This document shows positions 1 to 64,000 of a DNA stretch of 64,000 nucleotides, one piece after another. The notes beneath the pieces were generated by a model. It saw nothing but the letters and a program-made list of their open reading frames with translations. It searched no databases and was not told the DNA's origin. The translations under genes were made by a program, and so were the position numbers. Each line of letters begins with the position of its first letter. Position 1 is the first letter of the stretch. Source of the DNA: a plasmid; the sequence record NZ_CP029448.1. One strand, given 5' to 3'.

Positions 1-172
1 ATCAGGATGCGCCGCTTTCACCGTGGCGATAAATGCCCGCCACTCTGAGAGCCTGAACGTGAATTCGATAAAGACCGAATTGACGTTCCGGAGTGTGTGC
101 ATTCTCACCCCCGTTCTATATCGCCCGACATCATCTTTCGCGGAGGGCAGCTTTTAGCATCAGCCGTGGCGA

Positions 173-216
173 AAATAAAGGGGTGTATAAACGCTTTGCG
201 CCCCTTTATTTTCTCC
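173..216. terminator. GC-rich hairpin (aaataaagggg ... cccctttattt) followed by a T-tract; intrinsic-terminator-like
   Basis: Inverted repeat with ~11-bp arms read directly; T-run after the stem. Confidence 0.4.
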
Positions 217-293
217 CCGTCGGCTGCAAATTGCCCTGTGCCGCTCAGTGATGAAGTCGAACGATTTAATAAAACGCGAAGGAGAAAACCAGC

Positions 294-824
294 ATGCACA
301 CAATTAACGTCAACACCGCCACTCGTGAATCAGACGAACAATTTAAAACAGACAAGTATCTGCGCTATGCAGTAATCGACAGTGATGAACGTCAGGATTT
401 TATCCCGGCACTCTTTGCCACCCCGTCAGCGGATAATATGGCCGCGAGCTGGTTACGCCAGCATTCCGATTACGACGGCGGGTTATGGTCTTACTGGATT
501 GTTCCGCAGGGAGTCGGAGGAAATATTACGCCCAACCGCATCCAGTTCATCACCACGCAGACCGGATATATCGCGCCGGAAGGTGAGCAGCGTTACAGGA
601 TGCGCATTCCTGGAAATTATTTTGAGGGTGAAGTCAGCGCCGATGCAGCAGGAATTATTGCCACGCTGATGATTATGAACCGGCTGTCCTGGCAGGTGGC
701 TGAGATGGGACCGGAATATGCCCGTGTCTGTAGACATCTCGTTTCACGGCAGGATGCGCTGAAGGTTTATCTCAGTATTATTCATCATCCCGAAAGCCAT
801 TTAATCTGGCGGGCGATTGATTAG
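294..824 (+). CDS. hypothetical leading-region protein (176 aa)
   Basis: Clean ORF with an RBS (aaggag at 281-286). It lies on the leading-region side of gene X and oriT. Family not recognised. Confidence 0.5.
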   Translation: MHTINVNTATRESDEQFKTDKYLRYAVIDSDERQDFIPALFATPSADNMAASWLRQHSDYDGGLWSYWIVPQGVGGNITPNRIQFITTQTGYIAPEGEQRYRMRIPGNYFEGEVSADAAGIIATLMIMNRLSWQVAEMGPEYARVCRHLVSRQDALKVYLSIIHHPESHLIWRAID

Positions 825-863
825 CGGATTTTCCGAAAAAAAAAGACCTCATGGAGGAGGTCT

Positions 864-1343
864 TTACTTTTTAACAGGTCGGGGTTGTCCGGGATTTTTA
901 TTTGTTTTGATGGCCCTGTAGATGGCCTCAATCTTTCTCGCATACACCAGTCGTCGCATGGCCTGCCTGTCCGTTCTGCGGAACCCCGCATTGTAGGCAC
1001 CGACCGCCTCCCAGCTGACGCCCCATTTCTTAAACGCCAGTGCCAGATAATACGCACCGGTGTAAATATTCAGACAGGCATCTGTCAGAAGCTGTTCCGG
1101 TTTAATACCGTATTGCGAAAGTTGAGTATGGTGCTGCGAATCGATTTGCATCAGTCCGGCACCATATCCTGTTCCCGGGTTTTTCCCGATGGCATTCACC
1201 ACCCATTTTGACTCTTGCCATGAAATAGCCCGGAGCAGATCCGGATCTATTCGGTAATCCCGTCCAGCCATATCAAAACAATCCGTGGCCCATGCAGGTG
1301 TGGATAATAACAGCAGGGCTGCAAATGCCAGTTTTTTTCTCAA
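864..1343 (-). CDS. lytic transglycosylase of the F leading region (gene X / orf169-like, Slt domain)
   Basis: 159 aa with a signal peptide and the motif ...ISWQESKW...GLMQI.... Divergent from traM across oriT, as in F. Confidence 0.85.
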
Positions 1344-1772
1344 AAGACTCCCTCCGGGCCGATTCCTGTAAATACGTTAACCCAGACCAGAACCAGACTC
1401 AACAAATATGCACTCCTCACCACAAAATCACCACACCCCACGCAAAATTAATATTTTGCAGATTTGGCATTTGAAACAGTGAGTTAAGGAAAAAATAATG
1501 TGCAGCACATTATTTAATGTGCTAAAGCGATTCGCTTATGAATCTGAAGCGATTCGTTAATGAATTGCACGCGATTCAGTAGAGACTAATTTTTCTAAAA
1601 ACATGTGTTTACAAGTATCGTGAATCTATATTAGATTCGTCAAAAATCGAACAGTGATTCGTGAGGGGATTCATCATTCTGTTGTGATGAATCTAATGGT
1701 GAATCGTGCAGAAAACCGCTTCTTCAATATGTTGTATATGTCTTAAGTCTCCGGGTATAAATAAGAGGGTAT
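1344..1772. other. oriT: oriT: nic region plus TraM/TraY/IHF binding-site array
   Basis: Minus-strand gcgtggggtgt|ggtgatttt at 1427-1443 matches the F nic motif GGGGTGT^GGTG, with the nick inferred between 1433 and 1432. Repeated GATTCG/GAATC motifs at 1520-1730 resemble the sbmA-C TraM binding sites. Confidence 0.8.
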
Positions 1773-2165
1773 ATGGCTAAAATTCAGGTGTACGTTAATG
1801 ATAATGTTTCTGAGAAAATCAATGCAATTGCCGTTCAGAGGCGTGCAGAAGGTGCAAAGGAGAAAGATATCAGCTATTCAAGCATTGCATCCATGTTACT
1901 TGAACTCGGGTTGCGTGTATATGAAGCACAACTGGAGCGCAAGGAGTCAGGCTTTAATCAAATGGCCTTTAATAAGGCCTTGCTTGAAAGTGTCATAAAG
2001 ACTCAGTTTTCAGTGAATAAAGTTCTGGGTATTGAGTGCCTGAGTCCCCATGTTAAAGACGATCCCCGGTGGCAATGGAAGGGAATGGTTCAAAATATCC
2101 AGGAGGATGTTCAGGAAATCATGCACCGATTTTTCCCTGAAGATGAGAGTGAAGGCGAGGAATAG
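1773..2165 (+). CDS. traM: TraM, relaxosome accessory protein
   Basis: 130 aa; MAKIQVYV..EKINAIA..RR.EGA.EKD.S.S..ASMLLELGLRV is near-identical in pattern to F TraM. Confidence 0.95.
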   Translation: MAKIQVYVNDNVSEKINAIAVQRRAEGAKEKDISYSSIASMLLELGLRVYEAQLERKESGFNQMAFNKALLESVIKTQFSVNKVLGIECLSPHVKDDPRWQWKGMVQNIQEDVQEIMHRFFPEDESEGEE

Positions 2166-2324
2166 AATAAGACTTTTCGTATGATGCATCTTGTTAGCTG
2201 GTAATTATGTTTTTATTGTTATCGTAAAAATTATTGTTCTTTTCTTGATAGTTATTTCAGTATAAAGATCTGCTTTAATTTGATGACTTTGTAGGAAGTG
2301 AGATTTATAATTTAAACGTAGTTT

Positions 2325-2403
2325 AAAATTTGTGAAACATTGGTGTAGAGAGGTATCAGCTCCCTACACCAACTATCCATAGAAACCTTCTAAGGAGGCA
2401 CCT
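2325..2403 (-). ncRNA. finP: putative FinP antisense RNA over the traJ 5' UTR/RBS
   Basis: Position is equivalent to finP in F. A stem-loop, ggtgtagagag-gtatcag-ctccctacacc, sits just upstream of the traJ RBS. Boundaries are approximate. Confidence 0.35.
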
Positions 2404-3105
2404 ATGTGTGCGATGGATCGTAGTGGTGATGACAGAGTAAGTCAATCAGTAAAGGATGTTCTTCTTCACATAAAAGAACTGTATCATTCTTCACCAGTTT
2501 CTGTGTGTGTCAGAAACTCTGAAAGAGAATTCCTCTATAAAAACACTTCATTTGACCAGTTGTATGCTTATCTATTAAATAAAGAAAAATCTAATTTCAA
2601 AAATGTTGTACCAATAGAGGTTGATGTGTTCCTCTTGAGGCTAGAGGTTGAGTGTAGCTTACTTGGGAATGGTGGTGTTTTAAGTAAGTCCTTTTCTAAT
2701 AAAGGAACTGGCTTTAACGTTTATATGGAATGCCGCCAGGCAGAAAACGGTGATATTATCGTGATTTGGATGCTTAATTTGTTAATAATTAGGCCTCTTG
2801 CAGGATTTAGAGTTTTTAAACAGGACCTACATTCCAGAAAAAAATTTGATGAATTAATAAGCCGTTTAACTGATAAAAACCTCATAACACTCTCCTTTTA
2901 TATGTCCGGGTTTGATGTTTCAGAAATATCAATTGCTATGAACGTTGAAACAAAAACCATTGATTCAAGAATCGAGAGATCAAAAAAACTAATTAAGCAG
3001 TATTACCCCTCATTTGTTCAGTTTAAATATGAATGTTTCCGTAACAAGGCAATATACTTTTTTATTGAACAAACACTCGATTATCTTTTGTTAGAGCTTT
3101 GTTAA
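2404..3105 (+). CDS. traJ: TraJ, transfer operon activator
   Basis: 233 aa, AT-rich, positioned between traM and traY, with an RBS (aaggagg). Confidence 0.8.
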   Translation: MCAMDRSGDDRVSQSVKDVLLHIKELYHSSPVSVCVRNSEREFLYKNTSFDQLYAYLLNKEKSNFKNVVPIEVDVFLLRLEVECSLLGNGGVLSKSFSNKGTGFNVYMECRQAENGDIIVIWMLNLLIIRPLAGFRVFKQDLHSRKKFDELISRLTDKNLITLSFYMSGFDVSEISIAMNVETKTIDSRIERSKKLIKQYYPSFVQFKYECFRNKAIYFFIEQTLDYLLLELC

Positions 3106-3189
3106 AAAAGTGAGGGGGATTTCCTGTATTCCCCCCCAATCAAATCTATGCAATGATTTGACTATGAGATCTCTAATCGGAGAAGTTGT

Positions 3190-3390
3190 GTGTCAAAGCG
3201 TTATACCAACACTGGAAATAAAAATATTGTTTCCGTTTACCTTGATGACGACACTCATGCAGTTTTAGTTAGCGCAAAGAACCGTAGTGGCAGAACTAAA
3301 TCAACCGAGGTCGCGATGCGTCTCAAAGATCATCTGAGACGCTTTCCAAACTATATCTTTTCTGAACAACGAGAGGAGGAAGAAAGATAG
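3190..3390 (+). CDS. traY: TraY, ribbon-helix-helix oriT-binding protein (GTG start)
   Basis: 66 aa, positioned between traJ and traA. GTG start with ggagaag 5-11 nt upstream. Confidence 0.75.
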   Translation: MSKRYTNTGNKNIVSVYLDDDTHAVLVSAKNRSGRTKSTEVAMRLKDHLRRFPNYIFSEQREEEER

Positions 3391-3458
3391 TAATTTAATC
3401 AACTAAATACAGATGTGATTTTCAACTAACGTATACATTCTCTTTAAAGGAAATAAAT

Positions 3459-3827
3459 ATGAATGCTGTATTAAGTATTCAGGGAAATACTTTCTCTGAA
3501 GAAACCAAACCGTCTTTTCTGTCACGTGTTTTCAACAAAAAGTCAGCCCTGAAAGTGACCAAGGCTGTGCTGCCGGTAGCCGCTCTGGCGGCGTTCTTCC
3601 CGGACGCCGCGATGGCCACCACCACGGCGACCGACCTGATGAAATCCGGGGATGCTACCGTTAAAGGCACGTTCGGTAAGTCTTCCAGCGTCGTCAAGTG
3701 GGTGGTTCTGGCTGAAGTCGTAGCAGGCGGCATCATGTACATGATGACCAAAAACGTGAAGTTCCTGTTCGGCTTCGCCATCATTTCGACCTTTATTACC
3801 ATCGGTATGTCGGTCGCCGGTTACTGA
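3459..3827 (+). CDS. traA: TraA propilin (F-pilin)
   Basis: 122 aa. MNAVLS.QG... leader and mature region ...[31 protein letters not shown] closely resemble F pilin. Confidence 0.95.
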
Positions 3828-3837
3828 CAGGAAATAC

Positions 3838-4146
3838 GTGATGACGGGAGACGAATTAAAGAAATACCGTTTCCCGGAAACACTGACTAACCAGAGCCGC
3901 TGGTTTGGCTTATATCTTGATGAACTTATCCCGGCAGGGATTTGTCTCGGCTGGGGTTTCTGGACCAGTAAGTTCTTATTTGGTATAGCTGCAGCGGCAC
4001 TGGTTTTCTGGGGTATCAAGAAACTGAAAAAAGGGCGGGGCAGTTCCTGGTTACGCGACCTGATTTACTGGTATCTGCCCACCTCCCTTCTTAAAGGTTT
4101 CTTTCATGATGTTCCGGACTCCTGTTTCCGGCAGTGGATTAAATAA
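3838..4146 (+). CDS. traL: TraL pilus assembly protein
   Basis: 102-aa membrane protein at the F traL position. Confidence 0.85.
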
Positions 4147-4165
4147 ATCAACGGGGAAATAACAT

Positions 4166-4732
4166 ATGGAACATGGTGCCAGACAAAGTACCACGCGTGT
4201 TATCGCCGTGGGGTTTATCTGTCTGGGGACGCTTTTTACCCTCAGCCTTGCGACAAATATCATACAGAGCATTAATAACTATCGCCTGCAGACAGAACAG
4301 AAAGTGGTAGTCACGCCAATGTTGTTCAGCGCGCCATTTGCTGTATCACAGAATCAGGCGGACGCGTCATATCTGGAGCAGCTGGGCCTGAGCTTTATTG
4401 CATTACGTCTTAACGTCACGCCGGAAACGGTCGAAGCCAAGCATGCCCAGCTGCTCCGGTATGTTTTTCCCGGGGCGCAGAACAGCCTCAAAATCCAGCT
4501 GGCAGAAGATGCTAAGCGGATAAAAGACAATAATGTGAATGCCTCTTTTTATATGACGTCTGTCCGTGCGTACCCGGCTGAAAATCGGGTGGATATCCGC
4601 GGAGAACTGAAAACGTGGATAGGGGATTCTGCCCCCTACAGTGAAATTAAAAGTTACGTCCTGCAGTTTAATCGTGTGGATGGTGTCAGCTGGCTGGCGC
4701 GTTTTGGAGAAATAAATAATGAAAAACATTAA
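4166..4732 (+). CDS. traE: TraE (VirB5/8-like pilus assembly)
   Basis: 188 aa starting MEHGAR.ST.RV, colinear with F TraE. Confidence 0.9.
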
Positions 4733-5453
4733 CCCGTTATTTCTCTCCGGTTGCCTGTTTTTTTCGCTACCTGCGATATCGGCCACCCTCAGCGGTACGC
4801 TGGCGCCGACCGTTGTTCCCCTGGCGAACGGCGGGCAGGCAAACATCGCCGTGAGTAACACGGACCCCAACCTCTTCACCGTTTCCGGTGACCGTATTAC
4901 TGCAATTAACAGTCTGGACGGTGGTCTGACAAACCAGGAGCAGACCGACAGCGGTGGCGCCATTCTGGCCACGGTCAGCAAAAAACCGTTCACCTTTATT
5001 GTGGAAACCGAGCGCGGACTGAACTTTTCCATCCGGGCGGTACCACGCGCCGGGGTTGGCCGGACTATCCAGCTGGTCTCCGAGCTCGTGGGGACACCGG
5101 GTCCCGCTAAATCATGGGAAGAATCCGGTCCGTATGAAGGTATTCTGGTTTCTCTTAACCGTGCTGTTCGCCAGGGTCAGATCCCTGATGAATACCAGGC
5201 TGTTCCTGTCACATCGGAATCACTGCAGGTGCCCGCTGGTCTGCGTGCGACAGCGGAAAAAGTCTGGACCGGGCATCACCTGAAAGTGGTGCGCTACAGC
5301 CTCGAAAATATCAGTTTTTCGCCCCGAATGATCCGCGAAAGCGATTTCTGGCAACCCGGCACCCGCGCCATCATGCTCAGCAGCCCTGCTGGCCAGCTGA
5401 CCGGTGGTGGCCGGATGCAGGTCTGGATCACCACCTCTGAAGGGGGGCGCTGA
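4719..5453 (+). CDS. traK: TraK (VirB9-like)
   Basis: 244 aa with a signal peptide, overlapping traE and traB as in F. Confidence 0.9.
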
Positions 5454-6874
5454 TGGCCAACTTCAATACGATCATCAAACGTAAGCAGTACCTGTGGCTG
5501 GGCCTCATTCTGGTCGGTGGCGCGGGCGCCATCGGGGGGGGAATGTATCTTTCTGACCTGAACCTGAGTTCGGAAGAAGAGGCCCCTGTGCAGGGAGAGC
5601 CGGCCCCGGATATGACCGGTGTGGTTGACAGTAATTTCAACAGCAAAGTGGAGCAGCATGCGACAACGGAGATGCAGGCCACTGCTGCGGACCTGAACAA
5701 GCGCTTTGGCGCGCTGCAGGGCGAAGTGGACATACTGAGTAAGGGCCGTGCTGCCGATCAGGTTCGTATCGAGCAACTCAGCAATGAGAATGCCGCGATG
5801 CAGGAGCAACTGAGGACGCTGGGCGTCAGGCCATCCGTTCCTGGTGGAGAGCCGGCGCCGACCCCTCCCTCTCCGGCACCCGGGCCGGAAGGTGAACCGC
5901 AACCGGCAAATTATCCGCCACAGCCTGGTGGTGCGGTACCACCGCCGACCGCTTTCTATCCGGGTAACGGTACTGTGCAACCCCCGCAGGTCAGTTATCA
6001 GTCTGTACCGGTACCGAACCAGATCAACCGTAAAACGTTCATCTACAACAAAGGGAAAAAGGGCAGGGAGCTGCCGTATATCCCGTCAGGCAGTTTTGCG
6101 AAAAGCAGCCTGATCGAAGGCGCCGATGCGAATGCTTCCGTGACCGGGAATGAATCAACCGTACCGATGCAGTTACGCATCATCGGTCGGGTGGAAATGC
6201 CGAACAGTAAAACCTATGACCTGACCGGCTGCTTTGTCGGACTGGAAGCCTGGGGGGATGTCTCCAGTGAGCGTGCCATTGTCCGGACCCGCAATATCAG
6301 CTGCATCAAAGGGGATAAAACCATCGACCAGCCGATTAACGGTCACGTCTCATTTATGGGCAAGAACGGTGTGAAAGGCGAGGTGGTGATGCGTAACGGC
6401 AAAATCCTCGGCTGGGCCTGGGGCGCAGGCTTTGTTGACGGGATTGGTCAGGGCATGGAGCGGGCTTCGCAACCTGCTGTTGGCCTGGGTGCAACGGCAT
6501 CCGTTGGCGCCGGTGACGTGCTGAAAATGGGGATTGGCGGCGGGGCATCCAAAGCCGCACAGACCCTGAGTGAGTATTACATCAAACGCGCTGAACAGTA
6601 TCACCCGATCATCCCGATTGGTGCCGGTAACGAAGTCACGGTGGTGTTCCAGGACGGTTTCCAGCTGAAAACCATTGAAGAGCTGGAAGCGGAAAAGAAC
6701 GGGCAACAGCAGGCGCAGAACCAGGCACAACCTGAACAACCCGAGAGCAGGTCGCAGCAATCCGGCGGGAACCTCAATGGTTTTAATACCGATGAGATGC
6801 TGAAGAAACTGGGCAAGCTTGACCCGCGTGAGTTCTCGCCGGGGGCTGCACCTCAGGGAGATAACAATGGTTAA
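5453..6874 (+). CDS. traB: TraB (VirB10-like)
   Basis: 473 aa with an N-terminal TM segment, Pro-rich linker and VirB10-like C-terminal domain. Confidence 0.9.
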   Translation: MANFNTIIKRKQYLWLGLILVGGAGAIGGGMYLSDLNLSSEEEAPVQGEPAPDMTGVVDSNFNSKVEQHATTEMQATAADLNKRFGALQGEVDILSKGRAADQVRIEQLSNENAAMQEQLRTLGVRPSVPGGEPAPTPPSPAPGPEGEPQPANYPPQPGGAVPPPTAFYPGNGTVQPPQVSYQSVPVPNQINRKTFIYNKGKKGRELPYIPSGSFAKSSLIEGADANASVTGNESTVPMQLRIIGRVEMPNSKTYDLTGCFVGLEAWGDVSSERAIVRTRNISCIKGDKTIDQPINGHVSFMGKNGVKGEVVMRNGKILGWAWGAGFVDGIGQGMERASQPAVGLGATASVGAGDVLKMGIGGGASKAAQTLSEYYIKRAEQYHPIIPIGAGNEVTVVFQDGFQLKTIEELEAEKNGQQQAQNQAQPEQPESRSQQSGGNLNGFNTDEMLKKLGKLDPREFSPGAAPQGDNNG

Positions 6875-7028
6875 TACAGGAAAAATCGGGGAGAAGAAAA
6901 GTCTGTCAGTTCCTCAATCTGCAAATTATTTAGACCCGAAAATTTATGAAGAGCTTATAAGAACTGCTGACAGTGTCGCTGAGGCTGTATTCAGGAACAG
7001 TTACTGGAAATTAATTTTTAATAAATAA
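6867..7028 (+). CDS. small hypothetical protein in the traP/trbD slot
   Basis: ORF between traB and traV. Too small and non-membrane to be TraP. Confidence 0.3.
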   Translation: MVNTGKIGEKKSLSVPQSANYLDPKIYEELIRTADSVAEAVFRNSYWKLIFNK

Positions 7029-7047
7029 ACAGAGGACAGGTGAATAT

Positions 7048-7617
7048 ATGAAGGAATTAATAATGTTAATTCCTCTGGGCAGCGCTTTGCTTTTAACAGG
7101 GTGCGCGGGCACAGAGACGGAGTTCGAATGTAATGCCACGACATCGGATACCTGTATGACGATGGAGCAGGCAAATGAGAAGGCGAAAGCAAAAGAGGAA
7201 AGTGCTTCGGCAAAGCCGGCTGCGGCCGGGTTGCTACGACTGGCTGACGGCAATTTCAGAACGACGTCGCCGGGTTCATACCCGTTGCCGCCACAACCCG
7301 GGTTTGTGAAAACAAAAAGTGCATCGGTTGCGCCGGTAAATAAAAGCAATTCCGGTTTGCTGAATAATACCGCTGCGGCAGCCAGACCGGTTTATACCGT
7401 GAATACGGTTATGCCGTCAGTGCGTCCGGTAACGGTATCAACCCTGACTTCACCGCCGACGGTACCCGGCCAATATCCGCGTCCCCTGAGAAAGGGGGAA
7501 CAGATAACGTCGTTGTGGGTGGCACCCTATATCGACACCGATGATGTTTATCACCAGCCGTCGACGGTTTTATTTGTTGTCACACCATCGGCATGGGGTC
7601 AGCCCCGCATTAACTAA
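7048..7617 (+). CDS. traV: TraV outer-membrane lipoprotein
   Basis: 189 aa with lipobox LLLTGC, at the F traV position. Confidence 0.85.
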   Translation: MKELIMLIPLGSALLLTGCAGTETEFECNATTSDTCMTMEQANEKAKAKEESASAKPAAAGLLRLADGNFRTTSPGSYPLPPQPGFVKTKSASVAPVNKSNSGLLNNTAAAARPVYTVNTVMPSVRPVTVSTLTSPPTVPGQYPRPLRKGEQITSLWVAPYIDTDDVYHQPSTVLFVVTPSAWGQPRIN

Positions 7618-7728
7618 TTAACAGCGCCGTAAATGGCGCTGTGAAGACGCAATGAATACCGGATTTAAAACGAGTGCCCTGTGCGTTGAAAGGGATGGGC
7701 GGTAGCGTGTTTTATAGCAGGAGAGATT

Positions 7729-8007
7729 ATGGACAATAATAAGGCTTTGCTTTCTTTATGTGTGCTGTCGGTCGTGTTGATGAGTGCTGTGTTAGTTTTT
7801 AAGCAAACCCAACCCGGCAATGACGATTTAATTAAAGACGGGAAGTACTGGACCACTGCGTGTTCCCTCAAAGAAGTTGATATCCCCACAGGAATGTTTA
7901 CCAGTAACATTAATCGACTGGATTGTTCAGGTGTTGTTGTGAATGTAGTGACGGATAAATACGATCAGGCAGTATCCGCGTATAACAAATCTAAAAATCA
8001 GGGGTGA
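7729..8007 (+). CDS. small membrane-anchored protein, paralog A
   Basis: 92 aa. C-terminal domain GKYW.T.C.L.EV.I..G.F......LDC.GV..NV...KY is shared with the 8092..8493 ORF. Confidence 0.6.
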   Translation: MDNNKALLSLCVLSVVLMSAVLVFKQTQPGNDDLIKDGKYWTTACSLKEVDIPTGMFTSNINRLDCSGVVVNVVTDKYDQAVSAYNKSKNQG

Positions 8008-8091
8008 TACAGGATGATTAAAGCGAAAATACTGGAATCAAAACCTGTGAGCCACGGAACGATACTTTGAGAAACTATTCAGGAGAGTGAA

Positions 8092-8493
8092 ATGAACGCA
8101 TTTTACTATGGTATCAATCTGGGATGGATAGCGGGAATATTTCTGGCACTCTTTATTGTAGGGGGCATCCTGGCAGCATCAATGTGTGCAATCCCACAGA
8201 AGTATCAAAGCCGTTTAAATGCTGGAAACACCTTTATCTGGAGCTCACTGGCCGCCGTGGTGGGACTGGCTGGGATACTCCCGATCCTGATTATGACGGT
8301 ATCAATGGATGACCTGGAAGCGGGTAAACACTGGCAAACAGAATGCAAGCTAATGGAAGTCAACATTCGGGATGGCGCCTTTTCAGAGGCTGTGAATAAG
8401 TTAGATTGCGCCGGGGTTATCATCAATGTACCTTCCGAAAAATATTATCGTTATATCTCTGAGTGGCAATTGTATAAGGCTAAAAACAAATGA
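8092..8493 (+). CDS. small membrane protein, paralog B
   Basis: 133 aa with two N-terminal TM helices and the same Cys-containing C-terminal domain as 7729..8007. Confidence 0.6.
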   Translation: MNAFYYGINLGWIAGIFLALFIVGGILAASMCAIPQKYQSRLNAGNTFIWSSLAAVVGLAGILPILIMTVSMDDLEAGKHWQTECKLMEVNIRDGAFSEAVNKLDCAGVIINVPSEKYYRYISEWQLYKAKNK

Positions 8494-8789
8494 AATCAGA
8501 TGAGGCGAGCTGGTTTAAACATGCTCTTAATTTGTCTGCAGCAATCATTTTTGCAGGATTCCTGTTTTATCCTGTTTACACGAATTACAGAGATAACAAA
8601 ATGGCGACTGAACAACAGTTGCTGAAAATTTCTCAAGGAACACCCTGTGCGGGAGAGGCTTTTCGGAAGGTGCTTCTTAATAATTCGGAGACGTTAACCC
8701 TTCGCTCAGCGAATAAAATTGCCTCAGAGTGTGACGAGAGGGATAAGCAACTTCAGGTATTAAGTAAAACACGCTCCGATGAGGGGTGA
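8490..8789 (+). CDS. hypothetical membrane-anchored protein
   Basis: 99 aa with an N-terminal TM segment; translationally coupled to the upstream ORF. Confidence 0.5.
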   Translation: MKSDEASWFKHALNLSAAIIFAGFLFYPVYTNYRDNKMATEQQLLKISQGTPCAGEAFRKVLLNNSETLTLRSANKIASECDERDKQLQVLSKTRSDEG

Positions 8790-8875
8790 ATATATCCGTA
8801 GTGGCAATTGCATAAGGCTGGCGATAAATTATTTTACCCGGTTGGCATAATAATTATTAATGAGATTTTTTAATT

Positions 8876-9259
8876 ATGGCTTTGATTAAAAAGTATGGCT
8901 TTCTGCTTATTCCTGCGTTGTACTGGCTCATCTATCTGGGTGTCAGATTGACTTACAACGGACTGGCTGGAGAGTACACACCTGATTTCATTCAGAGTAT
9001 ACGCCATGACGGTGTGTTTATTATCTGCAGCTTACTGGTGTTTTATATTGCCTGTTTAAGAGTTGATGTCAGTGACGGAGAGCTTTCAGGGGTGCTCTTT
9101 TTGGCTGTTATTCTTTTTCATGTTGCTGCATTAATTATCTCGCTTCTTATCTGTTTATGGCAGGGGGCGCTGTTGTCGGATGTTATTTTTATCTGGCAAC
9201 TGGGCACCTCGATGATGATGTTAGTGTTCATCCCTGTACTCACTTTTAGATATGCTTAG
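8876..9259 (+). CDS. hypothetical polytopic membrane protein
   Basis: 127 aa with about 4 TM helices, upstream of traC. Confidence 0.5.
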   Translation: MALIKKYGFLLIPALYWLIYLGVRLTYNGLAGEYTPDFIQSIRHDGVFIICSLLVFYIACLRVDVSDGELSGVLFLAVILFHVAALIISLLICLWQGALLSDVIFIWQLGTSMMMLVFIPVLTFRYA

Positions 9260-9351
9260 TTATCCCATAAAAAATACAGCGTCTGACATGTCTGTTGTTT
9301 GCTGCTTCATCTCTTTTTTTATTATTTAAATGCTCATTAAGGAATGCTCAC

Positions 9352-11991
9352 ATGCGTAATAACCTGATGGATACCGTCGCTCAGGCCGTGAATTCGCTTG
9401 TGTCGGCACTACAGTTGCCTGACGAATCTGCGAAAGCGAATGACACGCTGGGCAGCATGAATTTCCCCCAGTTCAGCCGGATTTTACCCTATCAGGATTA
9501 TGATTCTGAAACAGGGCTTTTTATTAACACGAAAACGATCGGCTTTATGCTGGAAGCCCGGCCCCTGCCGGGGGCAAACAAAGATATTGTCGCCACTCTG
9601 GAGCATTTGTTGCGGACAAAAATCCCTCGTGGCGTGCCGTTCACTATTAATCTGGTGTCCAGTAAGCTCGTCGGGGACGACATTGAGTACGGGCTGCGTG
9701 AATTTAGCTGGAGCGGTAAGCAGGCGGAGAAGTTCAACGCCATTACCCGTGCCTATTATCTCCGCGCGGCAGAAACCCGCTTCCCTTTGCCGGAAAGCAT
9801 GGATTTACCCCTGACCCTGCGAAACTATCGGGTCTTTATTTCCTGCTGTATCGCGAGAAAAAAGAAAAGCAAAGCACAGATAGTCGAGCTTGAGAACCAG
9901 GTCAAAATTATCCGCGCCTCACTGGGTGGCGCATATATTCCCACGCGTGTTATGGGAGGGGCTGAACTGGTCGAACTGATGCGCGAAGTGATTAATCCTG
10001 ATCCGGGCGAGATGTATCACAAGCCCTATAAACTGGACCCGTATCAGGACCTCAACTATCAGTGTGTGGTAGACAGTTTTGACATGAAGGTCACGGCCGG
10101 ACACCTGAAAATAGGCCGTCTTGGCCACGACGGGAAAGAGACGGCCACCAGGGTGACCAGTTATCACCTTGAACGGGATCCGGAAATTGCCTTTCTCTGG
10201 ACCAGTGCAGATAACTACGCCAACCTGTTGAACCCTGAGCTCTCCATCTCCTGCCCGTTTGTCCTCACGCTGACCCTGATGGTGGAAGATCAGGTGAAAA
10301 CCCAGAATGAAGCGAACCTGAAGTTCATGGACCTGGAGAAGAAAAGCAAAACCTCTTACGCCAAATACTTCCCGTCAGTGGAGAAAGAAGTCAAAGAATG
10401 GGGTGATATCCGCCAGCGGCTGGCGACCAACCAGACCAGCCTTGTGTCATATTTTTTCAACATCACCACCTATACCCCGGACAATGTTGAAGCCTCACTC
10501 ACCACCGAACAGCAGGTGCTGAACAGTTTTCGTAAAGGCGGTTTCCAGCTGATCCCCGCCCGCTACCATCACCTGCGCAACTTTCTGGCCATGCTGCCCT
10601 TCAAATCCGGTGAGGGTCTGTTCAAAGAGCTGCAGGCGGCCGGGGTGGTCAAACGGGCCGAAACGTTCCAGGTCGCCAATCTTCTGCCCGTGGTGGCCGA
10701 CAGCCCGCTGGCCCCGGCGGGTCTGCTGGCGCCGACCTACCGCAACCAGCTGGCGTATATCGACCTTTTTTATGAAGGGATGGATAACACCAACTTCAAT
10801 ATGGCGGTCTGCGGCACCTCCGGGGCAGGTAAAACGGGGCTGATACAGCCGCTGATCCGCAGTGTGCTGGACTCCGGCGGTTTTGCCTGGGTGTTCGATA
10901 TGGGCGATGGCTATAAGTCCCTGTGCGAAAACATGGGCGGGGTCTACCTCGATGGTGATTCGCTAAAGTTTAACCCGTTCGCCAATATTCTCGATGATGC
11001 CCACTTTGACCTCTCCGCGGAGCGTATCCGTGACCAGATGTCAGTGATGGCCAGTCCGAACGGTAACCTGGACGAGGTCCACGAAGGCCTGTTGTTACAG
11101 GCCGTGCAGGCGGCCTGGCTGAGCAAACGGAGGCATGCCCGCATCGATGATGTGGTGGCGTTTCTGCAGAGCGCAAAAGACAGTGAAGAGTATGCCGACT
11201 CTCCGACCATTCGCAGCCGCCTGGACGAGATGATTATTCTCCTCGATCAGTACACGGTGAACGGGATTTACGGGGACTACTTTAACTCGGACAAACCCAC
11301 CCTGCGCGATGATGCCCGGATGGTGGTGCTGGAGCTCGGGGGGCTTGAATCGCGCCCGTCACTGCTGATTGCCGTCATGTTCTCGCTGATTATCTATATC
11401 GAGAACCGGATGTACCAGTCCCCCCGGAGCCTGAAAAAGCTCAACGTCATTGACGAAGGCTGGAAACTGCTCGATTTCAAAAACGAAAAAGTGGGGCAGT
11501 TTATTGAGAAGGGGTACCGGACCGCGCGCCGGCATACCGGCGCCTATATCACCATCACCCAGAATATAGTCGACTTCGATTCCCCCACCGCATCCACCGC
11601 TGCCCGGGCGGCCTGGGGTAACTCCTCGTACAAGTCGATCCTCAAACAGTCAGCCAAAGAGTTCGCCAAATATAACCAGCTGTATCCGGATCAGTTCTCA
11701 AAACTGGAGCAGGACATGATCAACAGTTTCGGTTCTGCAAAAGAACAATGGTTCAGTTCTTTCATGCTGCAGGTAGAAGCGAACTGCTCCTGGCATCGTC
11801 TGTTTGTCGACCCGCTCAGCCGGGCCATGTATTCCTCCAAAGGCGCGGACTTTGAATTTATCCAGGCGCGGCGGAAGGCTGGTGTCGATATCCATGACGC
11901 GGTGTATGAGCTGGCCTGTCGTAACTTCCCGGCGGAAATGGCTGAGCTGGAAGCCCGCATCGCGCACGACAGCGTAAGGAGTGCAGCCTGA
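9352..11991 (+). CDS. traC: TraC (VirB4-family ATPase)
   Basis: Colinear with F TraC over the full length (NLMDTVAQAVNSLV..; Walker A GTSGAGKTG). Start taken at MRNNLMD rather than the upstream in-frame ATG. Confidence 0.95.
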   Translation: MRNNLMDTVAQAVNSLVSALQLPDESAKANDTLGSMNFPQFSRILPYQDYDSETGLFINTKTIGFMLEARPLPGANKDIVATLEHLLRTKIPRGVPFTINLVSSKLVGDDIEYGLREFSWSGKQAEKFNAITRAYYLRAAETRFPLPESMDLPLTLRNYRVFISCCIARKKKSKAQIVELENQVKIIRASLGGAYIPTRVMGGAELVELMREVINPDPGEMYHKPYKLDPYQDLNYQCVVDSFDMKVTAGHLKIGRLGHDGKETATRVTSYHLERDPEIAFLWTSADNYANLLNPELSISCPFVLTLTLMVEDQVKTQNEANLKFMDLEKKSKTSYAKYFPSVEKEVKEWGDIRQRLATNQTSLVSYFFNITTYTPDNVEASLTTEQQVLNSFRKGGFQLIPARYHHLRNFLAMLPFKSGEGLFKELQAAGVVKRAETFQVANLLPVVADSPLAPAGLLAPTYRNQLAYIDLFYEGMDNTNFNMAVCGTSGAGKTGLIQPLIRSVLDSGGFAWVFDMGDGYKSLCENMGGVYLDGDSLKFNPFANILDDAHFDLSAERIRDQMSVMASPNGNLDEVHEGLLLQAVQAAWLSKRRHARIDDVVAFLQSAKDSEEYADSPTIRSRLDEMIILLDQYTVNGIYGDYFNSDKPTLRDDARMVVLELGGLESRPSLLIAVMFSLIIYIENRMYQSPRSLKKLNVIDEGWKLLDFKNEKVGQFIEKGYRTARRHTGAYITITQNIVDFDSPTASTAARAAWGNSSYKSILKQSAKEFAKYNQLYPDQFSKLEQDMINSFGSAKEQWFSSFMLQVEANCSWHRLFVDPLSRAMYSSKGADFEFIQARRKAGVDIHDAVYELACRNFPAEMAELEARIAHDSVRSAA

Positions 11992-12380
11992 TGGAAAACC
12001 ACGCAGAACAGCAGAAAACGACGCCCCGGCCGTATCGACGGGGGCTGGCCATCGTTGCGCTTGTTGTCTTCGTCCTGGCGACCAACGTCTTTCTCACGCG
12101 GGTGGTACTGGAGTACACCACGCCGCGGGTGGTGGCCTTTGATATGAAGAAAACGCTCGACAGTTTTATGGACAGTGTCAGTCAGAAACAGCTGTCAGAG
12201 GCGCAGTCCAAAGCGCTGTCAGAGCGGTTTAACAGTGCGCTGGAGCAGAGCCTGGCGGATTACCAGCAACAACATCATGTCCTCATCCTGGTGTCGCCGG
12301 CGGTGGTTCAGGGGGCCCCCGATGTGACCCGTAAAATTCAGACGGACATTGCCCGGCGAATGAAAGGAGGCCAGGAATGA
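11991..12380 (+). CDS. trbI: TrbI
   Basis: 129-aa bitopic protein immediately after traC, as in F. Confidence 0.8.
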   Translation: MENHAEQQKTTPRPYRRGLAIVALVVFVLATNVFLTRVVLEYTTPRVVAFDMKKTLDSFMDSVSQKQLSEAQSKALSERFNSALEQSLADYQQQHHVLILVSPAVVQGAPDVTRKIQTDIARRMKGGQE

Positions 12381-13003
12381 CGCGACTGAAATTATGTCTG
12401 CTCGCCGGCTGTCTGCTTTCGCCGCTGACACAGGCCGCCGACCTCGGTACCTGGGGGGATTTGTGGCCCGTCCGTGAGCAGGACATGCTGGAACTTATCA
12501 CGCAGCGGCTGCAGGGACTGCAACAATCCGGCCAGTGGGATAAGACAATGGGCGAGTTTAAGCAGCGGGTGATCGAGAACAGCCAGCGCCCGGCCCCGGT
12601 GGAGGGGCTGCACAGAGCGGAGAAATATGCACAACGCTGGTTTGACCCCAGTATTCGCCTGACGGAAGACCTGAAGGATAACGAAGGGCGGGTGTTTGCT
12701 CACCAGGGCGAGCTCATCAATCCCCTGAAAACCGTGCCCTTTATGCAGACCCTGTACTTTATCAACGGCGACGATCCTGACCAGATAGCCTGGATGAAAC
12801 GCCAGGTGCCGGAAACGCTGATGAGCAAGATTATTCTGGTCCGGGGCAGCGTCCCTGACACCTCGTCCGCGCTGGACAGCCGGATTTATTTTGACCAGAA
12901 CGGTGTGCTTTCAAAACGGTTCGGCCTGACCAGGGTGCCGGCGCGTATTACGCCGGCACCCTCCGGTGAGCGGCTGAATATCGAAACCTTTCCTGTTAAA
13001 TAA
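12377..13003 (+). CDS. traW: TraW
   Basis: 208 aa with a signal peptide, at the F traW position. Confidence 0.85.
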   Translation: MTRLKLCLLAGCLLSPLTQAADLGTWGDLWPVREQDMLELITQRLQGLQQSGQWDKTMGEFKQRVIENSQRPAPVEGLHRAEKYAQRWFDPSIRLTEDLKDNEGRVFAHQGELINPLKTVPFMQTLYFINGDDPDQIAWMKRQVPETLMSKIILVRGSVPDTSSALDSRIYFDQNGVLSKRFGLTRVPARITPAPSGERLNIETFPVK

Positions 13004-13013
13004 GGACGTTTCA

Positions 13014-14006
13014 GTGAAATCCCTGACCCTGTTTCTGAGTGCCCTGATGATGTGGGGATACAGCCTCAGTGCTGCTGCGGACCCCTCCTGCGAGGGACGT
13101 TTTGTTAACCCGATCACCGATGTCTGCTGGCAATGCATTTTTCCGATGTCCATCGGGAGTGTGTCGGTCGCGGCCGGTGGTGGCCCGGATACCGTGAATC
13201 CGGCCAGTCCGGTTCAGTACTGTCCCGCACCGCCCCCGATATTTGTTCGTATCGGTCTGGCGATTGGCTACTGGGAGCCGATGGCCATGACGGATGTCAG
13301 CCGTTCACCTGGCTGCATGGTGAACCTCGGGGGATTCAGTATCAATCTCGGCAAGACCGGGATGGGTACGGCTAAGAAGGATGACAAGCAGGTGAACGGG
13401 GCCTTCTATCACGTCCACTGGTACAAGTATCCGCTGACCTACTGGCTGAACATCATTACCTCAGCCGGGTGCCTGGAAGGAGGTGATATGGATATTGCCT
13501 ATTTATCCGAAATCGACCCGACCTGGGTGGACAGCAGCCTGACCACCATTCTGAATCCGGAAGCGATTTTGTTTGCTAACCCGATTGCCCAGGGCGCATG
13601 TGCGGCAGATGCGATTGCCAGTGCATTCAACAAACCACTCGATATTTTGTTCTGGTGCGCCGGCTCTCAGGGGTCGATGTACCCGTTCTCCGGCTGGGCC
13701 AGCAACGAGTCCAGTCCCCTGCAGTCATCGCTGTTACTCAGTGAGCGAATGGCCTACAAGCTTCATCGGCAGGGGCAAATCATGGAGACCGTCGGCGCAG
13801 ATGTGGCGGTCTGCTACGAATACCCGTCTCCGATCATCCCAAAAGAGCGGTGGCGCTATCAGATGGTGAATATGTATCCGGACAGCGGTCAGTGCCACCC
13901 TCTCGGGCGCAGTGTGATGCGCTGGGAGGCGGGCAGAAATCCACCCAACACGCGGAAAAACTACGGCTACCTGATGTGGCGTAAACGTAACTGTGTCTAC
14001 CTCTGA
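13014..14006 (+). CDS. traU: TraU
   Basis: 330 aa, Cys-rich, periplasmic, at the F traU position. Confidence 0.9.
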   Translation: MKSLTLFLSALMMWGYSLSAAADPSCEGRFVNPITDVCWQCIFPMSIGSVSVAAGGGPDTVNPASPVQYCPAPPPIFVRIGLAIGYWEPMAMTDVSRSPGCMVNLGGFSINLGKTGMGTAKKDDKQVNGAFYHVHWYKYPLTYWLNIITSAGCLEGGDMDIAYLSEIDPTWVDSSLTTILNPEAILFANPIAQGACAADAIASAFNKPLDILFWCAGSQGSMYPFSGWASNESSPLQSSLLLSERMAYKLHRQGQIMETVGADVAVCYEYPSPIIPKERWRYQMVNMYPDSGQCHPLGRSVMRWEAGRNPPNTRKNYGYLMWRKRNCVYL

Positions 14007-14018
14007 CAGGAGTCTCTC

Positions 14019-14645
14019 ATGAAGTTGATAAATGTATTAATGATTCTGGCATTACAGTCAGGTTCAGCAGTCGCTGCAGTTACTCCGGGTAGTCCGACTA
14101 CGGCAGACAGGGAGTGGCTGAAACAGCAGGAAAACCTCAGTGAACAGTTACGTCAGCATCCGGACAAACAACTGCAGCAGGAACTGGAAGCGCAGATTAA
14201 CCGTAACCCACTCGCCAGCGCTGACCGTCAGTTTATCGACAATCTGGCCAGCCAGCAGAATGCGTCAAACCAGACAAAGCCAGAAGAAGGGGCGGTGTAC
14301 TTTGTCTCCTTTTCGATACCGGAAGAGGGTCTGAAGCGAATGTTGCATGAGACCCGGCAGTACAGCATCCCCGCTACCTTGCGAGGACTGGTCAACAACG
14401 ATATGAAAGCGACCACGGATGCGGTGATGCACCTGGTGAACGACGGGGTGACTGACGGTGTGCAAATCGATCCGACGCTCTACACGCAGTACAACATCCG
14501 TAGCGTGCCGGCCCTGGTGGTGCGCTGTCAGGCCGGCTTCGACGTGGTGCATGGCAATATCAGGCTGAAACAGGCTCTGGAGAAGGTCGCAGAGAAAGGG
14601 GACTGCGCGAACACAGCCCGTCATATGCTGGGGGGGACGAAATGA
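14019..14645 (+). CDS. trbC: TrbC
   Basis: 208 aa with a signal peptide, between traU and traN. Confidence 0.8.
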   Translation: MKLINVLMILALQSGSAVAAVTPGSPTTADREWLKQQENLSEQLRQHPDKQLQQELEAQINRNPLASADRQFIDNLASQQNASNQTKPEEGAVYFVSFSIPEEGLKRMLHETRQYSIPATLRGLVNNDMKATTDAVMHLVNDGVTDGVQIDPTLYTQYNIRSVPALVVRCQAGFDVVHGNIRLKQALEKVAEKGDCANTARHMLGGTK

Positions 14646-16585
14646 GATCGCTTCCCGTCATTGCAACCGTTCTGGGGGCCTTTATCGGGTTTGCAGGACC
14701 AGCCGGTGCAGACAGTAATACGGATTACAAAGCCGGTTCGGATTTCGCAAAACAGGTTCAGGGAGGGGGGCTCGATGCCCTGAAAAACTTTAATGGTGAG
14801 CAGACCTTACCCGGTTATACCTCCCGACCCGACCAGACGAAATACTACGGTGGCGTGACAGCCAGCGGTGACAGTTCCCTGAAAAGTGACTCTGCTTCGG
14901 AGTTCAGCCAGAACGAGGCCGGACAAAGTATCACGGAGTCGTTCACCAACCGGCCCCCTGACAGTATTTCAGCGGATGCCCCCTTTATTCAGGCGGCACA
15001 GGACACCGAATCCCGGGCGGACAGCATTGTCGGCGATACCGGTCAGGCCTGTACGGCACAGGTGGTTAATCGTAGCGAGTTCACGAACCATACGTGCGAG
15101 CGGGATTTGCAGGTGGAGAACTTCTGCACGCGGGAGGCGACGCTGAAAGACAACGCCACGACGCAAAAGGTCAGTCGTACCTACCAGCAGGCTGTCCCGA
15201 TGAATTTCACCCGAAACAGCACCCGATGGAGCGGGACGCTGACCATCCCGTCGACAGGGCGGCTGCTCAGCGTGTCTGTTGACGGTGAACCTCTGCCGGT
15301 TCCCTGGATTTATGAATGTGACAACGAAGGAAAGGTCAGAGACAGTTGCAAGCTTGCAGTCAGTGAAAACATCAGCCTCTTTGATAAAACATTCCCTGTT
15401 GATGTGATGACCTGGCCGAATACGGTGACGACGTGCTCCGGGGGCCAGAACACACACTGTACAAGTCATTACTACGATGGCACCGGGAAAATTCATCAGT
15501 CTTTCAGCATGGACCGGAACGTTGTCGCCGGGCAGAGCTTTCCGGTAACGAAAACGTCGAAAACCCAGCCATCAGTGAATGTTAAATCCATTCAGGTGAC
15601 GGTCATACTAGTCATGGAGGAGACGGAAACCGTATTTGCACCAGAGGTGGTCTGGGTTGAAAGTTGTCCGTTCAGCAAGGACGAAGGCACGAAAACAGGT
15701 GAAGAATGTATCAGCCCGGGCGGGACAAAAACCCTCAACCTGGGCGGGAAGGCGTATTCCTTCACAGAAGCATGCTGGAAATACAAGGACACCTGGCTCA
15801 CACAGCCTGCGGATCATGGCTCCTGTGAGAGCCTGATGAACAATACAGCCTGCACGCTCTCTTCACGTCAGTGTGCCTTCACCGGTGAAGACGGGACCTG
15901 TCTGCATGAGTATGCCACGTACTCCTGCGAAACCCGGACCAGCGGTAAGCAGATGATCTGCGGCGAGGATGTATTCTGCCTTGATGGTGAATGCGATAAA
16001 GCGGTCAGCGGCACGAACAACGGCTTTGGACAGGCAGTTTCGGAGCTCGCGGCGCTGGCCGCTGCGGGTAAAGATGTTGCGGCGCTGAATGGGGTGGACG
16101 TCAGGGCATTCACCGGCAAGGCAAAATTCTGTAAGAAGTTCGCTGCAGGCTTCAGCAACTGCTGCAAGGACAGCGGATGGGGCCAGGATGTGGGCCTGGC
16201 ACGCTGCAGCAGCGAAGAGAAGGCGCTGGCCAAAGCGAAAACCAACAAGCTGACAGTCAGTATTGGTGAGTTTTGCTCGAAGAAGGTACTGGGGATCTGC
16301 CTGGAGAAAAAACGCAGTTACTGCCAGTTTGACTCAAAACTGGCTCAGATAGTCCAGGAGCAAGGCCGTAACGGACAGCTGCATATTGGGTTCGGTGGCG
16401 CCAGCAGTCCGGACTGCCGGGGGATCACGGTAGCAGAACTGCAGGGCATTAACTTTAATCAGCTGGACTTTACGAACTTCATGGAGGACCTGATAAATAA
16501 CCAGAAAATACCGGATAACAGTGAGCTGACTGATAAAACAAAACAACGCATAAAAGAACTTCTCACGCAGTCTTCAGCAAAATGA
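14642..16585 (+). CDS. traN: TraN, mating-pair stabilisation outer-membrane protein
   Basis: 647 aa with many conserved Cys, including a C-terminal Cys cluster. Confidence 0.9.
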   Translation: MRSLPVIATVLGAFIGFAGPAGADSNTDYKAGSDFAKQVQGGGLDALKNFNGEQTLPGYTSRPDQTKYYGGVTASGDSSLKSDSASEFSQNEAGQSITESFTNRPPDSISADAPFIQAAQDTESRADSIVGDTGQACTAQVVNRSEFTNHTCERDLQVENFCTREATLKDNATTQKVSRTYQQAVPMNFTRNSTRWSGTLTIPSTGRLLSVSVDGEPLPVPWIYECDNEGKVRDSCKLAVSENISLFDKTFPVDVMTWPNTVTTCSGGQNTHCTSHYYDGTGKIHQSFSMDRNVVAGQSFPVTKTSKTQPSVNVKSIQVTVILVMEETETVFAPEVVWVESCPFSKDEGTKTGEECISPGGTKTLNLGGKAYSFTEACWKYKDTWLTQPADHGSCESLMNNTACTLSSRQCAFTGEDGTCLHEYATYSCETRTSGKQMICGEDVFCLDGECDKAVSGTNNGFGQAVSELAALAAAGKDVAALNGVDVRAFTGKAKFCKKFAAGFSNCCKDSGWGQDVGLARCSSEEKALAKAKTNKLTVSIGEFCSKKVLGICLEKKRSYCQFDSKLAQIVQEQGRNGQLHIGFGGASSPDCRGITVAELQGINFNQLDFTNFMEDLINNQKIPDNSELTDKTKQRIKELLTQSSAK

Positions 16586-16698
16586 TTTCTGAATAATTAA
16601 ATTTAAAGGTGATAACAGAGTGTATGGGGATGGGGCACTGTCGCTTGTTTTCTATGTCATCGCGTTATCCCGTATTGAAAATAATAAGGATGGTTTAA

Positions 16699-17310
16699 AT
16701 GAACAGACTGGTCAGGTCCACCATTTTTTTGTTTTTTATTCTAATAATGCCATTTTCAAACGCCGCAAGCAGAGAGGAACTCGAGAAGCTGTATTCAATG
16801 CAGATGCCCGGCACTGTCATTCAGTGTAAGAGAACAGATGAAACGTTTTTTACAAAAATAAGAATGATTTCCCGGTATACGGTTACGGAGCAAAGTGAAA
16901 ATAAAACAAAAATGGATGGGTGGGTTGCCATGTACGCCACCGGTCTGAAAGCGTTACGATTTGAAGCTGAATTTAAAGCTACCCGGACAATGCTGGATGC
17001 TCGTGATATGTGGGAGGTCGACCCCGACTCACTGGTTATGAAAGTATCAGGTGAGGATGCAAAACGCTTTAAAAATAAGGGAGGGGTTGATTTTTTCAGG
17101 GATAATAGCAGGTTAAACTATGACGATCACTCTGATATTCGATTTACTACCTACCCCGATTATATTATCGGGGAGGATGACCCCGGATTCTTTACATCAA
17201 AAGGCGCAGAGGAATGTACCACTCGCTTTGCTGACAGTTTTCCCGCGGGGAAAACCGGGCTGAAGGTGAAGGAGGATAACAGTAATAAGGAACACAACCA
17301 TGAAAATTAA
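16699..17310 (+). CDS. secreted hypothetical protein (203 aa), AT-rich cargo
   Basis: Signal peptide. GC content is clearly lower than the flanking tra genes. Family not recognised. Confidence 0.55.
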   Translation: MNRLVRSTIFLFFILIMPFSNAASREELEKLYSMQMPGTVIQCKRTDETFFTKIRMISRYTVTEQSENKTKMDGWVAMYATGLKALRFEAEFKATRTMLDARDMWEVDPDSLVMKVSGEDAKRFKNKGGVDFFRDNSRLNYDDHSDIRFTTYPDYIIGEDDPGFFTSKGAEECTTRFADSFPAGKTGLKVKEDNSNKEHNHEN

Positions 17311-17536
17311 CTTTCATAAATATCCTGCCGTCGATTTTGTAGTGAGATTACTGCTGACAATAATCATTATCTCCCCTGTGCTGTATTTCTCATGGGATGC
17401 CGTCAAAGGGACGTCAGGTAGTGATTATATTGAGAGTGTGGTTTTTATTCTCATGGTCGGTTTTTTCTGGCTGGTGAGTTACCTCTTCTTTACTGCACTT
17501 CAGGATGTATTCAAAAAAAGGAGGGTGAATAAATGA
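17300..17536 (+). CDS. small membrane protein (78 aa)
   Basis: Two TM helices, translationally coupled; occupies the trbE slot. Confidence 0.45.
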   Translation: MKINFHKYPAVDFVVRLLLTIIIISPVLYFSWDAVKGTSGSDYIESVVFILMVGFFWLVSYLFFTALQDVFKKRRVNK

Positions 17537-17718
17537 AGCAGATAACCACATTTAAAGAATTAAAAAAATGGCGCAAAGTCACAGGAATGATTTTTGTGCT
17601 TGCCCTGTTGATTTTCTGCATGGCGACGTTATTAGCGAGTGACGATCCTGTTGTGGCGGTCCGTTCTCTTTTATTTATTGTTTTCCTCACGATTATAGCC
17701 AGACGACTTTTGCCATGA
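17533..17718 (+). CDS. small membrane protein (61 aa)
   Basis: Two TM helices, coupled to neighbours. Confidence 0.4.
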   Translation: MKQITTFKELKKWRKVTGMIFVLALLIFCMATLLASDDPVVAVRSLLFIVFLTIIARRLLP

Positions 17719-17764
17719 AGACGGGGCTTCACTTCGTTAATCAGCAAAATAAACAGGAGGGTTC

Positions 17765-18091
17765 ATGGATGAGAAAAAATCGTACGGGGTGGTGATGCTG
17801 TTTGTCGGCGTGTTTGTCGTTTTTCTGATCAGCATCATGTCTTACAGCCTGTGGCGCGATAAGCAGATTAATGCGTTTATGGCCACCAACCGGGCCTGGG
17901 GTATTCAGTGTGACCGGGTTTCTCAGGCCGCGTGGGTGGTTAAAGAAGGGGAGCGGGTGAACCTGGAAATGAATTCACTTCCACTGTACTGCAGCGGGTA
18001 TCGCTTTGAAGCCCGCAATGACGCAGGAAAAACACGGCGTCTTCTTGATAAATACAGCGTTTATCAGCACCTGACACGCCAGCCGCGTTAA
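17765..18091 (+). CDS. membrane-anchored hypothetical protein (108 aa)
   Basis: N-terminal TM segment with an RBS (aggagg). Confidence 0.5.
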   Translation: MDEKKSYGVVMLFVGVFVVFLISIMSYSLWRDKQINAFMATNRAWGIQCDRVSQAAWVVKEGERVNLEMNSLPLYCSGYRFEARNDAGKTRRLLDKYSVYQHLTRQPR

Positions 18092-18111
18092 TTCATAAAA
18101 GGGTATTTACC

Positions 18112-18864
18112 ATGCGAACAATACATGCCGCCATGCTGGCGGGGTGCCTTTGCTGCGCCCTGATGCCAGCCTGGGCGAAAGACGCGGGCTGGCAGTGGTA
18201 CAACGAAAAGCTGAAAAAACCGGAGCCGGATACGCCGCCCGCGCCTGCGGCTCCGCCGGCCCGAATGGACATTATGGCAAAACTCGCCGAACTGCAGAGC
18301 GCCACCAAACGTTCACTGTATGAAGCCATTCTGTATCCGTCGTCTGACAATTTCGTGAAGTATTTCCGTCTGCAGAACTACTGGACGCAGCAGGCCGGTC
18401 TGTTCTCGATGAGCGCGAAGAAGGCCATGCTGGAAAACCCGGAGCTCGATTACAACCTGCAGTACAGCCACTACAACGGCACCGTGAAAAACCAGCTTGC
18501 GGCCGACTACGCCGAGCAACGCAAGGCAATCTCCTCCCTGGCGCAGCACTATGGTGTGATGTTTTTCTACCGCGGCCGGGAGGCCATTGACGGGCAACTG
18601 GTCCAGGTCATCAAAAACTTCCGAGAGACCTACGGCCTGAGCGTGATACCGGTCTCTGTTGACGGCGTGGTGAATCCCCTGCTCCCTGACAGCCGGATGG
18701 ACCAGGGCCAGGCAGAGCAGCTTGGCGTGAAGTTCTTCCCTGCGATGATGCTGGTTAACCCGAAAAGCGGCCAGGTGAAGCCTCTCAGTTACGGCTTTAT
18801 TAGCCAGGACGACCTGGCGAAACAGTTCCTCTACGTCTCCAGCGACTTTAAACCCAATTTTTAA
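18112..18864 (+). CDS. traF: TraF (thioredoxin-fold pilus assembly protein)
   Basis: 250 aa with a signal peptide, at the F traF position. Confidence 0.9.
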   Translation: MRTIHAAMLAGCLCCALMPAWAKDAGWQWYNEKLKKPEPDTPPAPAAPPARMDIMAKLAELQSATKRSLYEAILYPSSDNFVKYFRLQNYWTQQAGLFSMSAKKAMLENPELDYNLQYSHYNGTVKNQLAADYAEQRKAISSLAQHYGVMFFYRGREAIDGQLVQVIKNFRETYGLSVIPVSVDGVVNPLLPDSRMDQGQAEQLGVKFFPAMMLVNPKSGQVKPLSYGFISQDDLAKQFLYVSSDFKPNF

Positions 18865-18874
18865 GGAGCGTGTC

Positions 18875-19111
18875 ATGCGAAAGATTCGTTTTCCCGATTT
18901 AGACATTACCGGGATGTGGGTGCTGGCCGTGGGCGTATTTTTCCACCTTATCGCCCGGCTGGTAAGGAAGCAGCCTGAGCTGGCCGTCCAGGCCGGGGAA
19001 ATATTCGGGCTGGGCATGGTCGTGTTCGGAGGGTACCGCATTCTCAATGCTCTCATTGCTGACGCTGAAAAACAGGAGAAAGCCCGTGAAAAGCAACCTG
19101 AAGATAATTAA
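18875..19111 (+). CDS. traQ: TraQ pilin chaperone
   Basis: LDITGMWVLAVGVFFHLIARLV matches the F TraQ segment LDVRGMWVFSLGVWFHIVARLV. Confidence 0.75.
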   Translation: MRKIRFPDLDITGMWVLAVGVFFHLIARLVRKQPELAVQAGEIFGLGMVVFGGYRILNALIADAEKQEKAREKQPEDN

Positions 19112-19661
19112 CGCTGGCGTCGCGACGCTGCTGTTACTGGCATTTTCACGGTCTTCCGTTACCCACGCTGGCACGCTGGATGACGTGAAATCACTCTGGG
19201 ACCCGCAGGGCATAACTGGCGCGGCTCCGGCGACATCCGCTGGCGTATCTGCGTCTGCGAAGCCGGTCTCTCAGGCCCGCTGGTACCGGCTCAGCAACGG
19301 CAAACAGGTCAACCTCAGCGACTGGAAAGTGGTGTTGTTTATGCAGGGACACTGCCCGTACTGCCACAAGTTTGACCCGGTCCTGAAGCAGTTATCAGGC
19401 CAGTATGGTTTCTCCGTGTTCTCTTACACCATTGACGGGCTGGGGGATGAAGCGTTTCCCGAAGCGCTGCCGGCACCGCCTGACGTGATGCAGACCTTTT
19501 TCCCGAATATTCCGGTGGCCACGCCGACCACGTTTCTGGTCAACGTGAACACGCTGGCGGCATACCCGATTCTGCAGGGGGCCACGGATGCACAGGGCTT
19601 TATGGCCAGAATGGATACGGTGTTTCAGATGATGGAGGTTCCGGGGAATGGACAAAATTAA
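19086..19661 (+). CDS. trbB: TrbB, DsbC-like disulfide isomerase (CPYC)
   Basis: Signal peptide and GHCPYCHKF active site. Start is uncertain (GTG at 19086 chosen; the ORF track uses 19047). Confidence 0.8.
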   Translation: MKSNLKIINAGVATLLLLAFSRSSVTHAGTLDDVKSLWDPQGITGAAPATSAGVSASAKPVSQARWYRLSNGKQVNLSDWKVVLFMQGHCPYCHKFDPVLKQLSGQYGFSVFSYTIDGLGDEAFPEALPAPPDVMQTFFPNIPVATPTTFLVNVNTLAAYPILQGATDAQGFMARMDTVFQMMEVPGNGQN

Positions 19662-21018
19662 GATGGCTGCGCTGGCAGGTGGCTTTCTGGTGGGGGTCTC
19701 TCTCCCGGCTTCTGCTGATGTCAATGGCGACATGAATAACTTCTTCAATAAGCTGGGGTTCGCGTCCAATACCAGCCAGCCGCAGGTCTGGCAGGGGCAG
19801 GCCGCGGGCTATGCCTCTGGCGGTTCGCTGTATGCCCGGACGCAGGTGAAAACCATTCAGCTGGTCAGTATGACCCTGCCGGATATTAATGCCGGCTGTG
19901 GCGGCATCGATGCCTACCTCGGGTCGTTTTCTTTTATCAACAGCGAGCAGCTGCAGCGCTTCGGCAAACAAATCATGTCCAATGCTGCGGGCTACTTCTT
20001 TGACCTCGCGCTGCAGACCACTGTACCGGAAATCAAAACCGCAAAAGACTTCCTGCAGAAGATGGCCAGCGATATCAACAGCATGAACCTCAGCAGCTGC
20101 CAGGCGGCACAGGGGATCGTCGGGGGACTGTTTCCTCGTACCCAGGTAGCCCAGCAGAAGGTCTGCCAGGACATCGCCGGTGAGAGCAATATCTTTGCCG
20201 ACTGGGCGGCTTCCCGTCAGGGGTGTTCGGTTGGCGGCCAGATGGACAAGGTGCAGGATAAGGCCAGCGACAAGGACAAAGAGCGGGTCATGAAAAACAT
20301 CAACATCATGTGGAATGCCCTGTCCAAAAACCGGCTCTTCGACGATAACAAAGAGCTGAAAGAGTTTGTGATGACCCTGACCGGCACCTTGATTTTTGGG
20401 GAAAACAGTGAAATTACGCCGCTGCCGGCACGGACCACGGATCAGGACCTGATTAAGGCGATGATGGAGGGGGGAACAGCAAAAATTTACCACTGCAATG
20501 ATTCCGATAAATGTCTCAAGGTGGTTGCGGATGCGACGGTCACTATAGCCGCAAACAAGGCGCTGAAGAACCAGATTTCCACGCTACTGAGCAGCATCCA
20601 GAACAAGGCTGTGGCGGATGAAAAACTAACGGAGCAGGAGAAGGGCTTTATCTCCAGCACCACCATCCCGGTCTTTAAATACCTGGTTGACCCGCAGATG
20701 CTCGGGGTCTCGAATACCCTGCTTTACCAGCTGACGGACTATATCGGCTACGACATCCTGCTGCAGTACATTCAGGAGCTGATCCAGCAGGCGAGGACGA
20801 TGGTGGCCACCGGGAACTACCCGCAGTCAACGATGGATATGATCCTCGAAAACCTGAATCAGGCGAGTGTCCAGATAGCCGCCTTCCAGTCCCGGGTCCA
20901 GGTCCAGCAGGACGCGTTGCTGGTCGTTGACCGGCAGATGAGCTACATGCGCCAGCAGGTGTCTGCCCGAATGATGACCCGTTACCAGAACAACTACCAT
21001 TTCGGAGGGAGCCTCTGA
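19648..21018 (+). CDS. traH: TraH
   Basis: 456 aa with a signal peptide, at the F traH position. Confidence 0.9.
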   Translation: MDKIKMAALAGGFLVGVSLPASADVNGDMNNFFNKLGFASNTSQPQVWQGQAAGYASGGSLYARTQVKTIQLVSMTLPDINAGCGGIDAYLGSFSFINSEQLQRFGKQIMSNAAGYFFDLALQTTVPEIKTAKDFLQKMASDINSMNLSSCQAAQGIVGGLFPRTQVAQQKVCQDIAGESNIFADWAASRQGCSVGGQMDKVQDKASDKDKERVMKNINIMWNALSKNRLFDDNKELKEFVMTLTGTLIFGENSEITPLPARTTDQDLIKAMMEGGTAKIYHCNDSDKCLKVVADATVTIAANKALKNQISTLLSSIQNKAVADEKLTEQEKGFISSTTIPVFKYLVDPQMLGVSNTLLYQLTDYIGYDILLQYIQELIQQARTMVATGNYPQSTMDMILENLNQASVQIAAFQSRVQVQQDALLVVDRQMSYMRQQVSARMMTRYQNNYHFGGSL

Positions 21019-23861
21019 TGCTGGAAATCTACACGATAGCCGGCGGCGACTGGTTCAGGGGCAACCTGAATGCCATTTCCGCCTTCATGAGTACCGGTAC
21101 CTGGTCCTCTATTGAGAAAATGTGCATTGCTTTTTCCGTGCTGATCGTCGCCGGCAGCTGGGTGAAAAAACACAACATCATGGATCTGGTCGGCTGGGTG
21201 TTTGCGCTGACGCTGGTCTCGATGCTGGTCGTCATCCGCAAACCGGTGCAGATTATCGACTACAGCAATGTGTCCCAGGTCTATCAGGTTGATAACGTGC
21301 CAATTGGGCTGGCCATTCCGGCGTCACTGACCACGCGTGTGGGCAATGCTCTGGTGCAGAGCTATGAGATGATTTTCGCCCTGCCGGACAGTGTGACGTA
21401 CAGCAAAACGGGGATGTTATTTGGCGGGAACCTGGTGGCGAAAAGTACGGACTTTATCTCGCAGAATCCAGAAATCACCACCCTGTTCTCAGACTACGTG
21501 CAGAACTGTGTGATGGGAGATATTTTTCTCAATCACAAGTATACGTTTGAGGAACTACTGAACTCGTCTGACCCCTACACGATTATTTTTTCTAACCCCA
21601 GCCCGCTTCGCGGCGTTTTTGACAAAAACAATCAGTTTAAAACCTGCCAGGAAGCCTCCCGTGATTTGAAATCAGCCCTGGCGCTGGATACCCAGACCGG
21701 CGGGAAGACCTGGAGCTACTATGTGCGCCAGCTTTTTGGGGGTAAACCTAACCCGGACCTGCTGTTCAGCCAGATGATCGGTGACAGCTACAACTTCTTC
21801 TACAGTTCGGGGCAGAATGCAGGGCAGATTATCCGCCAGAACGTGACGATGAATGCCCTGCGCAGCGGAATCCAGAGCTACGCAGCCCGCAGTGGCGATA
21901 CGGCCAGCCTGGTGAACATTGCCAATACCTCGTCGCTGGAAAAGCAACGTCTGGCCCAGGCGACAATGGGACATCAGGCGCTGCGTTCTCTGCCCATGAT
22001 GCAGACAGTGATACTGGGTATTATGTTTGGCCTGTTCCCGATCATGGTCATGGCGGCGATGTTCAACATGATGACCATGCAGGTGCTGAAGGGCTACGTC
22101 TTTGCCCTGATGTGGCTGCAGTCGTGGCCTCTGCTGTACGCTATCCTGAACAGCGCGATGGCTTACTATGCGAAGCAAAATGGGGTGCCGGTGGTCCTCT
22201 CTGAACTCTCTCAGCTGCAGCTGAAAAACTCGGATATTGCCACCACCGCGGGCTATATCTCGATGATGATCCCCCCGCTCAGCTGGGCGATGATTAAAAG
22301 TATGGGAGCAGGTTTCTCCAGCGCCTACAGCCACTTTGCTTCGTCCGGCCTCAGCTCCACGTCGCAGGCCTCCTCCAGCGTAGTGGACGGGAACTATTCG
22401 TTCTCAAATATGCAGACGGATAATGTCAGCGGGAACAGCTGGAATACCAACAGCACCACCGCGTTTGGGCAGATGACCCGACAGCTGGCGAATGGGGGGA
22501 TGGGTACCCAGACCCGGGATGGGTCTATGGTCTGGGATAGTAGTGGCGCCATGTCAAAACTCCCCGTGGATATCAATGTTGGTCGGCAGATAGCCAGCGC
22601 ACAGCAACAGATGGCCCGGGAATCAGATGTTCAGGCAGAAAGCTCTCTGCACGGTTATAACAGCAGTGTGACGAGTGCCTGGAACAGCCTGAAGCAGTTT
22701 GGCACAAATATGGGGACCAGTGCGTCCATGACGTCAGGCGCTGATAATACTGAGTCGTCGCAGGATTCGATGGCCAGAAGTAAAATGTGGAGTGCTGTTG
22801 TTTCTAATGCAAAAGCCAACAACATCAGCAATGAAGAGTCTTTCCAGCAGTTGATGGATAAGTCAACGAAAGGGTCTGTATCTGGTGAGATGTACGGTAA
22901 TGCTAAGTGGGGGTCTGGTGACCAGCTGGCTGGGAAACTGGGTAAATGGGCTACGGGTCTCTCTGCTGAGGGGGGGGCTAAAATTAGTGCTGGCTTGAAT
23001 GCATCAAGTGGCTCTACTGACTCGACAAATGAATCAGGAAGATCATCCTATGACAGTCGACATGATACCAGTGGTCAGGCAGCCAAAGACTTTAAAGAAG
23101 CATCTGATTACTTTACCAGCCGTAAAACAACCACATCGGGTAATATAACGGACAATAATGCCAGCTCGCGTGTTGATCAGTTTGCTGCATCACTCTCTAT
23201 TGCTAAAAACAGCTATGACCAGTATACGAACAGCCGGACACGTAGCCACGAATACAGTGAAATGGCTTCACGTACAGAGAGCATGAGCGGACAGATGAGC
23301 GAAAATCTGACCCAACAGTTTGCAAACTTTGTTCAGCAACAGGCACCACAGGATGCTGAAGCCATTCTGACCAACACCAGTTCTCCGGAAGTTGCAGCGC
23401 AACGTGAAGCTCTGGCGCGTGAATTCGTCAAAGCTCAAGTTGAACCTAAGATTGATGGTGCGTATCAACAAGGTCGTGAAGCCATTGGCCAAAATATGCC
23501 TGGTGTGTCAGGCGGTGGTGACAGTGGGTCGGTAACGGCCGACTACGGGCATAATGCCGGTAATATAGAAGCCATGACACGAGATGCAGGTATTAAGGAT
23601 AATGTGGGGCCGAAAGTGGATGGAATGATAGTGCAGAATAACCAACAGCATCAGGAATCCCGTGAAACCATACAACAGCAAGGCGTTGGAGTGAAAAAAG
23701 AGAATGCTGAACTGGAAAATGACCACAAAACAAAAGGAAATGATTTCAAAAGTACTTATAATGAAAGGAAAGAAAGTCAGACTAAATTGCCTGGCGCAGA
23801 TACGACAAAAGAGCTATTGGATAAGGCAGCTAAGTTAGAAAAAGATAAAACAAAAAAATAG
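21018..23861 (+). CDS. traG: TraG (VirB6-like N-terminal domain plus mating-pair stabilisation/exclusion C-terminal domain)
   Basis: 947 aa; polytopic N-terminal half and Ser/Thr-rich low-complexity C-terminal half. Confidence 0.9.
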   Translation: MLEIYTIAGGDWFRGNLNAISAFMSTGTWSSIEKMCIAFSVLIVAGSWVKKHNIMDLVGWVFALTLVSMLVVIRKPVQIIDYSNVSQVYQVDNVPIGLAIPASLTTRVGNALVQSYEMIFALPDSVTYSKTGMLFGGNLVAKSTDFISQNPEITTLFSDYVQNCVMGDIFLNHKYTFEELLNSSDPYTIIFSNPSPLRGVFDKNNQFKTCQEASRDLKSALALDTQTGGKTWSYYVRQLFGGKPNPDLLFSQMIGDSYNFFYSSGQNAGQIIRQNVTMNALRSGIQSYAARSGDTASLVNIANTSSLEKQRLAQATMGHQALRSLPMMQTVILGIMFGLFPIMVMAAMFNMMTMQVLKGYVFALMWLQSWPLLYAILNSAMAYYAKQNGVPVVLSELSQLQLKNSDIATTAGYISMMIPPLSWAMIKSMGAGFSSAYSHFASSGLSSTSQASSSVVDGNYSFSNMQTDNVSGNSWNTNSTTAFGQMTRQLANGGMGTQTRDGSMVWDSSGAMSKLPVDINVGRQIASAQQQMARESDVQAESSLHGYNSSVTSAWNSLKQFGTNMGTSASMTSGADNTESSQDSMARSKMWSAVVSNAKANNISNEESFQQLMDKSTKGSVSGEMYGNAKWGSGDQLAGKLGKWATGLSAEGGAKISAGLNASSGSTDSTNESGRSSYDSRHDTSGQAAKDFKEASDYFTSRKTTTSGNITDNNASSRVDQFAASLSIAKNSYDQYTNSRTRSHEYSEMASRTESMSGQMSENLTQQFANFVQQQAPQDAEAILTNTSSPEVAAQREALAREFVKAQVEPKIDGAYQQGREAIGQNMPGVSGGGDSGSVTADYGHNAGNIEAMTRDAGIKDNVGPKVDGMIVQNNQQHQESRETIQQQGVGVKKENAELENDHKTKGNDFKSTYNERKESQTKLPGADTTKELLDKAAKLEKDKTKK

Positions 23862-23871
23862 GGAGTATAGG

Positions 23872-24399
23872 ATGTTAACCCATAAAATAATACAAAGTGA
23901 AATCGAGGAGTTAAAACAGATCCTGGTTCATAATGATTTAGAGATCCCATCATTCTGGCGCTGTATCTGGCCTGGCCTAGTATGCATGGTGTGGTTTTTA
24001 CTATCATCCTATCTCTCGTACTGGTTGAGTGATTATGCTTCTGGTCTCGAGAGACTAGCTGCCATGGTTTTTTCTGGTGCAATAGGTGTTTTTTCTATCA
24101 TTGCAACCGCGAATACCAGAGCACTCTTCCTTTCTTTACCTCAATCCTTCAGGGAGAAATCGTTGTTTTTTGGCTTTTTAGCTAAGAAATGCAGAATTTA
24201 TGGAGTGGTTGTTTTTGTTATCTTCTCATGTTTAGCATTTTTCTCCGCATATAACGCTATTAATGCGGTTGTCTTTATTGTTATTACAGGATTTAGCCTT
24301 TTACTAACAATTATGGTAATGAATATTGATCTTGGTCGCTATCAGTTAGCAACACTTACGTCCGTTATCGAATCGGTAAAAAGCAAAGAAGTTAAGTAA
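23872..24399 (+). CDS. traS: TraS-like entry-exclusion inner-membrane protein
   Basis: 175 aa, AT-rich, polytopic, immediately after traG. Confidence 0.7.
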   Translation: MLTHKIIQSEIEELKQILVHNDLEIPSFWRCIWPGLVCMVWFLLSSYLSYWLSDYASGLERLAAMVFSGAIGVFSIIATANTRALFLSLPQSFREKSLFFGFLAKKCRIYGVVVFVIFSCLAFFSAYNAINAVVFIVITGFSLLLTIMVMNIDLGRYQLATLTSVIESVKSKEVK

Positions 24400-24507
24400 T
24401 AATAATGGGTTAACTTCCGCTATTAACTGGCCGTTTTTTTAAATTCGGCTTGTTAATCTTCATGTTCTGCAATCAGTTATTTTTCAATATTTCTTGTTCT
24501 GTTCATA

Positions 24508-24552
24508 AACGACTCACAGGTACGCAAATTTTTTGTGTGCCTGTGAGTCGTT
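24508..24552. repeat. perfect 13-bp inverted repeat (aacgactcacagg / cctgtgagtcgtt) with a 19-nt loop, in the traS-traD gap where traT would be
   Basis: Read directly from the sequence. Confidence 0.7.
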
Positions 24553-24605
24553 GCCGGCTTGCCCGGTTATCTTTATCCATGATGGTTAATTGACGGATTA
24601 ATGCC

Positions 24606-26900
24606 ATGAGTTTTAATGCCAAAGATATGACGCAGGGCGGTCAGATTGCGAATATGCGTTTTCGCATGTTTGGTCAGATTGCCAATATTATATTTTATGT
24701 GCTGTTTATTTTATTCTGGGTGTTATGTGGGCTGATGCTGATGTACCGTCTCAGCTGGCAGACCTTTGTGAACGGCTGCGTTTACTGGTGGTGTACGACA
24801 CTGGCGCCGATGCGCGATATTATTCGCTCTCAGCCGGTCTATACGATTAGCTATTACGGAAAGTCTCTGGAATATAATGCGGAACAAATTCTTGCCGATA
24901 AATATACTATCTGGTGCGGTGAGCAGCTGTGGACGGCATTTGTTTTTGCCGCCATTGTGTCGCTGACAATCTGCGTGGTGACGTTCTTTGTCGCCAGCTG
25001 GGTGCTGGGCCGCCAGGGGAAACTGCAGAGTGAGGATGAAAATACCGGGGGGCGCCAGCTTTCCGATAAGCCCAAAGATGTGGCCCGCCAGATGAAACGC
25101 GATGGAGCGGCCTCCGATATTAAAATTGGCGACCTGCCTATTCTTAAGAATTCTGAAATCCAGAATTTCTGCCTCCACGGAACCGTGGGCTCCGGTAAAT
25201 CCGAAGTCATCCGCCGGCTGCTGAACTACGTCCGCGCCCGGGGCGATATGGCCATCATCTACGACAGGTCCTGTGAGTTTGTCAAAAGCTATTACGACCC
25301 GTCACTGGATAAAATCCTCAACCCGCTGGATTCGCGCTGTGCGGCCTGGGATTTGTGGAAAGAGTGCCTGACGCTGCCGGATTTCGACAACATCTCCAAC
25401 ACCCTTATCCCGATGGGCACGAAGGAAGATCCGTTCTGGCAGGGTTCCGGTCGCACCATCTTTGCCGAAGGTGCCTACCTGATGCGCGGGGACAAGGACC
25501 GCAGTTACGAAAAGCTGGTTGATACCATGCTGTCCATCAAAATCGATAAGCTGCGTGCGTACCTGCAGAACACCCCGGCCGCCAACCTGGTCGAGGAGAA
25601 AATTGAGAAGACAGCCATCTCCATACGTGCCGTGCTGACCAACTATGTCAAGGCCATCCGCTACCTGCAGGGGATTGAAAAGAATGGCGAGCCGTTCACG
25701 ATCCGCGACTGGATGCGCGGCGTACGTGAAGACCAGCCTAATGGCTGGCTGTTTATCTCCTCGAATGCCGATACGCACGCCTCCCTGAAGCCGGTTATCT
25801 CGATGTGGCTGTCGATTGCCATCCGCGGTCTGCTGGCGATGGGGGAGAACCGTAACCGGCGTGTATGGATTTTCGCTGACGAACTGCCCACGCTGCACAA
25901 GCTGCCAGACCTGGTTGAAATTCTGCCGGAAGCCCGTAAGTTTGGTGGCTGTTATGTGTTCGGTATCCAGTCTTACGCCCAGCTGGAAGATATTTACGGC
26001 GTGAAGCCTGCCGCCACGCTGTTTGACGTGATGAACACAAGAGCCTTCTTCCGTTCCCCGAGTAAGGAGATTGCCGAGTTCGCCGCCGGCGAAATCGGTG
26101 AGAAAGAAATCCTCAAGGCCAGCGAGCAGTATTCCTACGGGGCTGACCCGGTGCGTGATGGTGTGTCGACCGGGAAGGAAAAAGAGCGGGAAACCCTTGT
26201 CAGCTACTCCGACATCCAGACGCTGCCTGACCTGTCCTGCTATGTCACCCTGCCGGGGCCGTATCCGGCCGTGAAGCTGGCCCTGAAATACAATCCCCGA
26301 CCGAAAATCGCCGAGGGCTTTATTCAGCGCCGTCTCGATACTCGCATCGATGAAAGACTCAGTGCTCAGCTGGAAGCCCGGGAAGCCGAGGGGAGTCTGG
26401 TTCGGGCATTGTTCACGCCGGATGAGCCTGTGTCTGAGCCAGCCGAAGAGAAAGCCGGTGTTCAGCCTGAGCAGACTAAACCTGCTAAAGACAGCGTACT
26501 GCCTGTGCCGGTAAAAACCTCGTCGATGGCAGCAGAGGGTGCCGGTAAGACGCCAGCCGTCCCGTTATCTGGTGCTCCCGTCACGAGAGTGAAAACCGTT
26601 CCATTAATCCGGCCTAAACCTGCTGCTTCGGTGACCGGCACTGCTGCAGCGGCATCCACTGCCGCGGTGAGTGCGACTGCGGGCGGGACGGAGCAGGAAC
26701 TGGCGCAGCAGCCTGTCGAGGCGGACCAGGATATGTTGCCGGCCGGAATGAACGAGGATGGCGTAATTGAAGACATGCAGGCTTATGACGCCTGGCTGGA
26801 AGGTGAACAGATACAGCGGGATATGCAGCGACGCGAAGAGGTCAATATCAACCACAGCCGCAGTGAGCAGGATGATATCGAAATCGGAGGAAACTTCTGA
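24606..26900 (+). CDS. traD: TraD type IV coupling protein
   Basis: 764 aa. [15 protein letters not shown].. and Walker A GTVGSGKS are colinear with F TraD. The C-terminal Ala/Thr-rich tail replaces F's QQP repeats. Confidence 0.95.
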
Positions 26901-29900
26901 TGATGTCGATTGGTTCGGTAAAGTCGGCGGGGAGCGCCAGCAATTACTATACAGACAAGGATAACTATTACGTTATCGGATCTATGGATGAACGCTGGCA
27001 GGGAAAGGGCGCGGAGGCGCTGGGCCTTGACGGGAAGGTGGACAAGCAGGTGTTCACTGACCTGCTGAAAGGAAAGCTGCCGGACGGCAGTGACCTGACC
27101 CGGATGCAGGATGGCGTGAACAAACACCGGCCAGGTTATGACCTGACCTTTTCCGCCCCTAAGAGCGTGTCTGTCATGGCCATGATCGGTGGGGATAAGC
27201 GGCTGATTGATGCCCATAATCAGGCCGTCACAGAAGCCGTAAAACAGGTGGAAACGCTGGCGGCGACCCGGGTCATGACGGACGGAAAAAGCGAAACCGT
27301 GCTGACCGGCAATCTCATTGTGGCGAAATTTAATCACGACACAAACCGCAATCAGGAGCCCCAGTTGCACACCCATGCCGTGGTCATCAATGCGACGCAG
27401 AACGGCGGCAAGTGGCAGTCTCTTGGCACCGATACGGTGGGTAAAACGGGCTTTATCGAGAATGTGTACGCAAATCAGATAGCCTTCGGAAAACTCTACC
27501 GGGAGGTGCTCAAACCTCTCGTTGAGAAACTCGGCTATGAGACGGAAGTGACAGGCAAACACGGCATGTGGGAGATGAAAGATGTGCCGGTTGAGCCGTT
27601 TTCCACCCGCAGTCAGGAGGTCAGGGAGGCTGCAGGCCCTGATGCCTCCCTGAAGTCCCGCGATGTGGCCACACTGGATACCCGTAAATCGAAAGAAACC
27701 CTCGATCCGGCAGAAAAAATGGTGGAGTGGGTGAACACCCTCAAAGAGAGCGGTTTCGATATTCACAGCTATCGCGAGGATGCCGATAAGCGCGCTGCAG
27801 AAATCAACCGTGCGCCCGTCAGTCCGGCGAAAACCGACGGCCCGGATATCAGCGACGTGGTCACGAAAGCCATTGCCGGTCTCAGCGACCGCAAAGTGCA
27901 GTTTACCTATGCCGACATGTTGGCCCGCACGGTTAGCCAGCTGGAGGCGAAGCCGGGGGTATTTGAACTGGCCAGAACGGGCATTGATGCGGCTATTGAG
28001 CGCGAACAGCTTATCCCGCTCGATCGCGAGAAAGGTCTGTTCACCTCAAACATCCACGTCCTTGACGAATTGTCCGTTAAAGCGCTGAGCCAGGAGGTTC
28101 AGCGCCAGAATCATGTCTCCGTCACGCCAGATGCCTCTGTTGTGCGTCATGCACCTTTCAGCGATGCGGTCAGCGTGCTGGCGCAGGACCGGCCGGCGAT
28201 GGGGATTGTTTACGGACAGGGAGGGGCCACGGGGCAGCGGGAGCGGGTGGCTGAGCTGACGCTGATGGCCCGGGAGCAGGGGCGCGATGTGCATATCCTT
28301 GCTGCAGATAACCGGTCTCGTGATTTTCTCGCCGGGGATGCCCGTCTGGTGGGGGAGACGGTCACCGGCAAGTCTGCCCTGCAGGACGGAACCGCGTTTA
28401 TCCCTGGCGGGACGCTCATTGTGGATCAGGCAGAGAAGCTGAGTCTGAAAGAGACCCTTTCCCTGCTCGATGGCGCCATGCGCCATAACGTGCAGGTTCT
28501 GCTCTCCGACAGCGGCAAGCGTAGCGGAACCGGAAGCGCGCTGACAGTGCTGAAAGAGAGCGGGGTGAATACGTATCGCTGGCAGGGTGGAAATCAGACG
28601 ACGGCAGACATCATCAGTGAACCAGACAAGGGCGCCCGCTACAGCCGTCTGGCGCAGGAGTTTGCTGTCAGTGTGCGTGAGGGGCAGGAAAGCGTGGCAC
28701 AAATCAGCGGGGTGCGAGAACAGGGCGTACTCAATGGCATTATCCGTGAAGTCCTGAAAAATGAAGGTACGCTGGGGGCGAAGGAGATGACAGTCACTAC
28801 CCTGACGCCGGTGTGGCTGGACAGCAAAAGCCGGGGCGTGCGCGACTATTACCGCGAAGGGATGGTGATGGAGCGGTGGGACCCGGAGACACGGAAGCAT
28901 GACCGGTTTTTGATAGACCGGGTGACTGCGAGCAGCAATATGCTGACCCTCAGGGACAAAGAGGGGGAACGTCTGGACCTGAAAGTTTCGGCTGTCGACA
29001 GCCAGTGGTCGTTGTTCCGGGCCGATAAGCTACCGGTAGCGAGCGGAGAACGTCTGTCGGTGCTGGGGAAAATTCCTGAGACGCGGCTGAAAGGCGGCGA
29101 GAGCATCACGGTGCTGAACGCGGAGGCCGGGCAGCTGACGGTGCAGCGTCCCGGGCAGAAAACCACCCAGACCCTGGCGGTGGGCGCCGGGCCGTTCGAC
29201 GGGATTAAAGTCGGGCACGGATGGGTGGAAAGTCCCGGCCGTTCGGTCAGCGAAACAGCGACCGTTTTTGCCTCCCTGACGCAACGCGAGCTGGATAATG
29301 CCACGCTGAATCAGCTGGCGCAGAGCGGAAGCCATATCCGGCTGTACTCTGCACAGGATGCGGCCCGCACAACAGAGAAGCTGGCCAGGCATACCGCCTT
29401 CAGCGTGGTGTCTGAGCAGCTGAAGGCCCGTTCAGGCGAGACAGACCTGGATGCGGCCATCGCATTACAGAAAGCCGGGCTGCACACCCCGGCAGAGCAG
29501 GTCATTCACCTTTCCATTCCTTTGCTGGAAAGTGAGGAGCTGACTTTCACGCGCCCGCAACTGTTGGCCACCGCGCTGGAAACCGGCGGAGGTAAGGTTC
29601 CGATGACGGAGATAGACGCGACCATTCAGGCGCAGATTAAGGCTGGCAGTCTGCTGAATGTGCCTGTGGCCCCAGGCCACGGTAATGACCTGCTGATTTC
29701 CCGCCAGACCTGGGATGCAGAGAAAAGCATTCTGACAAAGGTGCTGGAAGGAAAAGAGGCCGTTGCACCCCTGATGGACAGTGTACCGGGAAGCCTGATG
29801 ACGGACCTGACGTCAGGGCAGCGTGCTTCCACCCGGATGATACTGGAGACTACGGATCGGTTCACGGTGGTTCAGGGCTATGCCGGGGTGGGGAAAACCA

Positions 29901-32158
29901 CCCAGCTCCGGGCGGTGACGGGAGCCATCAGCCTGCTGCCGGAAGCGACCCGGCCTCGGGTCATCGGTCTGGGGCCGACACACCGCGCCGTGGGGGAAAT
30001 GCAGAGCGCCGGCGTGGATGCGCAGACTACCGCCTCGTTCCTGCATGACACGCAGCTCCTGCAGCGTAATGGTCAGACACCGGATTTCAGCAACACGCTG
30101 TTCCTGCTCGACGAGAGCTCAATGGTGGGGCTGGCCGATACCGCGAAGGCGCTCTCCCTGATTGCGGCCGGGGGAGGACGGGCGGTGCTCAGCGGCGATA
30201 CCGACCAGCTGCAGTCCATTGCGCCGGGCCAGCCGTTCCGGCTGATGCAGCAGCGCAGTGCCGCCGACGTCGCCATTATGAAAGAGATTGTGCGCCAGGT
30301 ACCTGAGTTGCGACCGGCGGTCTACAGCCTGATTGACCGGGACGTGAACCGCGCGCTGGCGACGATTGAGCAGATTACACCGGAACAGGTGCCGCGAAAA
30401 GACGGGGCCTGGGTGCCCGAAAACTCCGTGGTGGAGTTCACCCCCGCACAGGAGGAGACGATACAGAAAGCGCTGAACAAGGGTGAAAGTGTGCCGGCAG
30501 GTCAGCCCACCACGCTGTATGAGGCACTGGTGAAGGACTATGCCGACCGTACCCCGGAGGCGCAGTCACAGACGCTGATTATCACCCATCTGAATGATGA
30601 CCGGCGGGTGCTGAACAGTCTGATTCATGACGCGAGGCGGGACAATGGTGAAGTGGGCAGAGAGGAAGTCACTCTGCCGGTACTGGTGACGAGCAACATC
30701 CGTGACGGAGAGCTGCGCAGACTGTCGACCTGGACGGCTCATAAGGGGGCCGTGGCCCTGGTCGACAATGTCTACCACCGTATCGGGAGCGTGGATAAGG
30801 AGAACCAGCTTATCACGCTGATGGATGGTGAAGGGAAAGAACGGCTTATTTCACCCCGGGAGGCGTTGGCTGAAGGTGTCACGCTCTACCGTGAGCAAGA
30901 GATTACAGTGTCTCAGGGGGACAAAATGCGCTTCAGCAAGAGTGACACGGAACGCGGCTATGTGGCCAACAGTGTGTGGGAGGTGAAATCCGTTTCAGGT
31001 GACAGTGTCACGCTATCTGACGGCAAAACCACCCGCACGCTGAACCCGAAGGCTGATCAAGCGCAGCAACATGTCGACCTTGCCTACGCCATCACCGCGC
31101 ATGGTGCTCAGGGGGCCAGTGAACCGTTTGCCATCGCACTGGAGGGCGTGGCGGGTGGTCGGGAACGGATGGCCAGCTTTGAATCCTCCTATGTCGGGTT
31201 ATCACGTATGAAACAGCATGTTCAGTTGTATACCGACAACCGTGAGGGCTGGATAAAGGCCATAAATCATTCACCAGAGAAAGCGACAGCCCACGATATT
31301 CTGGAGCCGCGTAACGACCGGGCCGTGAAAACGGCCGGCCAGCTGTTCAGCCGGGCACGAGCGCTGGATGAGGCGGCTGCAGGCCGGGCCGCCCTGCAGC
31401 AGTCCGGCCTGGCGCGCGGGCAGTCTCCGGGGAAATTCATTTCGCCGGGCAAAAAGTACCCGCAGCCACACGTGGCGCTGCCGGCGTTCGACAAAAACGG
31501 GAAAGACGCCGGCATCTGGCTCAGTCCGCTGACGGATAACGACGGACGTTTGCAGGTGATCGGCGGTGAGGGGCGCGTCATGGGCAATGAAGAAGCCCGG
31601 TTTGTGGCGCTGCAGAACAGTCGCAACGGCGAAAGTCTGCTGGCCGGGAATATGGGCGAAGGCGTCAGGATTGCACGCGATAACCCCGACAGCGGGGTGG
31701 TGGTCCGGCTTGCCGGAGATGACCGCCCCTGGAACCCGGAGGCCATCACCGGCGGTCGCATCTGGGCTGATCCCCTGCCGAATCCTCCGATCAATGATAC
31801 CGGTACTGACATCCCGCTCCCGCCAGAGGTTCTGGCACAGCGGGCCGCAGAAGAGGCACTGCGCCGGGAGATGGAAAGACAGACGGAGCAGGCGACCCGG
31901 GAAGTGTCCGGAGAGGAGAAGAAAGTGGGCGAGCCGGGCGAGCGGATAAAAGAGGTTATCGGGGACGTCATTCGGGGTCTCGAACGTGACCGGCCAGGAG
32001 AGGAGAAAACGGTGCTGCCAGATGACCCGCAGACCCGGCGTCAGGAAGCGGCCGTTCAGCAGGTGGCCACAGAGAGCCTGCAGCGCGACCGTCTGCAGCA
32101 GATGGAACGGGATATGGTTCGTGATCTCAGTCGTGAAAAAACGCTCGGGGGCGACTGA
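26900..32158 (+). CDS. traI: TraI relaxase-helicase
   Basis: 1752 aa with an N-terminal relaxase domain (YY motif region, HTHAVV His triad) and helicase domains. Confidence 0.95.
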   Translation: MMSIGSVKSAGSASNYYTDKDNYYVIGSMDERWQGKGAEALGLDGKVDKQVFTDLLKGKLPDGSDLTRMQDGVNKHRPGYDLTFSAPKSVSVMAMIGGDKRLIDAHNQAVTEAVKQVETLAATRVMTDGKSETVLTGNLIVAKFNHDTNRNQEPQLHTHAVVINATQNGGKWQSLGTDTVGKTGFIENVYANQIAFGKLYREVLKPLVEKLGYETEVTGKHGMWEMKDVPVEPFSTRSQEVREAAGPDASLKSRDVATLDTRKSKETLDPAEKMVEWVNTLKESGFDIHSYREDADKRAAEINRAPVSPAKTDGPDISDVVTKAIAGLSDRKVQFTYADMLARTVSQLEAKPGVFELARTGIDAAIEREQLIPLDREKGLFTSNIHVLDELSVKALSQEVQRQNHVSVTPDASVVRHAPFSDAVSVLAQDRPAMGIVYGQGGATGQRERVAELTLMAREQGRDVHILAADNRSRDFLAGDARLVGETVTGKSALQDGTAFIPGGTLIVDQAEKLSLKETLSLLDGAMRHNVQVLLSDSGKRSGTGSALTVLKESGVNTYRWQGGNQTTADIISEPDKGARYSRLAQEFAVSVREGQESVAQISGVREQGVLNGIIREVLKNEGTLGAKEMTVTTLTPVWLDSKSRGVRDYYREGMVMERWDPETRKHDRFLIDRVTASSNMLTLRDKEGERLDLKVSAVDSQWSLFRADKLPVASGERLSVLGKIPETRLKGGESITVLNAEAGQLTVQRPGQKTTQTLAVGAGPFDGIKVGHGWVESPGRSVSETATVFASLTQRELDNATLNQLAQSGSHIRLYSAQDAARTTEKLARHTAFSVVSEQLKARSGETDLDAAIALQKAGLHTPAEQVIHLSIPLLESEELTFTRPQLLATALETGGGKVPMTEIDATIQAQIKAGSLLNVPVAPGHGNDLLISRQTWDAEKSILTKVLEGKEAVAPLMDSVPGSLMTDLTSGQRASTRMILETTDRFTVVQGYAGVGKTTQLRAVTGAISLLPEATRPRVIGLGPTHRAVGEMQSAGVDAQTTASFLHDTQLLQRNGQTPDFSNTLFLLDESSMVGLADTAKALSLIAAGGGRAVLSGDTDQLQSIAPGQPFRLMQQRSAADVAIMKEIVRQVPELRPAVYSLIDRDVNRALATIEQITPEQVPRKDGAWVPENSVVEFTPAQEETIQKALNKGESVPAGQPTTLYEALVKDYADRTPEAQSQTLIITHLNDDRRVLNSLIHDARRDNGEVGREEVTLPVLVTSNIRDGELRRLSTWTAHKGAVALVDNVYHRIGSVDKENQLITLMDGEGKERLISPREALAEGVTLYREQEITVSQGDKMRFSKSDTERGYVANSVWEVKSVSGDSVTLSDGKTTRTLNPKADQAQQHVDLAYAITAHGAQGASEPFAIALEGVAGGRERMASFESSYVGLSRMKQHVQLYTDNREGWIKAINHSPEKATAHDILEPRNDRAVKTAGQLFSRARALDEAAAGRAALQQSGLARGQSPGKFISPGKKYPQPHVALPAFDKNGKDAGIWLSPLTDNDGRLQVIGGEGRVMGNEEARFVALQNSRNGESLLAGNMGEGVRIARDNPDSGVVVRLAGDDRPWNPEAITGGRIWADPLPNPPINDTGTDIPLPPEVLAQRAAEEALRREMERQTEQATREVSGEEKKVGEPGERIKEVIGDVIRGLERDRPGEEKTVLPDDPQTRRQEAAVQQVATESLQRDRLQQMERDMVRDLSREKTLGGD

Positions 32159-32241
32159 CTCGCCTGCGGCTTGTCTGCCCCGGCAGGGTGCCCGATTAAA
32201 ATCGGGCACCCTGCCGGGGCGCTGATAAAAGGAAAAGGAAG

Positions 32242-32961
32242 ATGACAACATATGAAACCCGCCTCAACGCTGTCGATCGCTGGCTGCTGGGGCTGCTGAC
32301 CTGGACGCCAGGACAGACGGATATCATCAAGACCGTCGCGCTGGTTCTGATGGTCATCGACCATACCGGTCTGTTGCTGGCCGGGAATAATGAGGTGATG
32401 CGTCTGCTGGGGAGGGGCTGTTTTCCGCTGTTCGGGCTGGTCTGGGGGATGAATCTGGCCCGACATACTGAAATCCGCCAGTCTCAGCTGAACCAGCTCT
32501 GGTGCTGGGCGTTGATCGCCCAGGGCTCCTTTATTCTCATCGGATACCCGTGGTACATGGGGAATATCCTGTTTAGCTTTGCGGTCACCGGTCAGGCGCT
32601 GCGCTGGTTCAGTCTGCAGACCCGCAATGATATTCTGCTGGCGATCGCCATTGTCGTGGCCTGGCTCCCTCTGTCTGCCGACAGCTACGGTCTGGCCGGG
32701 GTTTTTATGCTGATCAACAGCTGGCGACTGTGTCGGGCGAAAGAACCCGCAGAACGTATCGGGTATGGCGTGCTGTGGGCCGTCATGGTGTTGCTGATGA
32801 ATGCCCATGATATTACCCAGGCCATCGCCGGCCTGATGGTCGCCTTGCTGGCCCTGGCGGTCTGTTCTGACATCGGTCGTTCTGTTCGGCGCTTCTGGCC
32901 GCGGCATTTCTTCGTGATGTTCTATGCCGTACATCTGGCGGTGCTGGGGATTGTTGTCTAA
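32242..32961 (+). CDS. traX: TraX pilin acetyltransferase
   Basis: 239-aa polytopic protein after traI. Confidence 0.85.
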   Translation: MTTYETRLNAVDRWLLGLLTWTPGQTDIIKTVALVLMVIDHTGLLLAGNNEVMRLLGRGCFPLFGLVWGMNLARHTEIRQSQLNQLWCWALIAQGSFILIGYPWYMGNILFSFAVTGQALRWFSLQTRNDILLAIAIVVAWLPLSADSYGLAGVFMLINSWRLCRAKEPAERIGYGVLWAVMVLLMNAHDITQAIAGLMVALLALAVCSDIGRSVRRFWPRHFFVMFYAVHLAVLGIVV

Positions 32962-33121
32962 ATGTAAAAAAAACCGGACAGAGGTCCAAGGAGCAGAAAT
33001 AGTGCCCGCAACTGTGACAAAGGGAACATCATCGCCGTGTCCACAGTTTCCTGAGATGAAACGATGATGCCGTTAGCGTATCGTATACGTCAGACCTGAT
33101 GCTTTATTGATATGGCCCCTT

Positions 33122-33715
33122 ATGAGTGAAGAAAAACGTCCTGTACTGAGCCTGAAACGAAAACCCGCGGCAGACAGTGCTGCCCCCACCAGTGATACGG
33201 CCACTCCTGGTGTGGTACGCCGAAAAAAGGTCGTGGTGGTGTCGGCGCCGCCCGCCTGGAAGGTCAAGAAAGAAAAGCTTGAACGTGCGAAACAGGCCGC
33301 GGAAGCCGCCGCGCGTCAGGCTGAGCCCGTACCGGTCAAGGCAACAAAGGCTCCCCCTCCGGTGCGCTATCTTCGGCTGTTGCCGCCAGAGCAGGCGATC
33401 ATGACCCTGAAGGTGTTCTGGCCACAGCTGTTCGATGGCAACTCGCCACGTCTGCTGGCCACGGGAATGCGTGAACAGCTGCTTGCCGATATTGCGAGTC
33501 GTGATCTGCCGCTGTCGCATAAACAGGTGATTAAGTGCCTGAAAAGCCTGACCCGGTCTGCAGGTTATCTGTCCCGAATGCGGGAAGGTGCCTCCCGCTA
33601 TGACCTGCAGGGGAATGTGGTGGCTACGGTCACTGCTGATGAAGCGCACTACGCCAGTGAGCGCATGATGAAAGAGCTGTTACGCGCTGAACGAAAGATG
33701 AGTCAGACCGTTTAA
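33122..33715 (+). CDS. finO: FinO RNA chaperone (fertility inhibition)
   Basis: MSEEKRPVLSLKRK.. and ..FDG.SPRLLA.G.R..LL.D.A.R..PLSHK.. match F FinO. Confidence 0.85.
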   Translation: MSEEKRPVLSLKRKPAADSAAPTSDTATPGVVRRKKVVVVSAPPAWKVKKEKLERAKQAAEAAARQAEPVPVKATKAPPPVRYLRLLPPEQAIMTLKVFWPQLFDGNSPRLLATGMREQLLADIASRDLPLSHKQVIKCLKSLTRSAGYLSRMREGASRYDLQGNVVATVTADEAHYASERMMKELLRAERKMSQTV

Positions 33716-33827
33716 TTCATTTCCTGCCACAACAGTATTCATCGTTCTACAACCTCTCCGCTAAAGACTTAACGGCTTTAGCGGACGAACTTATTTTATC
33801 CATGCTTAACCTGTTAAAGGAATAAAA

Positions 33828-34619
33828 ATGAAATTCAGATTCGGATTGTATTTTCTGCTCCCATTTATTTCAGTTGTCGTTTTGAATACCAGTTTTGCTC
33901 AGGATAATGCACCTGATAAAACGTTTTCCGTTACCCAGGAGAAAAGAATTGGAGAAATCGCAGCGGATTATCTGCGTGCTCATCCCGAGATACTTATTCA
34001 GATGAGCGAGACACTTCAGCAGGAGCAGGAGGCGAAACAGACTCGCGGTTTTAAATCCGCAGCACTGGAACAACAGGGAAACATTCTGGGTAATAAAAAT
34101 ATCCCCTCCTGGGGGCCCGGGGACGGAAAGGTGATGGTGGTTGAATTCTTTGACTACCAGTGCATCTGGTGCAGCCGCTTCGCGCCGGAACTGGAGAAGG
34201 TCATCAGGAGTAACCAGGATGTGCGCTATTTCTTTATGGAGTGGCCGGTCTTCGGGAGCCGATGGCCGGTTTCATTACTGGCAGCCAAAACCGGTCTGCT
34301 GGTCTGGAAGGAAAAGGGGCCGGAGGCATATCTGGCATACCATAACGGTATTTATGCGACCGGATTAATTGAAGGCAGGCTGACCAAAGAGACAGTCACG
34401 AAAACATCAGGTGATATTCAGTTCAGACAGGATACCATTGATGAAGTTAATACCACGCTGAAAAATATTAAAGACATCGCCACGGCAACGGGATTAACCG
34501 GTACGCCGGGTATTATTGTGATGCCGGTGAAGGGCGCGACGGAAGAAAATACCACGGTATTTTCCGGAATGACGGAGTCGGAAAGTCTTCAGGCGGCAAT
34601 AAATAAATCCCGTCACTAA
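33828..34619 (+). CDS. DsbA/DsbG-family periplasmic thiol:disulfide oxidoreductase
   Basis: Signal peptide and CIWC active site (FFDYQCIWCSRF). Confidence 0.75.
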   Translation: MKFRFGLYFLLPFISVVVLNTSFAQDNAPDKTFSVTQEKRIGEIAADYLRAHPEILIQMSETLQQEQEAKQTRGFKSAALEQQGNILGNKNIPSWGPGDGKVMVVEFFDYQCIWCSRFAPELEKVIRSNQDVRYFFMEWPVFGSRWPVSLLAAKTGLLVWKEKGPEAYLAYHNGIYATGLIEGRLTKETVTKTSGDIQFRQDTIDEVNTTLKNIKDIATATGLTGTPGIIVMPVKGATEENTTVFSGMTESESLQAAINKSRH

Positions 34620-34658
34620 CACCTCCTTTTAAATCCGTCTTATTAAAGGACTGAATTT

Positions 34659-34964
34659 ATGTTCAGCTATTTTATTTTACGCATTGAGAAGCAATTATTC
34701 TGTTATTTGTATGGGGGCATGCTGGCGCTGTTTCTGATACTCCTGTCTCCGTTTTTTTTCACAGGAGGGGGACTGCTCCTGGTGATGCTGTCAGTTGCGT
34801 TGTTCTGGGGCGGGCTGGCCCTGTATACGCGGCATACTGACCGGATGAGAAAGCCTGACGTTTCTCCACTCGTCAGTGTCCGGGATGGTATCCAGGTGGT
34901 GCCCGAGCCGCCAGATGATGATGGGGTCAGTTTGGATATCGAAAATTATTGTACGTTAAGGTGA
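34659..34964 (+). pseudogene. membrane-protein ORF whose 3' end runs into a Tn3-family IR (insertion-truncated gene)
   Basis: The last 10 codons ([10 protein letters not shown]) are encoded by the 38-bp IR at 34923-34960. Confidence 0.5.
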
Positions 34965-34974
34965 TTTTTTGTAC

Positions 34975-36540
34975 CTCTGAGCTGTGGTAGAGCTTGACCA
35001 CTTTGACAGGCAGCTTTGAGCGAGATATAGTCATTCGTACCCTGAGAATTACACTTTGAAGTGATTCAGGGTATGCGCTTACTGGTTACGAATATTGAGC
35101 GAGAATCATGTGATGATCGCCGCTTTTCTTTCGAGCCAGTAGGTGCTCCACGTTCGCTAACGAATACTCAGGGCATGCAGATAAACTGCTGGCTATATTT
35201 CTTTCGAAGAGCGTGGAATGCATACCAATCCCCGATAAAAAGGAGTTGGTGATGACTGTGACTAATCAATTTGCTGCGCACGTTGGTCTGGACTGGGCTG
35301 ATAAAAAACACGATGTCTGTGTTCAGTTTAAAAACTGTGAACGCGTATTCGATGTGATTGAACATACAGCAGAAGCGCTTGATGCCTGGCTTACTGAGTT
35401 ACACCAGAAAGTAAAAGGTAGAATCGCAATAGCTCTCGAACTGAAGAAGGGCCCCGTGGTATATGCTCTTCAAAAATACCCCTTTATCACCGTTTTCCCC
35501 GTCCACGCATTGTCCCTGGCTCGTTATCGGCAAGCCTTCTCGCCCAGCGGCGCTAAAGATGATCCGCAGGATGCCGAGCTGGCATTAGAGTTAATGCTGC
35601 GTTACCCCCAGAAGATAAAAGCTATTGAACCCGACAATGCGGATATTCGCTTACTTCAGCAACTGGTTGAGCAACGTCGTCAGTTGGTTGAAGATAAACG
35701 ACGCTTTGTGAACCGGATAATCAACACGCTTAAACAGTATTATCCTCAGCCACTGGAGTGGTTCTCACATCGGGGTAGCTTACTGTTGTGTGAGCTGATT
35801 ATCCGGTGGCCCAGTCTGCAACAACTGAAACGAGCCAGACGCGACACGATCCGCAACTTTCTGAATGCCAAAGGTGGTCGCGCTATGGCCCTTACCGAGC
35901 AACGTGTTGCGAGTATTGATAATGCGATCCCATTGACTACAGACCCGAGTGTTATAGAGGCTAATGCTTTGATGGCAGCAGCACTGGCGACACAAATTAA
36001 AGTCGTGAGTGAAATCATCAAAACCTATGACGAACGAATCGAAACGCTGTTTGACACATTGCCAGATGCGGGGCTGTTCAAATCACTTCCGGGCATGGGA
36101 CCGTGCATGGGCCCACGGATGCTTGCTGCACTTGGTGATAACCGTGACCGGTTTAACAGCGCTGAAGAAATTCAAAACTACGCAGGTATAGCACCGGTGA
36201 CCGAACGAAGCGGCCAAAAATCCTGGGTTCACTGGCGATGGCAATGTGCCAAGTTCGTCAGGCAGACCTTTGTTGAATGGGCTGCCAAGACGGTTAATTC
36301 ATCATACTGGGCCAAACTGTATTATCAGGGCCTCAGAGAAAAGGGCAAATCTCATCAGTCTGCGATCCGGGCACTGGCGTTCAAATGGATAAGGATCATT
36401 TACCGCTGCTGGAAGGCCAGAACCTGTTATGACGAAGCGAAATATTTGCTGGCTCTCGAAGCGAGACACTCGCCCTTACTGAAGCCATAAAAAGCTTGTC
36501 GAATGTCTCAGGGCGTGAAGCGGACATTGCAGACTGCCCA
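34975..36540 (+). mobile_element. IS110-family insertion sequence, 22 bp inside the Tn3-type IR
   Basis: Contains the DEDD transposase gene. A 5'- and internally deleted second copy at 42889-43350 shares the right-flank sequence gcttgtcgaatgtctcagg..ggacattg. Confidence 0.6.
35252..36490 (+). CDS. IS110-family (DEDD) transposase
   Basis: N-terminal HVGLDWADKKHD motif, central LPGMGP.. and IAPVTERSG; start chosen at MTVTNQF. Confidence 0.8.
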   Translation: MTVTNQFAAHVGLDWADKKHDVCVQFKNCERVFDVIEHTAEALDAWLTELHQKVKGRIAIALELKKGPVVYALQKYPFITVFPVHALSLARYRQAFSPSGAKDDPQDAELALELMLRYPQKIKAIEPDNADIRLLQQLVEQRRQLVEDKRRFVNRIINTLKQYYPQPLEWFSHRGSLLLCELIIRWPSLQQLKRARRDTIRNFLNAKGGRAMALTEQRVASIDNAIPLTTDPSVIEANALMAAALATQIKVVSEIIKTYDERIETLFDTLPDAGLFKSLPGMGPCMGPRMLAALGDNRDRFNSAEEIQNYAGIAPVTERSGQKSWVHWRWQCAKFVRQTFVEWAAKTVNSSYWAKLYYQGLREKGKSHQSAIRALAFKWIRIIYRCWKARTCYDEAKYLLALEARHSPLLKP

Positions 36541-36926
36541 GTAGAAAAAGTGCTATCAGAATTATCTAAAGGAAGATCGTATTTACCATGTCTCATTCTA
36601 ACTGTTTAATAAATTACAAAAATTAAAATTTCCATTTAATATCATCGCGTTAAGCAAGAGAATTAAACCTCTCATTTAATTTATGATTCTTATTTAATTC
36701 ATGAGTTGGTGTAAAAATAGGTTGCCGCACTATAGAAAGACACATATTTAAACCCAGCAGGAAATCATATTTGAAAGTAATGTGTTTAAGGGGCTGCGTA
36801 ACAAGAACAGCAAGTAAACACATAGTAATAACAGTTACCATTCCCATTTCGCAAGTGGCCATATCAGAGGTGAACTAATGCCTGCTGCAATTTTAAGAAT
36901 TAAGGTTATCCTAATAATTCTTTTGT

Positions 36927-37538
36927 ATGATTAAGATCATCGATAAATTTACTAAGGACTCATTAATGAAATTGCGACTCTGGAATCTATTACCCCATGA
37001 TTACGCTCCTTTTTTTCGTATTCTTCACATCATTGTGGCATTTCTAATATTATCACAAATTATTAACTCTAATCTGACAGAGACCGAAGCAATTGGTGAA
37101 CATAGTCTTGAAGGAGTTATAACCTGGATGCACATTATTTCAGGGTTAGGACTGATTATTTGTGGTTTTATTATGTTAAGTTGGATGCTTACTCAAAGAG
37201 GTTTTACTTATTATTTTTCATGGGTAGGGCTTGACTTTAGTGGTATTAAGCAAGATATAAAAACGTTGACTAGTTTCCGACTGCCCGATGCACATTCGGG
37301 AGGTATTGCCAGTACAATCCAAGGATTTGGAGTTCTAGCATTGCTAATTGTAGCACTTTCAGGTGGCCTATGGTTCTTGTTGAATACCATGCAGTCAAAT
37401 CTGGCTGAAACAGTAATCCACTGGCATAAGTTCTTTACTACTTTCATTGAGGTCTATTTTTATGCACATGGTGCAATGGGAGTTTTGCATATTTTAATTG
37501 AAAAATATAAAAGCCGCTCAGTTAACCTAAGTGACTAA
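36927..37538 (+). CDS. cytochrome b561-family / b-type cytochrome membrane protein
   Basis: 203 aa with 4 TM helices and conserved His (IISGLGL.., HWHKF.., AHGAMGVLHI). Confidence 0.5.
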   Translation: MIKIIDKFTKDSLMKLRLWNLLPHDYAPFFRILHIIVAFLILSQIINSNLTETEAIGEHSLEGVITWMHIISGLGLIICGFIMLSWMLTQRGFTYYFSWVGLDFSGIKQDIKTLTSFRLPDAHSGGIASTIQGFGVLALLIVALSGGLWFLLNTMQSNLAETVIHWHKFFTTFIEVYFYAHGAMGVLHILIEKYKSRSVNLSD

Positions 37539-37737
37539 TCTGTTGTGAGATAATATTACTTCAAGTTGAAGAAAACCCTAAAAATAAAATTTAGTTTACT
37601 AGAAGATGAAACAGCACTTGCAGAGACTTTTTAATTAAATTTAATAAAAACGAAAAAATATTCATGGCGAAATGATTGTTTAATTATCTATCATGGATAG
37701 AAATGTGAGTTAGTCGTCCTATTTTAGGAAGTTAATA

Positions 37738-38661
37738 ATGACTAAAACAAAAGGGTTACCTCGTCCGCTGACGCACTACGCTTGGCTTTCCATTGCCACG
37801 GCTATTGCCACTATCGGACTCAAAGGTGTGGCGTGGAAAATGACCGGTTCGGTCGGTCTGCTATCTGATGCCATCGAATCCGTAGTTAACCTCGCAGGAG
37901 CCCTAATGGCGCTCTGGATGCTGACCTTGGCTGCGCTTCCGGCCGATGAGAACCATGCATATGGGCACGGCAAAGCCGAATATTTCTCGAGTGCTTTCGA
38001 AGGATTTCTGATCCTATTGGCGGCAGCCAGTATCGCCTATACCGCAGTTGAGCGGATGTTAACTCCACAGCCGCTTGAGGAGATTGGTCTCGGATTACTG
38101 GTTTCAACAGTCGCATCAATCCTTAATTTTGTGACGGCTCGCATTTTGTTAAGGGCTGGCAGGCAGCACAACTCTATCACTCTTGAGGCAGATGCTCATC
38201 ACCTGCTGACCGATGTCTGGACGTCGGTCGGTGTCATTTTTGGTGTCGGACTGGTTTATCTGACCGGCTGGTTTTGGGTCGATCCGATCGTTGCATTGCT
38301 GGTCGCAGCCAACATCGTTTGGACTGGTTATCAGCTTATGAGTCGTTCAGCTGCAGGTCTGATGGACGTATCGCTACCCACGGAAGAACTCAAAAAAATC
38401 GAGTCACTGCTGGCAGGATATCGTGAACAGGGGCTTGATTTCCATGCACTACGTACACGCCAGGCTGGCGGGCGGGCGTTTATGACAATGCACATCCTAG
38501 TTCCTGGGCGATGGACTGTTCAATATGGGCACGACTGGGCCGAGCGTATAGAGAATGATATCCGCACCGCACTGCCTTTTATCCATATCACCACTCATGT
38601 GGAACCGTTGGAAGATCCCGCGTCAATGAACGACCAAACGCTCGACATTTCTGATCACTAA
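37738..38661 (+). CDS. cation diffusion facilitator (CDF) family divalent-cation efflux transporter
   Basis: 307 aa with 6 TM helices plus a C-terminal cytoplasmic domain; [18 protein letters not shown] and [10 protein letters not shown] motifs. Confidence 0.85.
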
Positions 38662-39010
38662 ACTAACCACATGTCGCTGGTCGGGCAGGGTAACAAACCT
38701 CGCTCTACAAAAATTTCAGGTATTCTCTATAATTCTGAGGGTACTTGATGTGACCTGCGCCCAATTGTTGGGCACGCAATATTTTTAAAAAGTCCGCTTC
38801 TGGCACACAGCGGACTTTCCTTACATAGATGATGCGTCAGGCTGCTAATCACAAAAGTTGTTACAGGGCGCTAACTATTAGGCCATGACTGCAAATAAAC
38901 ACCGTTATTCCAGCCTTTCAGGCAGTTTCATTGTAAGCGCCCTTAAATCAGCATCTTTTAACTCGAGCTATCCAGTTTCACACTAATACCTATCTTTTTG
39001 AAAGGGGGTA

Positions 39011-39322
39011 TTGGTTATGACTTCACAAGATCGCCAGCAATTCTGGCAGCAACATATTGATGCCTGGCAAGCATCGGATGCATCCGGTGCGGCTTTTTGT
39101 AAGCAGCGTGATTTGAATTACGCGCAGTTTAATTATTGGCGTAAAAAGTTTCGGGCAGAGGCTGTTGAAAAGCCTGCTGGTTTTGCTCAAGTGACACAAC
39201 TAGCAGCCCCGCTCAATGATTCTAATAATGAACTAGGCCTTCATTTGCCGAGTGGCATCAGTTTTTCGGGGATCAATCATAGCAATTTGGATGTCGTCTT
39301 AGCGCTGCTGAGGCAGTTGTAG
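39011..39322 (+). CDS. IS66-family orfA (TnpA accessory)-like remnant, orphan
   Basis: Pattern [21 protein letters not shown]....L.Y.QF.YWRKK is as in IS66 orf1 proteins. No tnpB or tnpC follows. Confidence 0.45.
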
Positions 39323-39349
39323 TGAAAGTGCGCTATTTACGGCCAGCCA

Positions 39350-41045
39350 AGCAGATGCCGGTGAGTTTGTCCCTGAAAGCTGGCGCAAAGTGGTGATTAC
39401 ACCTGCGGGTATTGACCGGCAGTACTATGAATTTTGTGCGCTCAGCGAGCTTAAGGGTGCATTGCGCTCCGGGGACATCTGGGTTAAAGGCTCACGCCGC
39501 TACAAAAACTTTGATGATTACCTCATTCCCGAAAAGGACTTTGACAAACTCACACCGGCGCTGCCCCTGCCCGTATCTGCTGATTATCATGAGTACATTA
39601 CCAGCCGTAAGACTCTGCTTCAGTCCAGACTTGAAGAGGTCAATGCCATGGCTGCCCTTGGTGAGCTGCCCGATGTCGAAATATCTGACAGGGGAGTAAA
39701 AGTCTCTCCGCTGGATAACTGCGTCCCGGTACAGGTTTCACCGCTGGCAGAACTGGTTTACAGCATGCTACCGCGCCCTAAAATCACGGAAATTCTCGAT
39801 GAGGTAAACAGCTGGACGGCGTTTACCCGACATTTTTCGCATATAAAAAATGACATTACCCGTCCCGATACCCGCCAGCTCCTCACCACCATCCTTGCGG
39901 ATGGCATCAATCTTGGCCTGACCAAAATGGCGGAAGCCTGCCCCGGAAGCACCAAATCATCACTGGAAGATATCCAGGCATGGTACATCCGCGACGAAAC
40001 CTATTCAGCCGCCCTCGCAGAGCTGGTAAACGCGCAGGGGAAAAGACCACTGGCGGCATTCTGGGGAGACGGGACAACGTCATCATCAGATGGACAGAAT
40101 TTCAGAACAGGCAGCTCAGGCCGCTACGCAGGGCAGGTTAACCCGAAATATGGGCAAGAGCCTGGACGTCAGTTTTATACCCATATTTCGGATCAATACA
40201 GCCCGTTTTACACCTGCATAATCAGCCGGGTCAGGGATTCAACCCATGTGCTCGATGGCTTGCTGTACCACGAAAGCGACCTGGAAATCAGGGAGCATTA
40301 CACCGATACCGCTGGTTTCACCGATCATGTCTTTGCCCTGATGCATCTGCTGGGATTTGCGTTCTGTCCGCGGATCAGGGATCTCCACGACAAAAAGCTG
40401 TTTATCAAAGGGAAAGCAGACCAATACCCGGCGCTTCAGTCACTGATATCAACGACCAGCCTGAATCTGAAAGAGATCGAAATTCACTGGCGTGAAGTAC
40501 TTCGTCTGGCCACTTCAATAAAGCAGGGAACCGTGACGGCATCCCTGATGTTGAAAAAGCTTGCCAGCTACCCCAAACAAAACGGACTTGCCAAAGCACT
40601 GAGGGAAATTGGTCGTATTGAACGAACTCTGTTTATGCTCGACTGGTTCCGCGATCCGGCACTTCGTCGGCGGGTACAGGCGGGACTGAATAAAGGAGAA
40701 GCCCGTAACGCGCTGGCGCGTGCGGTATTCCTACACCGGCTGGGTGAAATCAGGGACAGAAAACCGGAAAATCAGAGCTATCGCGCCAGTGGACTGACGC
40801 TGCTGACGGCTGCCATATCCCTGTGGAATACCGTCTATATGGAAAGAGCGGTCGATGCCCTGAAGCGCAAAGGGGTGAAGATCAACGAGCAACTGCTGTC
40901 GCATTTGTCCCCGTTAGGCTGGGAACACATCAATCTGACAGGCGATTATATCTGGAAAAGCAACCGGATACCGGCTTCCGGTAAGTTTCGTCGGCTGAGA
41001 CCAGCTAAAGTCGAAAGGTCAAAAAATAGCCTTAACGTACAATAA
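39350..41045 (+). pseudogene. 5'-truncated Tn3-family tnpA (C-terminal ~565 codons), near-identical to the 50163..53150 copy
   Basis: DNA homology to the full copy begins at gagtttgtccctgaaagctggcgcaa (39352 vs 51463). N-terminal ~460 codons are missing. Confidence 0.85.
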
Positions 41046-41069
41046 TTTTCGATATCCAAACTGACCCCA

Positions 41070-41353
41070 TTTTGGCTGACAAACCAGCTCGTATCTCCTC
41101 GCGCTCAGACAGTGTCAGGTGAGCTACAGCCCGCTTACGCTCATGGGGTTTTATGCCGCCAGTATCCCTTAACATAGTGAAGATCGTTCCGGGTTTTGAA
41201 CCCAGGATATTCGCTATTTCACTGAAGCCTGTTCCGTTCTTCCATAGTTCAAAAACAGAGGCTTTTTCCTCTGCTGTAAATGTTCGTCTCATTCAAAAAA
41301 CCTCCGCAACCCCATGTTTTCACATAACTGTTGCGTTGACCAATTGAATCTAC
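41070..41353 (-). mobile_element. IS30 5' fragment (IRL plus first ~73 codons of the transposase), truncated by the Tn3-type element
   Basis: Encodes MRRTFTAEEKASVFELWKNGTGFSEIANILGSKPGTIFTMLRDTGGIKPHERKR..., the IS30 Tnp N-terminus. Terminus tgtagattcaattggtcaacgc at 41332-41353 (reverse complement). Confidence 0.8.
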
Positions 41354-41371
41354 AATCATGTTTTTTATGGT

Positions 41372-41626
41372 GTGAGATTAAGTGAGATTCTTTTTCCTAC
41401 CAGTGAATATGGCACAGATGCTTTCTTTAAAGAATTTGAATTAATTAACAGTGTAATACTTCCATTAGTAATATTTGATTTTATAGACCGAAAGCCGATC
41501 ATGGTTATCGGCTTTGAGGAAGTGCCTGGGATTGATTCACTTATTGACTCTGGTATGGAAGTTGTTTTGTTAGATGGTTTAAGCGATCTGCTACTGGTTG
41601 AAAAACTGATGCCATTGTTTGATTAA
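41372..41626 (+). CDS. hypothetical protein (84 aa), AT-rich
   Basis: ORF only. Confidence 0.25.
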   Translation: MRLSEILFPTSEYGTDAFFKEFELINSVILPLVIFDFIDRKPIMVIGFEEVPGIDSLIDSGMEVVLLDGLSDLLLVEKLMPLFD

Positions 41627-42178
41627 ATCCCTGGAAATACATGTTACCCATTCGTATTAATGCATTTTACACGAACGATGTTTATTCCATTTACCTGTTT
41701 TCATAACTTCTCCCCTACGGAGAACTAACCAAACTGATCTGCATCTATGATCTTAATTATATAAAATTTGGGGGGCGTGATTCTAATGTCCTCATTGTAT
41801 TGGTAACAATCTTTTTTTCATCGTTTTTATTTTGATATTTAATATTGCTCTCAATTGATTTTTACCATTTCTTCATTCAATGATATGAGCGTCAAATTGA
41901 TTAGATAATGGTGATTTTTACCCTCTATCATCAAAGCTTGTGAAGCTATTAATATACAAAAAATTTTCAGTCGTTTTTCTATTGTCTCACATATTTTTAA
42001 GAGAGAATCTGTATGCTGTTCGCCATTCACTTATGTAGGCCACTTCGTACTAATCGCTTCAATCTAAAGAACTTCACTTTTCCTTAGCGTTTGTTATCGC
42101 AGAAATTCCCACGGAACCCCTAAGACGGTAAAAGGGGTGCCGGCGTACAATCCCTAAAAGATATTAAACGAAATTTTG

Positions 42179-42888
42179 GGTAATGACTCCAACTTACTGA
42201 TAGTGTTTTATGTTCAGATAATGCCCGATGACCTTGTCATGCAGCTCCACCGATTTTGAGAACGACAGTGACTTCCGTCCCAGCCTTGCCAGATGTTGTC
42301 TCAGATTCAGATTATGTCGCTCAATGCGCTGAGTGTAACGCTTGCTGATAACGTGCAGCTTTCCCTTCAGGCGTGATTCATACAGCGGCCAGCCATCCGT
42401 CATCCATACCACGACCTCAAAGGCCGACAGCAGGCTCAGAAGACGCTCCAGTGTGGCCAGAGTGCGTTCACCGAAGACGTGCGCAACAACCGTCCTCCGT
42501 ATCCTGTCATACGCGTAAAACAGCCAGCGCTGACGTGATTTAGCACCGACGTAGCCCCACTGTTCGTCCATTTCAGCGCAGACAATCACATCACTGTCCG
42601 GTTGTATGCGCGAGGTTACCGACTGCGGCCTGAGTTTTTTAAGTGACGTAAAACCGTGTTGAGGCCAACGCCCATAATGCGTGCACTGGCGCGACATCCG
42701 ACGCCATTCATGGCCATATCAATGATTTTCTGGTGCGTACCGGGCTGAGAGGCGGTGTAAGTGAACTGTAGTTGCCATGTTTTACGGCAATGAGAGCAGA
42801 GATAGCGCTGATGTCCGGCAGTGCTTTTGCCGTTACGCACCACGCCTTCAGTAGCGGAGCAGGATGAATCGCCAGAAGTACCCATTTA
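42179..42888 (-). mobile_element. IS1 copy 1, partial: right IR, insB, 5'-clipped insA; left IR and ~58 bp missing
   Basis: Right IR ggtaatgactccaacttactgat at 42179. InsB is 167 aa and intact. InsA N-terminus reads [10 protein letters not shown] instead of [12 protein letters not shown], through the junction with the IS110-family fragment. Confidence 0.85.
42194..42697 (-). CDS. insB: IS1 InsB
   Basis: Full identity in pattern to IS1 InsB. Confidence 0.9.
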
Positions 42889-43350
42889 TCACTGTTTTCC
42901 CTGTGCATGCCTTGTCACTGGCTCGCGATGGATCCGTGCATGCTTGCCTCATTGGGTGATAACCGCGACCAGTTTAACAGCGTTGAAAAACTCAAAACTA
43001 TACAGGCATTGAACCAGTAACCGAGCGAAGCGGCCAAAATCCAGGGGACACTGGCGTTGGCAGTATGCGAAGTTCGTCTGACAGACATTTGTGGAATGGA
43101 CTGCGAAGACGTGTAACTCATCATACTGGGCCAGACTTTATTACTCGAGCCAGCGTGAGCGTGAAAAAGGGAAATCGCATCAATCAGCTATCCGGGCTCT
43201 GGCGTTTAAATGGATAAGGATCCTTTACCGCTGCAGGAAGACCAAACCCGGTACGACGAAGTGAAATATTTGCTGGCACTGAAACTCTTACTGAAACCAT
43301 AAAATGCTTGTCGAATGTCTCAGGCCGTGATCGGACATTGATGATAGAAT
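42889..43350 (+). pseudogene. fragment of the IS110-family transposase gene with an internal deletion, plus the IS right flank
   Basis: Encodes ..[14 protein letters not shown].. and then jumps to ..LAALGDNRDQFNS..; stop codons present. Flank matches 36491-36535. Confidence 0.7.
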
Positions 43351-43411
43351 GTTTGCACCAGTTGGCGCTATCTCCAATAAAGGTGACGCCGTTGGGCTGG
43401 TGGATTTGCCC

Positions 43412-44317
43412 CTATATTTCCAGACACCTGTTATCACTTAACCCATTACTGGCCCGCTGCCGCAGATATTCCCGTGGCGAGCGATAACCCAGCGCACTAT
43501 GCGGATGCCATTCGTTATAATGCTCGAACGCCTCTGCAAGGTTCTTTGCTGCCGTTAACCCGTCTGGTTTGGGCATGATACTTATGTAGTCACGCTTTAT
43601 CGTTTTCACGAAGCTCTCTGCTATTCCGTTACTCTCCGGACTCCGCACTGCCGTGTTCTTCGGTTCAAGTCCCAACATCCTGGCGAACTGACGTGTTTCA
43701 TTCGCCCGGTAGCATGAACCATTATCCGTCAGCCACTCCACTGGAGACGCCGGAAGCTCGCTGCCAAAGCGGCGTTCCACTGCTCCCAGCATGACGTCCT
43801 GTACTGTTTCACTGTCGAAGCCACCCGTTGTGACCGCCCAGTGCAGTGCCTCACGGTCACAGCAGTCCAGCGCGAACGTGACCCGCAGTTTTTCTCCGTT
43901 ATCACAGCGGAACTCAAACCCGTCAGAGCACCATCGCTGATTACTTTCTTTCACAGCCACTCTGCCGGTATGTGCCCGTTTCGATGGCGGTACAGCGGGT
44001 TTTCGCTCAAGCAACAGCGCATTCTGGCGCATGATCCGGTAAACACGTTTGGCATTGATCGCAGGCATACCATCAAGTTCTGTTTGTCTGCGAAGCAGCG
44101 CCCATACCCGACGATAACCATATGTGGGCAGCTCTCCGATAACATGGTGTATACGGCGAAGCACATCCGTATCATCCGTGTGACGGCTGCGGCGGCCGTC
44201 CTTCCAGTCATCGGTTCGTCTGAGAATGACGTGCAACTGCGCACGCGACACCCGGAGACAACGGCTGACGAAGCTTACTCCCCATCCCCGGGCAATAAGG
44301 GCGCGTGCGCTATCCAC
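43412..44317 (-). CDS. insD: IS2 OrfB (InsD) transposase catalytic part
   Basis: 301 aa matching IS2 InsD. Confidence 0.9.
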
Positions 44318-44640
44318 TTTTTTGCTCGCCCATATTCAACGGCTTCTTTAAGGAGTTCATTTTCCATCGTTTTTTTGCCGAGCAGGCGCTGGAGTTCTTT
44401 AATCTGCTTCATGGCGGCAGCAAGTTCAGAGGCAGGAACGACCTGTTCTCCGGCAGCCACAGCAGTAAGACTTCCCTCCTGGTATTGCTTACGCCAGAGA
44501 AATAGCTGGCTGGCTGCCACACCATGTTGCCGGGCAACAAGGGAGACCGTCATTCCCGGTTCAAAGCTCTGCTGAACGATAGCGATCTTTTCCTGTGTAG
44601 TACGCCGTCTGCGTTTCTCCGGCCCTAAGACATCAATCAT
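44275..44640 (-). CDS. insC: IS2 OrfA (InsC)
   Basis: [33 protein letters not shown]... matches IS2 InsC. Confidence 0.9.
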
Positions 44641-44983
44641 CTGTTCTCCAATGACTAGTCTAAAAACTAGTATTAAGAATATCACTTATTTAAGTGATAT
44701 TGGTTGTCTGGAGATTCAGGGGGCCAGTCTAGCTGGTCATTGACCATGATTTTAGTCGTTTCGTTGCAGTGACGTAGGGCAAAGCTGAGGCCCTCGGTTC
44801 AGACCAGAATCCCGCTCCCTGTTTATCAATATATTATGGTTGTCTAGCCGAAGCTAACCGTCACAACGATGCTCCTGAAACGTTCAGTATCGTTCAACGG
44901 TTAGCACGGTGAGCTGCGTTTTCGCACAGCCTTAGCGTCGCGGTTCAGAGATGCCGTAAAGGCATCTCTGAAGGGCATGATGA

Positions 44984-45586
44984 TTAGTGCTGATGCTCCG
45001 TATCGGGCGCTCTACCCTCCGCCATTTTGTTTATTTCCTCGACAAAATGTATGTAGTGAATGTAGTCTTTTACATATTCGCGTCCCTGCTTAACCGATTG
45101 ATTCGCCTGCTGCTTACTGAGTTCGGCTTTGGTAAATTTTTCCCGGATAGCATGCTCAATGTTAGCGGTCACCTTTGCCACCAGGCTATCAACACTGTTG
45201 GTGCGAAGTGCGGCATCAGCCTCTTGTACAATAACAGGAATATGACCTGCCGATTTTACACCGGTAAACGATGCACCTTCCGCTTCACGGTGAATACGTA
45301 CCAGGGTGGTAAAAAGCTTTTGCTGGGCCTTTTCCTGAGAGGTTTGACTGCTGCCTTGTTTACTCATTGTTTCGTCAAACGCCTTTCTGACGTCATCTTC
45401 ACGGTTTTCTGGTACCCATTTTAATAATGGGGTAACATCACGCGCCTGAAGGGCGCTTTTAGCCTCGGTGATCACAGGCCCATCCATGCTGTCGCAGTGG
45501 GCAAACGCCGTTGTGCTTACGGTCATTCCCGCAAGGAACATAATGCTTGCGCACAGGGATGTTCTGGTCTTTTTCTGCTTTTTCAT
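44984..45586 (-). CDS. secreted helical protein (200 aa); predicted mature N-terminus begins with His (AFA|HCDSMDGPV)
   Basis: Signal peptide. K/E/Q/A-rich sequence with a His-rich C-terminus. Family not recognised. Confidence 0.55.
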   Translation of the reverse strand: MKKQKKTRTSLCASIMFLAGMTVSTTAFAHCDSMDGPVITEAKSALQARDVTPLLKWVPENREDDVRKAFDETMSKQGSSQTSQEKAQQKLFTTLVRIHREAEGASFTGVKSAGHIPVIVQEADAALRTNSVDSLVAKVTANIEHAIREKFTKAELSKQQANQSVKQGREYVKDYIHYIHFVEEINKMAEGRAPDTEHQH

Positions 45587-45701
45587 ATTAATACTCCGGG
45601 GTCTCTTTCGACCTGTTCATCTGCTTTTTTGTGTTTAAAGGAGGCAGAATTTCAGTCCTCTGCCGATTTGGTTGCAGAGTACTGGCGAGTAACCCGGGAG
45701 T

Positions 45702-45725
45702 CGTTCGAATTGATAAATTCGAACG
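45702..45725. promoter_or_regulatory. perfect palindrome cgttcgaatt-gata-aattcgaacg in the divergent intergenic region
   Basis: 10-bp arms with a 4-bp spacer. A further cgaacg half-site lies at ~45738. Confidence 0.5.
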
Positions 45726-45763
45726 TATGAAACGTAAAGTCGAACGTTCTGCTGACACGAAGC

Positions 45764-46954
45764 GTGTGTGGCGTCCGTTTCTCATATCTCGTTTTAAATT
45801 GTTGGTGCTCGTGCATGCTGAATGATCTATCTGTTTTTCTTCTGGCAGCAGGAATGATGCAGGCTGCATTGCTCTCTGTTTTTCTTCTTTTGCCGTCTAA
45901 CATCATACAAGTCAGCAACCGGCTATTGGTGATCGTTCTGCTGACCCTTGCCGCCGGTTTTGGTGAACTTTTCCTCTATGGTAGCGGCGTGAGTTTTTTA
46001 CACCCGAACTACGCCTATATCGGTACGCTTATCTCTCTGCTTCAGCCACCGGCCATCTATCTGTATACCCGTTCGCTGATGTATCGCCATTTTCGAATAC
46101 GGCCAGCTCATGCTGTACACTTAATCCCGTTTGCTACTGGCCTTATTGTGTTTTTCACGCTGTACGTTCCGTTATCTGACTCAGCAAAAATAACGCTCTT
46201 ACAGCAGCAGGATTTACCGGGCATGCCAGTATCACTGCCCCTTGCATTGGCCTATCACGGGGTATTTCTCGGCTGGCTTGGCTATTCCCTCAGACGTTTG
46301 CGGTCATTTAATTCGGATATTCAGCATCTTTATTCCGATATTGCCCGCCAGCAAATGCTCTGGCTCCGCTTCCTGCTGTCAGGTTATTTGGGACTTTGGA
46401 TAGTCAGTATTATTTGCTGCCTGTTTTTCTATCTGTTCAGGCTAACCGATAAAACGAGTTGGGTACTGCCCGTTGTCAGCATAGCGGGGTTTGCATTTAT
46501 TAATACGTTATTAGTTTGTGCGCTGCGGCAACCCGCTGCGTTTATGGGGCTAACGCAGGCAGATGAAATCCTGCTGGAGAATATTCAGCCGGTTAAAGCA
46601 CCGCAGTTACGGGGGGCTGAACAGGTGGATAAGGTGGCAGAATTTATGCACCGGAATCAGCCGTTTCTGGATTCCACCCTGTCCTTAAGCCAGCTTGCGC
46701 ATCAGTTAAAACTCTCGCCGCACGATCTGTCAGCCATTATCAACAACGGGTTTCAGCAGAATTTTTTTACGTTTATCAGCGAGTACCGAATAGAGCACGC
46801 TAAAAAACTCCTGGCAATGCCGGAAGATAAGCGGACCATTCTTGATATTATGTATTCCTCAGGCTTTAACTCTAAATCGGTCTTTAATACCGCGTTTAAG
46901 AAGCAAACGGGTTTAACGCCTTCAGAATATCGGCGGCGGCACTGTTGCAAATAG
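45764..46954 (+). CDS. membrane-embedded AraC/XylS-family transcriptional regulator (7 TM N-terminal domain plus C-terminal AraC HTH); 3' end clipped by IS26
   Basis: C-terminus ..ILDIMYSSGFNSKSVFNTAFKKQTGLTPSEYRRR is an AraC HTH. The last 5 codons come from the IS26 IR. The true start may be 45815 (MLNDLSV). Confidence 0.7.
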   Translation: MCGVRFSYLVLNCWCSCMLNDLSVFLLAAGMMQAALLSVFLLLPSNIIQVSNRLLVIVLLTLAAGFGELFLYGSGVSFLHPNYAYIGTLISLLQPPAIYLYTRSLMYRHFRIRPAHAVHLIPFATGLIVFFTLYVPLSDSAKITLLQQQDLPGMPVSLPLALAYHGVFLGWLGYSLRRLRSFNSDIQHLYSDIARQQMLWLRFLLSGYLGLWIVSIICCLFFYLFRLTDKTSWVLPVVSIAGFAFINTLLVCALRQPAAFMGLTQADEILLENIQPVKAPQLRGAEQVDKVAEFMHRNQPFLDSTLSLSQLAHQLKLSPHDLSAIINNGFQQNFFTFISEYRIEHAKKLLAMPEDKRTILDIMYSSGFNSKSVFNTAFKKQTGLTPSEYRRRHCCK

Positions 46955-47757
46955 TCGGTGGTGATAAACTTATCATCCCCTTTTGCTGATGGAGCTGCAC
47001 ATGAACCCATTCAAAGGCCGGCATTTTCAGCGTGACATCATTCTGTGGGCCGTACGCTGGTACTGCAAATACGGCATCAGTTACCGTGAGCTGCAGGAGA
47101 TGCTGGCTGAACGCGGAGTGAATGTCGATCACTCCACGATTTACCGCTGGGTTCAGCGTTATGCGCCTGAAATGGAAAAACGGCTGCGCTGGTACTGGCG
47201 TAACCCTTCCGATCTTTGCCCGTGGCACATGGATGAAACCTACGTGAAGGTCAATGGCCGCTGGGCGTATCTGTACCGGGCCGTCGACAGCCGGGGCCGC
47301 ACTGTCGATTTTTATCTCTCCTCCCGTCGTAACAGCAAAGCTGCATACCGGTTTCTGGGTAAAATCCTCAACAACGTGAAGAAGTGGCAGATCCCACGAT
47401 TCATCAACACGGATAAAGCGCCCGCCTATGGTCGCGCGCTTGCTCTGCTCAAACGCGAAGGCCGGTGCCCGTCTGACGTTGAACACCGACAGATTAAGTA
47501 CCGGAACAACGTGATTGAATGCGATCATGGCAAACTGAAACGGATAATCAACGCCACGCTGGGATTTAAATCCATGAAGACGGCTTACGCCACCATCAAA
47601 GGTATTGAGGTGATGCGTGCACTACGCAAAGGCCAGGCCTCAGCATTTTATTATGGTGATCCCCTGGGCGAAATGCGCCTGGTAAGCAGAGTTTTTGAAA
47701 TGTAAGGCCTTTGAATAAGACAAAAGGCTGCCTCATCGCTAACTTTGCAACAGTGCC
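46938..47757 (+). mobile_element. IS26 (IS6 family), complete, 820 bp
   Basis: 14-bp IRs ggcactgttgcaaa (46938) and tttgcaacagtgcc (47744-47757). Confidence 0.95.
47001..47705 (+). CDS. tnp26: Tnp26 transposase
   Basis: MNPFKGRHFQRDIILWAVRWYCKYGISYRELQEM... matches IS26 transposase. Confidence 0.95.
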   Translation: MNPFKGRHFQRDIILWAVRWYCKYGISYRELQEMLAERGVNVDHSTIYRWVQRYAPEMEKRLRWYWRNPSDLCPWHMDETYVKVNGRWAYLYRAVDSRGRTVDFYLSSRRNSKAAYRFLGKILNNVKKWQIPRFINTDKAPAYGRALALLKREGRCPSDVEHRQIKYRNNVIECDHGKLKRIINATLGFKSMKTAYATIKGIEVMRALRKGQASAFYYGDPLGEMRLVSRVFEM

Positions 47758-48095
47758 ATTTATACTGCCGCAGCCTTGGACAGTTCGTGGTTTACGTAAC
47801 CGGTATTGTTCCCACGTTTCGAGCTTTCCAGAACGACCTTCAACCCTCACCATCGGCCCTGCCAATGACAAGTTTGCCCACAAGGCAGTCTCGGAGATTC
47901 TTTTCGACCCATCAGCAACTTATGCCTAAGTCACCGGCGGCTTGCCTGCCACACATTGAACATTACAGACCAATTAGCACTTTGTCACCGGGGAAAGATG
48001 TAAAGATTATGTATAAATAGATTGGCTTAGAAGTGACATTTCAACTTTGGAGAAACAGGTGACATTTTAAACTTGCTTTAACAAAATTTTGGGAC

Positions 48096-48131
48096 TGACC
48101 GAAACAAAAAGGCCAGCCCCGGAGGGCTGGC
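48096..48131 (-). terminator. intrinsic terminator downstream of the TA operon (gccagccc-cgga-gggctggc plus T-run on the minus strand)
   Basis: 8-bp GC stem immediately after the higA-like stop; minus strand reads CTTTTTGTTT after the stem. Confidence 0.65.
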
Positions 48132-48134
48132 TAT

Positions 48135-48416
48135 TCAGTACAGGGCAATGACAGGTTTCTTGATGCCGCAGGCGTGAGCGTAGCGGGTCAGTGTGTCGAT
48201 GCTGGCTTTGGTGATGTTGTTTTCCAGGCGAGAAATAACCGGAGGTGTAACCCCCATGCGTTCAGCAACCTGCGCTTTTGTCAGGTTGTCATGCTTGCGC
48301 CATTCAGCAAGCAGCTCCCTGAGCTTTTCCTTACGTTCTTCTTCCTGCCATGCAGCGCGATATTCATCGTCCTGCATCCACTCGTTATGCAGTTCTTTAT
48401 GGCTTACCAGTTTCAT
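48135..48416 (-). CDS. HigA-like antitoxin (XRE-family HTH)
   Basis: 93 aa. LTKAQVAERMGVTPPVISRLENN is an XRE HTH. Overlaps the toxin gene 3' end. Confidence 0.8.
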   Translation of the reverse strand: MKLVSHKELHNEWMQDDEYRAAWQEEERKEKLRELLAEWRKHDNLTKAQVAERMGVTPPVISRLENNITKASIDTLTRYAHACGIKKPVIALY

Positions 48417-48726
48417 TAAGTACCTCCGCTAACCGCTTTTTGGCGAGATCGATTTCTTTCGCTGGCGTTTTCTGTGACTTCTTGATGAAAACACGGAGCA
48501 TGATGATGGTATTGCCTTTGTGGTATACCCAGATTCCCCTGGCTATGTCCGTCCCCATCGTGCGGATCTCAAAAAGTCCATCGCCCAGGGGCTTCGTGTC
48601 CGGCTCCCGCAGTAATCGGGCGTCATACTCCAGTTTGCCGATGAGACGGTCAAACTTCACCCTGATTTTTACGGGTAATGCTGTGGCTTCTTCCCTGGCT
48701 TCCGGGTGATAAACAACGCTAAACAT
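48397..48726 (-). CDS. RelE/ParE-superfamily toxin (HigB/Gp49-like), toxin-first operon
   Basis: 109 aa from MFSVVYHPEA (SD gggagg upstream). Motif ..GDGLFEIR......R..... then ...IIMLRVFIKKSQKTP. Confidence 0.75.
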   Translation of the reverse strand: MFSVVYHPEAREEATALPVKIRVKFDRLIGKLEYDARLLREPDTKPLGDGLFEIRTMGTDIARGIWVYHKGNTIIMLRVFIKKSQKTPAKEIDLAKKRLAEVLNETGKP

Positions 48727-48749
48727 GTGACCTCCCATTTCTATTAATA

Positions 48750-48801
48750 TTAACCTATAGGCTAATTTCAGACAAGGTAGAATTAACCTATAAGCTAATT
48801 T
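48750..48801. promoter_or_regulatory. two 19-bp direct repeats TTAACCTATA(G/A)GCTAATTT (each near-palindromic) upstream of the toxin gene; likely TA operator
   Basis: Repeats at 48750-48768 and 48783-48801, spaced 33 bp. Confidence 0.55.
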
Positions 48802-48840
48802 TGTTGGCAGTTATCGTGGCTACCCGGTCACTACCCTGTT

Positions 48841-48877
48841 AGCGTGAGTTTTCGTTCCACTGAGGAACGGGGATTTA
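48841..48877. repeat. Tn3-type terminal-IR-related sequence (inner ~26 bp cagtggaacgaaaactcacgctaa match the Tn3 IR; outer bases diverge)
   Basis: Compared from memory with the Tn3 38-bp IR. Confidence 0.5.
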
Positions 48878-49170
48878 TGCGCGTTAGCGCATGTAAGGCG
48901 GCAGGATGAAATGACAGGTAGCACCGAGGGTTAGCCGCCGATACCAGTGAGGGATCGAAAGGGATCGCCTATCCATCCCTTCACCCTGCAAAGCCATATT
49001 CCGCTAAAAGCGGCTCAGAGGCTTTTGTGCGCGGTCGGAGTGGTCACAACAAGGCGAAGCCGCAGTTGGGGCGTATCTCCGCGTTAGCGGGTCGTAAGAG
49101 CCGCTTACGAGCGTGTAAGCTAATTCTTCAGCGATATTTGCTGACGTATCCGGCGTGGCCGGATTTGTCC

Positions 49171-49215
49171 AATCCCTCGATGGCTAACAGCTCGCCTGTT
49201 AGCCATCGAGGGATT
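49171..49215. repeat. perfect 20-bp-arm hairpin aatccctcgatggctaacag-ctcgc-ctgttagccatcgagggatt
   Basis: Read directly. Confidence 0.8.
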
Positions 49216-49326
49216 CCGTTCTGAATGCCCCGCGCTTTAGCGTGGGGAGCTACTTTTGAGGCGCTCGCGCCGATGCTGTTCGGTTATCCACTTTTTAAAG
49301 GGGATAACAGTAATGTCTTTTATTTT

Positions 49327-49369
49327 TTGGTTTATCTTTTAATACGTAAGTAATTAAAAGATAAACCAA
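49327..49369. repeat. 14-bp-arm inverted repeat ttggtttatctttt ... aaaagataaaccaa
   Basis: Read directly. Confidence 0.7.
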
Positions 49370-49480
49370 AAGAGTATTTGCGCCATCTCGTTTGCACTTC
49401 ATTATCACTTACCCACAAGCTATACAGCAGTTGTGGTGGGTCTACGCCGGAACCGCCGAAAAATCCGTCATTCCTGTAGG

Positions 49481-49518
49481 CGGGATGGGTTGGATTTCGA
49501 AAATTATTGTACGTTAAG
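49481..49518. repeat. degenerate copy of the 38-bp Tn3-family IR, same orientation as the IR at 50024
   Basis: cgggatgggttggatttcgaaaattattgtacgttaag versus ggggtcagtttggatatcgaaaattattgtacgttaag. Confidence 0.65.
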
Positions 49519-49589
49519 GCTGTTTTTTGTACTGAGGTTTATTGCAGACGTGCAGAATCCCCGCCAGCTAAGGCGGTAGTAGGCGGGGA

Positions 49590-49988
49590 TCAGGCAAAGG
49601 TTAGGGAGTAGTATTCCTGTTTGCGCTGGCGAGCCACTTCACGCTTCGCTTTCATCCTGGCTAACCCGGCAGCGGCCTTACGCGTCCAGTTCTCAACCTT
49701 GATAGCGATTAACCGGACATCCCCGGAGGATATGATTTCTTCCGGGTTGGCCTTAAGCAGCCTGGCGCGTTCCCGGTAAACCTGTTTTAGCGGGATGCCG
49801 AGAATGGCGAAGAAATCCTCTGTAACCTCAATGTGCTTGCAGGCGCAACGGGCGTCATAAGGGTTGAAAGGGGCTTTTTCCGAGATGATGGCATTAAGCC
49901 AGGAGAGGCGATCACATCCCCGGCTGGCACGAGAAATCGACTTGTGACCCGCATCACTGCGCGTCGCCAGCCCGGCGCGTTCGGCCAA
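49590..49988 (-). CDS. hypothetical protein (132 aa) between two same-orientation Tn3-type IRs
   Basis: ORF followed by hairpin atccccgcc..ggcggggat at 49556-49589. Family not recognised. Confidence 0.4.
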   Translation of the reverse strand: MAERAGLATRSDAGHKSISRASRGCDRLSWLNAIISEKAPFNPYDARCACKHIEVTEDFFAILGIPLKQVYRERARLLKANPEEIISSGDVRLIAIKVENWTRKAAAGLARMKAKREVARQRKQEYYSLTFA

Positions 49989-50023
49989 CGTTTCAAGGTT
50001 ATGTATGGTTTGCCAGTCTCTTA

Positions 50024-53000
50024 GGGGTCAGTTTGGATATAGAGAATTATTGTACGGCAAGCCTGTTTTTTGAACAGGCTTGCCTATAGCAATAGGGTGT
50101 ACCCTTATGCGATACCATTTTTGTTAAAAATTCCGCATCAAATAATTTATGAGGGAAACTATATGGCAAGGAGGCAGATTCTTTCTCTGTCGGAAAGAGA
50201 ATCATTACTGGCATTGCCAGATGATGAGTTAACGCTGACCCGAATGGCCTATTTCAGTGAGCATGATCTGGCACTTATCAGTGCTCACCGTAAACCTGCC
50301 AGCCGTTTTGGTTTTGCCGTCCTTCTTTGCTACCTGAAAAATGTCGGCTTTGCTCCGGATAAAAAAATCCCACCCTCTGATGCGCTGCTGAAGCATATCG
50401 CCAGCAGGCTAAAGCTTACCGGGGATCTCTGGCCTGCTTACCTTTCCGGCAGGGATACGACCCGGCGTGAGCATTTAACCGAACTGTACCGCTATCTTGG
50501 CGTAAAGGCGTTCACCGGCAAAATACAGCAGGACGGTATTACGCACCTGTTGTCGATGGCGACGCGCACCGATAAAGGTATTCTCCTGGCCGAAGAGTTA
50601 CTGGTCTGGCTCCGGCAGAACAACGTGATAATTCCCGCGATTGATGTCGTGGAGCGGACCTGTGCGGAGGCCATGGCTGGCGGAGATAAAATCGTATTTC
50701 AGACCCTGAATGCCCCGTTAACTCCGGCGCACCGGGATGCCCTGGATCGTTTACTTGAGTCATCAGATAATCAGCCTTCCAGGCTGACATGGCTTCTGCA
50801 ACCGCCGGGTAAAATCAATGGTAAGAACGTACTGCAACATCTTGATCGGCTCAGCAGCATTGAATCGCTGGCATTACCTGAAGGTATAGATCGTACCATT
50901 CACCAGAACCGGTTGCTGAAACTGGCGCGGGAAGGCCGAAAGATGAGTAGCCGGGATTTGACCCGATTTTCAGCAGCCCGCCGTCATGCGATCCTGGTCT
51001 GCGTGCTGGAAGAAGCCAGAGCCACACTGACAGACGAAGTGATTGAGCTGCATGAACGAATGCTGAACAGCCTTTTCAACAAAGCCAAAAGAACACAGGC
51101 TGAGCGCCTTCAGCAGACCGGAAAGCTGATCCAGTCCAAACTGAGGCAGTACATCGATGTTGGTCAGGCGCTGTCTGATGCCCGCGACTCCGGTGGCGAT
51201 CCATGGCTCGCAATAGAAAACATACTCCCGTGGCCTGAATTTGTCGCCAGTCTGGAGGAAACACGCCATCTCGCCAGAAAAAATAATTTTGACCCGCTGC
51301 ATATTATTACTGAGAAATACAGCACATTACGGAAATATGCCCCGCGCATGTTGTCCGCTTTACAGTTAGTCGCAACCCCGGCAGCACAACCTCTGGCTGA
51401 TGCGCTGGTTGTGATCAAGGATATGTACCGGAAGCAGTCACGTAAAGTTCCGGCGACTGCGCCGCTTGAGTTTGTCCCTGAAAGCTGGCGCAAGGTGGTG
51501 ATTACACCTGCGGGTATTGACCGGCAGTATTATGAATTTTGTGCGCTCAGCGAGCTTAAGGGAGCGTTGCGCTCCGGGGACATCTGGGTTAAAGGCTCAC
51601 GCCGCTACAAAAATTTTGATGATTACCTCATTCCCGAAAAGGACTTTGACAAACTCACACCGGCGCTGCCACTGCCCGTATCTGCTGATTATCATGAGTA
51701 CATTGCCAGCCGTATGACTCTGCTTCAGTCCAGACTTGAAGAGGTCAATGCCATGGCTGCCCTTGGTGAACTGCCCGATGTGGAAATATCCGACAAGGGC
51801 GTAAAAGTCTCTCCGCTGGATAACTGCGTTCCGGCACAGGTTTCACCGCTGGCAGAACTGGTTTACAGCATGCTACCGCGACCTAAAATCACGGAAATTC
51901 TCGACGAGGTAAACTGCTGGACGACGTTTACCCGTCATTTTTCGCATATAAAAAATGACATTACCCGTCCCGATACCCGCCAGCTCCTCACCACCATTCT
52001 TGCGGATGGCATCAATCTTGGCCTGACCAAAATGGCAGAAGCCTGCCCCGGGAGCACCAAATCATCACTCGAAGATATTCAGGCATGGTATACCCGCGAC
52101 GAAACCTATTCAGCCGCGCTTGCTGAGCTGGTAAATGCGCAGGGAAAAAGACCACTGGCGGCATTCTGGGGAGACGGAACAACGTCATCATCAGATGGAC
52201 AGAATTTCAGAACAGGCAGCTCAGGCCGCTACGCAGGGCAGGTTAACCCGAAATATGGGCAAGAACCTGGACGTCAGTTTTATACCCATATTTCGGATCA
52301 ATACAGCCCGTTTTACACCTGCATAATAAGTCGGGTCAGGGATTCAACCCATGTTCTCGATGGTTTGCTGTATCACGAAAGCGACCTGGAAATCAGGGAG
52401 CATTACACCGATACAGCTGGTTTCACCGATCATGTCTTTGCCCTGATGCATCTGCTAGGCTTTGCGTTCTGTCCACGAATCAGGGATCTCCACGACAAAA
52501 AGCTGTTTATCAAAGGGAAAGCAGACCAATACCCGGCGCTTCAGTCACTGATATCAACAACCAGCCTGAATCTGAAAGAGATCGAAATTCACTGGCGTGA
52601 AGTGCTGCGCCTGGCAACCTCGATAAAGCAGGGAACCGTGACGGCATCCCTGATGCTTAAAAAGCTTGCCAGCTACCCCAAGCAAAACGGACTTGCCAAA
52701 GCACTGAGGGAAATTGGCCGTATTGAACGAACGCTGTTTATGCTCGACTGGTTCCGCGATCCGGCACTTCGTCGGCGGGTACAGGCGGGACTGAATAAAG
52801 GAGAAGCCCGTAACGCGCTGGCGCGCGCGGTATTCCTGCACCGTCTGGGTGAAATCAGGGATCGTAAACCGGAAAATCAGAGCTACCGCGCCAGCGGACT
52901 GACGCTGCTGACGGCAGCTATCTCGCTGTGGAATACCATCTATATGGAAAGAGCGGTCGATACCCTGAAGCGTAAAGGGATGAAGATCAACGAGCGACTG

Positions 53001-53173
53001 CTGTCGCATTTGTCCCCGCTAGGCTGGGAACACATCAATCTTACAGGCGATTATATCTGGAAAAGCAACCGGATACCGGCTTCCGGTAAGTTTCGTCGGC
53101 TGCGGCCAGCTAAAGTAGGAAGGTCAAAAAACGACCTTAACGTACAATAATTTTCGATATCCAAATTGACCCC
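50024..53173 (+). mobile_element. IS-like Tn3-family element (IR-tnpA-IR, 3150 bp, no tnpR/res); apparently intact
   Basis: IRs at 50024-50061 and 53136-53173 (reverse complement). tnpA terminates inside the right IR. Confidence 0.8.
50163..53150 (+). CDS. tnpA: Tn3-family DDE transposase TnpA (996 aa)
   Basis: N-terminus MARRQILSLSERESLLALPDDELTL...RFGFAVLLCYLK is a typical Tn3 TnpA start. Full length with no frameshifts seen. Confidence 0.85.
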   Translation: MARRQILSLSERESLLALPDDELTLTRMAYFSEHDLALISAHRKPASRFGFAVLLCYLKNVGFAPDKKIPPSDALLKHIASRLKLTGDLWPAYLSGRDTTRREHLTELYRYLGVKAFTGKIQQDGITHLLSMATRTDKGILLAEELLVWLRQNNVIIPAIDVVERTCAEAMAGGDKIVFQTLNAPLTPAHRDALDRLLESSDNQPSRLTWLLQPPGKINGKNVLQHLDRLSSIESLALPEGIDRTIHQNRLLKLAREGRKMSSRDLTRFSAARRHAILVCVLEEARATLTDEVIELHERMLNSLFNKAKRTQAERLQQTGKLIQSKLRQYIDVGQALSDARDSGGDPWLAIENILPWPEFVASLEETRHLARKNNFDPLHIITEKYSTLRKYAPRMLSALQLVATPAAQPLADALVVIKDMYRKQSRKVPATAPLEFVPESWRKVVITPAGIDRQYYEFCALSELKGALRSGDIWVKGSRRYKNFDDYLIPEKDFDKLTPALPLPVSADYHEYIASRMTLLQSRLEEVNAMAALGELPDVEISDKGVKVSPLDNCVPAQVSPLAELVYSMLPRPKITEILDEVNCWTTFTRHFSHIKNDITRPDTRQLLTTILADGINLGLTKMAEACPGSTKSSLEDIQAWYTRDETYSAALAELVNAQGKRPLAAFWGDGTTSSSDGQNFRTGSSGRYAGQVNPKYGQEPGRQFYTHISDQYSPFYTCIISRVRDSTHVLDGLLYHESDLEIREHYTDTAGFTDHVFALMHLLGFAFCPRIRDLHDKKLFIKGKADQYPALQSLISTTSLNLKEIEIHWREVLRLATSIKQGTVTASLMLKKLASYPKQNGLAKALREIGRIERTLFMLDWFRDPALRRRVQAGLNKGEARNALARAVFLHRLGEIRDRKPENQSYRASGLTLLTAAISLWNTIYMERAVDTLKRKGMKINERLLSHLSPLGWEHINLTGDYIWKSNRIPASGKFRRLRPAKVGRSKNDLNVQ

Positions 53174-53473
53174 ATGCAGGGACACTGTCCCTACTGTCAT
53201 AAATTTGACCCGGTGCTGAAGCAGCTGGCCGGACAGTATGGCTTCTCCGTGTTCTCTTACACCATTGACGGACAGGGTGATGACGCGTTTCCGGAAGCGC
53301 TGCCGGCGCCTCCTGACGTGATGCAGACCTTTTTCCCCAATATCCCGGTGGCCACACCGACTACGTTTCTGGTGAACGTAAACACGCTGGCAGCGTACCC
53401 GATCCTGCAGGGCGCCACGGATGCACAGGGCTTTATGGCCAGAGTGGATACGGTATTTCAGATGATGCACTGA
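53165..53473 (+). pseudogene. trbB: 3' fragment of a second, diverged trbB (C-terminal 98 codons), abutting the Tn3-type right IR
   Basis: About 88% nt identity to 19335-19640. The encoded GHCPYCHKFDPVLKQL... has substitutions relative to the resident trbB. Confidence 0.85.
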
Positions 53474-53529
53474 GTCTCTGTTATATCCGGTCTTAGCAAG
53501 TGATTAAGGAAAATAGCCATGAACAAATA

Positions 53530-54297
53530 GGTAATGCTGCCAACTTGCTGATTTAGTGTATAATGGTGTTTTTGAGGTGCTCCAGTGGCTTCTGTTTCTA
53601 TCAGCTGTCCCTCCTGTTCAGCTACTGACGGGGTGGTGCGTAACGGCAAAAGCACTGCCGGACATCAGCGCTATCTCTGCTCTCACTGCCGTAAAACATG
53701 GCAACTGCAGTTCACTTACACCGCTTCTCAACCCGGTACGCACCAGAAAATCATTGATATGGCCATGAATGGTGTTGGATGCCGGGCAACCGCCCGCATT
53801 ATGGGCGTTGGCCTCAACACGATTTTACGTCACTTAAAAAACTCAGGCCGCAGTCGGTAACCTCGCGCATACAGCCGGGCAGTGATGTGATTGTCTGCGC
53901 TGAAATGGACGAACAGTGGGGCTACGTCGGTGCTAAATCACGTCAGCGCTGGCTGTTTTACGCGTATGACAGGATACGCAGGGTGGTGGTAGCCCACGTC
54001 TTCGGTGAACGCACTCTGGCCACACTGGAGCGTCTTCTGAGCCTGCTGTCGGCCTTTGAGGTCGTGGTATGGATGACGGATGGCTGACCGCTGTATGAAT
54101 CCCGCCTGAAGGGAAAGCTGCACGTTATCAGCAAGCGTTACACTCAGCGCATTGAGCGACATAACCTGAATCTGAGACAACATCTGGCAAGGCTGGGACG
54201 GAAGTCCCTGTCGTTCTCCAAATCGGTGGAGCTGCATGACAAAGTCATCGGGCACTATCTGAACATAAAACACTATCAGTAAATTGGAGTCATTACC
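53530..54297 (+). mobile_element. IS1 copy 2 (768 bp); insB carries a TGG-to-TGA nonsense change
   Basis: Both IRs present. InsA intact (53585..53860). InsB reading frame stops at 54085-54087 (..WMTDG*), where the normal InsB reads WMTDGWPLY. Confidence 0.85.
53585..53860 (+). CDS. insA: IS1 InsA
   Basis: [40 protein letters not shown]... Confidence 0.9.
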
Positions 54298-54585
54298 GAT
54301 CATGTCAGCTTCACACACCAGAACGGGTGATATATGGATCATCATTACCCCAACGGCAGTTTTACACCATGGCTAATATGGATGCTGTCTTACTAAGATA
54401 ATTGGTTTTTAGCGAGTGACGAGCCAGGTTGTGTCAGTCTGTCTCATGTCGATATTACGGGGATGATGCAAACCTGAATGCTGCGATATTGGCGTGTCAG
54501 GGGAGGCATCTTACGGTATCATTTACCGCAATTTTTAAGATGCAATGCCCTTCATCGCAGGCTTTTCTTCAGACCAGGATGATTC

Positions 54586-56109
54586 ATGAACGACAAAATC
54601 AGTCAGGACACGATCAACAAAGCCCTGTGGGCCGCGTGTGATACGTTCCGTGGCACCATCAGTGCTGATACCTATAAAGACTTTATCCTTACCATGCTGT
54701 TCCTTAAGTACATTTCGGATGTCTGGCAGGATCATTACGATGAATATAAAAAACAGTATGGTGATGCACCAGAACTCATTGAAGCCATGATGGCCAACGA
54801 GCGTTTTGTACTGCCAAAAAGTGCCAGCTTTTATGCGCTGTACGAACGCCGCCATGAGCCGGGTAACGGTGAGCGTATCGATCAGGCTCTGCATGCGATT
54901 GAAGAAGCTAATGGCACCAAACTGAAAGACGCCGGGAAAAGCGTGTTCCAGGATATTTCGTTTAACACCGATCGCCTAGGTGAAGAAAAACAGAAGAACA
55001 CCATCCTGCGTCAGCTGCTGGAAGACTTTGCCGGTCAAGATCTTAACCTGAAGCCGAGCCGTGTCGGTACGCTGGACGTTATCGGTAATGCCTACGAATA
55101 TCTGATCAAAAACTTTGCTGCCAGCGGTGGGCAGAAAGCCGGGGAGTTCTATACCCCGCCGGAAGTTTCGGACCTGATTGCAGAACTGCTCGATCCGCAA
55201 CCGGGTGATACCATCTGCGATCCAGCCTGTGGTTCCGGTTCATTATTGATGAAGTGTGGGCGTAAAATTGTCTCCGGGCATGATAGTCGTAACTATGCAT
55301 TGTTCGGTCAGGAAGCGATCGGTTCTACGTGGTCGCTGGCGAAAATGAATATGTTCCTGCACGGGGAAGACAACCATAAAATCGAGTGGGGCGATACCAT
55401 TCGCAACCCGAAGCTGCTCGATAAAAATGGCGACCTGATGCTGTTTGATATCGTGACCGCTAACCCACCGTTCAGCCTCGATAAGTGGGGCCATGACGAG
55501 GCCGAGAACGATAAGTTTGGCCGTTTTCGTCGCGGTGTACCGCCGAAGACTAAAGGAGATTACGCTTTTATCTCGCATATGATCGAAACCCTGAAACCGG
55601 GAACTGGCCGTATGGGCGTAGTTGTGCCACACGGTGTGCTTTTCCGTGGCTCCAGCGAAGGTAAAATTCGCCAGAAACTGATCGACGAAAATTTGCTGGA
55701 TGCGGTAATTGGTCTGCCGGAAAAACTGTTCTACGGTACGGGGATTCCGGCTGCGATTCTGATTTTCAAAAAGCAGAAAGTTGATGACAAGGTGCTGTTT
55801 ATCGATGCCAGCCGTGAATTCAAGGCAGGTAAAAACCAGAACCAGCTTAGCGAAGAAAACATTAAGAAAATCGTCAAGACCTACCGTGATGGCGATAACG
55901 TCGAGAAATATGCCTACCTTGCCAGCCTGAAAGAGATTCAGGACAACGACTATAACCTCAATATCCCGCGCTATGTCGATACCTTTGAAGAAGAGGAAGA
56001 GATCGATTTGCTGGCGGTACGTGCTGAGCGTGAGCAACTGAAAGCGGAATTGGCGAAGCTGGAAACGGAGATGGCTGGATATTTGAAGGAGTTGGGTTAT
56101 GATTCCTAA
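54586..56109 (+). CDS. hsdM: Type I restriction-modification methyltransferase subunit HsdM
   Basis: 507 aa; GGQKAGEFYTPPEV, DPACGSGSLL and NPPF motifs. Confidence 0.9.
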   Translation: MNDKISQDTINKALWAACDTFRGTISADTYKDFILTMLFLKYISDVWQDHYDEYKKQYGDAPELIEAMMANERFVLPKSASFYALYERRHEPGNGERIDQALHAIEEANGTKLKDAGKSVFQDISFNTDRLGEEKQKNTILRQLLEDFAGQDLNLKPSRVGTLDVIGNAYEYLIKNFAASGGQKAGEFYTPPEVSDLIAELLDPQPGDTICDPACGSGSLLMKCGRKIVSGHDSRNYALFGQEAIGSTWSLAKMNMFLHGEDNHKIEWGDTIRNPKLLDKNGDLMLFDIVTANPPFSLDKWGHDEAENDKFGRFRRGVPPKTKGDYAFISHMIETLKPGTGRMGVVVPHGVLFRGSSEGKIRQKLIDENLLDAVIGLPEKLFYGTGIPAAILIFKKQKVDDKVLFIDASREFKAGKNQNQLSEENIKKIVKTYRDGDNVEKYAYLASLKEIQDNDYNLNIPRYVDTFEEEEEIDLLAVRAEREQLKAELAKLETEMAGYLKELGYDS

Positions 56110-57325
56110 GGGGTGGTCATCTCAGAAACTCTCATCGGTTGCGTCGATAATCGATTGCAAACACAGGACTCCTGAGTACGTTAAATCGGGAATACCACTT
56201 GTCTCACCGGGGACGATAAAATGGGGAGCCTTAGATCTGATTTCACCTGTAAAAAGAGTTACAGAAGAAGAATATCGCTCTCTGATGGATCACTGTGTTG
56301 TTGAACAAGGTGATTTGGTTATGAGTCGTAACCAGTCTGTCGGTGTTGTTAGCTATGTGGATTCCAAAAAGCCATTTGTATTAGGGCAAGACACTGTCTT
56401 AATTAAAGCAATCCATGCAGATTGGCGGTTTATTTACTACACATTACAATCAGATTTAGTCCAGCGACAGATAGCAAAAAGTGCAGGTGGTTCTACCTTT
56501 TCTAGAATTAACCTTTCTGATATTAGAGCGTTAAACATAAAAACTCCTGCTATTTGTGAACAAGATAAAATATCTCAAATTCTGACCGCCTGGGATAAGG
56601 CAATTTCGGTGACGGAAAGCCTTCTCGCCAACAGTCAACAGCAGAAAAAAGCCCTGATGCAGCAATTGCTTACCGGGAATAAACGGTTGCTGGATGAGAA
56701 TGGGGTGAGGTTTAGTGGGGAGTGGAAAATTACTAAACTAATACAAATGGGCAAAGTTGTATCCGGTGGAACACCTGATACAAACATGGCCATGTATTGG
56801 GAAGGCGATATTCTATGGCTTACCCCAACTGATGTTACTGCATTAACGGGTAGGTTCGTTAGCAATACTAGTAGAAAAATTACTCCTGCGGGATTACTAA
56901 ATAGCTCAGCTGTTCTTTTGCCAAAAGGTAGTTTGATGGTATGTACAAGAGCTACCATTGGTGCTTTAGCAATTTCGACATCGGAAATTTGTACCAATCA
57001 AGGTTTTAAAAACATCATTCCGAATGAAGGGTTTAATATCGAATTTATTTATTATTTGTTGCAAATGAACACAAATGAGATGATCAAAAAATCATCTGGC
57101 TCAACATTTTTAGAACTTTCCAAGAAAGATTTTGAAACTTTAAGCTTTTCTTGCCCATTTATTAAAGAGCAACAAAAAATCGCCGCCGTGCTGTCCGCTG
57201 CTGACACCGAAATCTCCACACTTGAGAAAAAACTCGCCTGCCTGAAAGACGAGAAGAAAGCCTTGATGCAGCAACTGCTGACCGGGAAACGTCGGGTGAA
57301 AGTGGATGAGGCGGTTGCCGTATGA
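56099..57325 (+). CDS. hsdS: Type I R-M specificity subunit HsdS (two target-recognition domains)
   Basis: 408 aa. Conserved repeat KKALMQQLLTG(N/K)(K/R)R occurs centrally and at the C-terminus. Overlaps the hsdM stop. Confidence 0.85.
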   Translation: MIPKGWSSQKLSSVASIIDCKHRTPEYVKSGIPLVSPGTIKWGALDLISPVKRVTEEEYRSLMDHCVVEQGDLVMSRNQSVGVVSYVDSKKPFVLGQDTVLIKAIHADWRFIYYTLQSDLVQRQIAKSAGGSTFSRINLSDIRALNIKTPAICEQDKISQILTAWDKAISVTESLLANSQQQKKALMQQLLTGNKRLLDENGVRFSGEWKITKLIQMGKVVSGGTPDTNMAMYWEGDILWLTPTDVTALTGRFVSNTSRKITPAGLLNSSAVLLPKGSLMVCTRATIGALAISTSEICTNQGFKNIIPNEGFNIEFIYYLLQMNTNEMIKKSSGSTFLELSKKDFETLSFSCPFIKEQQKIAAVLSAADTEISTLEKKLACLKDEKKALMQQLLTGKRRVKVDEAVAV

Positions 57326-58005
57326 AACTGACGAAAAGCGGTCCACTGACTGACCGGGAAATCGACTGGCTGGAAGAAATATTAATGAAGTATGGAATGG
57401 ATGATTCTGTACTCTGTTTCTCTGAGCTGGATGGATTGCTGACGGCGATTGTCTCTGGCCCGAATACGATTTCCCCTAATACCTGGCTCAGTGCTATCTG
57501 GGGGCGAGGTGATTACCACCCTCGCTGGACCACTGAAAAAGAGATGACGCGTTTTGTGGGGCTGTGTTTTCAGCATATGAACGATATCGCTGGCTGCCTG
57601 TATGAGGCCCCTGAACAGTTTGAACCGATTTTCAATGGACGTGAGGTGAAGGGGAAGACATATACCATCGTCGAAGAGTGGTGTTTCGGGTATATGAAAG
57701 GCCGGTCTCTGGATGACTGGTCAGCCTTGCCAGAGTCCTTACGTCCCTCGCTGGAGGCGATAGCCCTTCATGGTATTGAAAAGAACTTCCCAGTGGTTGA
57801 GAAAATGTCACCTGTTCAATTTGAACAGAGTATTACTCTCATTCAGCCTGCGGCACTGGCGCTTTACCAGCACTGGTTGTCGGTGAGAATGTCAGAGGCA
57901 TCATCCCGGCCTGTTCCCGTGAAGGGGGCAGAAAAACTGCCCGGTCGTAATGACCCGTGTCAGTGTGGCAGTGGTAAAAAATTTAAAAAGTGCTGCCTGC
58001 ACTGA
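57322..58005 (+). CDS. YecA-like protein: UPF0149 (YgfB/YecA) domain plus C-terminal SEC-C metal-binding motif
   Basis: ..EWCFGYM.. and ..LEAIALHG.. match YecA. C-terminus GRNDPCQCGSGKKFKKCCLH is a SecA-type MBD. Confidence 0.75.
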   Translation: MKLTKSGPLTDREIDWLEEILMKYGMDDSVLCFSELDGLLTAIVSGPNTISPNTWLSAIWGRGDYHPRWTTEKEMTRFVGLCFQHMNDIAGCLYEAPEQFEPIFNGREVKGKTYTIVEEWCFGYMKGRSLDDWSALPESLRPSLEAIALHGIEKNFPVVEKMSPVQFEQSITLIQPAALALYQHWLSVRMSEASSRPVPVKGAEKLPGRNDPCQCGSGKKFKKCCLH

Positions 58006-58027
58006 CAAAGCGGAAGGGGGCTTGCTC

Positions 58028-59812
58028 ATGGCAGTGAACAATCTGGATCGTTCCCGGTGGTACATGGGAAATGTTCTCTGGTTCGGAGGCTACAACAGCA
58101 AAACGGATCGGGAGAATAACTTTGGCTTTCTCTTATCAGAGAATGGTAATGAGCTGTTTTTTCATAAGAATGAGATAAGCCGGAACTATACACCCGCTGA
58201 CAATGCACCGGTGCTGTTCAGGGAAGGTACAGGTAAAAATGGTAAGCCTACGGCTTTTAATGTTCACATTCTTGATAAAACAGATGAGGAGACGGCTGAG
58301 CTCCTTATTGAATATCTCCGGGCTATTATTGAGGAGGGCGTTGATTTCGCTCGTTGGCGTTATCGTGACTGCGTTATTAATTTCCTCACTCAGTCCTTTG
58401 GCGAAAGGGCTATAATTCGGTTAGTTACCAGTGATATAGCTGCTACAAAAGTCTTACCGCTATTTTTAAAATCACGTAACTACGATAACCAGTTTGCACT
58501 TTTCGCATCTGATAAGAATTTTGATGATTTGACCGCACAACAAATATCTCCTGCGGTCATGCCTTCGTCATTTATCGATAATAACATTGATCAATTCGCT
58601 GTTTGGGTGAAAAGATGTTCTGCGGCTACGGATTGCCAGGGGGCTTCAACATCGGACATCATCAATGAATTACTCAGCCATATATCTATAAGTGCTATTC
58701 TCTACCTGGCTTTTTACGATTGTATAAGTAGCGAGCGGATTCTTGAGCATCGGCATGATGATATAGAGAATTTTGTTCGACATAGTTTCACGAAAAATAA
58801 AATGGATATACAACCATTTGTCCGTGATGCCTATCAGCAGAAATTCTCATCGAGAGAGCAATTTTATAAACATTCCGTGATTAGTCCTTTTATCAATACG
58901 TATTTGATTAAACAGAAGATGTTCAGAAAAGATTTCAGTTTTGTTAATGATATCGAGTCGAATACTGAAATTGCTTCTGATCCTGAATACTTCATTCTGA
59001 GTAAATTGTTACCGTTGCTTGGGCGCAACGATGAACAGTCCGTTCTGAGTATTATTCTGCATGAGATATGGCACGGAGTCTTGTCGGGTAAAATTCCGGT
59101 AAATCATCCTTCTGTTTTCAAATTGTTCCCACAATGTAGTTCATTACAAATTCGTTTCCCAAGTTTAGAATTATCCTGTGAGGCGTTTCACTGGAATGCA
59201 AAACAACCTGACGGAACGATAGAGAAAAAATTCCTTTGTCGTTCGAAAATCTGCCATGATCCGCAGGTATTACCCGACCTCAGTCGGGATTACATCGACT
59301 TCACTATTTATGACTGGCTTGCCCACTATGGCATGACCTATCTGATTGCAGGCGAACCTTCTAAGCGGGATTTCCCAATTAAACTGGCTGGGTATTTCAA
59401 TCGTATCAGAGAATTACATTCCCGCTTGCATTGCCGAAGTTGTGGGGTGCTGATGGTTCCAGATATGAAATATGCTCGTGTGGAAGTCAGCGTCTGGGAT
59501 ACAAAGTCGAAAGGATTTGTGAAAAAACCTTTCCAGGCCGCGTATCGCCTGACCGTCTTTAAATGTGCCAGTCATTCGTGCGAACAGTTTGGTATCGGGC
59601 ATTACATTAATCACTGTATTGGTTACAAATGCAGCGAAATAATTGACGCCAGGGATTTGCATGAAAAATGTTCAGAAGGACGATTTATTTGTGCATCCTG
59701 TGGTTCCTGCTGTACGACGCATCAGGAGAAATTTGGTAATGTAAACAAGGGCGAAACAGAACAGGTCAAGTACAATCGCCTTTATCGGGACTCGCCGTTC
59801 TTTTCATCATAA
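58028..59812 (+). CDS. 594-aa protein with an N-terminal cold-shock (CSD/OB-fold) domain and a Cys-rich C-terminal region; function unknown
   Basis: GNVLWFGGYNSKTDRENNFGFLLSENGNELFFHKNEIS....GKPTAFNVH follows the CspA pattern. C-terminal C..C/H clusters. Start at 58028 with SD ggaaggggg. Confidence 0.6.
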   Translation: MAVNNLDRSRWYMGNVLWFGGYNSKTDRENNFGFLLSENGNELFFHKNEISRNYTPADNAPVLFREGTGKNGKPTAFNVHILDKTDEETAELLIEYLRAIIEEGVDFARWRYRDCVINFLTQSFGERAIIRLVTSDIAATKVLPLFLKSRNYDNQFALFASDKNFDDLTAQQISPAVMPSSFIDNNIDQFAVWVKRCSAATDCQGASTSDIINELLSHISISAILYLAFYDCISSERILEHRHDDIENFVRHSFTKNKMDIQPFVRDAYQQKFSSREQFYKHSVISPFINTYLIKQKMFRKDFSFVNDIESNTEIASDPEYFILSKLLPLLGRNDEQSVLSIILHEIWHGVLSGKIPVNHPSVFKLFPQCSSLQIRFPSLELSCEAFHWNAKQPDGTIEKKFLCRSKICHDPQVLPDLSRDYIDFTIYDWLAHYGMTYLIAGEPSKRDFPIKLAGYFNRIRELHSRLHCRSCGVLMVPDMKYARVEVSVWDTKSKGFVKKPFQAAYRLTVFKCASHSCEQFGIGHYINHCIGYKCSEIIDARDLHEKCSEGRFICASCGSCCTTHQEKFGNVNKGETEQVKYNRLYRDSPFFSS

Positions 59813-59881
59813 GTCTTCGTTCATTTTGAGTATGTCCGTAAGGACATACAGTTTCACCTCTTAGCCAAGAAGGATTACCGG

Positions 59882-62800
59882 GTGGATAAGCACTACCAAC
59901 CTAAATTCCAGGAAGAATACAGCGCCAAAATTCCGGCACTGACGTTACTGACCAGCCTCGGCTGGACGTTTTTATCTCCGAAACAGATTATGGATTACCG
60001 GGGCTATAAACAGGATGAGGTGGTGCTGCGTCCGGTTCTGCGTGAAGAGCTGTCGAAGCGTTCCTTTATGGCGGGTGGCAAAACCTGCCAGTTATCGGAA
60101 AAAGCACTGGCTAACCTGATATCACAGGTCTGTTCTCCGGCGCTGAATGAAGGGCTGCTCAAAGCCAATGAACGGATGTATAACCATCTGCTCTACGGTA
60201 TCGCCGTCACGGAGTTTGTCGATGGCAAGAAGGTCAACCCCACCATTGCGCTGATCGACTGGGAACATCCGGAAAATAACCAGTTCCATTTTACTGAAGA
60301 ATTTACGGTATTGCGGTCAGGTGGTGTTGAAACCCGGAGGCCAGATATTGTCTGCTTTGTTAATGGTATCCCGCTGGCTGTTATTGAAGCGAAAAGCCCG
60401 GCTGGTCATGGCAAGAAAGGGCCAACCATTGACGAGGGGATATCCCAGAGTATCCGCAACCAGTTCAACGATGAAATCCCGCAGCTGTTTGTCTACAGCC
60501 AGTTATTACTTTCGATTAACGGTCATGACGGGCGCTACGGTACCTGCCATACGCCAATGAAATTCTGGGCGGCATGGCGCGAAGAAGATATTACCGATCC
60601 GCAGATGTATGCGCTGCGCAACCATCCTTTATCGACTGAACAAATTCATGCGTTGTTTGATCATCGTCCTTCAGTCGATCTCAAATGGTATCAACAGTTA
60701 ATCGATGGGGGGGAACTGGCAGTCAGCGGGCAGGATAAGCTGCTCATCAGTCTGCTTTCACCGGAACGTCTGCTGGAGATGACCCGCTTCTTCACCCTGT
60801 TTGATAAAAAAACCGGAAAAATTGTTGCCCGCTATCAGCAGGTGTTCGGGATAAAAAGACTGCTGGAACGCATCAGTACCCGCAGACCAGACGGGGGCAG
60901 GGAAGGTGGGGTGATCTGGCATACCACGGGGTCAGGTAAATCTTACACCATGGTATTCCTCAGCAAGGCGCTGATTCTTCATGACAGCCTGAAGCAGTGT
61001 CGTATTGTGGTGGTGACGGACCGCGTGGACCTTGAAGGGCAGCTCAGCGGCACTTTTGTTTCTGGTGGCGAACTGGCAGGGAAGGATGATAAGGCCAAAG
61101 CGATGGCGACCTCAGGTCAGAAGCTGGCACAGCAGATTGGCTCTGGTAAAGAACGTATAATCTTTACCCTTATCCAGAAATTTAACTCAGCGACAAAATT
61201 GCCTGAATGCGTCAACACCAGCCCCGACATCATCGTTCTGATTGATGAAGGACACCGTAGCCAGGGTGGTGAGAACCATGTGCGAATGAAACTGGCACTG
61301 CCGAACGCCGCCTTTGTAGCATTTACTGGTACGCCATTGCTAAAAGAAGATAAGACCACCAATAAATTCGGACCGATTGTCCACGCTTATACCATGCAGC
61401 GAGCGGTAGAAGATAAAGCCGTTACACCTTTGCTGTATGAAGAACGTATTCCCGACCTTGAGGTTAACGATCGGGCAATAGATGCCTGGTTTGATCGTAT
61501 TACCGATGGGTTAAGCGAAGCGCAAAAAGCCGACCTTAAGCGTAAATATGCCCGTAAAGGTGAGGTTTATAGTGCAGATGATCGCATCCGTCTGATCGCA
61601 CTCGATATCGCCACGCACTTCTCGAAGAATATTGATGAGGGACTGAAAGGCCAGCTTGCCTGCGACAGCAAGATTTCCGCCATCAAATATAAAAAGTATC
61701 TTGATGAAGCCGGGTTGTTTGAGTCAGCTGTAGTTATCAGCCCGCCGGATACCCGGGAAGGGAATACTGAGGTGGATGAAAGCAAACTGCCGGAAGTGAC
61801 GAAATGGTGGAAAGATAACGTCGGCACGCAGGATGAGTCTGTGTATACCCGCAATATCATCAGTCGTTTCGATACCGATGAGAAGCTCAAATTGCTGATA
61901 GTCGTTGATAAACTGCTCACCGGGTTTGATGAGCCGAAGAATACCGTGCTGTATATCGACAAGCCGCTTAAGTCCCACAACCTTATCCAGGCGATTGCGC
62001 GGGTGAACCGACTGCATCCACTAAAAAAGTTCGGTCTGCTGATTGATTATCGCGGTATTCTGGCTGAGCTGGACACGACTATCGGCAAATATCAGGACCT
62101 CGCCTCCCGAACTCAGGGCGGATACGATATCAAAGATATTGACGGGCTGTACAGCGCCATGAGCTCTGAATACAAGCGTCTACCGCATCTGTATAACCAG
62201 CTGTGGGCCATATTTGCCGGTGTTAAAAACAAAAATGATACTGAGCAGTTACGTGCGGTACTGGTGCCTAAAATGGAAGAACGTGACGGAGAGATGGTCG
62301 ATATCCATCAGAAAACCCGTGATGATTTCTTCGAGGCGTTAACGGCCTTTGCCGGATGCCTGAAAGTGGCACTGCAGTCCGCCACCTTCTTCACCGACAA
62401 GAGCTTTACGGAACAAGACCGAAACCTCTATAAAGAAACCGTAAAACAGATGTCCAGCCTGCGCCAGTGGGCGATGCAGGTAAGTGGAGAGCAGGTCAAT
62501 TATGACGACTACGCTGAGCAGGTGAAAAAATTGCTGGATAAGCATGTCACCGGCGTTGAGGTTCGTGAACCGGATGGCGTGTATGAAGTCGGTAAAATGG
62601 GCAAGAGCGAAAAACCCGAAGAGTGGGATAACAATAAAACCCGCAATGAAACCGACATCATTAAAACCCGCGTGACGAAGATGATTGAGCAGGAATTGCG
62701 TGATGACCCGTATGCTCAGGAGGCATTTTCAAAACTCCTGCGTATGGCTATCGAAGAGGCTGAAAAACTGTTTGACCATCCGCTGAAACAGTACCTTTTG

Positions 62801-63166
62801 TTCCGTGAATTTGAAGAACAGGTTGAAGCCCGTAAGCTCAGCGATATCCCGGATGCACTGGCGGTAAACAAGCATGCTCAGGCGTATTACGGTGTATTTA
62901 AAAAAGAGCTACCTGAGGTTTTTGCGGTAAACGACGTTCAGGTGCAGGATAAGTGGACGAAGCTGGCTTTTGAAGTGGACAACATTATCGTCAAAGCGGT
63001 GGCAGAAAACTCCCTGAACCCCCAGGACATTGAGAAAGTCGTTAAGACAAGTCTGCTACCACTGCTGTTTACGGCCTGCCGGGAAATTGGTGCCGGAATG
63101 AATCAGGTTAACCGTATTGTTGAAACCATCATCCAGATACTGCGCGTTGGTTTGATGAAATCATGA
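59882..63166 (+). CDS. hsdR: Type I R-M restriction subunit HsdR
   Basis: 1094 aa. Helicase motifs TTGSGKSYTM and DEGHRSQ. GTG start with SD aagaagga. Confidence 0.9.
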   Translation: MDKHYQPKFQEEYSAKIPALTLLTSLGWTFLSPKQIMDYRGYKQDEVVLRPVLREELSKRSFMAGGKTCQLSEKALANLISQVCSPALNEGLLKANERMYNHLLYGIAVTEFVDGKKVNPTIALIDWEHPENNQFHFTEEFTVLRSGGVETRRPDIVCFVNGIPLAVIEAKSPAGHGKKGPTIDEGISQSIRNQFNDEIPQLFVYSQLLLSINGHDGRYGTCHTPMKFWAAWREEDITDPQMYALRNHPLSTEQIHALFDHRPSVDLKWYQQLIDGGELAVSGQDKLLISLLSPERLLEMTRFFTLFDKKTGKIVARYQQVFGIKRLLERISTRRPDGGREGGVIWHTTGSGKSYTMVFLSKALILHDSLKQCRIVVVTDRVDLEGQLSGTFVSGGELAGKDDKAKAMATSGQKLAQQIGSGKERIIFTLIQKFNSATKLPECVNTSPDIIVLIDEGHRSQGGENHVRMKLALPNAAFVAFTGTPLLKEDKTTNKFGPIVHAYTMQRAVEDKAVTPLLYEERIPDLEVNDRAIDAWFDRITDGLSEAQKADLKRKYARKGEVYSADDRIRLIALDIATHFSKNIDEGLKGQLACDSKISAIKYKKYLDEAGLFESAVVISPPDTREGNTEVDESKLPEVTKWWKDNVGTQDESVYTRNIISRFDTDEKLKLLIVVDKLLTGFDEPKNTVLYIDKPLKSHNLIQAIARVNRLHPLKKFGLLIDYRGILAELDTTIGKYQDLASRTQGGYDIKDIDGLYSAMSSEYKRLPHLYNQLWAIFAGVKNKNDTEQLRAVLVPKMEERDGEMVDIHQKTRDDFFEALTAFAGCLKVALQSATFFTDKSFTEQDRNLYKETVKQMSSLRQWAMQVSGEQVNYDDYAEQVKKLLDKHVTGVEVREPDGVYEVGKMGKSEKPEEWDNNKTRNETDIIKTRVTKMIEQELRDDPYAQEAFSKLLRMAIEEAEKLFDHPLKQYLLFREFEEQVEARKLSDIPDALAVNKHAQAYYGVFKKELPEVFAVNDVQVQDKWTKLAFEVDNIIVKAVAENSLNPQDIEKVVKTSLLPLLFTACREIGAGMNQVNRIVETIIQILRVGLMKS

Positions 63167-63918
63167 GTGAAAAAGAATCGCCATCAATGAAAGCGTTACG
63201 CATTGTCTATGGTGATGAGGTCATCGTCGTACAGTGTGTTCCGCGTCAGGTCGTAAAGGGCAGGGTGCTCATCAAGGTGCATCCGGACTGCCGGGTTATT
63301 GTCTCTGTACCTCCAGAAACACCGGAGCACGAGCTGTTGTCTGCGCTGAAAAAAAGAGGGCGCTGGATATACCAGCAACTGCGTGATTTCAGGGAGCAAC
63401 AGACACACATTGTTCCGCGTCAGTATGTCAGCGGAGAAAGCCATTATTATCTCGGTAAGCAATATCAGTTGAAAGTGACAGAAGACGCTACTGTGCCGCA
63501 ACGAGTGAAAATGTTGCGTGGGCGTCTGGAAGTGACTGTCAGACACAAATCGGCAGAAAAGATTAAAGCCTTGCTGGCTGAATGGTATCGGGAACGTGCC
63601 AGAGATGTTTTTCAGCGCAGGCTTGATTTACTGATTCCGCAGACCCTTTGGGTCAGTGAGCGTCCTCCGATACGTCTGCGGGCGATGCAAACTCAATGGG
63701 GCAACTGTTCAGCAAAAGGCTGTCTGACCCTGAATCCATGGCTGGTTAAGGCATCCTCAGAATGTATCGATTATGTTTTGCTACATGAGTTATGCCATGT
63801 GGCTGAGCACAACCACAGCGAGAAGTTTTACCGTCTGATGGGGCAGGTTATGCCGGGCTGGGAAAAGGTTAAGAAGCGACTGGATGGTATGGCTGGGATG
63901 TTGTTGGCAGATATGTAG
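63163..63918 (+). CDS. DUF45/YgjP-like zinc metallopeptidase (HExxH) commonly linked to hsdR
   Basis: ..LLHELCHVAEHNHSEKFY..; overlaps the hsdR stop. Confidence 0.75.
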   Translation: MSEKESPSMKALRIVYGDEVIVVQCVPRQVVKGRVLIKVHPDCRVIVSVPPETPEHELLSALKKRGRWIYQQLRDFREQQTHIVPRQYVSGESHYYLGKQYQLKVTEDATVPQRVKMLRGRLEVTVRHKSAEKIKALLAEWYRERARDVFQRRLDLLIPQTLWVSERPPIRLRAMQTQWGNCSAKGCLTLNPWLVKASSECIDYVLLHELCHVAEHNHSEKFYRLMGQVMPGWEKVKKRLDGMAGMLLADM

Positions 63919-63940
63919 TTTCTAACTTATTCCAATGGGC

Positions 63941-64000
63941 TCATTTGTCGGTGATGCTGCCAACTTACTGATTTAGTGTATGATGGTGTTTTTGAGGTGC
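63941..64000 (+). mobile_element. start of IS1 copy 3 (left IR and insA upstream region), same orientation as copy 2; continues beyond the window
   Basis: ggtgatgctgccaacttactgatttagtgtatgatggtgtttttgaggtgc. Confidence 0.85.

Follow-up and report, generated by a model that had tools for sequence, protein, structure and literature searches.

A transposase-less Tn3-family unit with metal-efflux cargo, probably assembled at a plasmid locus and mobilised in trans

The 64,000-nucleotide stretch of plasmid DNA analysed here (sequence record NZ_CP029448.1; hereafter the window) contains a 6,146-bp segment, positions 34923-41068, which is bounded by Tn3-family inverted repeats (IRs) and carries only part of a transposase gene. 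This raises the questions of whether such a segment can still move as a unit, what would move it, and how its two ends came together. Overall, we consider it probable that the segment is a non-autonomous Tn3-family derivative that is moved in trans, was assembled in situ within the plasmid gene orf342 and has been the source of copies at other sites. The features on which this explanation is built are collected in Table 1.

Table 1. Features of the 6,146-bp unit and its surroundings (window coordinates).
Feature	Position	Strand	Evidence
orf342, 5' part; backbone gene (113 codons if intact), cut by left IR	34659..34922	+	empty site in pKOX-137
IRL A, 38-bp Tn3-family terminal inverted repeat, left end of unit	34923..34960	+	100% identical to IRL of intact L002 and L007
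ISEsa2 (IS110 family), 65 bp inside IRL	35026..36512	+	absent from intact relatives; Pfam and NCBIfam IS110 matches; RefSeq annotation
Cargo gene, cytochrome b561-type membrane protein	36966..37538	+	PF01292
Cargo gene, CDF cation-efflux transporter	37738..38661	+	PF01545 and PF16916 (ZT_dimer)
tnpR (resolvase gene), last 15 bp, sole remainder	38918..38932	-	homology to L002 ends at L002 position 5517; L002 tnpR is 5503-6144
IS66-family left end, 429 bp, terminus GTAAGCG	38933..39361	+	85.7% identity to IS66-family elements of Proteus/Providencia plasmids
tnpA remnant, codons 436-995, DDE catalytic part only	39362..41045	+	PF01526; comparison with intact copies
IRR B, right end of unit, overlaps tnpA 3' end	41031..41068	-	matches of copies at other sites end exactly here
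IS30, first 283 bp (IRL and N-terminal 74 codons of transposase), cut by IRR B; flank, outside unit	41069..41351	-	98.3% identity to IS30 in CP014296; HTH_38
Foreign mosaic DNA between two transposon arms, about 8.7 kb	41352..50023		comparison with other sequences
tnpA-only Tn3-family element, 3,150 bp	50024..53173	+	IRs, domain matches, comparison with relatives
trbB fragment abutting IRR E	53174..53529	+	100% identical to K. pneumoniae IncFII(K)-type plasmids

The two terminal IRs of the unit are identical over 39 nt (GGGGTCAGTTTGGATATCGAAAATTATTGTACGTTAAGG). As expected of the Tn3 family, they are about 38 bp long, start with GGGG, lie inverted at both ends and match the IRs of intact relatives; their 28-nt core occurs four times in the window, against zero expected from shuffled sequences. 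The tip of the right IR is position 41068, and base 41069 already belongs to the flank. A preliminary description of this locus as an IR-bounded, transposase-defective 6.1-kb unit with metal-efflux cargo is thus borne out, as is its list of passengers (an IS110-family insertion sequence, a b561 cytochrome, a CDF pump and an IS66 orfA; matches to PF01292, PF01545 and NF047593). It gave the left end correctly and set the right end at 41069; it recognised the IS30 5' fragment beyond that end, which it placed at 41070-41353, and the N-terminal truncation of tnpA, which it put at about 460 codons where 435 are missing.

Four genes are intact within the unit. The ISEsa2 transposase gene lies at 35252-36490, and the boundaries of this insertion sequence are accurate to about 6 bp. 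The CDF transporter matches TIGR01297 with 235 bits, and its best sub-threshold model is MntE/FieF-like (MntE, 300 bits versus a cutoff of 500). The IS66-family accessory gene (TnpA/orfA, 39017-39322; NF047593, E 4e-26) belongs to a piece that stops at 39361, at a deletion that also took tnpR, res and the 435 N-terminal tnpA codons of a transposase of about 1,000 residues. Consistent with this, the tnpA remnant retains PF01526 (Tn3 DDE), DUF4158, the DNA-binding region at the N terminus, is absent, and the NCBIfam Tn3 transposase model is matched at 427-954 only. No resolution module (tnpR or tnpI with res) is present in the unit beyond the tnpR stub; nothing in the 64-kb window matches the cognate tnpR or the greater part of res (L002 5518-6243), and the 68 bp directly upstream of tnpA persist only before the intact tnpA copy. 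Because these parts were removed, the unit is non-autonomous: it can neither produce a transposase nor carry out site-specific cointegrate resolution unaided.

What the unit was before the deletion can be seen from intact relatives. Window positions 34923-35025 and 36513-38932 together correspond to positions 3001-5517 of the intact relative L002 at 99.9-100% identity, and 39362-41068 corresponds to the 3' 1.7 kb of tnpA with the IRR; the intervening L002 segment 5518-7615 (tnpR, res and the tnpA 5' part) is absent from the unit. The parental organisation is IRL - cytochrome b561 - CDF - tnpR - res - tnpA - IRR, about 6.3 kb, with tnpR and tnpA divergent. Intact Tn3/gamma-delta-type transposons with both cargo genes are found in pLEC-b38d (NZ_CP026168) and in Serratia CP117172 (L007), and a transposase of the parental type is annotated as "TnEc1" in LC735981. 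They share with the unit 38-bp IRs of the form GGGG...ACGTTAAGG, 5-bp duplications, the same cargo (the cytochrome b561 protein has the same accession, WP_001515348.1) and a tnpA that is 95-99.7% identical; unlike them, the unit lacks tnpR, res and 435 tnpA codons and has gained ISEsa2 and the IS66 stub.

The immediate surroundings do not identify the unit as the product of one insertion. An open reading frame at 34659-34964 is the 5' part of orf342 reading into the left IR; the empty site in pKOX-137 reads CCAGATGATGAT/GGCTGG, and the last 5 bp of the orf342 part, next to IRL A, are ATGAT. The 5 bp to the right of IRR B are ATTTT, so the window copy has no target duplication. In p602815-NR and L011, however, IRR E of the downstream tnpA-only element (53136-53173) is followed by ATGAT and the rest of orf342. 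Since ATGAT adjoins IRR E in these sister plasmids, the duplication partner of IRL A is IRR E and not IRR B. Given this pairing and the missing duplication, the window copy is the left arm of an 18,251-bp two-copy structure in orf342 and not as an insertion product in itself. The structure runs from A to B, across 8.9 kb (the 283 bp of IS30 and 8.7 kb of foreign mosaic), and from D to E, with the duplication ATGAT flanking A and E, in agreement with an independent published account (PMC11783820) in which the whole "ISEsa2-to-ISRor7 region" is one insertion in orf342. Its two arms are directly repeated but show 83 mismatches over 1,707 positions, and the left end is A in one and D in the other; they are thus not the two identical direct copies flanking a donor replicon that a replicative cointegrate comprises. 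The earlier proposal that a single insertion truncated both the membrane-protein gene and IS30 fails on these flanks and on the A/E pairing, with B stemming from a second element.

Evidence for mobility comes from outside the window. The same 6,146-bp unit, end to end, is present at two other plasmid sites (L021/L022 and L023), with 2-3 SNPs and no indels, and is flanked there by perfect 5-bp duplications, GAGAA/GAGAA and TTCCT/TTCCT, respectively. Removal in silico of the unit and one duplicate yields intact open reading frames for a 1,002-aa Tn3-family transposase and a 263-aa tyrosine recombinase, and the reconstructed GAGAA empty site has 100% identity matches in many plasmids. The unit was therefore found in three contexts, two of them, the only two independent new insertion sites found, with perfect duplications and restorable targets. 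These clean copies indicate that the unit still transposes, presumably in trans; its ends are intact, it encodes no functional transposase, and copies with target duplications occur at more than one locus, as expected of a non-autonomous element. Three haplotypes can be distinguished among the resident copies in orf342. The GAGAA copy shows no difference from haplotype 2, the one carried by p602815-NR, and the TTCCT copy departs from haplotype 1 by a single private SNP; because the two match different resident haplotypes, the resident locus appears to be the source of the copies elsewhere.

These copies also decide the fate of a more sceptical reading, namely that two independent Tn3-family insertions facing each other left the IR pair behind and that the segment never moved as a unit. 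The window by itself fits it well: the copy has no duplication, its flanks (orf342 and IS30) are unrelated, and its IRs derive from different parental elements. The preliminary description had in fact held that the lack of a duplication, with IRs belonging to two insertions, would speak against its claim that the unit can be mobilised in trans. That is literally the situation in the window, and the claim stands nonetheless on the other two loci, where the segment recurs with exact IR tips, 5-bp duplications and restorable genes; two 5-bp matches would arise by chance with a probability of about 1e-6. The reading as an inert coincidence is thereby refuted. Excluded as well is an assembly artefact, also raised earlier, in which the truncated tnpA and repeated ends would be a collapse or chimera of two transposon copies. 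Two 95%-identical 1.7-kb repeats lying 12 kb apart are indeed where short-read assemblers can err, but the junctions tnpR/IS66, IS66/tnpA and B/IS30 recur without a single base changed in p602815-NR, a finished plasmid, and in over 15 independent assemblies of isolates and metagenomes (NCBI, ENA, JGI).

The two tnpA copies of the window represent two parental lineages, X and Y. At all 83 sites that distinguish them the remnant is of Y type (99.6% identity to the transposon of Serratia CP117172, 95.1% to the X type), whereas the intact copy is of X type. Near the 5' end of the intact copy, Y-type sequence gives way to X-type sequence somewhere in the interval from about 50141 to 50216, as the reciprocal product of a crossover should. 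A single element joining a D-type IRL, a Y-type tnpA and a B-type IRR exists in pRHBSTW-00872_2. These comparisons indicate that the right IR and the IS30 junction derive from a second, related element. The two arms do recombine, as seen in L011, where one crossover at 40073-40160 has collapsed the structure, and in the conversion tracts between arms in L012 and L027. The segment from D through the X-type tnpA is shared at 100% identity with pCAV1151-215, the direction of descent being an assumption. Since the 5' part of copy 1, where the reciprocal signature of the crossover would lie, is deleted and the cargo region has just three X/Y informative sites (two X, one Y), the hybrid origin of the left arm is beyond direct confirmation.

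The following order of events would account for these observations. An X-type cargo transposon of 6.3 kb with ends A and E would already have resided in orf342, and most likely recombined, near the tnpA 5' end, with a Y-type relative that had tnpA as its only gene, ended in D and B and lay on foreign DNA. ISEsa2 insertion and IS66 damage would have come afterwards: an IS66-family insertion followed by a deletion would have cost the unit tnpR, res and the 435 N-terminal tnpA codons while both 38-bp ends were kept. A full-length transposase of the same lineage could then act on the two IRs and insert the whole unit with a 5-bp duplication. Without res, simple insertions might arise directly, or a cointegrate might be resolved by host homologous recombination across its two copies. 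The foreign element is flanked by TCTTA at D and ATTTT at B; as these are not duplicated, the model needs at least one further, unseen rearrangement, and a reciprocal IS30 junction was looked for and not found.

Alternatively, the unit may have been born elsewhere, from a Y-type cargo transposon that underwent internal deletion, and have inserted into IS30 on another replicon. It would later have reached orf342 by recombining, through its cargo region, with an X-type transposon resident there, the D end of copy 2 being due to additional events. One parent would then be enough, since CP117172 has an A-type IRL, the same cargo, and a Y-type tnpA with B-type IRR that are 99.6% identical to the remnant; the cargo informative sites do not separate X from Y, and the B/IS30 junction resembles an ordinary insertion junction. 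We nevertheless regard this history as unlikely. It requires more events and predicts that copy 2 would have kept A, the cargo, tnpR and res, contrary to what is seen; the actual copy 2 has IRL D and a hairpin and changes from Y to X at the 5' end of tnpA, features that one crossover with a D...B element would explain. Moreover, each of the two copies at other sites corresponds to a haplotype present among the orf342 residents, and a search for the unit inserted in IS30 with a target duplication found none. Returning to assembly in situ, we lean slightly towards a more specific version, in which the window locus is the birthplace of the unit: two Tn3-family elements recombined here, IS-mediated decay left a novel IR pair, and the accidental unit was launched at least twice, from two haplotypes, by the adjoining resolvase-less tnpA-only element, giving simple insertions without res. 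If so, "dead" transposon remnants in plasmid mosaics would be a renewable supply of new mobile units, and Tn3-family transposition in natural plasmids would routinely give simple insertions without site-specific resolution.

The transposase that moved the unit was presumably a full-length protein of the same lineage, provided from elsewhere. The 3,150-bp element, which is probably the "ISRor7" of PMC11783820, consists of a diverged IRL D (50024-50061), a hairpin, a 67-bp promoter region, an intact tnpA (50163-53150; 995 aa) and IRR E. Its tnpA was noted before as full-length, which is correct, and as nearly identical to the remnant, which overstates the match: identities of 95.1% for DNA and 97.7% for protein make the two similar, no more. 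Lying 9 kb downstream on the same plasmid, this TnpA is plausibly the most economical transposase source. Any X/Y-type TnpA in the cell is another candidate; 570 PLSDB records cover 80% or more of a query made from the tnpA-only element (window 49990-53210, nearly all tnpA). With its IR - tnpA - IR organisation and no resolvase, the element resembles IS1071-like tnpA-only Tn3-family elements; this IS1071/"ISRor7" likeness is a property of the 3,150-bp neighbour, the likely helper, and not of the 6,146-bp unit.

Trans-mobilisation of Tn3-family elements without a transposase has been demonstrated experimentally for TIMEs and TIME-COMPs, which share with the unit the 38-bp Tn3-family IRs, the lack of a transposase and the 5-bp duplications, and which may likewise hold passenger genes (PMC4133298, PMC13367494). 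TIMEs are multicopy elements of about 240-260 bp, and a TIME-COMP has a complete TIME at each end (PMC4133298, PMC13367494). With 6,146 bp and four intact genes the unit is not a TIME or MITE in the strict sense (about 30-300 bp, non-coding; PMC4133298, PMC13367494), nor is it a TIME-COMP, having a single IR per end and no repeated miniature element at its termini. It is TIME-like in its working, yet a single internally deleted 6.1-kb unit transposon with a large tnpA remnant.

The locus as a whole resembles plasmid fusions and mosaics formed by homologous recombination of two transposon copies: related arms in direct repeat flank foreign DNA, and the sister plasmids include both a resolved, collapsed form (L011) and conversion tracts (L012). 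In contrast to a fresh replicative cointegrate, it has arms that differ by 5% and trace to separate elements. In the window, and also in L012, the trbB fragment follows IRR E in place of ATGAT and the orf342 3' part; this junction marks a later fusion at the transposon end. The mosaic between the arms contains, from left to right, an IncX1-type ddp3-parA fragment, IS1, an IS110-family fragment and an IS3-family element, followed by DUF6448 and AraC genes, IS26, a RelE/ParE toxin-antitoxin pair and a pCRY-type repA fragment, with which a degenerate IR relic (49481-49518) is found.

The inverted repeats that delimit the unit, a 6,146-bp Tn3-family derivative, are real: segments 34923-34960 (end A) and 41031-41068 (end B) are identical over 39 nt (GGGGTCAGTTTGGATATCGAAAATTATTGTACGTTAAGG), and their 28-nt core occurs four times in the window and never in 100 shuffles. 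The repeat stops at 41068; base 41069, which the preliminary description had given as the right end, belongs to the flank. The two flanking fragments are as it had described them (see table). The tnpA gene is indeed truncated, the missing portion being 435 codons rather than the ~460 proposed; the remnant has kept the DDE domain and lost the N-terminal DUF4158 region. Compared with the full-length tnpA (50163-53150, 995 aa), the remnant has an identity of 95.1% in DNA and 97.7% in protein. For the metal specificity of the CDF efflux protein, every specific NCBIfam model scored under its cutoff.

Features of the unit and of its immediate flanks
Feature	Position	Remarks
Left flank: small backbone ORF, 5' part	34659-34922	
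ISEsa2 (annotation), IS110 family	about 35026-36512	complete element within the unit
Cytochrome b561 gene	36966-37538	
CDF cation-efflux gene	37738-38661	
IS66-family stub, 429 bp	38933-39361	begins with the family's GTAAGCG terminus; encodes accessory TnpA/orfA
Tn3-family tnpA, 3' 1.7 kb	39362-41045	codons 436-995
Right flank: IS30, first 283 bp	41069-41351	98.3% identical to IS30, terminal repeat included

The plasmid is of the F-like IncFII/IncFIB type and is 99.98% identical to Raoultella plasmid p602815-NR over 18989-53176. It has kept about 10 kb of F-type transfer genes (8998-18988) that were lost from p602815-NR, a loss reported as a "12-gene deletion" (PMC11783820), and is therefore a less-decayed relative of that plasmid rather than the plasmid itself.

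Five copies of the inverted repeat are present in the window: A at 34923, B at 41068, C (a degenerate relic) at 49481, D (a diverged IRL) at 50024 and E (an IRR) at 53173. Just outside the unit, the 5-bp flank of A reads ATGAT and that of B reads ATTTT; thus, the target-site duplication (TSD) that the preliminary description had proposed to look for is missing around the window copy. In pKOX-137, the uninterrupted backbone reads CCAGATGATGAT followed by GGCTGG, and ATGAT GGCTGG comes after IRR E both in p602815-NR and in a second related locus (L011). Since ATGAT lies beside A and again after E in these two sequences, the duplication pairs A with E, not with B, which contradicts the earlier view of a single insertion of the unit at this site. 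Judged by these flanks, the insertion in the backbone gene orf342 is the entire 18,251-bp stretch 34923-53173. A 2025 paper on p602815-NR named this stretch the "ISEsa2-to-ISRor7 region" inserted in orf342 and did not dissect it (PMC11783820); the 3,150-bp tnpA-only element bounded by D and E is probably its ISRor7.

A missing TSD, the pairing of A with E, and the presence of the exact structure in only one PLSDB record all spoke for the A-B pair as an inert by-product. That reading is rejected because the unit is also found elsewhere. Public assemblies were searched with the exact 551-aa remnant ORF and the IS66 orfA as queries, and most of the contigs recovered have the orf342 context, while three do not. 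Two of these (L021, GCA_922832385.1, and L022, an ENA metagenome scaffold) match 34923-41068, ending at both IR tips, with GAGAA on either side; the third (L023, another ENA scaffold) matches the same interval, likewise to both IR tips, with TTCCT on either side. Relative to the window, all three have 2-3 SNPs and no indels. Removal of the unit and one duplicate from L021 restores an uninterrupted transposase ORF of 1,002 aa, from a Tn3-family element that is only distantly related (28% identical), and the same operation on L023 restores a tyrosine recombinase ORF of 263 aa. Many plasmids of Klebsiella, Raoultella and E. coli have a sequence 100% identical to the empty site reconstructed for GAGAA. 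Two perfect 5-bp duplications would arise by chance with a probability of about 1e-6. Given two sites with perfect TSDs and restored genes, the unit has transposed as a discrete element at least twice, which supports the mobilisable pseudo-transposon of the preliminary description.

All 16 orf342-resident copies compared (the window and 15 other loci) lie between ATGAT and ATTTT. Three common haplotypes, defined at positions 36920, 37942 and 40952, are seen among them, and two loci (L015 and L027) have other differences. The GAGAA copy has the haplotype of p602815-NR and is identical to it; the TTCCT copy corresponds to the second haplotype apart from one private SNP. Because two launches from two of its haplotypes are then seen, the resident locus is easier to explain as the progenitor of the copies elsewhere than as a copy itself.

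An intact 6.3-kb relative is carried by many enterobacterial plasmids, with the order IRL, cytochrome b561, CDF, tnpR (opposite strand), res, tnpA, IRR. Examples are found in pLEC-b38d (L002) and Serratia proteamaculans CP117172 (L007), and its transposase is labelled "TnEc1" in one GenBank record. Window segments 34923-35025 and 36513-38932, between which ISEsa2 sits, correspond to L002 3001-5517 at 99.9-100% identity. Homology to L002 ends 15 bp into the tnpR 3' end, at the start of the IS66 terminus, and picks up again at tnpA codon 436; no sequence homologous to the cognate tnpR and most of res (L002 5518-6243) is present anywhere in the 64-kb window. This break and restart point to the insertion of an IS66-family element into tnpR, followed by a deletion from within the IS to tnpA that removed tnpR, res and the 5' half of tnpA.

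The parental transposon exists in two variants, X (L002-like) and Y (L007-like), which are ~5% apart in tnpA and near-identical in cargo. The tnpA remnant of the unit is of Y type (7 mismatches to L007 versus 84 to L002). The intact tnpA copy in the window is of X type (99.7%), and the element that carries it is of Y type at six informative sites upstream of tnpA and of X type from 50216 on. Plasmid pRHBSTW-00872_2 (L008) has an element that starts with a D-type IRL, together with the same hairpin and promoter, and continues with a Y-type tnpA (99.88% identical to the remnant) and a B-type IRR. It follows from this D-to-B element that D belongs with B, as ends of one tnpA-only element, and A with E, as ends of an X-type cargo transposon. 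We propose one crossover, close to the start of tnpA, between a resident X transposon (A...E in orf342) and a Y-type D...B element borne on foreign DNA. The product would be A, cargo and tnpA(Y) ending in B, then foreign DNA, then D, promoter(Y) and tnpA(X) ending in E; the X/Y pattern in the window is what would be expected if this had happened. The D flank, TCTTA, does not match the B flank, ATTTT, and at least one further hidden rearrangement must therefore be assumed in this model. The stretch of the remnant (copy 1) in which the reciprocal crossover signature would lie is deleted, and the cargo region has only three informative sites (two X, one Y), which is not enough for typing the left arm. 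No match in PLSDB was obtained for the reciprocal junction that the model predicts (IRL, AAAAT, IS30 3' part), a negative that favours neither birth in situ nor birth elsewhere. That the two arms originated as a replicative cointegrate is rejected because of their 5% difference and unlike left ends. Resolvase-mediated recombination at res is less likely than the proposed crossover, since the change from Y to X is at ~50141-50216, where tnpA starts, and not at resolvase-site repeats.

Exchange between the two arms is also seen in related plasmids. L011 is a collapsed form: it switches cleanly from copy-1 to copy-2 type within 40073-40160 and has an E-type IRR followed by ATGAT. Sister plasmids show patchy exchange of X/Y sites between the two tnpA copies (L012 10346-11674 and 16204-17910; L027 7973-9681). 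These patches are gene-conversion tracts and show frequent interaction of the 95%-identical direct repeats; to judge from these assemblies, the two transposon arms clearly recombine in nature. The locus also illustrates, in stages, the way in which a new mobile unit can be put together from the ends of two different elements; public assemblies contain the progenitor as well as the collapsed form and the transposed copies.

A Tn3-family transposase would act on the 38-bp ends of the unit. In Tn3-family transposases the end-binding function resides in the N-terminal part, which is missing here, so that the remnant should be unable to bind the ends. The closest source of transposase is the 995-aa TnpA 9 kb downstream, whose own IRR E differs from A and B at 1 of 38 positions; we infer a candidate helper. 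Mobilization in trans has been demonstrated experimentally for other transposase-less Tn3-family elements, TIMEs and TIME-COMPs (PMC4133298, PMC13367494). As the unit has neither res nor tnpR, a replicative event would leave a cointegrate resolvable by homologous recombination alone, and its neighbours in the window also lack a resolvase. The simple insertions in L021-L023 imply either such resolution or direct insertion.

The unit belongs to the Tn3 family by its ends, duplication size and remnant transposase, and is set apart from autonomous members by having no full transposase and no resolution module. It works in the same way as TIMEs and TIME-COMPs and differs from them in its 6.1-kb size, one IR per end and the large tnpA remnant kept. 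Non-autonomous Tn3 derivatives are an already known kind, and the mechanism of Tn3-family transposition as known is unchanged by this one; the element itself, its natural mobility and its visible assembly history appear to be undescribed, the lone paper on sister plasmid p602815-NR counting the unit within a larger accessory region (PMC11783820).

Transposons with a truncated tnpA are usually taken as dead remnants by annotation pipelines and in plasmid papers. The one described here is demonstrably still mobile: with it, genes for a CDF metal-efflux protein and a cytochrome b561 as well as a complete IS110-family element reach other plasmids, where its insertion disrupts the transposase gene of another transposon and a plasmid recombinase gene. 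This should be of use in mobile-element curation (ISfinder, TnCentral) and in tracking metal-resistance cargo in Klebsiella/Raoultella IncF plasmids.

In the window, IRR E adjoins a trbB fragment (53174-53529) whose sequence is found with 100% identity in K. pneumoniae plasmids of the IncFII(K) type, where p602815-NR has ATGAT and the orf342 3' part; the same junction is found in L012 (17911-18266). An IS1 and a type I restriction-modification system come after the fragment. The arrangement resembles the joining of a second F-like plasmid to the end of the transposon; it may be a cointegrate that was formed by the tnpA-only element, which lacks res, and was left unresolved. The reciprocal junction falls outside the window. 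Exact-pattern scans of genome-contig and metagenome-contig collections, evidently without the assemblies known to have these junctions, gave no matches for the IS66/tnpA, tnpR/IS66 and E/trbB junctions, a negative that for this reason carries little weight.

A 4.8-kb block (46937-51768) is 100% identical to 7638-12469 of the L006 locus in the Phytobacter ursingii plasmid pCAV1151-215 (NZ_CP011600.1) and contains IS26, a RelE/ParE toxin-antitoxin pair, a repA fragment, IRL D and the first 1.6 kb of tnpA. Because it begins exactly at IS26, it suggests IS26-mediated transfer of part of the locus. The foreign mosaic between the transposon arms also holds, next to IS1, a fragment of a second IS110-family element (42988-43330) that is 83-93% identical to the ISEsa2 3' end. 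Relic C (49481-49518) is a degenerate Tn3-family IR with the outer end CGGGATGGG versus GGGGTCAGT and adjoins a truncated repA. The segment that includes it (49300-50023) is 92-100% conserved in small pCRY-type plasmids, e.g. Yersinia pestis pCRY, and relic C is therefore an old scar of that plasmid family.

A hairpin at 50056-50084, with a perfect stem of 10 bp and a loop of 9 nt (GGCAAGCCTG TTTTTTGAA CAGGCTTGCC), begins inside IRL D, at its inner end, and ~80 bp upstream of the intact tnpA. It is kept in the pRHBSTW-00872_2 element (L008 2533-2561) and could act as a terminator that protects tnpA from transcription coming from outside. In the latter plasmid (NZ_CP056149.1), an IS110-family element (L008 5560-5705) lies within the IRR of the related tnpA-only element, right after CCTTAACG, which recalls the IR-targeting IS4321/IS5075 group, whereas ISEsa2 in the window lies 65 bp inside IRL.

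Follow-up and report, generated by a model that had tools for sequence, protein, structure and literature searches.

Accessory genes are known to be nested in type I restriction-modification (R-M) operons, and PrrC, in the EcoprrI type IC locus, is the precedent for a second line of defence placed between hsdS and hsdR (PMC12707154). A wider set of predicted defence candidates (PDCs), including PDC-S12, has been proposed through 'guilt-by-embedding' (Payne et al., bioRxiv 10.1101/2024.01.29.577857). PDC-S12 is matched by a YecA-like protein of the locus described here. In housekeeping YecA, the metal-binding domain binds SecB and ribosomes, and aggregation is prevented (bioRxiv 10.1101/2020.07.21.215244).

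Here we analyze a window of 64,000 nucleotides, the whole stretch of plasmid DNA under study (NZ_CP029448.1), in which the hsdS-hsdR slot of a type I R-M operon holds two genes: a YecA paralogue and a gene for a 594-aa protein that joins a cold-shock domain (CSD) to a Cys-rich domain. The 594-aa protein recurs in BREX and restriction loci, and its gene is a good candidate for a new member of the anti-phage repertoire.

A type I R-M operon with an occupied hsdS-hsdR slot

The operon and the features of its slot are as follows:

54586..56109, + strand: hsdM, type I methyltransferase subunit, 507 aa (Pfam N6_Mtase 3.2e-107, HsdM_N 2.4e-22)
56099..57325, + strand: hsdS, specificity subunit, 408 aa (two Pfam Methylase_S matches; PADLOC Specificity_I 6.9e-216, full length)
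57322..58005, + strand: R-M-embedded YecA paralogue, 227 aa, UPF0149 domain and SecA-type SEC-C metal-binding tail
58028..59812, + strand: gene of the 594-aa protein, candidate stand-alone defence gene, cold-shock domain, helical region and Cys-rich domain
59882..63166, + strand: hsdR, restriction/translocase subunit, 1094 aa, GTG start (HSDR_N 1.8e-46, SWI2_SNF2 2.5e-75, T1R_D3-like 1.7e-24)
63163..63918, + strand: YgjP-like/DUF45 (M48-type) zinc metallopeptidase gene, 251 aa (Pfam PF01863 YgjP-like 4.4e-59)
58006..59899, no strand: 1,894-bp segment absent from operons that lack the CSD gene, standing in place of ∼70 bp
59830..59886, + strand: spacer RNA structure with a perfect 8-bp hairpin at 59830-59849 and, 3' of it, a stem at 59853-59886

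Successive genes are closely packed: hsdM and hsdS overlap by 11 nt, the YecA-like ORF begins within the hsdS stop (4 nt shared, ATGA), the 594-aa ORF follows the YecA-like ORF after 22 nt on the same strand, and the peptidase gene overlaps the hsdR stop by 4 nt. HsdM scores 285 bits against TIGR00497 hsdM (cut-off 243), and HsdR scores 460 bits against TIGR00348 and also matches ResIII. With an N6-adenine methyltransferase and its N-terminal domain in HsdM, two target regions in HsdS, and a nuclease plus an SF2 translocase in HsdR, the operon is a type I R-M system, for which methylation and restriction activity can be predicted. HsdS is its variable part, with 38-69% amino acid identity between operons that are otherwise 97-98% identical. 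The DUF45 peptidase, whose translation contains the HExxH motif as HELCH, is kept 3' of hsdR in all intact operons seen.

ORF coordinates and Pfam, NCBIfam and PADLOC matches uphold the six ORFs, gene overlaps and domain calls given in the preliminary description of this DNA, and with them its central point, that genes foreign to R-M lie in the hsdS-hsdR slot. It had also stated that the insert is neither PrrC nor RloC, and the scans of both proteins agree: the PADLOC PrrC model was returned for neither, and Pfam shows only UPF0149/SEC-C and CSD.

The arrangement is not due to chance, because identical DNA occurs in at least 125 plasmids, Klebsiella for the most part, and ∼97% identical DNA in 199 E. 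coli chromosomes. Nearly all plasmid matches (357 of 366) are conjugative plasmids; one of the plasmids, pR46-270, is identical to the window over 57000-60200 and carries the operon between finO and repA. The hsdR family is present in 541 of 5,426 complete E. coli genomes, at least 418 of which also have the YecA-like gene and 199 the CSD gene. The locus is best described as a mobile type I R-M operon of Klebsiella IncF plasmids and E. coli pipolin-type islands, probably equipped with two independent accessory modules.

Two accessory genes with separate histories

The YecA-like protein matches PF03695 UPF0149 (2.6e-29, 103 bits, cut-off 25), PF02810 SEC-C (9.5e-08, 32 bits, cut-off 20.4) and NCBIfam YecA NF007704 (352 bits, cut-off 149). 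It is 58% identical to housekeeping YecA and retains the tail GRNDPCxCGSGKKFKxCCLH, with the CxCx8CC/H metal-binding motif at its C-terminus. We rejected the possibility that it is the housekeeping yecA orthologue itself: at 58% identity it falls in a separate clade that always follows hsdS. Members of this distinct 227-aa clade are 69-90% identical to the window protein, as against ≤60% for housekeeping orthologues, and all those examined lie directly 3' of hsdS; the housekeeping gene adjoins the tRNA-Leu site that pipolins use for insertion, away from the position of the R-M clade. The paralogue is under purifying selection (dN/dS 0.07-0.19). Of eight enterobacterial loci, one (L008) carries a frameshift in this gene, which is therefore dispensable at least in that locus; in Providencia, the slot 3' of it is occupied by a GmrSD-type gene. 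Judged from sequence and gene order, the YecA paralogue is a standing, built-in accessory of this R-M family.

PADLOC PDC-S12 (model PDLC04917) is matched by the protein over its full length (2e-97). The model does not define the embedded clade, since housekeeping YecA (354-360 bits) outscores the embedded paralogue (323-331 bits). The preliminary description had taken the architecture of this insert to be undescribed as a defence system; that stands for the 594-aa protein, which is in no PADLOC model, and fails for the YecA-like gene, which is a PADLOC candidate.

The 594-aa gene has a history of its own. Homology between the window and operons lacking it (L030 and L034) stops at 58005 and restarts at 59900, and the intervening segment, which supplies the first 18 nt of hsdR, has a GC content of 0.37-0.44 vs ∼0.50 in hsdM and hsdR. 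Intact operons without the CSD gene are found in E. coli E1620, in ETEC H10407 and on one metagenome contig. Within single loci, synonymous divergence of the CSD gene is far lower than that of the flanking genes: dS is 0.05 for the CSD gene vs 0.33 for hsdR in L002, and 0.33 vs 0.89 for hsdR and 1.9 for the YecA-like gene in L035. The YecA-like gene occurs without the 594-aa gene in at least 219 E. coli genomes (418 vs 199). No YecA-like neighbour was seen beside any homologue of the 594-aa protein at ≤59% identity, and no YecA or type I R-M partner in any distant lineage examined (30-50% identity).

The two genes are separable, unrelated add-ons. The single two-gene insert that had been proposed is therefore not borne out by these data: each gene occurs alone, and the 594-aa gene has its own 1,894-bp segment. 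The recurrence of the pair, which had been put forward as a check, gave the same answer, with the 594-aa gene alone in distant lineages and the YecA-like gene mostly unaccompanied. A two-gene toxin/chaperone or toxin/antitoxin cassette was rejected, each gene being common alone and the divergence histories being different.

In the predicted fold of the spacer RNA between the 594-aa gene and hsdR, the stem at 59853-59886 takes up both the Shine-Dalgarno region of hsdR and its GTG start codon (MFE -22.7 kcal/mol, z -2.65; a fold this good is reached by 2 of 200 shuffles). A function for this fold can only be inferred.

A cold-shock domain joined to a Cys-rich core

Two observations back the start of the 594-aa ORF at 58028: a Shine-Dalgarno-like GGAAGGGGG lies 7 nt upstream, and the N-termini of homologues align with it. 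Some PGAP records give a 620-aa form that starts at 57950. The protein comprises three parts:

58055..58273, + strand: cold-shock (OB-fold) domain, residues ∼10-82
58280..59107, + strand: all-helical middle region, residues ∼85-360 (AF2 secondary structure)
59129..59722, + strand: Cys-rich core, residues 368-565, ∼200 aa

The cold-shock domain is real: the five-stranded OB fold and the RNP1-like and RNP2-like aromatic motifs are present, and the nucleic-acid-binding motifs WF, FGF and FxH are kept, with a family-specific GGxNxKTxREN insertion. In the middle region, the N-terminal half differs in length among homologues and is expanded in relatives of 865-1012 aa. The Cys-rich core holds 15 conserved Cys residues and H529, together with D540 and R542, which are invariant (IDSRD motif); the Cys motifs first read from the DNA are confirmed in the translation. 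One further motif, the R-x4-6-H spacing of HEPN ribonucleases, had been suggested weakly by RIRELH/RELHSRLH. We rejected it, as H464 and H468 vary within the family and are unconserved across the superfamily.

AF2 models the protein with a pLDDT of 86.6 and its C-terminal module with 89. The structure check proposed earlier thus yields a confident C-terminal model with no counterpart in the PDB. Neither the PDB nor Pfam, NCBIfam, PADLOC or PHROGs contains a match to the core, and the whole protein matches no model in PADLOC, NCBIfam or PHROGs, which bears out the earlier view that its function is undescribed. We detected no sequence or structural similarity of the Cys-rich domain to known catalytic folds (HNH, PD-(D/E)xK and others); at the sequence level it gives signals only for zinc ribbons and, marginally, for the Pol-alpha CTD (E 0.009). 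With no recognisable catalytic fold, the domain may only bind nucleic acid or protein. Its metal sites could be Fe-S clusters instead of zinc.

The homologues of the 594-aa protein form 83 clusters, and 811 representatives of the superfamily (clusters at 50% identity) keep the architecture of CSD plus Cys-rich domain. The gene is under purifying selection (dN/dS 0.11-0.23).

Recurrence in defence loci

We surveyed the genomic contexts of homologues in ∼15 lineages, picked by availability, as a survey rather than a statistical scoring of defence association. The homologue of Tritonibacter and Cognatishimia is the last gene of the operon, 3' of brxC-pglX-pglZ-brxL; in two marine MAGs it lies directly upstream of pglZ-brxL, and in one further context it follows brxC-pglX and precedes dynamin-like GTPases. 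Neighbours in some lineages are Mrr/NERD/McrC-like genes: the Vibrio lentus homologue adjoins Mrr and a NERD-helicase giant protein, and that of Pseudomonas is near a PD-(D/E)XK/DUF2357 protein, a PDC-M26A match and a Leo-like GTPase. Two more Vibrio homologues lie in the variable region of an ICE (V. metschnikovii) and in an integrase island, next to a fragment of HsdR. The Erwinia homologue sits among regulators, in non-defence surroundings, and the neighbours in Comamonas and a Deltaproteobacteria MAG are uninformative. None of 50,697 phage records, and no viral contig, encodes the protein.

These contexts show that the 594-aa family is recurrent in defence loci. A merely adjacent housekeeping operon, which the preliminary description had named as the contrary outcome, does not fit, both genes being linked to defence loci. 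The homologues are repeatedly co-oriented inside methyltransferase-based systems, which, against autonomy, could mean functional dependence.

Discussion

How are these two add-ons best explained? The reading we prefer, which we put at about an even chance, is an R-M operon with an accessory YecA chaperone and, independently, a candidate defence gene, both functions being inferred. The YecA paralogue would be translated in coupling with hsdS and keeps the metal-binding tail used by housekeeping YecA/AscA for contact with SecB and ribosomes; it may serve the Hsd subunits as a dedicated holdase, as an assembly factor or in restriction control. We do not regard it as a stand-alone defence gene. 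The 594-aa gene would be a cassette of one gene, mobile in its own right and lodged between the YecA paralogue and hsdR, and its product an autonomous anti-phage or anti-MGE protein. Its cold-shock domain may capture single-stranded RNA or DNA made during infection, upon which the metal-rich C-terminal domain, with about four putative Cys4-type sites, invariant D540 and R542, and H529, would act by cleavage or sequestration.

The position invites another reading, in which the 594-aa protein lies latent while monitoring a host methyltransferase system (type I R-M or BREX) and fires as an effector when a phage anti-restriction factor disables it, the YecA paralogue perhaps serving as tether or chaperone. 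This comes near the preliminary description, which had suggested an effector restrained by the R-M complex, an idea for which we found no specific support. The 594-aa gene occupies the prrC position, PrrC of the type IC locus is triggered by EcoPrrI inhibition (PMC12707154), and in ∼6-7 of the ∼15 lineages a type I R-M or BREX operon of the same strand encloses or immediately adjoins the gene. Nevertheless, we consider this reading unlikely: no R-M or BREX genes lie within 8-10 kb in Erwinia, the V. metschnikovii ICE, V. lentus or Pseudomonas, the protein has neither PrrC/RloC homology nor an ABC ATPase, and none of the contexts outside enterobacteria includes the YecA gene. Moreover, many autonomous defence genes embed in BREX and type I R-M operons, so that an embedded gene need not depend on its host operon (Payne et al., bioRxiv 10.1101/2024.01.29.577857). 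An obligate partnership of the two proteins, for example as chaperone or antitoxin with toxin, would agree with their tight packing and co-orientation (22-nt gap) and their co-occurrence in 199 E. coli genomes and at least 125 plasmids. It is largely refuted, and we give it hardly any credence, given the solitary YecA-like genes and solitary distant homologues described above, the separate segment with its different divergence, and a Citrobacter braakii locus in which the YecA-like gene is frameshifted and the 594-aa gene intact.

Two further readings dispense with phage defence. The 594-aa protein might tune the expression of long downstream genes (hsdR, pglZ-brxL), whether by RNA chaperoning, by antitermination or as a translational regulator, and not be an immune effector. 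RNA chaperoning and antitermination are classic roles of cold-shock domains, hsdR or pglZ follows closely on the gene in the window, L011 and L015, and the spacer can fold with the hsdR start paired. However, the gene comes last, after brxL, in Tritonibacter and Cognatishimia and is also found as lone cargo, operons without it are intact and common, and a 600-1280-aa protein with a conserved ∼200-aa metal-rich domain is unusual for a simple regulator; we regard such a role as quite improbable. We are just as sceptical that one or both genes aid the establishment of a plasmid, ICE or island, by protecting or processing incoming ssDNA or by delaying restriction. Conjugative plasmids, the ICE variable region and integrase islands do carry the locus, a CSD can bind single-stranded DNA, and a chaperone that delayed HsdR assembly would help an incoming R-M system. 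Yet the BREX-embedded marine copies are chromosomal, with no conjugation genes in view, and the 594-aa protein is absent from the phage records and viral contigs. Leading-region anti-defence genes do not usually lie in the finO-repA interval, where pR46-270 carries the operon.

A bolder form of the preferred reading, an accessory chaperone beside an autonomous defence gene, is tentative, and we think it somewhat doubtful. The 594-aa protein would be the founder, within reach of experiment, of a large superfamily (at least 811 clusters at 50% identity) whose members are single-protein immune factors that unite a CSD with a new metal-rich fold and act on phage ssRNA/ssDNA or replication intermediates by an unprecedented mechanism. 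Separately, the YecA paralogue would be a dedicated ribosome- and SecB-binding chaperone that controls type I R-M assembly or times restriction; if so, it shows a type I R-M enzyme with its own ribosome- and SecB-binding chaperone.

Set against described systems, the slot resembles that of PrrC (EcoprrI type IC) and RloC, where an extra gene is likewise nested between hsdS and hsdR. The window proteins have no sequence relationship to either and no ABC-ATPase or anticodon-nuclease domain; moreover, the window slot holds two unrelated genes, and the 594-aa gene is not confined to type I R-M loci. The YecA-like protein matches PDC-S12 and, like the PDC seed sequences, is embedded in type I R-M, but PDC-S12 is a single-gene prediction that leaves out the 594-aa neighbour. 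The YecA-like protein shares with housekeeping YecA/AscA the UPF0149 plus SecA-like metal-binding architecture and a near-identical tail, but belongs to a separate clade. Lin28, with its CSD and zinc knuckles, offers an analogy only, since the Cys-rich part of the 594-aa protein is a ∼200-aa multi-site domain and not a set of CCHC knuckles, with no similarity to Lin28 detectable by sequence or structure comparison. Although it lacks the DUF262/DUF1524 or other known nuclease domains of BrxU/GmrSD-type enzymes, the 594-aa family is, like those BREX- and type I R-M-embedded genes, a single co-oriented gene in or next to such operons.

Operon structure and surroundings

The operon comprises six ORFs, and the positions assigned to them in the preliminary description were all exactly reproduced:

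54586-56109: hsdM
56099-57325: hsdS, with an 11-nt overlap with hsdM
57322-58005: 227-aa YecA-like ORF, starting within the hsdS stop (ATGA)
58028-59812: 594-aa ORF, after a 22-nt gap
59882-63166: hsdR, with a GTG start
63163-63918: 251-aa ORF for a YgjP-like/DUF45 peptidase (4.4e-59), with a 4-nt overlap with hsdR

The assignments of the R-M genes are unambiguous. The 227-aa protein combines UPF0149 and SEC-C, scoring 352 bits against the NCBIfam YecA model (cut-off 149). PADLOC gave no PrrC model for either the 227-aa or the 594-aa protein, in line with the earlier statement that the insert is not PrrC. Directly upstream of the operon (region 50070-54087), translation reveals a 1026-aa ORF that we take to be a Tn3-family transposase, a 99-aa ORF (53174-53473) that resembles part of a conjugation protein with a thioredoxin fold, and ORFs at 53585-54087 that we read as IS1 insA/insB. 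On plasmid pR46-270 the same operon is placed after finO instead.

A promoter scan found no excess of promoter-like sites (13, against 15.7 expected by chance). Between the 594-aa gene and hsdR, the spacer (59830-59886) can form a perfect 8-bp hairpin and a further stem in which the hsdR Shine-Dalgarno region and the GTG start are base-paired, with a minimum free energy of -22.7 kcal/mol (z -2.65). Operons that lack the 594-aa gene, with its cold-shock domain (CSD), have a different spacer before hsdR and an ATG start. The spacer fold points to possible control of hsdR at the level of translation in the insert-bearing form.

Distribution and separability of the two genes

DNA identical to 57000-60200 is present in at least 125 plasmids; 351 of 366 plasmid matches come from Klebsiella, and 357 of the 366 are predicted to be conjugative. 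DNA about 97% identical occurs in 199 E. coli chromosomes. PGAP names the two gene products "YecA family protein" and "cold shock domain-containing protein". Among 5,426 complete E. coli genomes, the hsdR family is present in 541 (~10%), the YecA-like gene in at least 418 (a megablast count, hence a lower bound) and the 594-aa gene in 199 (~3.7%). An obligate gene pair is largely ruled out by this distribution, at least 418 genomes against 199. The 594-aa gene is present in O145:H28 strains as well as Klebsiella plasmids and absent from ETEC H10407.

An intact hsdM-hsdS-yecA-like-hsdR-M48 arrangement without the 594-aa gene was found in E. coli E1620, in ETEC H10407 and in one metagenome contig. 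When such CSD-less operons are compared with the window, homology ends at the yecA-like stop codon (58005) and restarts at 59900, 18 nt inside hsdR; therefore 1,894 bp replace ~70 bp, and the first six HsdR codons differ. The inserted segment has a GC fraction of 0.37-0.44, versus ~0.50 in hsdM and hsdR. Synonymous divergence also differs sharply along the operon. Relative to the window, one operon carrying the CSD gene (L002) shows values of 0.05 for the 594-aa gene and 0.33 for hsdR; for another (L035) the values are 0.33 for the 594-aa gene, 0.89 for hsdR and 1.9 for the yecA-like gene. Because the divergence of the 594-aa gene is far below that of its neighbours, the data fit a cassette transferred in recent times among diverged operons. 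The preliminary description had proposed a single two-gene insert in the prrC slot; this was not borne out, since distribution, segment boundaries and divergence all differ between the genes.

The 507-aa and 528-aa forms of HsdM were both found with and without the CSD gene. Adjacent genes in a single pair of operons differ several-fold in synonymous divergence, and the operon is a recombination mosaic. The slot 3' of the YecA paralogue appears to accept differing defence genes.

Several individual loci show rearrangement or decay. In E. coli KMi006 (L031, 8248-9280), an IS1 insertion removed hsdM, hsdS, the yecA-like gene and most of the 594-aa gene, of which a 210-bp 3' remnant survives before hsdR. 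The YecA-like gene of Citrobacter braakii (L008, 9294-9975) is frameshifted into three frames, and the neighbouring 594-aa gene is intact. In Providencia (L032/L033, 6738-9723), an hsdS remnant and the YecA-like gene are followed by a GmrSD-type (DUF262/DUF1524) gene in the position of the 594-aa gene.

E. coli WCHEC050613 and ETEC H10407 carry the operon inside an island with a tyrosine recombinase, together with further defence genes: those for a PD-(D/E)XK nuclease, a restriction endonuclease, an anti-phage dCTP deaminase, DUF262 proteins and Mza. In WCHEC050613 the island additionally has a DNA polymerase gene, and its layout is that of a pipolin. Pipolins insert at the tRNA-Leu between pgsA and yecA, and "Type 1 RM, PDC-S12" is among their frequent cargo, exchanged with plasmids (PMC11551731).

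Domains and family of the 594-aa protein

The Pfam CSD match of the 594-aa protein is below cut-off, and there is no other match in Pfam, NCBIfam, PADLOC or PHROGs. The family has no model in any of these four libraries, and we found no paper describing it. The AF2 model is confident (pLDDT 86.6 over the full length, 89.2 for residues 255-594). The protein carries a genuine OB domain, a putative single-strand binder, which is followed by two further regions:

Helical middle region: length differs between homologues
Cys-rich core, conserved positions: C384, C404, C409, C469, C472, C513, C518, H529, C530, C535, C548, C555, C558, C561, C562

Conservation in the core was scored over 37 very divergent members, and its Cys and His residues are enough for a predicted four or so metal sites. 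Apart from obvious metal ligands, just four residues are invariant: D540 and R542 (IDSRD motif), P478 and F511. Foldseek found no known counterpart of the C-terminal module (best E-value 0.74); this module is conserved and metal-rich, and matches no known fold. Sequence profiles and Pfam match the core only to zinc ribbons and, marginally, to the C-terminal domain by which DNA polymerase alpha binds zinc (3FLO, E 0.009; Pfam zf-DNA_Pol, E 0.045 in one member); this last match is too marginal for homology to be accepted. The RIRELH/RELHSRLH segment had been noted as a weak fit to a HEPN-like R-x4-6-H spacing; this reading was rejected, as the histidines are not conserved and no HEPN fold was recovered.

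The first search yielded 83 homologue clusters, with identities of 84-99% in Enterobacteriaceae, 57-59% in Erwinia, 38-52% in Vibrio and ~30% in marine metagenomes. A profile of the C-terminal module extended this to 811 cluster representatives at E <=1e-3, and 414 at <=1e-10. In long forms of 865-1012 aa the middle region is expanded. By eye, residues ~170-470 of the 865-aa Aeromonas homologue (P0014) form a run of ~30-aa repeats, GIP.S..P..LI..HV...G. The helical region may serve as a repeat-built scaffold that can be lengthened or shortened. Of nine distant relatives scanned, five have a Pfam CSD match near the N-terminus, four of these five being giants of 1034-1279 aa; three of the five matches fall under the Pfam gathering score. 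Giants P0262, P0279 and P0259 (1062-1279 aa) have one or two N-terminal CSDs; in P0262 and P0279, a HARP-type (SMARCAL1-type fork-binding) segment just under the Pfam cut-off immediately precedes the Cys-rich core. These HARP-like segments hint at DNA-junction recognition.

The dN/dS ratio of the 594-aa gene is 0.11-0.23, leaving out one near-identical pair with too few substitutions. A phage or viral origin for the gene was rejected: neither the IMG/VR viral contigs nor 50,697 phage records contain a relative of the protein.

Genomic neighbourhoods of the 594-aa family

Within the flanks examined, none of the homologues with <=59% identity has a type I R-M system or a YecA relative. In Tritonibacter and Cognatishimia, the homologue lies 3' of brxC-pglX-pglZ-brxL. 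In Oleiphilus and Pseudohongiella MAGs it immediately precedes pglZ-brxL in the same orientation, both contigs stopping before the pglX position, and in a metagenome lineage it follows brxC-pglX and precedes dynamin-like GTPases. The Vibrio lentus homologue is flanked on one side by an Mrr-type nuclease and on the other by a giant NERD-kinase-helicase protein; that of Pseudomonas is near a PD-(D/E)XK/DUF2357 protein, a PDC-M26A match and a Leo-like GTPase; that of a Calditrichaeota MAG is a few genes from a UvrD/GajB-like helicase. V. metschnikovii carries its homologue in the variable region of an ICE, adjoining a Fic protein, and V. cholerae in an integrase island, adjoining an HsdR fragment. 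One giant relative adjoins a NERD protein and a DNA methylase. The contexts in Erwinia (regulators), Comamonas and a Deltaproteobacteria MAG (IS91-type transposase) are uninformative. In this convenience sample, which does not amount to a statistical test, about two thirds of ~15 lineages are defence-linked.

Both genes are under purifying selection, mutually separable, and in defence-locus company, and the 594-aa protein is most likely the product of an autonomous defence gene. It could instead be a PrrC-like guard of methyltransferase-based systems. Its recurrence inside or beside type I R-M and BREX operons would suit such a role, which we nevertheless consider unlikely. Slightly less likely still is a role as regulator of the operon, to which the folded hsdR spacer would be congenial. 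Equally doubtful is the idea that one or both genes help a mobile element to establish itself: the plasmid carriers are overwhelmingly predicted to be conjugative, and the family also lies in chromosomes and beside BREX genes. Least probable is an obligate pairing of the YecA-like and 594-aa proteins, adjacent as their genes are in the window; it is largely excluded.

The YecA paralogue and PDC-S12

YecA homologues split sharply into two groups. Members of one clade are mostly 227 aa long with 69-90% identity to the window protein, whereas housekeeping YecA orthologues have 221-224 aa and <=60% identity. Every examined member of the first, embedded clade is directly 3' of hsdS, whether the 594-aa gene is absent (L030, L034, L038) or present (window, L035). 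The window paralogue is 58% identical to E. coli-type YecA, retains the tail GRNDPCxCGSGKKFKxCCLH, and has a dN/dS of 0.07-0.19. Housekeeping YecA/AscA is reported to bind SecB and the ribosome through its metal-binding tail and to have holdase activity (bioRxiv 10.1101/2020.07.21.215244). The paralogue is most likely a dedicated accessory of its R-M family, acting in assembly, as a holdase or in restriction timing.

PADLOC matched the paralogue to PDC-S12 (2e-97). This model derives from a "guilt-by-embedding" screen for genes located inside BREX, DISARM and type I R-M systems, in which seven systems were confirmed and 145 further phage-defence candidates are predictions (Payne et al., bioRxiv 10.1101/2024.01.29.577857). 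The YecA-like component is therefore already catalogued as a predicted candidate. However, in scores that took in the window protein, P0173, P0141 and P0109, the model places housekeeping YecA (354-360 bits) above the embedded clade (323-331 bits), so that PDC-S12 calls in enterobacterial genome surveys are probably mostly housekeeping yecA, a correction that surveys using PADLOC should take into account.

Six "phage" records (H81-H86) contain a housekeeping-type yecA (57-59% identity) in their first 60-700 nt. A phage origin of these matches was rejected, as they represent housekeeping yecA lying close to the ends of records that derive from prophages; most likely the gene is host flank from the tRNA-Leu/yecA attachment site, which probably explains phrog_24700 as well.

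Discussion

We propose that the CSD of the 594-aa protein would bind single-stranded RNA or DNA, whereupon the C-terminal domain would act, by cleavage, sequestration or signalling, with D540, R542 and H529 as candidate functional residues. The YecA paralogue, for its part, most likely assists or times assembly of the Hsd complex.

The 594-aa protein is a solid candidate defence factor, with no match to a known fold in its C-terminal module, on clinically relevant plasmids. Its family, sizeable, conserved and found time and again inside BREX and type I R-M operons, offers a concrete new candidate, and natural plus/minus comparators exist: O145:H28 strains and Klebsiella plasmids with the gene, ETEC H10407 without it. 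The chaperone paralogue built into the operon offers a direct way to study type I R-M assembly or the control of restriction upon entry into a new host. Because the operon is carried by widespread, conjugative plasmids of Klebsiella pneumoniae and by about a tenth of complete E. coli genomes, any effect it has on phage or incoming DNA bears on phage therapy and plasmid spread.

We found no paper joining YecA, type I R-M and a cold-shock protein. Neither protein is named in the main texts of DefensePredictor and Payne et al.; "PDC-S12" does not occur in those of the latter's supplements that are available as text, and a survey of gene arrangements in type I R-M (NAR 2025) does not deal with this operon specifically. 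A preprint dealing with the silencing of immunity loci by H-NS (bioRxiv 10.64898/2026.09.05.749240) names PDC-S12 eight times and may offer the only experimental data bearing on it. The position of the genes has precedents: PrrC and the embedded systems of Payne et al. likewise place an accessory or defence function in the slot between hsdS and hsdR.
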